Source of the DNA: Ignavibacteriales bacterium
GTDB taxonomy: Bacteria; Bacteroidota; Ignavibacteria; Ignavibacteriales; Melioribacteraceae
Direction: 5' to 3'
DNA: 32,000 nucleotides
Assembly: GCA_021740915.1 (NCBI GenBank)
Contig: JAIOYW010000024.1
Coordinates: 17,705-49,704, forward strand
The position numbers and the translations under genes were made by a program. Positions 1 to 32,000 of this stretch are shown here, in pieces; positions within the stretch are counted from its first letter, which is position 1; the number at the start of each line of letters is the position of its first letter. The notes under the pieces are model-generated. The model was not told the DNA's origin. It ran no database searches and saw only the letters and a list, made by a program, of their open reading frames with translations.

Positions 1-1119
1 TACAGCAATCTCCCCATAGATAAAGAAAACAACAAAGTGCTCTGGCTTCATTCCGATCAGAACGGCATTCAGCAATATGAAATAAAACCAGCGCTCATCA
101 ATTCAAAAAGCAACAATTATGTTGAATTCGTAAACAGACTCAATCTTGATGAAGGTGGGAAACGCCAGGCCGATTCGATCCTGCGCAGCTACAGGGAGGA
201 TGTGTATAAGTCGGTTCTTATAAACGATAACAATACTTATGCTGTGAATCCTGACCTTACGCTGCTGCATAAAGCGCTCAGGAGCGATCTTTTTAATTTC
301 GCCCTTAAGAGATCGGGTGACATTCCCCCGCCGCCTCCTCCCAAACCCGGGGAGCCGGGAATGGTGTTCTCTGTTTCAGCAGGGGAAAAGGATATTCAGG
401 AATTCAGGCGCTCTCTGGACAAAATGCAGGAATCCAAAGACCGGGAGTATATCTTTTTTACTCCGGATTCAATATTCAAGGGTATTTGTGTAATAAACGA
501 CAAATCTTTGAAAAAGGTTAAAAAGGACTTATCCGAAATAGAAAAAAAGATTCAGTATGAGTATCAGGTTAATTCCGGAAATGATCTTGCCATAAGGGTG
601 AAAGTGCCGAACAAGGTGAAACCCGGAAGCGACAGTCTTATGCTTATCTATACAACCAACGGTGTTCTTGAAAGGAGCGCTGCATTGCGTCCTGAATACT
701 TTGAAAAAATACGCGTGAAAAATCTTAATCAGATGACAGCAGGGGTTGACAGCGCTTTCAGAGAGATGATAATTCCGAAAACAAAAAAGGGGAGTAAGTC
801 TTTTGCTGTGACTGCTGAGGGTTATTCCTTTGTTTTTAATGGAGATGACGGTGATTTCTCGATGAATGTAATTGGACTTGATTCGCTTATCAATCCGGAA
901 TCAAGAATCAAATATCCTGCGGGAGTTAATATTTCATTTTCGGCAATTGATTCGCTTATTTCGGCGGTAGCCCTTTCAAAATCGGGTACGGGAAAATCAT
1001 CGGTTTCAATTGAGATTAAGGCGGAACTTGAAAAAGTGCAGGATCAGCTCCGGAAAGAAACAGAAAAACTAAAAGAATTGCAGAAATTGCAGGAATCCGG
1101 CAAAGCGGGTAAAAAATAG
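1..1119 (+). CDS. hypothetical protein, probably 5'-truncated by the window edge; proline-rich linker and C-terminal coiled coil
   Basis: Frame 1 is open from nt 1, and the track start at 37 is a GTG. Contains a PPPPPPKPGEPG linker and a Lys/Glu-rich heptad-like C-terminus (ELEKVQDQLRKETEKLKELQKLQE). No family recognised. Confidence 0.45.
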   Translation, partial: YSNLPIDKENNKVLWLHSDQNGIQQYEIKPALINSKSNNYVEFVNRLNLDEGGKRQADSILRSYREDVYKSVLINDNNTYAVNPDLTLLHKALRSDLFNFALKRSGDIPPPPPPKPGEPGMVFSVSAGEKDIQEFRRSLDKMQESKDREYIFFTPDSIFKGICVINDKSLKKVKKDLSEIEKKIQYEYQVNSGNDLAIRVKVPNKVKPGSDSLMLIYTTNGVLERSAALRPEYFEKIRVKNLNQMTAGVDSAFREMIIPKTKKGSKSFAVTAEGYSFVFNGDDGDFSMNVIGLDSLINPESRIKYPAGVNISFSAIDSLISAVALSKSGTGKSSVSIEIKAELEKVQDQLRKETEKLKELQKLQESGKAGKK

Positions 1120-1126
1120 GGCTTAA

Positions 1127-3187
1127 ATGATCAGTTATCTGGATAATATCGACTCCGCAAAAAAAATGATATATGCATTTTATGCTCTCGGGGTTCTTTT
1201 TGTATTCAAAGTCATATATCCTGCGGTCAGTGATACAAATATTACGCTATGGGTGTTAAACGAATTAATTGTGTTTACATCCTTTTTTGTTCTGTCATTT
1301 TCTTTCGATGAATATCTGGGATCCAAATCGAATTATCCGATCACGATAATTCTTACTGCCGGAATACTTACCGGGTTGCTTTTTGTGATAGTCTCGGTGA
1401 TCTCAGTTATCTTTGCAGAGGATGTAAGCTATTTCGATTCCGCCGGGGTTATTTCGAATATAGTTATAACACTGTTTAGTTTTTTGATTGCCGCTTCAGG
1501 AATATTTATTCTAATGGCTTTTAAAGGATTGTTCTACCTTAGGCAGAAAAAGGATCCGGCATCATTTTACTACACAATGATCATATTTTTTATTCTCAGC
1601 GGCATTTCAACCTCACTCAAAGAAATTGACGCAGGAATGAATTATGTTCATGATGCAATCTTTGTAGTAACAATTCTTTTGATACTGGTAAATTCCGTCC
1701 GCGTTGCATGGATTGCTTTCCTGCTTAAAAAGCAGAAAATAACGCTGCTCGGCATATCTATTATTATCTGCGCTCTTTCAGGGATAACATTCTCGTCAAC
1801 TCTTTCAGGCTCAGTTTTTTATGAGATCCTTTTCCGGTTTTCACCGGGACTCACCAATATTCTGAATCTGATAATGATATATGGCTGTATTTATTTCGGA
1901 GTAGTGTTTTTCACCGCTCTTTTCCATCTTCCGACTGCGGAAGCCTTCGACAGGAAAGCTCAGGAAGTATCCTCGATGATGGATCTCGGGAAACTAATCA
2001 CACAGGTTTTTGATTTCAGGGAACTTGCTGAAACTATAACGACAACCACAACGAAGGTATCGAATTCCGATGCAGCCTGGCTTGTTCTGCAAAATAGCGA
2101 AGCGCTCGATCTTGTTTCAGTTAACGGGATAGGGTATCTGGAGGCTGACGCACTTGCTAACGCCGTATGTAATACTGAAAACCGGGATTTAACCGAGCCG
2201 GTGATACTCGCTCCCGCTGCCTTAAGGAATTACCAGAGCAAAAATCCGAATCCCAATTTTTACAAGTCGCTTTCGGTTGCGCCCCTAAAAGTGCACGGCA
2301 AGGTGAGCGGATATCTTTTTGCTGCAAGGTCGCGGGACGTACCTTACGATGAAGAGGACAAAAAAGCTATAAGCGCATTTGCTGATTATGCTGCGCTTGC
2401 GGTTGAAAATGCAAAGCTGATCCAGGAATCCATTGAAAAGGAGAGGATGGAGAAAGAGCTTGACGTTGCCCGCGAAATTCAATACAAAATACTTCCGAGG
2501 GAAACTCCGAAGTGCGAGACTCTCGATATCTCCGCACTGTTTATTCCGGCTTTTGAAGTCGGGGGCGATTATTACGACTTTTTCTGTCTCGGTGATAAAA
2601 AGCTCGGTTTTGTGATTGCAGATGTTTCGGGAAAGGGTATTTCGGCGGCATTTGTGATGGCGGAAGTAAAAGGAATATTCGAATCATTATCGCAGCTTAA
2701 TCTCCGTCCGGCAGAGATTCTCAGAAGGGTGAACGAGATATTAAAAAAGAGCCTTGATAAAAAAACTTTTGTGACGGCGATTTATGGGATCATAGATACA
2801 AACACAGGAATTCTGAATTTTTCGAGGGCGGGACACACACCAACGCTCATCAGGCAGAACGGAACTGTGCAGAAACTTACACCGCCCGGTCTGGGACTTG
2901 GGTTCGATGGAGGAATAAATTTTAATGATTCAATAAAAGAGTTGGAAATTAAACTAAATTTTAACGATATTGTAATACTTTATACTGACGGTATTACAGA
3001 ATCTCAGAATGAACTGAATGAGGAATTCGGACTTAACCGGCTTGAGAAGATTCTCGAAGAAGATAATTCTGCAAGCATAGATCGGCTTTCGAATAAAATC
3101 ATGACAGAGGTTACAACATTTTCGTCGGGCAAGTCACAGCATGATGATATCACGCTTGTGATTTTCAAATGGATTTCAAAAAATTAA
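1127..3187 (+). CDS. polytopic membrane sensor with GAF domain and PP2C/SpoIIE-type serine phosphatase domain (RsbU-like)
   Basis: The N-terminal ~270 aa are hydrophobic with multiple TM segments. The C-terminal part has SpoIIE/PP2C motifs: REIQYKILP, EVGGDYYDF, ADVSGKGISAAF, NFSRAGHTP, LYTDGITE, HDDITLV. Confidence 0.85.
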   Translation: MISYLDNIDSAKKMIYAFYALGVLFVFKVIYPAVSDTNITLWVLNELIVFTSFFVLSFSFDEYLGSKSNYPITIILTAGILTGLLFVIVSVISVIFAEDVSYFDSAGVISNIVITLFSFLIAASGIFILMAFKGLFYLRQKKDPASFYYTMIIFFILSGISTSLKEIDAGMNYVHDAIFVVTILLILVNSVRVAWIAFLLKKQKITLLGISIIICALSGITFSSTLSGSVFYEILFRFSPGLTNILNLIMIYGCIYFGVVFFTALFHLPTAEAFDRKAQEVSSMMDLGKLITQVFDFRELAETITTTTTKVSNSDAAWLVLQNSEALDLVSVNGIGYLEADALANAVCNTENRDLTEPVILAPAALRNYQSKNPNPNFYKSLSVAPLKVHGKVSGYLFAARSRDVPYDEEDKKAISAFADYAALAVENAKLIQESIEKERMEKELDVAREIQYKILPRETPKCETLDISALFIPAFEVGGDYYDFFCLGDKKLGFVIADVSGKGISAAFVMAEVKGIFESLSQLNLRPAEILRRVNEILKKSLDKKTFVTAIYGIIDTNTGILNFSRAGHTPTLIRQNGTVQKLTPPGLGLGFDGGINFNDSIKELEIKLNFNDIVILYTDGITESQNELNEEFGLNRLEKILEEDNSASIDRLSNKIMTEVTTFSSGKSQHDDITLVIFKWISKN

Positions 3188-3203
3188 TGTGCGGAGTAAA
3201 TTA

Positions 3204-3551
3204 ATGGCAGATTTCAACATCAACGTAAGAGGAGTTGGATCTGTAGATGTTATTGACCTTCACGGTTATCTGGATGCTCATACTGCTCCTGATCTTGAGA
3301 ATGCTTTCAACAGACTGATCAACGACGGAAAATATAAAGTCGTTGTTAATTTTGATCATCTCAAGTACATCAGCAGCGCCGGTCTTGGCGTTTTTATGGC
3401 ATACGTCGAAACAATGAGGGACAATAAAGGCGATATCAAGTTCTCGAACATGAAAGAGAACGTCTATAATATTTTCGACCTTCTCGGCTTTCCTATGCTC
3501 TATGAATTCTTTGAAAAAGAGCACGAAGCTGTTAACAAATTCACGGATTAG
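3204..3551 (+). CDS. STAS-domain anti-sigma-factor antagonist (SpoIIAA/RsbV-like)
   Basis: Small protein with LKYISSAGLGVF, the conserved phosphorylatable Ser-Gly-Leu-Gly region of STAS antagonists. ATG at 3204 is preferred over GTG at 3189 because GGAG lies 7 nt upstream. Confidence 0.85.
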   Translation: MADFNINVRGVGSVDVIDLHGYLDAHTAPDLENAFNRLINDGKYKVVVNFDHLKYISSAGLGVFMAYVETMRDNKGDIKFSNMKENVYNIFDLLGFPMLYEFFEKEHEAVNKFTD

Positions 3552-3559
3552 GTGCGGTT

Positions 3560-3994
3560 TTGAATTACAGCGACAGCAAATATTACCGTGAGATTTCCGT
3601 CCGGAGCAATACGGAGAATCTCCTGAAGATCAGGAATTTTGTCCGGGATGGTGCGCTTGCGCTCGGCTTTACGGAAGAAGTTGTAGGAAATATTACGCTT
3701 GCTGTCGATGAAGCATCTACAAATATCATCAAACACGCATACAAATATTCGCCTGAAGGTGAGATAATCATTCAGACGGATTTTGCCGATAAAAAATATA
3801 TAATCAAAATCATCGATGCCGGAAATCATTTCGACCCGACATCAGTTCCGGTGCCTGACCTTAAAGAATACCACAAGCAGAAAAAAGTGGGCGGGCTTGG
3901 TATGTTTCTTATGAAAAAACTGATGGACGAAGTGGTGTATGATAATCCCGATGAAAGAATGAACCAGGTGACTCTGGTCAAATACTTAACCTGA
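3560..3994 (+). CDS. anti-sigma regulatory factor, serine protein kinase (RsbW/SpoIIAB-like, HATPase_c)
   Basis: Has an N-box (DEASTNIIKHAY), G1-like IDAGNHFDP and G2-like GGLGMFLMKKLMDEV. It sits directly after the STAS gene. The start is an uncertain TTG at 3560. Confidence 0.8.
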   Translation: MNYSDSKYYREISVRSNTENLLKIRNFVRDGALALGFTEEVVGNITLAVDEASTNIIKHAYKYSPEGEIIIQTDFADKKYIIKIIDAGNHFDPTSVPVPDLKEYHKQKKVGGLGMFLMKKLMDEVVYDNPDERMNQVTLVKYLT

Positions 3995-3996
3995 CG

Positions 3997-5667
3997 ATGC
4001 TGAATACCGGTACTAATTCCGCTATGGCAGAATTTTCCGCCCTGGTTGATTTTAGTAAACTCATCAACTCCAGCCTCGATCTCAGTTTATCGTTGAATAA
4101 TATCCTCCTGACCTCTCTCAGCAAATTTCACACAACAAGAGGGCTGATAGCCCTGACCGACAAAAATTCACAGCTTATAGTCAAAGCCTCGAAAGGATTT
4201 ACTCCGCAATTACTGGAACAGTTTCCAAAAGTAAGTATTCATCAGTGCAGCGACCATGAAGCATTTGCAGCTTTTATGCAAAACACAAGGACTGTTGTCT
4301 GCCGCGAGATAAGTTTTTCAGGGGAAAACAGAGGTGTAATTATTCTCGGTTCAAGACTTGGCGGGAATGAATACACGAATTCCGATCTCGAATTTTTAGA
4401 TACCCTTCTGAATCTTGGCGCTTCAGCAATTGAAAATTCTCTGAACTTTGAGGAGATGAAAAGACTCAACAAAGATCTGGATACAAGGATTAATCAGTTA
4501 AGTTCTCTTTTTGATCTCGGAAAAGAATTCTCAGGCATTCTCGAGGTTTCAACCGTTACAAGGCTTCTTACGTTTTCAATAATCGGGCAGCTTCTCGTTT
4601 CGAAGTATGCAATCATTACTTTCGGGCAGGACGGATATAATGTGCTCGATACAAAAATTCAGGCTGATCTTCTCGAAAACTGGCTTGGAAGGATTAAACC
4701 GGAAGATATCACCGAACCTTTGAGCCTTGACTCCGCAGGGATTGATCTTCCCGAAAAAGTTGAGCTTGTTATTCCTATGCAGATCAAAGGAGAAACGAAG
4801 GGTATAATTCTTCTGGGTAAGAGGATAAACGGCAAGGAATTCAGCCGGACAGATATTGAATTTGCTTATTCAGTCGGCAGCCTTGCAATAATATCGATTG
4901 AGAACAGCAGACTTTTTCAGGAGGCGCTGGAGAAACAAAGGCTGGAAAAAGACCTTGAGATTGCAAGGAATATTCAGCAGAATCTTCTGCCTAAGAAATT
5001 GCCGAGAATGAAAAAATTTGAGATTGCATCTTATAATAAAAGCGCAAGGCAGGTAGGCGGCGATTATTTTGATGTTATTAAGCTTGATTCTGCAAGGACT
5101 CTTATCGCAATTGCAGATGTTTCGGGTAAAGGAGTGCAGGCTGCACTTTTGATGGCAAATCTTCAGGCTTTCCTTAAATCGATGTGTAAAAAATTCGGTG
5201 AGATAAGTGAAGCAACCGGACTCATTAATGACCTGGTAACTGAAAATATTATCATCGGAAGTTTTATAACATTTTTCTGGGGGATTCTGGATGAGGAAAA
5301 TTCTACATTCACTTATGTGAATGCCGGGCATAATCCACCGCTCCTGCTGAGAGAAGGCACAATAACAAAATTAAAATTGGGCGGAATGATACTCGGAATA
5401 ATTCCGACGATGGCTCCTTATGCACTTGAAACCGTAGAACTTAAACCCGGTGACGCTCTGCTGCTATTCACCGACGGGGTTACTGAGGCAATGAGCGCCG
5501 GGGGGGTTGAGTATTCTGACGAAAGGCTTGAAGAGTTGCTTATCAACTATTCTCCAAATTCCACGAGCAGCGAACTTATTGAAAAAATAAAATCGGACAT
5601 TGAACTATTCACCAGAGGCGCAGTTCAGTCCGATGATATTACCATGCTGGCAATGAAGGCATTATGA
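3997..5667 (+). CDS. cytoplasmic tandem-GAF PP2C/SpoIIE-type phosphatase
   Basis: No TM segments. The C-terminal domain has ARNIQQNLLP, QVGGDYFDV, ADVSGKGVQAAL, NAGHNPP, LFTDGVTE, SDDITMLA. Two GAF-like regions lie upstream. Confidence 0.85.
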   Translation: MLNTGTNSAMAEFSALVDFSKLINSSLDLSLSLNNILLTSLSKFHTTRGLIALTDKNSQLIVKASKGFTPQLLEQFPKVSIHQCSDHEAFAAFMQNTRTVVCREISFSGENRGVIILGSRLGGNEYTNSDLEFLDTLLNLGASAIENSLNFEEMKRLNKDLDTRINQLSSLFDLGKEFSGILEVSTVTRLLTFSIIGQLLVSKYAIITFGQDGYNVLDTKIQADLLENWLGRIKPEDITEPLSLDSAGIDLPEKVELVIPMQIKGETKGIILLGKRINGKEFSRTDIEFAYSVGSLAIISIENSRLFQEALEKQRLEKDLEIARNIQQNLLPKKLPRMKKFEIASYNKSARQVGGDYFDVIKLDSARTLIAIADVSGKGVQAALLMANLQAFLKSMCKKFGEISEATGLINDLVTENIIIGSFITFFWGILDEENSTFTYVNAGHNPPLLLREGTITKLKLGGMILGIIPTMAPYALETVELKPGDALLLFTDGVTEAMSAGGVEYSDERLEELLINYSPNSTSSELIEKIKSDIELFTRGAVQSDDITMLAMKAL

Positions 5668-8225
5668 TTAAACACATACAGAATTTTTTTGTACAGTTTT
5701 CCAAACCGATAACAATCGGGCTTACAGTATTCCTGCTCTTTTTTGGAGCGGCGAATTTTTACTTTGTTCTGGAGATTACTCCGCATCCCAACGATGAATG
5801 TCTATGGGTGATGAAAAAGGATACCACAGCCAAAAAGCCCGTTTTTGTCTTCGAACAGGTAAAAGTTAACGGGGTTACCTGGGAAGCAGGTATAAGGGAT
5901 GGCGATAAACTGCATAATATAAACGGAGTCCGCACGACTTCGGCAACGGCTGCAAACAGAGCTTATGCAAAACGCACAGATGGTATTGCCGTTTATACCG
6001 TATCGAGAAACGGGAAGGTTTTTGACACAGAAGTAAGGATAAAACCGCTCATAAAGTTCGGCACGCTCGGTGTTGTACTTCTTTCTTTTTTATGGCTTCT
6101 CGTAAGTTTTTTTGTTGTGATGGGAAAAAGGGAAGGTGAGACACAAAAGCTCTTTTACCGGGTCGGGGCAGCATTTATTATGTATGCAGGATTTGCGCTG
6201 TTAGAAAACACGAATTCTGTCAATCCGCTATATTCAATTCCGCTGTTTCTTGTTGCACTCGATTTTCTGCTGACACCAGGCAGTGTATTCCTGCCTTTTT
6301 TCCTGATGCACTTTTTTATGAGTTTCCCTGTAAGAATGGAAAGCCTGAATAAAAAATCAACCTTCCACGTTTTATACGGTATCCCGTGGTTTTTGCTTGC
6401 ACTGGAAATAGTATCCAAATTCTGGGTGCTCATAGTCGATCCGCAGAATTATTACCAGATCATCAGCATGGTGTTTTTTGCTATTAATACATTTTTCCTT
6501 GTAATTGCTGCAATTACAAGTTATGTGTTCTTAATAAAGGGCTACCGGTCACTCGAAGGCAAAAACAAAAAAGCAGTTTCAATCATTTTAGCAGCCTACA
6601 CAATTTGTATTCTTACTCTTATTTATATAATATTTATTGCAAATGTACTTGCGCAGAATGCTTATAATGATCCGCAGTATTTTGCCCCGATAATCCTGAT
6701 TGCAATTGTTCCGGTGGCGTTCGGCTATTCAGTTTTTAAGTACTCGCTGATGGATATCAGCGATATATTCAAAAATGCGGTTATATACGGCACTGCCACA
6801 ATTTCGCTTGCCGGGCTGTATTTTTTGTTAATATATCTTGCCGGGCAGTCAATCAGTTCGGCAGTTGCACCGGAATACCAGGGTATTATTGCAGTTTTTG
6901 TATTTATTCTTTTCGCAATGATCTTTCAGTCAACAAAGGATAAATTCCAGAACTACCTGACGAAGAAGTTTTACCCGGAGCAGTTTGCATACAGACAGGT
7001 GATCTATGATTTCAGCGGCAAGGTGGCTTCAATTGTCGGGCAGGAAAATATTATCAATACTATCCGCGAGACTTTTGTAAGCTCACTTAAACTGAATACA
7101 TTTGGTGTCCTTTTAGCCGGAGAAGAAGGTAAATATAATTTATCGGGTGTGGAGGGAATATCTGCCGATATCAGCCAGACTGTTGTTGAAACCGAATTGC
7201 TTAAAGAGTATATCGGAACGAAAAGAAATCTCAATCAGCTTCCGGTTATTGAGCAGTCCGATTTCGGTAAGTTTTTGCCGGATTTCGCTGATATCCTGAT
7301 CCGGAATAATGTTTTCACTGTAATTCCGCTTGTTATCAAAAACAATATTACAGGATTTCTGCTTTTCGGACTGAAATATTCCGGAACTCATTTTGCAGGA
7401 CAGGATCTCCAGTTACTCGTATCTGCTGCCAATCACATTGGCGTTGCATTGGAAAATGCGCGGCTTTATGAAGCTGAAGCGGCAAAATTCAGACTTGAAA
7501 GCGATTTGGAACATGCGAGGAAGATACAGGAAAGTCTTCTGCCGAAAATAATCCCTCATTTCAGCGGTGCGGAAGTTTCGGGTGTTATGATCCCTGCGAT
7601 GCAAGTTGGAGGCGATTATTACGATTTTGTCCCGATTGAAGGGCAAAGGCTGTTTATTGTTAACAGTGATGTTGCGGGCAAGGGTTTATCAGCATCATTC
7701 TATATGTCCAAACTTCAGACGATGATCAGGCTTTTCTGCATCGACGGCAAAAAGCCGGGGGAAATACTTTCTACTATAAACAGAAATCTTTTCGGCGTTA
7801 TTGAAAAGAGTTCTTTTATCACTGCATCATTATGTCTTTTTGATTTCAGCCGGAAGCAGCTTTTTTACTGCAGGGCAGGGCATACTCCTCTGCTTCGTAT
7901 TTCGGGAGGCAGAGCAGAATTGCTGCGCGGTGAGGGTATCGGGCTGGGACTTGAAAAGGGTCTGATCTTTGAGAAATCCTTGCAGGAAAATGAGATCGCA
8001 CTAAATTCCGGCGATATATTTATTATGTATTCCGATGGGATTGAGGAAGCGATAAATCACAATTATGAATTTTATGGAACTGAGAGATTAATTGCAAAAA
8101 GCGCTGAGGTGAGCGGAAGGAGCGCAGAGGAGATAAAAATGGCTATCCTTACGGATGTGGATGATTTCCGGAAAGGGGCTCCTCAAAATGATGATATCAC
8201 TCTTGTCGTAGTCAAAATTATATAA
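5664..8225 (+). CDS. PDZ / polytopic-membrane / GAF / PP2C(SpoIIE-type) phosphatase
   Basis: ATGA overlap with the upstream gene. N-terminal TM segment, then a PDZ-like segment (GIRDGDKLHNINGV), about 9 hydrophobic segments and a GAF-like region. PP2C motifs follow: ARKIQESLLP, QVGGDYYDF, SDVAGKGLSASF, RAGHTP, MYSDGIEE, NDDITLVV. Confidence 0.85.
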   Translation: MIKHIQNFFVQFSKPITIGLTVFLLFFGAANFYFVLEITPHPNDECLWVMKKDTTAKKPVFVFEQVKVNGVTWEAGIRDGDKLHNINGVRTTSATAANRAYAKRTDGIAVYTVSRNGKVFDTEVRIKPLIKFGTLGVVLLSFLWLLVSFFVVMGKREGETQKLFYRVGAAFIMYAGFALLENTNSVNPLYSIPLFLVALDFLLTPGSVFLPFFLMHFFMSFPVRMESLNKKSTFHVLYGIPWFLLALEIVSKFWVLIVDPQNYYQIISMVFFAINTFFLVIAAITSYVFLIKGYRSLEGKNKKAVSIILAAYTICILTLIYIIFIANVLAQNAYNDPQYFAPIILIAIVPVAFGYSVFKYSLMDISDIFKNAVIYGTATISLAGLYFLLIYLAGQSISSAVAPEYQGIIAVFVFILFAMIFQSTKDKFQNYLTKKFYPEQFAYRQVIYDFSGKVASIVGQENIINTIRETFVSSLKLNTFGVLLAGEEGKYNLSGVEGISADISQTVVETELLKEYIGTKRNLNQLPVIEQSDFGKFLPDFADILIRNNVFTVIPLVIKNNITGFLLFGLKYSGTHFAGQDLQLLVSAANHIGVALENARLYEAEAAKFRLESDLEHARKIQESLLPKIIPHFSGAEVSGVMIPAMQVGGDYYDFVPIEGQRLFIVNSDVAGKGLSASFYMSKLQTMIRLFCIDGKKPGEILSTINRNLFGVIEKSSFITASLCLFDFSRKQLFYCRAGHTPLLRISGGRAELLRGEGIGLGLEKGLIFEKSLQENEIALNSGDIFIMYSDGIEEAINHNYEFYGTERLIAKSAEVSGRSAEEIKMAILTDVDDFRKGAPQNDDITLVVVKII

Positions 8226-8240
8226 CACAAATTATAAATA

Positions 8241-8870
8241 ATGAAATTATCAATAATACTGCTGATACTGATCGCTGTTTTTTCCATTCTCAGCATTTAT
8301 GGAAAATACAAGTCGAAAAAGCTTCTTATAATATTCAAACCGCTTGCGATAATTTCAATAGTTCTGCTTTATGTTTTATCCGCACCATTCTCAAGAGGGA
8401 TGGCAGAAGTATTTGTGTTTGTCGGGCTTTGTTTTGCGATTATGGGTGATATTATGCTGCTGATGCCCGAAGAAAAATTTGTTGACGGTCTTTCGTTTTT
8501 TGCTCTGACACATATATTCTATTCCGGCGCATTCATTTTTATGGGGGGATTTCCTGACCTGTATATTCTGGCAGTCTTTTTTGCCTTCGGACTTGCAGTA
8601 TATTTCAAACTGCACAAAAAACTGGGAAAACTGAAACTGCCTGTATTCGTTTACACTCTGCTCATATCTCTTATGGCTGCGAGCGCTTTCCACCTTATCG
8701 GGGCAACCTATGCAGCATATAGTCTTATGATTTTCGCGGGGGCAGCACTCTTTATGATATCAGATCTGATCCTTGCGGTAAATAAATTCGCAATGCCATT
8801 CGCTTCAGCCGAAATACTTATTCTTTCAACATATTTCCTCGGTCAAACACTTATTGCATTTGCATTCTGA
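8241..8870 (+). CDS. yhhN: YhhN-family (lysoplasmalogenase-like) integral membrane protein
   Basis: About 209 aa and almost entirely TM helices. Family-like motifs are IMGDIMLL and FMISDLILAVNKF. Confidence 0.7.
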   Translation: MKLSIILLILIAVFSILSIYGKYKSKKLLIIFKPLAIISIVLLYVLSAPFSRGMAEVFVFVGLCFAIMGDIMLLMPEEKFVDGLSFFALTHIFYSGAFIFMGGFPDLYILAVFFAFGLAVYFKLHKKLGKLKLPVFVYTLLISLMAASAFHLIGATYAAYSLMIFAGAALFMISDLILAVNKFAMPFASAEILILSTYFLGQTLIAFAF

Positions 8871-8953
8871 GCCTGGCGGCTTTTCGCGCTTAAGAGCAGG
8901 CGGCAGCCCTGTTGGATTAATGCATTATTTCATCAGCCGTGAAATTTATCATC

Positions 8954-9547
8954 TCACGAGTTCGCAGGATTGTTTTTGATATATTCCGAAATGTTCCGGT
9001 ATGCCTGTCCATCGCGGATAATGTGCTGGTAATAATTCCGCTGCCACAATTTACCCATTGTTTCATTTTGGAATTTGTAAATCTCCAAACAACTATTTGC
9101 CACCAATGATTTGTATGCCCCAACAATATTTGATACTGTGGGGGCAGGGCTTGCCCCTGCCCTAATATCTCCGGCATTTTGTTCTATGGTGTTTTGTTGA
9201 TTGCCATCATTCGGCGTGGATCCGGTATTCGGGGTAACATCATCATTCGGGGCAACCGCGAGGGTTGCCCCTCCGGTTTGTAAAAATATGATTCCATGCA
9301 TGTGGTTTGGCATTATTTGAAACACATCCAATTTAAAATTGGGAAACCGGTCGGGTAATTTTATCCATTCATTGTATGCCACCATACCATATTCATTCAA
9401 AATCATTTCCATGTTTTCCACATGGCCGAAACGGCATATCCTGTCCTGGCAGCAGATTGTTATGAAATATAATCCCGCCCGGGAATAATCATATCCTTTC
9501 AGACGGATACTTCGGCGGTGATGAATAAAGGGGTTGAATTTATTCAT
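8954..9547 (-). CDS. IS200/IS605-superfamily Y1 (HUH) transposase, REP-associated tyrosine transposase (RAYT)-like, solo
   Basis: N-terminus is RRSIRLKGYDYSRAGLYFITICC. The HUH motif is in MPNHMHGII and the catalytic-Tyr region is WQRNYYQHIIRD. There is no adjacent tnpB and no recognisable IS ends. Confidence 0.75.
   Translation of the reverse strand: MNKFNPFIHHRRSIRLKGYDYSRAGLYFITICCQDRICRFGHVENMEMILNEYGMVAYNEWIKLPDRFPNFKLDVFQIMPNHMHGIIFLQTGGATLAVAPNDDVTPNTGSTPNDGNQQNTIEQNAGDIRAGASPAPTVSNIVGAYKSLVANSCLEIYKFQNETMGKLWQRNYYQHIIRDGQAYRNISEYIKNNPANS
9142..9162. repeat. perfect GC-rich hairpin inside the transposase CDS (8-bp stem GGGCAGGG/CCCTGCCC, 5-nt loop)
   Basis: Read directly: 9142-9149 pairs with 9155-9162. 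On the minus strand it encodes AGASPAP. Confidence 0.8.
9249..9271. repeat. perfect GC-rich hairpin inside the transposase CDS (9-bp stem GGGGCAACC/GGTTGCCCC, 5-nt loop)
   Basis: Read directly: 9249-9257 pairs with 9263-9271. On the minus strand it encodes GATLAVAP. It shares the GGGGCA...TGCCCC stem base with the 9142 hairpin. Confidence 0.8.
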
Positions 9548-9736
9548 GGGGATTGTTTGAATTGCACCTGATTTCCCTTATCCAAAGTAGTTAATCCATT
9601 TTTAAAGTATTTTGCTCTGGACAATATATAATTCCGATTTACTCTCCACTTCTTCATATTTGCAATGGACATGAAAGAATCATGCTCATCAGAGCAGAAA
9701 AATCAGAATCCTGAATATTCAAAAATATAAGGCATT

Positions 9737-11263
9737 TTATTTCTTTTTGTTTTTTAACTGTTTTTGTAATTCTCTGCCTTTTTCGGTGAGGTGGTATTTT
9801 TGGTTTGGGTCATTGGGATTATCGGGGATTGTCATTTCAATCCAACTTTCTTCAATAGCGGGTTGAATATATGAGTAAATAAATGTAGGTCTGTGTTTTA
9901 AATCCAGTTTTTCCATTATTTCTTGCCTCGACATTTCATTTAGCATAATCAGTAAAAGCCTTTTTACTTGTTCGGTAGCTTGTTCGGTAGCTTGTTCGGT
10001 AGCTTGTTCGGTAGCTTGTTCGGTAGCTTGCGGGGCAACTTGGTCGGTAACTTGTTTCTTTCGCCATATAATTGAATTAAAAGTTTCGTTCTGAATAAAT
10101 TCAGGTTCTTTAAGTCCTGCTTCGCGGCAGGTTTTGATCATGTCGGGGATACCGGTCCCCATACGCTCGATATACCCTGCAAGATACATGGGTTCCGCCA
10201 GAAGAGGATTGGCCGGAAACGAACCATGTGCTTTTTTAAGCTGTTCAATGGTCAGGCTGTAAGGAAGCTGCCCCGGGTTCCAAACTTCGAGCCGGTTGCG
10301 GAAAATCATTACCTGTATTGAGCCGTTACTGGCATAATCGCGGTGGGCAACTGCATTCACGATGGCTTCTGTAATGGCAGAACGGGGAATTTCATACTGC
10401 GTGGTTACATCTACCGTCTGACTGCGATCGCCAACGGCAAGGTCAATCCTTGACATTACAAAATCAACTGCCTGGTCAACCAATTGAAAAACATCGCCTT
10501 TATAAACCTGATAGGAAGGAATCGGTTTTTCCACATCATAACCATAAAACAAAGCGCAACGCAGTTCGGAAGTTATAAAGAAACGCTGCGGCTGCCGGCC
10601 AAAGAGAAGAACGGCAGCATTCGTAAGTTTGCCGTGTTTCAATAAATTGAGATGTGTAAGGATTTTCCGGGGCTCTTCATCGGGCGAAAGCGGGAAACCT
10701 CGTTTACTTTGAGCTGCAAGAACAAACCAGCGGATACGTTCCGGATCGATATCACTCAGCAAAGCATCTTTGCATATAGAAGCATCAAAAGGACCGGTAC
10801 GGATCAGTTCCTTTTCTTCCAGTAGATTCACGAGAGCAGAATAAACAGCGGTTTTGAGTTCGAATTCGTCGCTGAACTGTTTCCGCACAACCACATTTTC
10901 AGCTTTCATGATCAATTGTTTTTCTTTGGGATGGCGCAGATTTTCAGCGTGATTTGAAATGAAAATAAGGCGGATTTTATGTAATTCAGAAGCACAGTCA
11001 AATTCAAGTTCGGCTGGTGAAAGACCATCGGAGTTTTCAGAACCGTAATTTCTGCCAAAAATTCCCAGGTAAACATCGCAGCGTTGAACCTGTCCGAGAT
11101 AAGCAGAGGAAGCAGAAATGTCCTTTGCAGGCAGCATTTCGAAAATGAAAGGTTCGAAAAAACGTCCAAGCAGGGCGTCGTAGCTTATGTAAGTAAAAAG
11201 CATCTGCCTTTCAGAGGTGAATTCGGATTGTACACTGCTGATAAATAACTTCAATTTGTTCAT
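9737..11263 (-). CDS. DUF4062-like N-terminal domain fused to a Schlafen/AlbA_2-related region, HATPase_c_4 domain and C-terminal winged-helix (COG2865-type 'RecG-like' putative regulator)
   Basis: N-terminus KLFISSVQSEFTSERQ...FEPFIFE matches the DUF4062 pattern. The middle has LTNAAVLLFGRQPQRFF. The HATPase_c_4-like part reads EAIVNAVAHRDYASNGSIQVMIFRNRLEVWNPGQLP...ANPLLAEPMY..GYIERMGTGIPDMI. The C-terminus is wHTH-like (KYHLTEKGRELQ). Confidence 0.7.
   Translation of the reverse strand: MNKLKLFISSVQSEFTSERQMLFTYISYDALLGRFFEPFIFEMLPAKDISASSAYLGQVQRCDVYLGIFGRNYGSENSDGLSPAELEFDCASELHKIRLIFISNHAENLRHPKEKQLIMKAENVVVRKQFSDEFELKTAVYSALVNLLEEKELIRTGPFDASICKDALLSDIDPERIRWFVLAAQSKRGFPLSPDEEPRKILTHLNLLKHGKLTNAAVLLFGRQPQRFFITSELRCALFYGYDVEKPIPSYQVYKGDVFQLVDQAVDFVMSRIDLAVGDRSQTVDVTTQYEIPRSAITEAIVNAVAHRDYASNGSIQVMIFRNRLEVWNPGQLPYSLTIEQLKKAHGSFPANPLLAEPMYLAGYIERMGTGIPDMIKTCREAGLKEPEFIQNETFNSIIWRKKQVTDQVAPQATEQATEQATEQATEQATEQVKRLLLIMLNEMSRQEIMEKLDLKHRPTFIYSYIQPAIEESWIEMTIPDNPNDPNQKYHLTEKGRELQKQLKNKKK
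9967..10026. repeat. 12-bp tandem repeat CTTGTTCGGTAG x5 (perfect), followed by 2-3 degenerate units to ~10062
   Basis: Read directly. It is in frame and encodes (ATEQ)x5, preceded by the degenerate units VTDQ and VAPQ in the 508-aa protein. Confidence 0.95.
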
Positions 11264-12126
11264 ATACCTACTATACCGGACTGTTTAAATTTACATTCTC
11301 TAAACACTTATGTGTTATGTAAACATTGTTAAAGTTGCTGCATATACCGACTAAAGCACCTGTAATTAATTCGGATAGGTTGGTTTTTTCACCGGGTTGT
11401 TTTTAAAAAAAACTAAACCGATCCCGCAATTCAGTGATTTTTTTTGCACTTTTTATTTATTTTGACATTTATCAGACTAAAATATTAATATATATCAGTT
11501 TATCAAGTGCAAACGGCTCTTGTGAATCTGCCCAATTTAACATCAAAAGGATACAGTTCTGATCAATCATGCTGATTTCAGAATTTTTATGCAATGGGTG
11601 TAAAAAGATAACATTCGGGACATTAATGAATTCCCGACTGATTGGAAGCAAAGATTGGTGATCTTTCCGTCAGTTCTTATTATCATCGCCAATACATTTT
11701 TCTGCTTTTTCCATCAATTTGCTGTATCATTATCTTTTCCCAGCAGCCTCCGGTATCCCTCGATAAACAATGTGTTCAGTAAAAATATTATTCACATTTA
11801 TTTCTATTTATGAAGCAAATTAACACAATAATTTTAAGAAGGCAAGAAGAATAAACGGATACTTTAAGATTGTCGGGGGTTGAAAAATCCGCTGAATATC
11901 AGACAAATAGTACTATTTTCCAATAAAATATTACCCGGGATGCTCCAATTATTGAGGGGTAATAGTATTCAACTTCAGCAATGTGGAAATGCGTCAGGGC
12001 TGGAGCCGGGGCTGCGGTTAGGATATGAACTCTGCTGCTCCCCGGGCAGGAGACCAGGGTTAAATTGATGATTGCTCAAGTCCTGTTTAACATTTATTTT
12101 TGGTCTTTGACAGTTGGAAAAAATCT

Positions 12127-14877
12127 ATGAGTATCTACAATATGCCTTCACAGATTCAGAGATATTTGATCGAATTGAGGGCACCAAAATCGTTCTCTTT
12201 CATTCCGCTTTTAATAGTGTTTCTGGTTCAAAGTTTACCCGCTCAGCCGGCAGGGGACTGGAAAGATACCGGATACGGCGAGTGGAAGGTGTTTCATATC
12301 GCAAACAGCCCATTCCCTTATAAGCCTTCAGATGACCCTGCCTTTAATGATAACAGTTGTTATGTCTTTATTCCGGAAGGTTTTATCCGAAAAGATTATG
12401 TGGATTATGTAATAGATCATCACGGACACGGGGCAATTGTTGATCCTGAGAACACAGAACAGTTCTCGTATGTTGAATTGTTCAGGCAGGATTATCAGCT
12501 TTATTCTTCAGGCAAAAACGCAATTCTTATTATGCCTCAGGCTGCAAGAAATAAATCGAGCGGAGCAATGGGCAGCTTTGCAGAATTCAACAAAGCATCG
12601 GAATTTGTCGATGAGATAACTTCGCTTCTGATAAGCGGAAACAAACTGAACCCCGGGACAGTCCCACGGAAAATTTTCCTGAATTCATTCAGCGGCGGAT
12701 ACCAGATAACGGCTTCGCATATATCCAATAATGACAGTTCATATATTAAAAAAATCGGAGGAATTACTCTCTGGGATTCGTATTACGGCAACGAAAAGGA
12801 ATATATGGATTACGTCCTCAGCCGCCGGGGTTATTTTCTCAACTTTTTCACTCCTTACGGAGGGACATTATACCTCTCGGAGAAGATGCTTGATTCACTG
12901 AGGGGATTATCAATTCCGACTGACAGTGTTTTTAATGCTTATGCGGAGCTTCCGCAGATTCTTATAAATGCAACGCATAAAAGGCATTTTGATGTATCGA
13001 GGGCAAATGCAATTTATGGCAGAGTGCTTCAAAAACTCCCTCTCGATGATATCGGGCGGCTGCCGGCGCCGCAAATTATTTCCGCTTTACAGGCGGATGG
13101 GGAAATATTGCTTCGGGTTTACGTGCCCGAAACTGATATTGAAAGGAATGTGAAAATCACAACTCGTAATTCAGCAGGTCCGGGGAGTGTTTTTTCTGCC
13201 GGGAAAGGTATCAGCAATTTTGAATTTCCGCAGGAAGGTCTCACTGAAATTTCGATTTCGGAAGCAGGATCAGAAGCCGGGGATAACGACCCTGTTTTCA
13301 GTATAAGATCGGGGGAGCAAAAACCGGAACTGCTTTTTGTTAATTCCGCAACGAAAAAGTTTGATTACAGCAAACGCACCTGGGAACAGAAGGAATTTAT
13401 TGCGCGTGATCTGAGTCCTTTCGTCCGGGATTTTATGGCTTCAGGAAATCCGTCTGCTGATTATGCCGATCTGGATGCTGTTACGAATGGAATCGTAAGT
13501 CTGTCTGATTACCGTTACGTCCTCTGGTTTACGGGAGATAACGGACGTGAGGATAAAATATACGATAATCCCGGAACTGCACAAATACGCGATTATCTTT
13601 CACAGGGCGGAAATCTGCTGCTTGCCGGATCAGGAATTGCCGATGATATCGGCACGGGTTCGACCGGAAAAGTTACGAAGGACTTTGCCCTTGAGCATTT
13701 CGGTATAAATGGTATGGCAGATACAGCCGCGGCAGAAATTGTAACGGAATCGAAAGCAGGACTGCACAAATATCCGGTTACCGGATTAGTGGGTTTAGGG
13801 GCTGCCGTTGAACCGCTTTATGCACAGCCGGGAAAATCAGTTTTTGTTTCCTTCATGAAAAAAGAAATTGCGGGCAAAACAAGTTCAGCTATGGCTGCCG
13901 TTTTTGAACCCGATCAGGCGAGCAGCGGGGCGTTTTCAGCACTTGTGGGTGATTTTATGAGACTCGCAGAAACAATGCCGGTTACACCTCCTCCTCCAAC
14001 TCTCCCGGATGAACTTGCTTTTATTGACGGGAAAGTTATTATGGGCGGCTATTCCAATGCCGATAGTTTCCTTATCACATTTTATTCATCTGCTAAACAG
14101 AAACTCGGGGATACTCTTGTTATCAATCCTGCTGAATTTGAGTTCCCGATGCAGACAAAGGTCTTTTTCAGGATACAGCCGGTATCGGGAAGGATGACAG
14201 GGCAGGGAAGCGAAATGTTAGGCGGGATAGCCGGCATTAACGGAAAAAAAGCGCTTATAGTTAACGGCTATGACCGCGCGACAGGTCATAATGACCGGGA
14301 TTATGCGGTTGAGCATATTACATCGCTGGAAAACTCAGGTTTTTCTTTCGATTTTGCATCAAATGAATATTTTATGAGCGGGAATATTGACCTGACGCAG
14401 TACCAGCTTATTGACTGGATTGCCGGTGAGGAAAGCACAGAGGATAAAACATTCAGTCCCGGCGAGCAGGATAAGCTGAGGAATTATGTGGAAGCAGGCG
14501 GCAGACTGATTGTCTCAGGAAGCGAGATCGGCTGGGATCTCTGGGAAAATTCACGTTCAGAAAATGGCAGGAAGTTCATAAGAGAAGTTTTTGGCATCAG
14601 TTATATTTCGGATGATGCGGATACATACATTGCAATTGCAGGCAGGGACACGCTTCAGTTCGGGACTAATTATTCAGTTCATTATCCCGATGCATATCAG
14701 GCGCTGCCCGGTTCGGAAGTCCTTGCCAATTATCCGAACGGACATGCTTCTATAATCGGCATGAAACATTCCGGCGGGGGCAGAACTGTTTTCGGCGGGT
14801 TCCCGTTCGATTCTCTGAAGGATGCCGGTTCACGAAATTTATTATTTTTACGCGTTATTAATTTTTTATTTGATTAG
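12127..14877 (+). CDS. large secreted protein of unknown function with an esterase-like N-terminal region and two paralogous C-terminal domains
   Basis: Signal-peptide-like FSFIPLLIVFLVQSLPAQPA. Has a near GxSxG motif (NSFSGGYQ). Internal duplication: YRYVLWFTGDNGREDK..IRDYLSQGGNLLLAGSGIADDI versus YQLIDWIAGEESTEDK..LRNYVEAGGRLIVSGSEIGWDL. ATG at 12127 is preferred to TTG at 12100. Confidence 0.6.
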   Translation: MSIYNMPSQIQRYLIELRAPKSFSFIPLLIVFLVQSLPAQPAGDWKDTGYGEWKVFHIANSPFPYKPSDDPAFNDNSCYVFIPEGFIRKDYVDYVIDHHGHGAIVDPENTEQFSYVELFRQDYQLYSSGKNAILIMPQAARNKSSGAMGSFAEFNKASEFVDEITSLLISGNKLNPGTVPRKIFLNSFSGGYQITASHISNNDSSYIKKIGGITLWDSYYGNEKEYMDYVLSRRGYFLNFFTPYGGTLYLSEKMLDSLRGLSIPTDSVFNAYAELPQILINATHKRHFDVSRANAIYGRVLQKLPLDDIGRLPAPQIISALQADGEILLRVYVPETDIERNVKITTRNSAGPGSVFSAGKGISNFEFPQEGLTEISISEAGSEAGDNDPVFSIRSGEQKPELLFVNSATKKFDYSKRTWEQKEFIARDLSPFVRDFMASGNPSADYADLDAVTNGIVSLSDYRYVLWFTGDNGREDKIYDNPGTAQIRDYLSQGGNLLLAGSGIADDIGTGSTGKVTKDFALEHFGINGMADTAAAEIVTESKAGLHKYPVTGLVGLGAAVEPLYAQPGKSVFVSFMKKEIAGKTSSAMAAVFEPDQASSGAFSALVGDFMRLAETMPVTPPPPTLPDELAFIDGKVIMGGYSNADSFLITFYSSAKQKLGDTLVINPAEFEFPMQTKVFFRIQPVSGRMTGQGSEMLGGIAGINGKKALIVNGYDRATGHNDRDYAVEHITSLENSGFSFDFASNEYFMSGNIDLTQYQLIDWIAGEESTEDKTFSPGEQDKLRNYVEAGGRLIVSGSEIGWDLWENSRSENGRKFIREVFGISYISDDADTYIAIAGRDTLQFGTNYSVHYPDAYQALPGSEVLANYPNGHASIIGMKHSGGGRTVFGGFPFDSLKDAGSRNLLFLRVINFLFD

Positions 14878-14878
14878 T

Positions 14879-15649
14879 ATGTGCCTGATAGTTTTTGCAA
14901 TTAATACCCATAAGCATTATAAACTTATTGTTGCCGCCAACCGCGATGAGTTTTTTGAAAGACCTGCAGAACCTGTGCATCTGTGGAATCATTCCACTAC
15001 GCTCTATGCCGGAAAAGACCTTAAAGCAGGGGGAACCTGGATGGGGATCAACGAGCAGGGCAGGTTTGCCGCTATTACAAATTACCGTGACGGAAGGGAA
15101 TTCGGGAAAAAATATCCCGTTTCGAGGGGCAGGATCGTTACCGATTTTTTTACATATAATGGAACGCCGAATGCTTACTTAGGAGAGATTGATGCAGGCA
15201 AGGATAAGTATGCAGGGTTCAATCTGCTTGCGGGGGATGCCGGTAAAATTTTCTATTACTCGAACAGAGGCGGCGGAAAGTCGATGCTGGATAAAGGTGT
15301 GTTCGGATTGAGCAACGCTTTTCTTAATACTCCCTGGTTCAAGGTATCGAAAACGATTGCTTCATTTAAAAAGCTTTTGAAGAGTGAAGAGTTTGAGCCT
15401 GCCGCAGTGTTCGATATCCTCGCGGAAACGAGCAAAGCCCCTCCGGAAGAACTTCCCGATACACATATTCCCGCTGAACTTGAGTATAAACTCTCTTCTC
15501 CATTTATCAATTTTGAGGGATACGGCACACGATCGGGCACAGTGCTTACTGTTGACCAGTCGGACAGGGTCATTATAATTGAGAAGACTTACGGGCAGGA
15601 CGGTGCAGAGCAATTTGAAACAAAGGCGGAATTTACGATTATGAGTTAG
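14879..15649 (+). CDS. NRDE-family protein (DUF833 / TANGO2-like)
   Basis: N-terminus is MCLIVFA...KLIVAANRDEFFERP, the family-defining NRDE motif with Cys2. ATG at 14879 starts 1 nt after the upstream TAG, and the 14822 start would overlap the upstream gene. Confidence 0.8.
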   Translation: MCLIVFAINTHKHYKLIVAANRDEFFERPAEPVHLWNHSTTLYAGKDLKAGGTWMGINEQGRFAAITNYRDGREFGKKYPVSRGRIVTDFFTYNGTPNAYLGEIDAGKDKYAGFNLLAGDAGKIFYYSNRGGGKSMLDKGVFGLSNAFLNTPWFKVSKTIASFKKLLKSEEFEPAAVFDILAETSKAPPEELPDTHIPAELEYKLSSPFINFEGYGTRSGTVLTVDQSDRVIIIEKTYGQDGAEQFETKAEFTIMS

Positions 15650-15720
15650 AAAGTTCATCAAGTTAGAAAGTTGCAAGTTGCAAGGCAGAAAATAGAATTT
15701 AGAAGGCAGAAGTTAGAAGT
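15645..15720. repeat. left boundary repeat (GTTAGAAAGTT-type), direct repeat of 28781-28871
   Basis: 15645-15679 is identical over 35 nt to 28781-28815 (GTTAGAAAGTTCATCAAGTTAGAAAGTTGCAAGTT). The next ~40 nt are related (AGGCAGAA..TAGAATTTAGAAG..GCAGAAGTT). The repeat starts 2 nt before the NRDE TAG stop. Confidence 0.85.
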
Positions 15721-15896
15721 AAAAAAATAAGTAACTTGTCTGCGGCAGGCAGGTTTCGAAGCACTGGTTTGTGATGCAATACGATGAAGTTTAGGCGGGG
15801 CAGAATTTTCTTTTGCAAGTTTTGGTCTTGATCGGCAGCTCGTGTGGGGCGGGAAAAGCTATGGTGCTTGAAGATGAGCTTATGACTGGGAACTGG

Positions 15897-18800
15897 CTAA
15901 TATCGTCCATAAATGCTCATTCCTCCTCCAAAATATTGATGTTTCAAATGTTCATAAACCAAATTTGTCCTTAAATCAATATCATCTGTCTGATAAGTTG
16001 GATAAGGCAAAACTTCAAAAAGCGTTTTGTTTACATAGTTAAAAACTGCTGCTGCTGTTACTGATTTATCAGCCCATTGGTCAACTCTTAATTTTTCTTT
16101 TTTCAATTCTTCCAATAGCTCAATCGAAATTTTCTTTATCTCGTTCTTTTCTTTTTCTTCAAGTTTCTTGCCTTGTCTAAGAATATCGAAAATTGCTTTT
16201 TGCTCATCAGTCAATCCTTCTCGTTTGGTGTCGGCTTCTTCTTCAGAATACGAGTTTACAAGTTCAATCAGTTTTCTGAAAGTCTCTTTTATTACAACTT
16301 CGTCCTTTCCTCTATTGTATTCTTCAATGATTTCCTGATAGCGTTTATAATAATCAACTGTCAAAGGATTTCGTTCAACCATTAGTTTTAATTGCTTTTC
16401 AATCTTGTCTTTGAGCGACTGAACAACAGTATTTTTATTCTTTGTTTTCAAAAAGTACTGCTCTAATAATTCAAAATTCAATCCGCTCAGGTCAATGATT
16501 TTCTCCTCGTTGTGGCTTGGTTCGGCAACCATATTTTCTATAGATTCATCAACAACGGCTTGGATTTTTTTCATTATATCTGCAACATCTGCACTTTCTA
16601 CATTGTCCTCAATTGCAGAGTAGATTACATCAATTGCATTTTTTCTTGAAGCATATTGATTTAATACTTTGTCAGGTTGCAGGGCTTTGTATTTCTTGAA
16701 AACCTCTCTTGCCAAAATCTGAAATTTTCGTTTGGTTTCATCATTGGTGTAAACTGCATTTACTGCTTTTTCCATTGCAGCTAATTTGTGTAAGCCTTCT
16801 GCTTTGATTAATTCCTGCAAATCAAAATTTACTTCGTCTTGTAAAAAAGTTTCAGTTGCCTCTAATGCTTCTTCTAATTGCTTGATTAGTTCTTCCTTCG
16901 GTTTTACAGGTGGCTCGGGTTTTTCGTCTCCACCGTTTCCACCTTCATCACCGCCAGAACCGTAAATAGCCAAAGCATCTAATAAAGCAGTATAAGTTTC
17001 AATATAATCTACAATCAAACCATTGTTTTTTCCTTCACTTATTCGGTTGGCTCTTGCAATGGCTTGCATTAAAGTATGTGATTTTAAAGGCTTGTCTAAA
17101 TACAAAGTTGATAGAGTTGGCACGTCAAAACCTGTAATCCACATTGCACAAACAATTACAAAACGGAATGGGTCGTCCTCGTCTTTAAACCTAGTTTCAA
17201 GGTCTTGGGTGTTCATTTTCTCCCTATGCGGTTCAATATCCAGATCCCATTTCTGAAACTTCTGTATTTCGTTTTGCTCCGGACTTACAACAACACAGAT
17301 TTCGGTCTCCTTAATCCATTTCAAATCCCGGCTTTTCTCCAGTAATTCCTGGTCACCATATTTCCCTCTGGAAACTACTTTTTCTAACTGCTCAACATAC
17401 TTTTTCCAATGTTTAGTGATAAGATCATACATTCTTACGGCTGTGAGTTTATCCAATGCGATAAACATTCCTTTGCCTTTATAGCCGCGTTTGCAGAAAT
17501 GCCATACGACATCTTTTGCAATAGCATCCAATCTTTTAAAGGCTGTCAGAATAGGATATTCTCGGTCAAAAAGCTGCTCAACTCTGCTGTACTGGTCACT
17601 GTCCAAATCTTCGCTTTCAGCATCAATTACGGCGCGTATCTGATCATTGATAACCGGATTTTTCAATCCCAGGTACTCGCCCCGGTTTTCGTAATAAAGC
17701 GGAACGGTTGCACCATCATCAACACTTCGTTTGAAATCGTATCGGGAAACATAATCACCAAAAATCCGCTTGGTAATTTCATCATCTTTGAAAAGTGGTG
17801 TTCCAGTAAAGCCAATAAATGAAGCGTTTGGCAAGGCATTACGCAAATTCATTGCTAAATTTCCGCCTTGTGTTCGGTGTGCTTCATCTGAAATGACAAT
17901 GATATTATCCCGTTTTGTTATTTCTTCTTCAAAGTTGAATTTGTGAATGAGTGTAAACAAATATCGGTGTTCCGAACTCAATAATTCTTTCAAATGCTTT
18001 CCACTGTTAGCTTTCAATGAATCTTTTGAACCAGATTTTACTTGCGGAACTGCACCAATTCCGCTAAATGTGCCGTAAATCTGTGTGTCTAATTCGTTTC
18101 GGTCGGTAACAATCAGAAAAGTATAACTACCTGTAAATTTGTGATGGATTTTTTGGCAGAAGAAAACCATTGAATATGATTTACCACTTCCTTGCGTATG
18201 CCAAAACACCCCAAGTTTTTGTTTTTCCTCTAAACTGATTTTGCCCAGTTTGTAGAGTTGTTCTTTATGCTGTATGTTTTCAATGGCTTTGTTTACTCCT
18301 ATAAACTGATGGTTTCGGGCAATAAGTTTTACAACTTTGCCCAATGAATTATCAAACAGAATGAAGTTTTCAAATAAATCTAAAAAGCGTTTTTTCTCGC
18401 AAACTCCTACAATTATTCTATCTAAAGCTACAATGCCTTCGTCTTCTTCGGTGATGCGTTTCCATTCGTGAAAGTGCTGATATTTGCCAGTAACGCTTCC
18501 AATGCGGCTTTCTATTCCGTTACTCAACATTACAAAAGCATTGTAATAAAAGAGTTTTGGTATTACATCTTTGTAATTGGTGAAATTATCGTTGTAGGCG
18601 TTTTCTAATTTACGATGCGCTGCTTTCAGTTCAATGAATAATAGAGGAATGCCATTTACAAAACCAATAATATCGGGTCTGCGTTCCCGGTTGCTTTTGC
18701 CCTGAATCCACAGTTGGCGAACAGCCAGAAAGTTGTTGTTGTCGGCATTGTCAAAATCAAAAACCTTTAGCGTTTTGTTCTTAACCTGTTCGCCTTTCTC

Positions 18801-19127
18801 GTTGATAAAGTCAACAGGAATACCGTTTCTTAATAATTGGTGTTTTTCAAAATTTATTTCAGCTAATGACTTGGTAATGCTTTCTTCAATCAGTTTTTCG
18901 TAGGCTTGGTTGTATGCTGGTTCCGGTAAATTGGGATTGAACTGTTTCAATTTTTCAAAGAAAATCTTTTTGATGACAACTTCCTTTTTGTTTAACCTAC
19001 CCAAAGTGCTGCCTTCGCCAAAACTTTCTTTGTTGTAGGCTAATAGCGTATCCCAACCCAACTGATTGAAAAATAAATCAATCGCTGTTTGTTCTATTAA
19101 ATTATCTTCTGAATATTCCCAAGTCAT
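15897..19127 (-). CDS. hsdR: Type I restriction enzyme R subunit (HsdR)
   Basis: N-terminus MTWEYSEDNLIEQTAIDLFFNQLGWDT. Nuclease motif RPDIIGFVNGIPLLFIELK. Walker A WHTQGSGKS and DEAH box VISDEAHRTQ. 1076 aa. Confidence 0.93.
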   Translation of the reverse strand: MTWEYSEDNLIEQTAIDLFFNQLGWDTLLAYNKESFGEGSTLGRLNKKEVVIKKIFFEKLKQFNPNLPEPAYNQAYEKLIEESITKSLAEINFEKHQLLRNGIPVDFINEKGEQVKNKTLKVFDFDNADNNNFLAVRQLWIQGKSNRERRPDIIGFVNGIPLLFIELKAAHRKLENAYNDNFTNYKDVIPKLFYYNAFVMLSNGIESRIGSVTGKYQHFHEWKRITEEDEGIVALDRIIVGVCEKKRFLDLFENFILFDNSLGKVVKLIARNHQFIGVNKAIENIQHKEQLYKLGKISLEEKQKLGVFWHTQGSGKSYSMVFFCQKIHHKFTGSYTFLIVTDRNELDTQIYGTFSGIGAVPQVKSGSKDSLKANSGKHLKELLSSEHRYLFTLIHKFNFEEEITKRDNIIVISDEAHRTQGGNLAMNLRNALPNASFIGFTGTPLFKDDEITKRIFGDYVSRYDFKRSVDDGATVPLYYENRGEYLGLKNPVINDQIRAVIDAESEDLDSDQYSRVEQLFDREYPILTAFKRLDAIAKDVVWHFCKRGYKGKGMFIALDKLTAVRMYDLITKHWKKYVEQLEKVVSRGKYGDQELLEKSRDLKWIKETEICVVVSPEQNEIQKFQKWDLDIEPHREKMNTQDLETRFKDEDDPFRFVIVCAMWITGFDVPTLSTLYLDKPLKSHTLMQAIARANRISEGKNNGLIVDYIETYTALLDALAIYGSGGDEGGNGGDEKPEPPVKPKEELIKQLEEALEATETFLQDEVNFDLQELIKAEGLHKLAAMEKAVNAVYTNDETKRKFQILAREVFKKYKALQPDKVLNQYASRKNAIDVIYSAIEDNVESADVADIMKKIQAVVDESIENMVAEPSHNEEKIIDLSGLNFELLEQYFLKTKNKNTVVQSLKDKIEKQLKLMVERNPLTVDYYKRYQEIIEEYNRGKDEVVIKETFRKLIELVNSYSEEEADTKREGLTDEQKAIFDILRQGKKLEEKEKNEIKKISIELLEELKKEKLRVDQWADKSVTAAAVFNYVNKTLFEVLPYPTYQTDDIDLRTNLVYEHLKHQYFGGGMSIYGRY

Positions 19128-19129
19128 AG

Positions 19130-20530
19130 TTAATTCCTATTTATTACCAATGCAATCCTATTTACAAATGCATCTTCTTTTTTAATTAATTCTTTCATTG
19201 ATTGGCTTTCAGAAACAAAAATTCCATCAACAATAAAATTGATTTCATTCTCATCATTTCCGTAAATTGATTTTGAATATGCCTTTTCTGTATTGATTTC
19301 TTTTGATAGAGGATAAATCAAACCGCTTGCAATTAAATTGTTTCTGTAATATCCAGAATAGGAATGAATTTGATGTAAATCATCTCTGTCCACATCTCCA
19401 TTTTGCATTTCCATCTTTTTGAATTTGGCATCAAACACAACCACTTTTCCACTTGTTCTGTGCTTCATTACCAAATCAGGAAACATAGGACGGTTAAAGA
19501 ATTGCTGTTGATAAATGCGTAATTCTACCTGGCCACTAACAGACCATTCCGGGAAGTTTTTGCTCAACAATTTTTCAAGATATAATTCATACAATTCTGC
19601 AATGTCAAACAAGTAGCCTGTAGTTGCCAATTGCTGTTTGTCATTATCGGGCATCAGGTCTTTATCCAATAAAATGATTTCAGCATACTCCAAAACCTTC
19701 TTAAACCCGCTGTACATTGGATTATTTATGGATTGATGAGCTTTTGCTTTCTGTATGGTTGCGTAACTTGCATATTGACCTGAATAATTTTGTTTTAGTA
19801 ATTGGTTTAATCCAAGTAACCGACTGTGTATTTCTTTACCAAAAATCCTTTCTAATTTACGCAATGCAAGGTAAAGCAAATCCACAATTTCCTGTACATA
19901 CGTTCGCTCTCTGAACGTACTGGTTAGTTTTCCCTGAAAAGGAATATCCCGTTTCAGGTAATCGTTAAAATCAATACTACCCCTAACTTTGTGGTTTCTT
20001 TCCTGATGCTTTTTGTATTGTTGTGGCAAACCCAACACGGCAGCCTTTTCAAGTGATTGGATAAAAAGATAAGCGATGATAAACAAGAATTGATTTTCAG
20101 TTTCGTCCTTTTTAGCTTTTACCTGTTCGTTATCTACATAAATATCATTCACAAAATTGAGCATTCGTTTCAAAAATGCATCTCCGTATTTTGTGGTGAT
20201 ATTGATTTTACAACCTTTGTAAAACAAAACACCGGCATACAATCCAGTTTGAACGATGTATTCTTTCTCCTGTTCGAGTTTTTCTTTAGAATACAATTTC
20301 AGAATTAAGCGTTCTTCATCTGGTTCAAAAAATCGCCTGCGTTTGAAGTTAAATATTCTGATTTGTTTTAACTGCTCTGCCCCAAGTTTCAATTCATAAA
20401 CCGATGAGAACATTTGTTGCAAATGCTTTTTGTCGCCTGCCTTTTTTACAGCAAAAGCTTCGCCCAAAGCCGATTCACGGATGGGTGCTTCTTCGTAATA
20501 ATTATGATTGACAGGTACGCTTATTCTCAT
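19130..20530 (-). CDS. mcrC: McrC/LlaJI-family restriction endonuclease subunit
   Basis: Lies immediately downstream (1-nt gap) of the McrB-like GTPase. C-terminal PD-(D/E)xK-like core is PDLVMKH...GKVVVFDAKFKK...DLHQIHSY. Confidence 0.7.
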   Translation of the reverse strand: MRISVPVNHNYYEEAPIRESALGEAFAVKKAGDKKHLQQMFSSVYELKLGAEQLKQIRIFNFKRRRFFEPDEERLILKLYSKEKLEQEKEYIVQTGLYAGVLFYKGCKINITTKYGDAFLKRMLNFVNDIYVDNEQVKAKKDETENQFLFIIAYLFIQSLEKAAVLGLPQQYKKHQERNHKVRGSIDFNDYLKRDIPFQGKLTSTFRERTYVQEIVDLLYLALRKLERIFGKEIHSRLLGLNQLLKQNYSGQYASYATIQKAKAHQSINNPMYSGFKKVLEYAEIILLDKDLMPDNDKQQLATTGYLFDIAELYELYLEKLLSKNFPEWSVSGQVELRIYQQQFFNRPMFPDLVMKHRTSGKVVVFDAKFKKMEMQNGDVDRDDLHQIHSYSGYYRNNLIASGLIYPLSKEINTEKAYSKSIYGNDENEINFIVDGIFVSESQSMKELIKKEDAFVNRIALVINRN

Positions 20531-20531
20531 T

Positions 20532-22178
20532 TTATTTCAATGTTTCTTTAAATCGGTTCAATGCCTCATCTAATTTTCCATCAAGCTCACTTTCTGCAAA
20601 AACGGCTCTTAAATATTCTTTCAAAGTTGGGCGTAAATACAAATTGAATAATGTTTCAAGATTATGTTGTGTGATTTCTTTGCGTTTGGCTATATCGCTC
20701 ATCTTCATAAAAAAGGAATGACCAAATTCGTATGATTTACCTAAGCCCAATTCAGCAGAAATATAGTTATTCAGTTTTTCGCAAGCTTTTAGATATTGAT
20801 TAATGTTGCTAAAATCTTCTTTCCTTTTAAATCGTGTTTCTTCTTCTATCACATCATAGTCGCAGTCTTTACGTATCCATTTAAACCTTCTGCGAAGTGC
20901 CAAATCAAAAGCATCAATACTCTTATCTACATCATTCATCATGCCTATGAAAAATACGTTTTCAGGCACACCAAATTTTACTTCACCCTTGTCAATAGTG
21001 TAAGCAAGGGCTTCATAATCTTTATCTTCTTTGATTAAATCTTCAATCAATGTAGCATATTGTGTCCGTATCAGGTTTTTGGAGTCTTTGCTATTGTGGC
21101 GATAATCTTTTTCTAAAAGCGAAAGGGTTTCGCCAAATACTGATGAAAGGTTGGCACGGTTTATTTCATCCACAACAAAATAGTAGGACTTATCGGGGTT
21201 GTTTTTTGCTCTTATGCAGAAGTTCTTGAAAACTCCGTTTACCAACTCAAAGCGAATGTTGCCATCTTTTGAAACACCTTTTGGCTTGATGCCTTCAATA
21301 AAATCTTCGTAAGTAAACGAAGGATGAAATTGCAATAATTCATATCGGGTACTATCACCCTGACAAACAAATTCAAGACTGTTTACTACTGACCAGGTTT
21401 TGCCAGTGCCCGGAGACCCATACATAATTACATTTGGGTTATCGGCATCGGCAATGGTTTTTGCATTCACATACCGCCACAAGAAACCAGAAAGTAAAAT
21501 TAGTTCGCCTATGTCTTTCTCGTTAACTTCCAATATCTCTTTGGCACGTGAACAAACAGCATGATTTTTTGTGAAAATACCTTCAACTTCTCCATCAACA
21601 AAATCGTTATACAATTCATCGAGCCATTGGGTTGAGTAGATATAAACAAATTCGGACAAATTGTCTAATACTGCCATTTTCATCAAAATCTGTTTTGCGC
21701 TGTAGTCCGCTTTTTCCACCATTTCGATTTTTGCCAATGGGTCGGTTTCCGATACTATGCTTTTTAATAAGCCTTTTATGTTGTCGTTGAAGTAAGTTTC
21801 CGCTTCTGCTTTAGAAGCATTTTGTTTGTTTTGTTTAAGGATATAATAAGTAGCACCGTCGTTATTCAACTTCACTTCAAAATTAAATGCAGTACCAGGT
21901 TTTGAAGAACCCAAAACCGTTCGGGTAGTTCGTTCCAGAAAATTACACAAGTAACCACCGGGCATTGCAGCCGTGGCACTACCCAATATGTTGGTGTAAT
22001 CATCTAAACTCAATGTATCTTTCGTAATTTTATCTCTGTACTTTTTCCAATCTTCAAGCAGTTTATCAATTTCAGCCTTATTGAAGTCTTTATCTTCCTG
22101 TTTTGTTTCCCTTCTGAATTTTTCCCAAAGGGCTTTGATTTGTTCTTGCCTTTCTTCGGTAATTTTTTTTCTCTCCAT
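20532..22178 (-). CDS. mcrB: McrB-like AAA+ GTPase subunit with an uncharacterised ~240-aa N-terminal domain
   Basis: Walker A GSPGTGKTW and Walker B FVVDEINRANLSSVFGE. McrB signature FFIGMMNDVDKSIDAFDLALRRRF (MNxxDxS type). Confidence 0.85.
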   Translation of the reverse strand: MERKKITEERQEQIKALWEKFRRETKQEDKDFNKAEIDKLLEDWKKYRDKITKDTLSLDDYTNILGSATAAMPGGYLCNFLERTTRTVLGSSKPGTAFNFEVKLNNDGATYYILKQNKQNASKAEAETYFNDNIKGLLKSIVSETDPLAKIEMVEKADYSAKQILMKMAVLDNLSEFVYIYSTQWLDELYNDFVDGEVEGIFTKNHAVCSRAKEILEVNEKDIGELILLSGFLWRYVNAKTIADADNPNVIMYGSPGTGKTWSVVNSLEFVCQGDSTRYELLQFHPSFTYEDFIEGIKPKGVSKDGNIRFELVNGVFKNFCIRAKNNPDKSYYFVVDEINRANLSSVFGETLSLLEKDYRHNSKDSKNLIRTQYATLIEDLIKEDKDYEALAYTIDKGEVKFGVPENVFFIGMMNDVDKSIDAFDLALRRRFKWIRKDCDYDVIEEETRFKRKEDFSNINQYLKACEKLNNYISAELGLGKSYEFGHSFFMKMSDIAKRKEITQHNLETLFNLYLRPTLKEYLRAVFAESELDGKLDEALNRFKETLK

Positions 22179-22219
22179 AAGTTCATCCGTTCTTTAATGA
22201 TTGATGGCAATAATTATTC

Positions 22220-22624
22220 CTATAAATTCTTTTTGGGTTTAAATTTGCCATTGAGAAGCCTTTTGAACTCTAAGCTTTTGGCTCCAAAATTTATAAGCAG
22301 ACCTACTTCCAAATCATACGCTTCTAAATAATTTATGGCTTGTGCAAAATGTACATCTTCTAATTTTATAATTGCTTTCAACTCAACAGATACTACTCCT
22401 TCTACCAAAAAATCAACCCTGCGGGTGCCAATCTGCTGGTTTTTGTAATAAACAGGCATTTCATGTTCTCTTGAAAATGCTATGCCATTATCAGTCATTT
22501 CAATTTCCAAAGCTCTTTGATAAATGACTTCCTGAAAGCCATTTCCCAATGACCTATGAACAGCCATAGCACAACCAATTATTTTGGATGTCAGTTCTGA
22601 ATATTTATATTCTTCTTTAATCAT
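22220..22624 (-). CDS. GxxExxY-family protein (PD-(D/E)xK superfamily)
   Basis: Motif LGNGFQEVIYQRALEIEM, then RVDFLVEGVVSVELKA. ATG at 22624 (MIKEEYKY) is preferred over TTG at 22651. Confidence 0.8.
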   Translation of the reverse strand: MIKEEYKYSELTSKIIGCAMAVHRSLGNGFQEVIYQRALEIEMTDNGIAFSREHEMPVYYKNQQIGTRRVDFLVEGVVSVELKAIIKLEDVHFAQAINYLEAYDLEVGLLINFGAKSLEFKRLLNGKFKPKKNL

Positions 22625-22657
22625 AAGTAATTCATTTATACCGGTAATCAATTAATG

Positions 22658-22814
22658 AGTTAAATATTGTCTGAACTTTGATTCTTTTGATTTCAGGATT
22701 ACCCTGATTTTTTCCTCGTCTTTAATCATATTTAATCAATAATCAGTTAAACATTGTCTGCAATATGATTCTATTGATTTCAAGATTACCCTGATTTATC
22801 TTTGTCTTTAATCA
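22658..22814. repeat. two tandem ~70-bp direct repeats (22658-22728 and 22745-22814, period 87 bp) in a TAATCA-rich spacer
   Basis: Aligned by eye at roughly 85% identity. Shared core is AGTTAAAyATTGTCTG...GATTC.TTTGATTTCArGATTACCCTGATTT...GTCTTTAATCA. Confidence 0.85.
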
Positions 22815-22845
22815 AACTTAATCAGTTAATCAGTTTAATCACAGT

Positions 22846-23898
22846 TCAGACTTCTATTTGTCCGTTCATCAGTTTAGGTAATAAAATATCCCGTGCCTCA
22901 CGGAGTTTAGCGTTTTGCTTAATTAAGTTAAGTATCAAGTTATACATTTGCTGTGCTTCTGCTTCAAATTCTTGCTGAATTTTATCACTTGGTGTTTTCA
23001 ACTTAACTTTCATCAATTCAACTTTCGTTACAGCGTTAAATATTGCACCGTTACCAATAACATCCTCAGCAAAAAAGAACTCTTTCAATTGATGATAGAA
23101 ATAATTCTGAAAGCCCTTTTTGCTCCTAAAAGCACATAAACCACGACCAATGCAGATTTTATCACTTGTGAAATTTATTCTTCCAACTGGTGCTCTTACT
23201 GAAAATAAAATGTCACCATCTTCGGCAATTTTAGTTGGTGTTTTACAATAGATTTTGTGTTCTACAAAGTAGTTTGAAAAATTGGTTACACCTTGATGAA
23301 AGGGCAAATTGTCTTCCTTTTCATTCGTATATGTATCAGAAGTTGGACTTTGCCCCATTACAACATTTGCCAATTCGTCAATAGTAAATTCTTCTAGTTT
23401 TTCATTTTGAACAATCAACTTATAACTTGCAAACGCCTTCTCCTCCAGCAACTTTATCCGCTTCAAATTATTCTCTATCAAATCATCATAAGCCGATAAA
23501 ATGGAAGCGATGCGGCGTTGGGTGGGGAATTCAGGAATATTAAATTTTATTGGTTTTAATACAGTTTGGGTTAATAGTGGTTGGGCTGAACCGCCAGCGT
23601 AACTATTTAGAGGATAATTTTTAAGCAAGTAGTAAACAAAAACTAAATCTGCGTTTGATTTTGGTTTTGCTACAATCGTGTTATCAGAAGGCCAGAAGTT
23701 ATTTAATGAAACTTCAACCGAACCACAATTTGCTCCAACTCTTCCAATAATTATTCCTTTATCATAAAGATAATTTTCGGAATAGCCAATAATTCCATTT
23801 GAACCAAATGCAGGAAAATTTCCCTTTTCAGAAGGCAATATTGATTTTCCATTATAGAAATCAACGAATTGTTCTAATGGTAAATGACTCCACTTCAT
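22846..23898 (-). CDS. hsdS: Type I restriction-modification specificity subunit (HsdS)
   Basis: Two TRD-like halves separated by a helical spacer (IASILSAYDDLIENNLKRIKLLEEKA). C-terminal conserved helix is LREARDILLPKLMNGQIEV. ATGA overlap with the upstream gene. Confidence 0.85.
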   Translation of the reverse strand: MKWSHLPLEQFVDFYNGKSILPSEKGNFPAFGSNGIIGYSENYLYDKGIIIGRVGANCGSVEVSLNNFWPSDNTIVAKPKSNADLVFVYYLLKNYPLNSYAGGSAQPLLTQTVLKPIKFNIPEFPTQRRIASILSAYDDLIENNLKRIKLLEEKAFASYKLIVQNEKLEEFTIDELANVVMGQSPTSDTYTNEKEDNLPFHQGVTNFSNYFVEHKIYCKTPTKIAEDGDILFSVRAPVGRINFTSDKICIGRGLCAFRSKKGFQNYFYHQLKEFFFAEDVIGNGAIFNAVTKVELMKVKLKTPSDKIQQEFEAEAQQMYNLILNLIKQNAKLREARDILLPKLMNGQIEV

Positions 23899-24755
23899 AT
23901 CGCCTCCTCTTTTAATTGTTTCACTATCTGCACGGTCAGGCTATCCATACGTGAAAAGGCAAACCATTTTTTGCCCAAATCTTTCAGAGATGCCCCAATA
24001 TGGTAGAGTTCTGTGCCGTCGATAATCATGAAGCGGTCGTGGCTTTGTGCAAAGGTTTTTACGGCTATGGGCGGGTATTGGGCATTGTGTTTTTGTAAGT
24101 CAAGTTGTAATGCTTTGCCGATTTCTTTGGTGTATAATCTGGCCTTTACTTCAGGTTTCCGTTTGCTCAGTAGCATAAGTACGCTGTCGTCCACAAAGTT
24201 GTCTATCAGAATGATTTCAGTATTGGCTTTCCTAATGATATCCGCCACAAAAGCGTAGGCATCAAAAATTTGCCCATCGAAGAAAATGCCTTGCATGGGC
24301 AGTTCCTGCGTTTGTAGTTGTAAGGAGATTTTGCTCACTTCTTTTTGTAGATTTTCAACATTATTTTCAATTCTATCCATGCGTTGATTCATGGCATAAC
24401 CCTTTAGCAAATAATCTCTTAAAACATTGGTAGCCCAAATACGAAATTGTGTGCCTTGTTTTGATTTTACGCGATATCCAACTGAAATAATTACATCGAG
24501 GTTGTAATATTCGATACTTCTTTCAACTGTTCTGCCTCCTTCGTTTTGAACTGTCGCAAAATTTGCGACAGTTGAATTTTTCGGTAGTTCCCCCTCGGCA
24601 AAAACATTGTTGATGTGCTTTCCAATGGTTTTAACATCTCTGCCAAATAGCAATGCTATTTGATTTCGATTTAACCATACAGTATTCTCATCGAGCCTGA
24701 CTTCAATATGCTCGGGTAGTGCATCTGACTGATATAGAATAATTTCGTTTTTCAT
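23895..24755 (-). CDS. rhuM: RhuM-family protein (N-terminal RhuM/DNA-binding region plus C-terminal PLD-like domain)
   Basis: N-terminal part reads IEVRLDENTVWLNRNQIALLFGRDVKTIGKHI and YYNLDVIISVGYRVKSKQGTQFRIWATNVLRDYLLKGY. C-terminal part reads IILIDNFVDDSVL...SHDRFMIIDGTELYHIGASLKDLGKKWFAFS. ATG at 24755 lies 4 nt after the hsdM stop. Confidence 0.8.
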   Translation of the reverse strand: MKNEIILYQSDALPEHIEVRLDENTVWLNRNQIALLFGRDVKTIGKHINNVFAEGELPKNSTVANFATVQNEGGRTVERSIEYYNLDVIISVGYRVKSKQGTQFRIWATNVLRDYLLKGYAMNQRMDRIENNVENLQKEVSKISLQLQTQELPMQGIFFDGQIFDAYAFVADIIRKANTEIILIDNFVDDSVLMLLSKRKPEVKARLYTKEIGKALQLDLQKHNAQYPPIAVKTFAQSHDRFMIIDGTELYHIGASLKDLGKKWFAFSRMDSLTVQIVKQLKEEAI

Positions 24756-24759
24756 AAAT

Positions 24760-26829
24760 CTACAATGCCAGATTTTTATAATTCTCACTAATTAATTTAG
24801 CCAACACATTCGCTTCTTCGTTCAATCCTTCCAACTCAATGTGTATTTCGTTCAGGCGTTCTTCGTAGTCAAAGTCCTCATCGGTGACGGTGTCAACTCC
24901 TACGTATCTGCCCGGGCTAAGACTCCAATCTTTGGTTTCAATTTCTTTTTGCGTTACAACTTTACATAGTCCTTCCACATCTTTATAAACGCCTTCGGGA
25001 AAACGGCTTGTAAGCCAATGAGCCTGTTTATAGAAATATTCTGTTTCGTGCAATAAACCCAATTCGTCTTCATCGGGGTTGCCACTAAGTTGCTGTTGCA
25101 GGGCTTTGAGTTGGTCAAGCTGTTCTCTCAGATTCAGCGCTTTCCATGCAGGGTTTTTGCCCAATAGGTATTCTTTGGCGGCAGTGCCTATGGCATCGAG
25201 CAACTGCTTGATGAGTTTGTCTTGTGGTTTGCGGAGTGCTTTTGTCTGAACTGTGATTTCTGTGATTAACTGATTGCCGTGATTTTTCTTTACGGTATCA
25301 ATCAGTTCGGTTTGTTTGTTTAACACATCCTGATATTCTTCGATGTTCAGAGCATCAACAAAGGCTTTTGCTTCTTCGTTTTCTTTAGCGTATTTAGTTG
25401 CAAAATCACTAACAGTTTTCAATACCTTTTGTAATTGCTTTTGCAGTTCGGTGGTTGCCTCGGCTGTTTCTTTTGCTAAGTCGGCAGAAGTTTGTAAATA
25501 ATCTTTTACCGTACTTTCAAACTTTTGAATATTGCCTCTGTACAGGTTTACAATGCAAATGAGGTTTTGCAACTGCTCGGGGCTAAAATCGTTTACCTTA
25601 CTGGTTACTTTGCGGTAAATTTTTCGGGCATCGAGCATCAATACTTGGTCTTTTCTTTCAATATCTTGTTCTTTTGCTCTGTCGAAAAACCACAACGTAC
25701 AAGGCAAAGAACGAGTATAGAAAAAGTTGTTGCCAATTGCCATCATCACATCTACTGCACCCGTTTTTACCAATTTTTCCCGAATGTCCTTTTCGCTATG
25801 CCCAGCATCGCTGGCAGATGAAGCCATTACAAAACCTGCTCTGCCTGTTGGTTTTAGGTAATTATAGAAATATTGAATCCACAAATAATTGGCGTTGTCG
25901 TTTTTCGGCAGGTTTACTTTGCCGTCTATCATCAAACGAGGGTCTTTTTTTACAGCATCTTTGGCTTTGTCCACACCATCCACATTAAACGGTGGGTTTG
26001 CCATCACAAAGTCAGCACCTCCCACAAGGTTGTGTTTGTCTTCGTAAAATGTGTTTCCTTCCTGAATATTGCCTTCCAGTCCGTGAACTGTTAAGTTCAT
26101 CTTAGCCAGTTTGGTATTGAGGTCGGCTTTTTCCTGTCCGTAAAAAGTTACCTTTTCCGCAGGTTTCAAACCTTCGCTTTCAATGAAATAACCAGTTTGA
26201 ACAAACATACCCGCACTGCCGCAGGCAGGGTCAAACACAATTCCGTGGTCGGGTTCAATTACATTTACAATGGTTTGTACCAGACTCATAGGTGTAAAAA
26301 ACTCTCCACCTTCTTGTGCTCCAGTCATGGCAAATTTGCCAAGGAAATATTCGTAAATCTTACCGAATAAATCACCTTCGGCTTTTTGCAGCACCTCTTT
26401 ATTAAAAATACGGAGCAGTTCACGCAACAGGTCTTTGCTGAAAATGGAGAAATTTTTTGGCAAAACTCCTTTGAGGTTCTCATATTCATCCTCAATCAGT
26501 TTCATTGCATTGTCGATGGCTTCGCCTATATCGGCACTTTCAGGTAAGGCAACCAAATAATGAAACTGCGATTTCTCAGGCAGGAACATCGAATTCTGCT
26601 CTTCAAAATCCTTTTTGGTCAGCGGTCGTTTACCCCTCTGCGGATGTGACGGGAGGTTTTTTTCAACTTCAATTCTAACTTTCTGAAAACGATTGTAAGC
26701 ATGTCTCAAAAAAATCAATCCGAGAACAGGCATCGAATATTCCGATGCAGTCAATTTACTATTTGCTCTTAACTGGTCGGCTGCTCTCCAAAGTTCAGCT
26801 TCTAATTTTCTTAGTTGTTTTCCCTGCAT
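24760..26829 (-). CDS. hsdM: Type I restriction-modification DNA methyltransferase subunit (HsdM), long form with ~200-aa coiled-coil insertion
   Basis: N-terminus LWRAADQLRANSKLTASEYSMPVLGLIFLR. Motif I FDPACGSAGMF and motif IV MANPPFN. C-terminal tail DWSLSPGRYVG. Confidence 0.93.
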   Translation of the reverse strand: MQGKQLRKLEAELWRAADQLRANSKLTASEYSMPVLGLIFLRHAYNRFQKVRIEVEKNLPSHPQRGKRPLTKKDFEEQNSMFLPEKSQFHYLVALPESADIGEAIDNAMKLIEDEYENLKGVLPKNFSIFSKDLLRELLRIFNKEVLQKAEGDLFGKIYEYFLGKFAMTGAQEGGEFFTPMSLVQTIVNVIEPDHGIVFDPACGSAGMFVQTGYFIESEGLKPAEKVTFYGQEKADLNTKLAKMNLTVHGLEGNIQEGNTFYEDKHNLVGGADFVMANPPFNVDGVDKAKDAVKKDPRLMIDGKVNLPKNDNANYLWIQYFYNYLKPTGRAGFVMASSASDAGHSEKDIREKLVKTGAVDVMMAIGNNFFYTRSLPCTLWFFDRAKEQDIERKDQVLMLDARKIYRKVTSKVNDFSPEQLQNLICIVNLYRGNIQKFESTVKDYLQTSADLAKETAEATTELQKQLQKVLKTVSDFATKYAKENEEAKAFVDALNIEEYQDVLNKQTELIDTVKKNHGNQLITEITVQTKALRKPQDKLIKQLLDAIGTAAKEYLLGKNPAWKALNLREQLDQLKALQQQLSGNPDEDELGLLHETEYFYKQAHWLTSRFPEGVYKDVEGLCKVVTQKEIETKDWSLSPGRYVGVDTVTDEDFDYEERLNEIHIELEGLNEEANVLAKLISENYKNLAL

Positions 26830-27140
26830 TATATCTTAATTTCCAATTCGAAAATTCATTTCTCAAAAGTAAACAATTTGCATGGATGCGTAAACATTAT
26901 TCACGCTATTTTGCAAGCTTTGGCTAAAGTGTCAAATCCTGCGGGGTAGGAGAAATTGTTGGCTTGCAAATTTGCGGCAATATCTGTGGGGTTTTCTCCT
27001 TTTTTTGCAGGGGGAGGAAAAAAACAAAATAAATTCCCATCAAATCTGCACTGTCCGCCCGTTTGATTTTAGCCTTTATTATGCCTTTTCCCATTTGCAT
27101 TATTAAATTTTGAATCATCTACGCCATCAAAAGTTAATGA

Positions 27141-27929
27141 CTATGCTACTAATTTTAATTTGCTAATATTTTCCGGTGTATGTCTTTGGCTCCAGAGAAT
27201 ATAGTTTGCTCTTTTATTGTCAAGTGCCGATAAATATTCATCACTAACTTCTCTGTCAATGTCATTAATTACAGCGAGTCCAATAACTTCTTTTTGGGTT
27301 TGCTGCTCTCGCACTTTTTTTATATCGTCCCATGTGAATAAGAAATGTGGCAAATTCATTTTATTTACAGAGTTGAATGATTTGATCACAATTTCAGTAT
27401 TCTTATATGCTATTTGAAAATCAAAAGTAAATTCAAGACCTGTGCTACCCTTAGAAATAAAGTAAGGTGTATAAATAAGTTCCTGTTCGTCTAAATAAGC
27501 TTTTACATCTTCCCTGAAAACAGAAGCTACAGTGTGCCTTGCCAAATAATACATATCGGCTGTCTCAGAAATTGCAGAGATTAAATTAAGCTTTTTCTGC
27601 GGAAAATCTTTCTCGTTTGCTTCAGTGGTCAGTTCTTCATTTTTAATTTGCACACCATAATTGATAAGAATACGGTCAAGTATTTCTTTTCTTTTGGGTG
27701 AACGGGTGATTTCAAGTCCACTTAATTCCAAATCTCTTAGTGTATTTCCATCATCAGAAAGAATAATTATATTGCCTTCTTTTTTTGCGTAGATGTCCAC
27801 TGTATCGTTGAATAATCCGACAAAGGGAGTGCTTATTTCAATCCAATCCGAGGAATTTTTGGCTGTAACTAATGTTTTTTCCTTAAGAAAAGCATAATAA
27901 TCGTCCATTAATGTATGTATCCAATTCAT
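27141..27929 (-). CDS. DUF1828/DUF1829-like protein of unknown function
   Basis: The N-terminal pattern W...YY.FLKEKT...WIEISTPFVGLFNDTVDIYAKKEGNIIILSDDGNTLRDLELSGLEI resembles DUF1828 as I recall it. The family assignment is not verified. Confidence 0.55.
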   Translation of the reverse strand: MNWIHTLMDDYYAFLKEKTLVTAKNSSDWIEISTPFVGLFNDTVDIYAKKEGNIIILSDDGNTLRDLELSGLEITRSPKRKEILDRILINYGVQIKNEELTTEANEKDFPQKKLNLISAISETADMYYLARHTVASVFREDVKAYLDEQELIYTPYFISKGSTGLEFTFDFQIAYKNTEIVIKSFNSVNKMNLPHFLFTWDDIKKVREQQTQKEVIGLAVINDIDREVSDEYLSALDNKRANYILWSQRHTPENISKLKLVA

Positions 27930-28447
27930 AATATTCTCATTTGTTGGTTGAAGGTAGTATCAGTTTTAACGTTGATTTTCTTAAAGAATACGTCTATTGT
28001 TCGGATGTAATCTTCCCTCTCTTTAAGTTCTTTTACCGGAAAGTCATCTATTTCCAAAGGTATCGCCCAAGCTAAAGGCTTGTAACCGTCCACAACATAG
28101 TGTATATGACCAGCGTAACCATCTAACCACTACCCCGCAAAAGGTCTAAAAATTTCTGGTACAGTTGGGGTTATTTCAGTTGGGTTAAAATGCCTACCAT
28201 TAAAATCAACTCTCAACAAACCATTTTGTGTGATATTGTCCAGGTGATGAAGACTTATCTTTAAGATCTTCTTTTCACTTTCTTTAATGTCAAGTAAAAA
28301 ATTTTGGTCTAAGTCGTCAGGAGCTGAAAGTGTCAGCCGAAAACTCATAGGATATAGAATTTCCATGATTAAGGTTCTAGAAATTTCACCATTCTGAACA
28401 ATATATTTGTCCAGTCCTAAAAGATATTCAGCTAATTCTACCGTCAT
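27926..28447 (-). pseudogene. unknown-function gene interrupted by a single in-frame TAG (28130-28132); the two halves form one 174-codon frame
   Basis: The 105-aa ORF ends ...RVDFNGRHFNPTEITPTVPEIFRPFAG-TAG. The same frame continues WLDGYAGHIHYVVDGYKPLAWAIPLEIDDFPV... for 67 more codons. It ends in a TGA that overlaps the ATG of the next gene (ATGA at 27926-27929). Confidence 0.6.
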
Positions 28448-28680
28448 TCTTAATTCTTAAATTTTGTGTTCAAAGATTACATCTTTTTGTTTACTGTTGC
28501 AAAAGCGTTTTTCAGAGTGAGGCACAACATCCTGCTTCACCCAATATAAATAACGCAAAAAAACCGGCAAAAACAAAAAACCGAATTACAGCGTTTTCGG
28601 GATATAATCACTATCTGAACAGGTTTCTTCATTATATCTTAAAATAAGAATAATTTGCAATTTATGCACGGAAAGTTTGG

Positions 28681-28920
28681 GGAGTTGAAAAGTTAGGAAG
28701 TTTGTCAAGTTAGAAAGTTGAAAGTTGGGAAGTGGAAAGTTCATCAAGTTGGAAAGTTAGAAAGTTAGAAAGTTCATCAAGTTAGAAAGTTCATCAAGTT
28801 AGAAAGTTGCAAGTTACAAATTAGAAGGCAGAATTTAGAATTTAGAAGTTAGAAGGCAGAAGTTGGAAAGTTTGAAAGTGGAAAGTTCATCAAGTTAGGA
28901 AGTTTGTCAGGTTGAAAAGT
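28681..28920. repeat. array of ~25 degenerate GTT-phased 8-9-bp units (GTTrGAAA / GTTCATCAA / GTTTGTCAr), C-poor on the plus strand
   Basis: Read directly. Contains the right copy (28781-28871) of the island boundary repeat. Its ends carry nested direct repeats (GTTAGGAAGTTTGTCArGTT near 28691 and 28894). Confidence 0.9.
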
Positions 28921-28975
28921 TCCAGGTTATTAATTCACCATTAACAATTTAGAATTAATAATTAGCAATTAGTAA

Positions 28976-29224
28976 TTAGTAATTGCCTTTAAAGTGTTTC
29001 TCGAATTCTTTTTCGATTTTGAGGTTGATCTCGTTCTTCATTTTTTCGAGGGATTCGTACAATTCTTTACGGTCAATTTTATAGGCGTATTCGGTTTCGA
29101 GAATAGTCACTCTTTTATCTATTGCACCATAGAATAATATTGCTGCGGTTACGACAGAAATCACATAAATAATAAATCTGAGCAATTCCCGCAGCTCGTT
29201 GGTGGAATGTTCATTTTTCAGCAT
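28976..29224 (-). CDS. small single-pass membrane protein with C-terminal coiled coil (phage-associated; holin/spanin-like is only a guess)
   Basis: TM segment LLRFIIYVISVVTAAILFYGAI. GGAG lies 6 nt upstream of the ATG. Confidence 0.45.
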   Translation of the reverse strand: MLKNEHSTNELRELLRFIIYVISVVTAAILFYGAIDKRVTILETEYAYKIDRKELYESLEKMKNEINLKIEKEFEKHFKGNY

Positions 29225-29417
29225 TTGCGCTCCATTTGTATTTCACTTTTACGGCTTTATGAGCCAGCCCGCCTCCGGTGAGCAGCATTCCGAGAAACCG
29301 GCAGACAGACTCTCCTTTCGAACCTTCTGGAAGAAAGCCGGCGATAAGCAGCAGCGAAGAGCCGATGACAGTTTTTTTGCCGCTAAGATATTGCCAGATG
29401 ATATTAAGTTTTTTCAT
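29211..29417 (-). CDS. small membrane protein (phage-associated)
   Basis: Two hydrophobic segments (VIGSSLLLIAGFL and FLGMLLTGGGLA). A strong AAGGAGG site precedes the ATG. Overlaps the next gene by 14 nt. Confidence 0.4.
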   Translation of the reverse strand: MKKLNIIWQYLSGKKTVIGSSLLLIAGFLPEGSKGESVCRFLGMLLTGGGLAHKAVKVKYKWSANAEK

Positions 29418-29476
29418 ATATCCTCCTTATGGAATATCCCGCGGGCACCCTCAACCCGCGGAACATCCACCCTCCT

Positions 29477-29881
29477 TTATCTGCCTTTAAGAACAGACCA
29501 TGTCTGGAATTTGTAAAGAACCTCTTTTGCAATCTGCATTGCAGCCGGGGCATATTCGCCGAGTGCGAATTTATCTCCGCGGGCTACGAGTGATACAATC
29601 TCCTCATCGGTGAGATCACCGGCTTCGGAAGCTGCCTGTGCCGAGCCGCTCAGCGCCGAAGTGAGGCTTATCGCAAATGAACCGAGCAGCGCAAGATCAT
29701 TCAGATTGATTGATCCATCGGCTTTAGCCTTCAGCCATATTTCAATTACCGTGAAATAGAGATCAACAAAATCGCTGAGCTCAGTGACTCCTGAAATATC
29801 AGGCGGAATAACGGCGTTAACCTTATCGAGATTAACAGGTATCAAAGCAGCTCCTCTGAAATTGAGTTCGTTGTTTTTCAT
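29477..29881 (-). CDS. hypothetical phage head-associated protein (134 aa)
   Basis: ATG at 29881 is preceded by GGAGG and directly abuts the capsid stop. The longer 156-aa version would overlap the capsid gene. No family recognised. Confidence 0.5.
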   Translation of the reverse strand: MKNNELNFRGAALIPVNLDKVNAVIPPDISGVTELSDFVDLYFTVIEIWLKAKADGSINLNDLALLGSFAISLTSALSGSAQAASEAGDLTDEEIVSLVARGDKFALGEYAPAAMQIAKEVLYKFQTWSVLKGR

Positions 29882-29891
29882 CCCTGCCTCC

Positions 29892-30827
29892 TTAATCAAT
29901 ACGCCAGCCTCTGCTCCTGTAAAGAGCCGAGGGATTCTGAAGAACAAGCGCCATATCCATATTTACGTTATTCGTAAGGAAATTGCCCGATTGTCCGGCA
30001 TACCTTACTTTCACGCCGACAGATGTGAGAGCCGTGAGATCGGTTCTTTCACCCCAGCGGACAGCATAAATATCGGAGCATCTCTCGACTGAAGTGCCAA
30101 CAGTATCGGTAAACGGAAGCAAAGGAGTGCCATCGGCAGCATAACCTGCGCCGCGGATGATCACATTGCCTATCTTTTCGATCTCGTCGCCGAGTTCATC
30201 TTTGCCGGTCCTGTAATAACCGAGTGCCTTTGCAACAGTAAGCCACCTTATTTTGAGGTATTCGTTCATGTATGCATGAGTGGCACCTCCGGGAATAGTG
30301 GCAAAAAGTTTGAGCAATTCCTCAAGAGCCTGCTGCTGCGATGTCACTTTGGCATCGGTATTTCCCAGAGGAATTACAAGTCCATTCGCTGCGGGTACGA
30401 GAATATTATCTTCCGGGGTCAGGTTTTTTAAGCCATCGAAAACAACCGGTTCCTCCGCGCTGTCACCGTTAAAGATTTTAGCCTGGAGCAGGTATCCTGC
30501 CGATTCAGCTTCAATCCTTGTCTGGTATATCAGTTCAGCTTCCGGATCTTCGTTCCTGTCTTCGAGAAGAACATCCACCTGCACATCGAAAGAGATTATC
30601 TTTTTAGCGGCGGGGATGTATTCAGGAATAGGCGGGACTGCAATGTTCGGATTATTCAGCGTCCTGAATACGGATGTGAGATTGCCTTCGCGCGCCTTTT
30701 TTACTGCATCGGCTGATCCTGCCTTTGCGTAGAAGCTGACATCTTTCAGTATCGGAGCCGTCTTTTCAAGTGCATTAACAACTATTGAAGTAACCGGATC
30801 CTTACTGCTTATTTCTCTTAATAACAT
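29892..30827 (-). CDS. phage major capsid protein (family not resolved)
   Basis: 311 aa, immediately downstream of a Mu gpI-type protease/scaffold gene. GGAGG lies 5 nt upstream of the ATG. Position and size fit a major capsid protein, but I could not match it by eye to Mu gpT or lambda gpE. Confidence 0.65.
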   Translation of the reverse strand: MLLREISSKDPVTSIVVNALEKTAPILKDVSFYAKAGSADAVKKAREGNLTSVFRTLNNPNIAVPPIPEYIPAAKKIISFDVQVDVLLEDRNEDPEAELIYQTRIEAESAGYLLQAKIFNGDSAEEPVVFDGLKNLTPEDNILVPAANGLVIPLGNTDAKVTSQQQALEELLKLFATIPGGATHAYMNEYLKIRWLTVAKALGYYRTGKDELGDEIEKIGNVIIRGAGYAADGTPLLPFTDTVGTSVERCSDIYAVRWGERTDLTALTSVGVKVRYAGQSGNFLTNNVNMDMALVLQNPSALYRSRGWRID

Positions 30828-30838
30828 AAAGCCTCCTT

Positions 30839-31663
30839 TTATCTGCCTTTTGTTTTAATGTATGATACTGCCATTCTGAGCGGGTCATTATCCTGCCCGA
30901 CTGCTTCCGAAAGATTAGCCGGAAACTCGGGAATGGCTGAATTGCTGATCAGTTTACCAAGAATTACGCTGGTTTCAGAAGGGGACTGGATTGCCATCTT
31001 CCTCCAGTCTTCCTTTTCGGATGGGGAAATTTTGCCTTCTGATACTGCTGAATTAACTATCAGTCCAGCGTAGGATTCCTGCAGGGATTCAAGTTTTTTC
31101 TCAAGAATTCCGATTTTTTCGATGATCTGCGTAAGCTCCGCTTCAGCAGGCGGTTCAGCAGATGCAGAGTTACGGATATGATCAATTTCGGAATCGAAAT
31201 ACGGAGTATTTGTGAGAGCCACACTAAGCAGAGCAGCCCCGGTTTTGTTTCCTTCCTTATCGCGGGAGCTAAGAGTGTAAACGGGAGAAAAATACCGGTA
31301 CTGATCGTCCTTAATTAGTGCGGCAGCCTTTTTTGCGAATTTGGGGTAAGGGATATAGAGCCCGTCTTCCTTTGCAACTGCATCTGCGGCAGCGCTCCAG
31401 CCGGCTGCCGCTGCGCTGGCATTCCAGAGCGATTCATGTCCGAAATCGAAAAGTATGTCCGCTCCTGAACGGTGCAGATTCTCAGCCATCTCGGTGATAT
31501 TTTCCGGGGTGACTTCATGTCCGCCATCGGTATGCGCCGGGAATTTACCGACCGGAACAATCCTTATCAGATCGGGATTTTCCGCCGGTATTCCGATGCT
31601 GTTAAAATAAATGTCACTTAAACCGCCTCCGTGTTTCGGCAGCGGTCTGATGCTTTTGTTCAT
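30839..31663 (-). CDS. Mu gpI-like prohead protease with C-terminal scaffold-like coiled coil
   Basis: IRIVPVGKFPAH...ILFDFGHESL...AAAGW...YRYFSPVY...LLSVALTNTPYFD parallels the Mu/FluMu I protein pattern (LPAGKF..IDYEHQ..AAGW..YRYLSAVF..SVALTNRPGLD). The C-terminus is helical (IIEKIGILEKKLESLQESYAGL). Confidence 0.8.
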   Translation of the reverse strand: MNKSIRPLPKHGGGLSDIYFNSIGIPAENPDLIRIVPVGKFPAHTDGGHEVTPENITEMAENLHRSGADILFDFGHESLWNASAAAAGWSAAADAVAKEDGLYIPYPKFAKKAAALIKDDQYRYFSPVYTLSSRDKEGNKTGAALLSVALTNTPYFDSEIDHIRNSASAEPPAEAELTQIIEKIGILEKKLESLQESYAGLIVNSAVSEGKISPSEKEDWRKMAIQSPSETSVILGKLISNSAIPEFPANLSEAVGQDNDPLRMAVSYIKTKGR

Positions 31664-31785
31664 TTTGCGCCTCCTTTTGTTAATTGATGAAGGCGAAACT
31701 AATTCCGTTCCGCCCTCTAAAAAAGCTTTTCCAATCCAAATACATATATGGAAAAATATCTTCGGATAAGGGTCTGCCTGACGCC

Positions 31786-31995
31786 TCAGTGCGTCCTCTG
31801 TCTTACCTTTCCGGAAGCGGGACTATCAGGCTCACGGTCGAATTTTTCCATAGTAATAAATCTGTAACCGCATTGCACACATACATACCTGCGGTAATCG
31901 CCGTGCGGGAATCTCTCGGTTTTGTATTGCCTTATTCCGCGGCGGTTGGCATCGTTTTTTTCGAAATTCCGGTTTTTGCATTTGGGACAATTCAC
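31786..31995 (-). CDS. zinc-ribbon protein (CxxC...CxxC; NrdR-ribbon/Ogr-Delta-like), start uncertain
   Basis: Contains CPKC and CVQCGYRFITMEKF. The annotated start is a GTG, and the frame remains open to the window edge, so the protein may be longer. Confidence 0.45.
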   Translation of the reverse strand: MNCPKCKNRNFEKNDANRRGIRQYKTERFPHGDYRRYVCVQCGYRFITMEKFDREPDSPASGKVRQRTH

Positions 31996-32000
31996 AATTC

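Follow-up and report, generated by a model that had tools for sequence, protein, structure and literature searches.

A candidate defence hot spot framed by tandem-repeat arrays on the chromosome of an uncultured Ignavibacteriales bacterium

A defence block between a host gene and a phage remnant

The window, meaning the whole 32,000-nucleotide stretch analysed, comes from an uncultured Ignavibacteriales bacterium and contains a defence block of ~13 kb, located in a chromosomal slot that holds other defence genes in sister strains. Ten genes lie between two copies of a direct repeat (Table 1). Searches of the ORFs against Pfam and PADLOC identified them as defence-type, and 10/10 are encoded on the minus strand, in agreement with an earlier note on this DNA that had described them as minus-strand and nearly all defensive. 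The island comprises a Type I restriction-modification operon with McrBC, PDDEXK_3 and RhuM genes nested inside it, in the order hsdM-rhuM-hsdS-PDDEXK_3-mcrB-mcrC-hsdR, plus the two-gene candidate system PDC-M24. HsdR, HsdM and HsdS are all encoded, and the predicted Type I gene set is thus complete. The AAA_5 (PF07728) and McrC (PF10117) matches fall on adjacent genes, the pairing by which a McrBC Type IV system is recognized, and a weak McrB_lid match is on record for the mcrB-like product; no McrBC-specific PADLOC model matched in the island. In the homologous hsd operons of Bacteroidota, the mcrC-like gene is absent and the PDDEXK_3 gene is found at different positions.

The slot is bordered on the left by a conserved NRDE/TANGO2-family gene, whose true start is at 14879. 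Its 256-aa product is present in identical form in NCBI Ignavibacteriales MAGs, and a 98% identical allele flanks other cargo in JGI strains. On the right lies a truncated remnant of a Mu-like head module, with genes for an 82-aa, a 68-aa and a 156-aa protein, a 311-aa major capsid protein, a Mu-like_Pro protease/scaffold and a 69-aa zinc ribbon; the same block continues beyond the window with DUF3164, an S24 repressor and a 177-aa gene. Followed up to the contig ends, this ~5-kb phage block is devoid of genes for transposase, integrase, terminase, portal and tail, whereas IMG/VR phages with related capsids (50-64% identity) encode TerS, TerL, portal and tail proteins. Over this stretch, the missing transposase A/B, terminase, portal and tail genes speak against an intact Mu-like prophage acting as helper, and the truncated remnant, lacking these genes, is a poor candidate for the trans-acting helper that the adjacent phage-like element had been proposed to be.

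None of the ORFs between the repeats matched an integrase, recombinase or transposase family, as had been claimed. Integrase, transposase and relaxase families are absent from the island and the phage block up to the contig ends, and neither an integrase nor a recombinase appears in the ~2.3 kb past the window's right end, where one had been thought worth seeking; there is also no recombinase in the island or elsewhere in the window. No plasmid match was found for the island. A Y1_Tnp-like gene is present 6 kb leftward, outside the variable region.

The island has the lowest GC content, 36.3%; the left flank has 41.9% (its adjacent genes 43-45%) and the phage block 46.6%. These values replace earlier spot estimates of 38, 47 and 55%. 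In tetranucleotide usage, the island correlates with the host flank at 0.63 and the phage block at 0.88, which upholds the view that the island is compositionally foreign. The reported Shine-Dalgarno contrast is real, as phage genes carry AGGAGG and island genes mostly lack such sites. It does not serve as a marker of the island, however: the host genes of the left flank lack these sites too, and their absence is therefore no sign of foreign DNA. The HsdR protein belongs to a 90%-identity cluster of 600 members that spans phyla and includes Agriterribacter and Saprospiraceae. At the nucleotide level, hsdR is 84-85% identical to Agriterribacter and Saprospiraceae genes, with homology stopping at the gene ends, and hsdM is 80-82% identical to Bacteroidota hsdM; for both genes, the homology to these two groups is confined to the genes themselves. 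Together with the cluster membership and the base composition, these alignments show that Bacteroidota-like donors supplied part of the cargo by horizontal transfer.

Table 1. Features of the defence block and its borders, in window coordinates
Feature	Position	Strand	Match or remark
NRDE/TANGO2-family gene (left anchor, conserved)	14879..15649	+	Pfam PF05742, E=2.7e-67
Left repeat array	15644..15719	+	17-mer x2, GCAAGTT x2, GGCAGAA units; holds the 35-mer; overlaps NRDE stop
Tail-L, conserved junction between array and cargo 3' end	15705..15775	+	
hsdR, Type I restriction subunit	15897..19127	-	Pfam HSDR_N, SWI2_SNF2, T1RH-like_C; PADLOC REase_I, 2.7e-167
mcrC-like gene	19130..20530	-	Pfam McrBC PF10117, 9.5e-34; Pfam only, no PADLOC match
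mcrB-like AAA_5 GTPase gene	20532..22178	-	Pfam AAA_5 PF07728, 1.3e-16
PDDEXK_3 (GxxExxY-type), small nuclease-fold gene	22220..22651	-	Pfam PF13366, 1.2e-38; no PADLOC match
87-nt tandem repeat, 2.2 copies, upstream of PDDEXK_3	22645..22835	.	Many TAATCAGT words
hsdS	22846..23898	-	Pfam Methylase_S, two domains; PADLOC Specificity_I
RhuM-family gene, inside hsd operon	23895..24788	-	Pfam; PADLOC candidate PDC-S05
hsdM	24760..26829	-	Pfam N6_Mtase, HsdM_N; PADLOC MTase_I, 1.2e-239
DUF1828/DUF1829 protein gene	27141..27929	-	PADLOC candidate PDC-M24B
DUF6978 gene	27930..28447	-	PADLOC candidate PDC-M24A; in-frame TAG interrupts after codon 105
Head (~150 nt), conserved segment upstream of first cargo gene	28546..28690	-	
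Right repeat array	28683..28920	+	Word block, 17-mers, GCAAGTT, GGCAGAA units, second word block; 35-mer inside
Tail-R	28906..29017	+	ATTAGTA-type array (28940-28984) plus last ~40 nt of the 82-aa phage gene
Mu-like head-module remnant (right anchor, truncated)	28976..32000	-	97% identical in strain B

Repeat arrays and the conserved segments beside them

There are exactly two perfect copies of the 35-mer GTTAGAAAGTTCATCAAGTTAGAAAGTTGCAAGTT, one at 15645-15679 and one at 28781-28815, each on the plus strand, and chance matches with up to three mismatches were found in 0 of 100 dinucleotide-preserving shuffles. Similarity reaches 76 nt at 87% identity (15644-15719 versus 28780-28855). The perfect repeat with related sequence after it, as first described, is therefore present at both sites, and its copies coincide with the boundaries of the block they were said to bracket. 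The left copy also overlaps the NRDE stop codon as reported: the gene ends in ...ATG AGT TAG, with the TAG at 15647-15649. Only 5 nt of the repeat (AGTTA-G) lie inside the ORF, so that almost none of the gene would be regenerated, unlike in the integration first suggested.

The repeat belongs to short-period composite tandem arrays whose copy number is strain-dependent. Their units are AGTTAGAAAGTTCATCA (17 nt), GCAAGTT (7 nt), TTAGAAGGCAGAAT(TTAGAAT) (14/21 nt) and ATTAGTA (7 nt). The arrays all run in the same direction, and the right 35-mer copy sits within an array region of ~300 nt (28683-28984). The 17-mer is present in 2 to 7 copies at the NRDE locus across strains (6.7-7 at the left-array position of the sister strains B and C described below) and in ~12 copies at a second locus, next to gdhA. 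Words similar to the array units occur in unrelated taxa, where they form forward/reverse blocks between convergent genes, right after stop codons. The arrays have no hairpin potential, folding no better than shuffled sequence (z-scores -0.6 to -1.0), and no terminator-like or stable structure was found at them. A 24-mer of the array, the sole element searched in 2.9 million viral contigs, was absent from them. Direct repeats do flank the island, yet variable-copy arrays are also found internally and at another locus. Being variable in copy number, island-internal elsewhere, and present at a second locus and in unrelated taxa, the repeats do not look like a unique att core, and their membership in composite tandem arrays argues against a simple one.

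Three conserved segments adjoin the arrays. Tail-L (~70 nt) is 97% identical over 67 nt in strain B (L006, 4220-4286), where the neighbouring cargo is unrelated, and strain C has its first 49 nt. The Head carries a predicted sigma-70-like promoter, TTGCAA-18-TATAAT (28660-28631), directed into the cargo; no conserved RNA fold was found in it. Next to other cargo, Head identity is 100% in strain C and 96% in strain B, and upstream of the RhuM cassette it is ~85%; a diverged copy occurs at the gdhA locus. Copies of Tail-R, 92% identical, directly follow NRDE in strains B and C as a 'solo' junction (L006, 2737-2841); this NRDE-array-Tail-R junction runs ~40 nt into the 82-aa gene and then into other cargo. 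Arrays, Tail-L and Head are kept in sister strains at every cassette boundary. Tail-L ends at exactly the same point, …CACTGGTTTG, in the window strain and strain B, and the cargoes of the window strain and of strains B and C alike join the Head near AAAAACCGG. The shared Tail-L end and common Head join may point away from diffuse homologous exchange and towards a discrete, site-specific boundary.

Cargo of sister strains and a second variable locus

The contigs Ga0172375_10005010 (strain B) and Ga0172367_10003005 are 98.3-98.5% identical to the window on the NRDE side and 97.0% on the phage-block side, with 98.5% and 97.0% for strain B. In strain B, the order is NRDE, array, RhuM, Head plus array plus Tail-L, main cargo, Head plus array plus Tail-R, and phage block, giving two cassettes and three arrays, the third within the island. 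Its main cargo encodes a Type IIG RE-MTase, KilA-N (PDC-S22), HKD+Snf2 and a methyl-directed REase. By Pfam and PADLOC matches, the cargo is predominantly defensive in both the window strain and strain B, and mobility genes are missing from both. Strain C has a further cargo variant, including an 87-aa gene with no Pfam or PADLOC match. RhuM genes other than the one inside the window's hsd operon make up a cassette of their own in strain B and open the main cargo in strain C.

In these contigs, cargo differs among strains whose anchors are 97-98% identical. The site is thus polymorphic among near-identical relatives, as had been anticipated; the empty site also anticipated is replaced by other cargo, and no contig joins NRDE to an intact phage block within the one species-level population sampled, the next NRDE homologue being at most 51% identical. 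Cargo turnover between such closely related strains does not fit the suggestion that the island is a fossil. Identity with a site-specific integrative genomic island is not supported, as no integrase or recombinase is encoded beside the repeats and the relatives in this one population show no empty site.

The gdhA locus of the same MAG has related arrays in variant form and a Head-like segment framing variable cargo, with BREX in one strain and genes for 519-aa and 246-aa proteins in the other. Each of the two loci holds one half of a Mu-like head module, and the halves complement each other: TerS-TerL-portal-gp36 is at gdhA and protease-capsid at NRDE. In related phages these halves are adjacent. 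At both, the order on one strand is phage operon end, tandem array, Head and cargo.

Interpretation and comparison with known systems

We think that the segment is probably the current cargo of a chromosomal defence hot spot resembling the immigration control region (ICR), exchanged by recombination through a conserved frame. The NRDE/TANGO2 gene and the decayed Mu-like head-gene remnant would enclose a slot for minus-strand defence operons, framed by direct composite arrays at cassette boundaries, Tail-L at the cargo 3' end and the promoter-bearing Head at the 5' end. Incoming DNA would be swapped by homologous or unequal recombination of the host via anchors, Head, Tail-L and the 100-300-nt arrays, and not by an island-encoded site-specific recombinase. 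Slippage would expand and contract the arrays, and these would supply directly repeated homology for adding, dropping or swapping cassettes. More tentatively, and as a proposal we hold to be doubtful, arrays and Head might form a dedicated, reusable docking site at which defence operons are captured, stacked and swapped within the arrays by RecA or an unlinked recombinase, integron-like without an integrase, recurring at at least two hot spots beside Mu-like head-module halves. Such a docking site may have descended from phage intergenic arrays.

Mobilization in trans of a cassette without its own integrase appears unlikely, even though several features would suit it. Head-array-Tail-L would be attP and NRDE-stop-array-Tail-R attB, and a recombinase encoded elsewhere would insert circles into the array with integron-like stacking. 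Campbell integration within an array would leave precisely the attL/attR arrangement that the window shows, all arrays are directly oriented, and Head and Tail-L persist beside unrelated cargo with identical end points in the window strain and strain B. Strain B has a third array between its two cassettes, and its NRDE-array-Tail-R stretch resembles an unoccupied attB for ~320 nt; the duplicated unit of array, Tail-R and 40 nt of phage gene in this strain is explained more easily by Campbell-type circle integration than by simple allelic replacement. However, the recombinase is missing from the island, the window and the ~2.3 kb to its right, the presumed core, unlike known att or attC sites, is a tandem array of variable length and has no hairpin potential, no circular junction and no truly empty site appear among the contigs, and neither the viral contigs (array 24-mer) nor plasmids (island) gave a match.

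It seems improbable that the slot is a 'moron' defence hot spot of a decaying Mu-like prophage, with arrays inherited as phage intergenic features and P2/P4-like, phage-borne exchange in the past. The shared order from phage operon to cargo and the complementary module halves at the two loci speak for this, as do the several 7-nt-period arrays between genes of the closest viral relative (L038) and the existence of prophage-encoded hot spots (PMC9122126). Against it, the ~5-kb remnant has host-like tetranucleotides, yet cargo has turned over among strains sharing it at 97%; moreover, the left anchor is a host gene and the array 24-mer is absent from viral contigs. We give very little credence to the view that the arrays serve regulation or insulation and play no part in recombination, whether as a putative binding-site array, a tract of variable copy number ahead of the Head promoter or a convergent-gene spacer, incidentally placed at the border. 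Their position immediately upstream of the promoter-like site, their varying copy number and the use of the same words between convergent genes elsewhere would agree with this, but the left array adjoins neither Head nor promoter, no terminator-like structure was found, and an array at every cassette boundary would be left unexplained; such a function would in any case be compatible with exchange through the frame and does not exclude it.

Among known systems, integrase-bearing islands at the 3' ends of genes or tRNAs share a low-GC foreign block with direct repeats, one touching a gene end. Here, in contrast, an integrase is lacking, the repeats consist of variable tandem arrays with a 5-nt gene overlap, no empty site was found, and sister strains have a third array inside the island. 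Integron cassette arrays likewise have co-oriented tandem cassettes with a repeated site between them and strain-dependent cassette number. The Ignavibacteriales slot differs in lacking IntI, attI and attC hairpins, and in having multi-gene operon cassettes of up to 13 kb with a promoter-like Head before each; without an integrase, and with arrays folding no better than shuffled sequence, identity with an integron was discarded. In P2/P4-type prophage and satellite hot spots, diverse defence systems alternate at one fixed site beside conserved phage genes and in the same orientation (PMC9122126), as the island cargo does, but the phage part here is a ~5-kb head-gene remnant without integrase, transposase, terminase, portal or tail, and a host gene forms the opposite border.

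The enterobacterial ICR is E. coli hot spot 36, with hsdRMS-mcrBC-mrr between yjiA and yjiN, and it offers a published precedent for a hot spot that lacks a mobilizing gene (PMC12707154). The two loci share variable, cassette-like defence content between conserved anchors, Type I restriction-modification plus McrBC, anchors without a mobilizing gene, and replacement rather than presence/absence among relatives (PMC12707154). The Ignavibacteriales slot differs in belonging to another phylum, in having a prophage remnant as one anchor, in the nesting of McrBC inside the hsd operon, and in its own frame of arrays, promoter-bearing Head and Tail-L at every cassette boundary. We know of no comparable array/Head/Tail-L frame for the ICR. 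With conserved anchors, variable and mostly defensive cargo and no self-encoded mobilization, the locus appears, on sequence grounds, to be an ICR-like hot spot. Since the slot has no integrase and is framed by short tandem-repeat arrays, we regard it as a rather ordinary hot spot for defence genes whose frame is unusual.

Tandem arrays and conserved segments at the island boundaries

The direct repeat described in the earlier note was recovered as a perfect 35-mer (GTTAGAAAGTTCATCAAGTTAGAAAGTTGCAAGTT) with exactly two copies, the left one beginning 2 nt ahead of the TAG of the NRDE/TANGO2 gene (real start at 14879), as claimed. The related sequence reported beyond it was also found, giving 76 nt at 87% identity. 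A chance or low-complexity origin is rejected: no match to the 35-mer occurred in 100 dinucleotide-preserving shuffles with up to 3 mismatches allowed (0 expected), and the order of sub-blocks is the same in both copies and in sister strains. Both copies are parts of composite short-period tandem arrays, not a plain two-copy repeat. These arrays run (AGTTAGAAAGTTCATCA)n, (GCAAGTT)n and (TTAGAAGGCAGAAKTTAGAAT)n, and are in direct orientation in every case; on the right side, the core array is flanked by degenerate AAGTT word blocks and an ATTAGTA-type array.

Three pieces recur beside unrelated cargo: the arrays and the segments termed Tail-L and Head. Tail-L lies between array and cargo 3' end, and stops at the same point (…CACTGGTTTG) in the window as in the related strain B. 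Head lies between the first cargo gene and the array; its conserved core is a promoter-like region, in which a good match to a sigma-70-like site (TTGCAA-18-TATAAT) is predicted from the sequence to read into the cargo. A structured RNA or small RNA at Head is unsupported (consensus fold -1.1 kcal/mol, conservation limited to the promoter-like part), and there were no Rfam matches across the window. Attention to attC-like or terminator-like folding of arrays, Tail-L and Head gave no support either: the arrays as single strands fold no better than shuffled sequence (z -0.6 to -1.0), and none of the three shows a terminator-like site. With Tail-R, the segment right of the island, the window reads NRDE-array-Tail-L-cargo-Head-array-Tail-R, the layout that would be expected from within-array recombination between an NRDE-array-Tail-R and a Head-array-Tail-L molecule.

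Coordinates of repeats, conserved segments and other features in the window and in retrieved sequences (L handles)
Feature	Sequence	Position	Strand
35-mer, left copy	window	15645-15679	+
35-mer, right copy	window	28781-28815	+
Extended repeat similarity	window	15644-15719 vs 28780-28855	
Right array region	window	28683-28984	
Tail-L	window	15705-15775	
Head	window	28546-28690	
Tail-R	window	28906-29017	
DUF6978/PDC-M24A gene	window	27930-28447	-
87-nt tandem repeat	window	22645-22851	
Inverted partner of 87-nt repeat	window	25228-25285	
Tandem phosphatase genes	window	1127-8225	+
Y1_Tnp gene	window	8954-9547	-
DUF4062/HATPase_c_4/Fic-like_C gene	window	9737-11263	-
12-nt tandem repeat	window	9967-10056	
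Second locus	L046 (also L013/L020); end of contig JAIPBF010000006.1, MAG GCA_021739725.1	5500-11657	
Palindromic repeat at contig ends	L046	11420-11530	
	L029	480-540	
PglX-like ORF	L013	10804-14043	
Intergenic 7-nt-period arrays	L038	40-104, 483-533, 4046-4097, 5478-5519	
AAGTT word blocks (~29% GC organism)	L016	~313	
	L025	~5730	
	L027	~4132	
	L018	~2562	

Cargo replacement in related strains

NRDE has one close relative cluster (98% identity), and synteny beyond it is out of reach, all other homologues being at most 51% identical. Strain B (JGI contig Ga0172375_10005010, 19,323 nt), which carries the 98% NRDE allele and was reconstructed in full, matches the window at 98.5% identity over the left flank and at 97.0% over the phage block. 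Behind its NRDE stop stand an array of 6.7 17-mer copies and then Tail-R; the latter takes in the final ~40 nt of the 82-aa phage gene, and lies on the NRDE side in strain B but right of the island in the window. Next come a RhuM gene, a second array with Tail-L (97% identical over 67 nt), and genes for a 1,436-aa Type IIG enzyme, KilA-N (PDC-S22), a 1,111-aa HKD+Snf2 protein and a methyl-directed REase; a third array then precedes the phage block. Strain C (contigs L014, L029, L026 and L034) represents a third state, with the Snf2 and KilA-N genes of strain B, a Type IIG variant of 91% identity, another RhuM paralogue, an 87-aa gene and a Head 100% identical to that of the window. Both strains exceed the window by one RhuM cassette and contain three arrays in all.

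Strains B and C hold different cargo between the same flanks, so the polymorphism at this site is one of replacement. A truly empty site, for which the earlier note suggested a search, was not found, and NRDE contigs of other samples end inside the array or hold replacement cargo. Short-k-mer assemblies break exactly within the 35-mer, as expected of a repeat longer than the k-mer, and these breaks are therefore no evidence of excision. A palindromic repeat (TCTCGCAGACCTGCCCCGCACTGCGGGGGACGCAGAG) also recurs at contig ends, where it probably causes assembly breaks.

Mosaic cargo and a neighbouring phage block

The repeat copies enclose ten genes. All are on the minus strand, as the earlier note had it, and none matches a recombinase family; they include hsdR, mcrC, mcrB, PDDEXK_3, hsdS, a RhuM-family gene (PDC-S05 in PADLOC), hsdM, and the DUF1828/1829 and DUF6978 genes (candidate system PDC-M24). 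The island is indeed lower in GC (36.3%), although the flanking values first given (47% and 55%) were too high: the left flank has 41.9% (43–45% in the two genes adjoining the island) and the phage block 46.6%. By tetranucleotide usage the island is foreign, correlating with the left flank at 0.63, and the phage block is host-like (0.88). AGGAGG is present on phage genes and mostly missing in the island, but left host genes also lack it, so the claimed Shine-Dalgarno contrast sets phage apart from non-phage genes, not island from host. In the DUF6978 gene, codon 105 is followed by an in-frame TAG, past which the frame stays open for 67 more codons (~172 aa in total, in agreement with the 166-position PADLOC profile); the gene could be a nonsense pseudogene, or the TAG could reflect strain variation or read-through. 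Upstream of PDDEXK_3, an 87-nt unit with many TAATCAGT words is repeated in tandem (2.2 copies), and a 32-nt inverted partner (88%) lies inside hsdM.

HsdR falls into a 90%-identity cluster of 600 proteins, including those of Agriterribacter humi, Saprospiraceae and other Bacteroidota. Nucleotide identity to these genomes reaches 84–85% in hsdR and 80–82% in hsdM, and homology ends with the genes. The Bacteroidota hsd loci occupy unrelated chromosomal contexts and lack McrBC, arrays, Head and Tail. The 13-kb island does not occur there as a unit, only hsdR, hsdM and parts of hsdS, PDDEXK_3 and RhuM being common, nor is it carried whole on a known plasmid (no match) or phage (a trivial match of 225 nt). 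With homology confined to the genes, and with McrBC and frame missing from the Bacteroidota loci, the island is a mosaic of a horizontally shared Type I core, nested McrBC and small genes, and a local frame. The position of PDDEXK_3 varies among homologous Bacteroidota hsd operons, suggesting that this small gene was inserted independently.

The phage block encodes an S24 repressor, a 177-aa protein, DUF3164, a zinc ribbon, a Mu-like protease/scaffold, a capsid and three small genes, with no other phage genes as far as every contig reaches. IMG/VR phages with 50–64% identical capsids carry TerS-TerL-portal-gp36 divergent from protease-capsid, followed by tail genes, and one of them (L042) has a homologue of the 82-aa gene mid-operon. 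Since the block lacks much of this fuller gene set, it is a truncated remnant, and the helper role once proposed for the phage-like element is unlikely. Right of the window, where an integrase and a third repeat copy had been sought, neither was found: all contigs end 75–585 nt past the 177-aa gene, in a stretch that lacks arrays but holds a dispersed palindromic repeat. In the virus most closely related by its capsid (IMGVR_UViG_3300014656_006070, L038), several 7-nt-period tandem arrays lie between genes, and arrays of such words may be characteristic of the phage lineage.

The left flank contains an IS200/RAYT-like Y1_Tnp gene and three tandem paralogous GAF-SpoIIE/PP2C phosphatase genes with common conserved DNA blocks. 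Its DUF4062/HATPase_c_4/Fic-like_C gene, weakly matching pAgo-associated PADLOC models, includes a 12-nt tandem repeat (7.5 copies) encoding (ATEQ)n; strains B and C have two annotated ORFs (244 and 262 aa) in its place.

A second locus and the probable exchange of defence cargo

Whether the repeat is a dispersed family, as the earlier note asked, has a divided answer: related arrays occur at a second locus of the same genome and the array 24-mer in other taxa; the 24-mer was absent from 2.9 million viral contigs. At the second locus, gdhA is followed by a 17-mer-variant array (AGTTGGAAAGTTTATCA x6) with an ATTA-type tail, the other half of a Mu-like head module (TerS-TerL-Portal_Mu-gp36-like), a tandem array of a different family (CGACTCCGCTCAGTAACCG-type), a diverged Head-like segment and cargo. 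The cargo comprises a 519-aa protein (weak nSTAND3 match) and a 246-aa protein in the MAG, and BREX type 1 in a JGI strain. From this layout and the differing cargo, the locus is a second variable one, framed by arrays of related type together with a Head-like segment and, like the first, situated downstream of phage genes in an operon. By eye, the BREX PglX-like ORF has an apparent inserted segment with motifs (…HVHVLLQP…) that appear typical of IS200/RAYT-type Y1 transposases.

Elsewhere the 24-mer was detected in Paludibacter, Vicingus, Berkelbacteria and low-GC metagenome contigs, usually immediately behind a stop codon or, where two genes converge, as blocks of words in forward and reverse orientation. 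An organism of ~29% GC has AAGTT words in the latter arrangement; some alleles contain a central GC-rich perfect palindrome (CCTACCACC…GGTGGTAGG) that others lack and that looks like a miniature mobile element.

The observation in the earlier note was thus confirmed, and its interpretation only partly supported. The locus is a variable defence hot spot. We consider it probable that it resembles the enterobacterial immigration control region (ICR; PMC12707154), with cargo exchanged between strains by recombination through the conserved frame, a route that we infer. The arrays would provide slippage-prone, directly repeated homology through which cassettes could be added, lost or swapped.

Mobilisation of a cassette system in trans, with the arrays as att sites, would fit the discrete end points in common and the duplicated array, Tail-R and 40 nt in strain B; no recombinase was found, however, and the 'core' varies in length, and we regard this as unlikely. 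Quite improbable is a prophage moron hot spot inherited from the decayed Mu-like phage, the remnant of which adjoins the island, and we give least credence to arrays that are purely regulatory or insulating. Returning to recombination through the frame, the same array frame at every boundary and three cargo states in a near-identical background make repeat-driven exchange testable with read-level data.

Known defence hot spots are mainly from Proteobacteria, and this locus, from an uncultured member lineage of the Fibrobacteres-Chlorobi-Bacteroidetes (FCB) group, offers a natural case of an integrase-less hot spot. Should the arrays prove incidental, it would be one more ICR-like island, yet also a documented instance of a Type I R-M core passing between phyla. 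In kind, the locus is a known phenomenon; its unusual feature is the frame of array, Head and Tail, which stands at each cassette boundary and recurs at a second locus.
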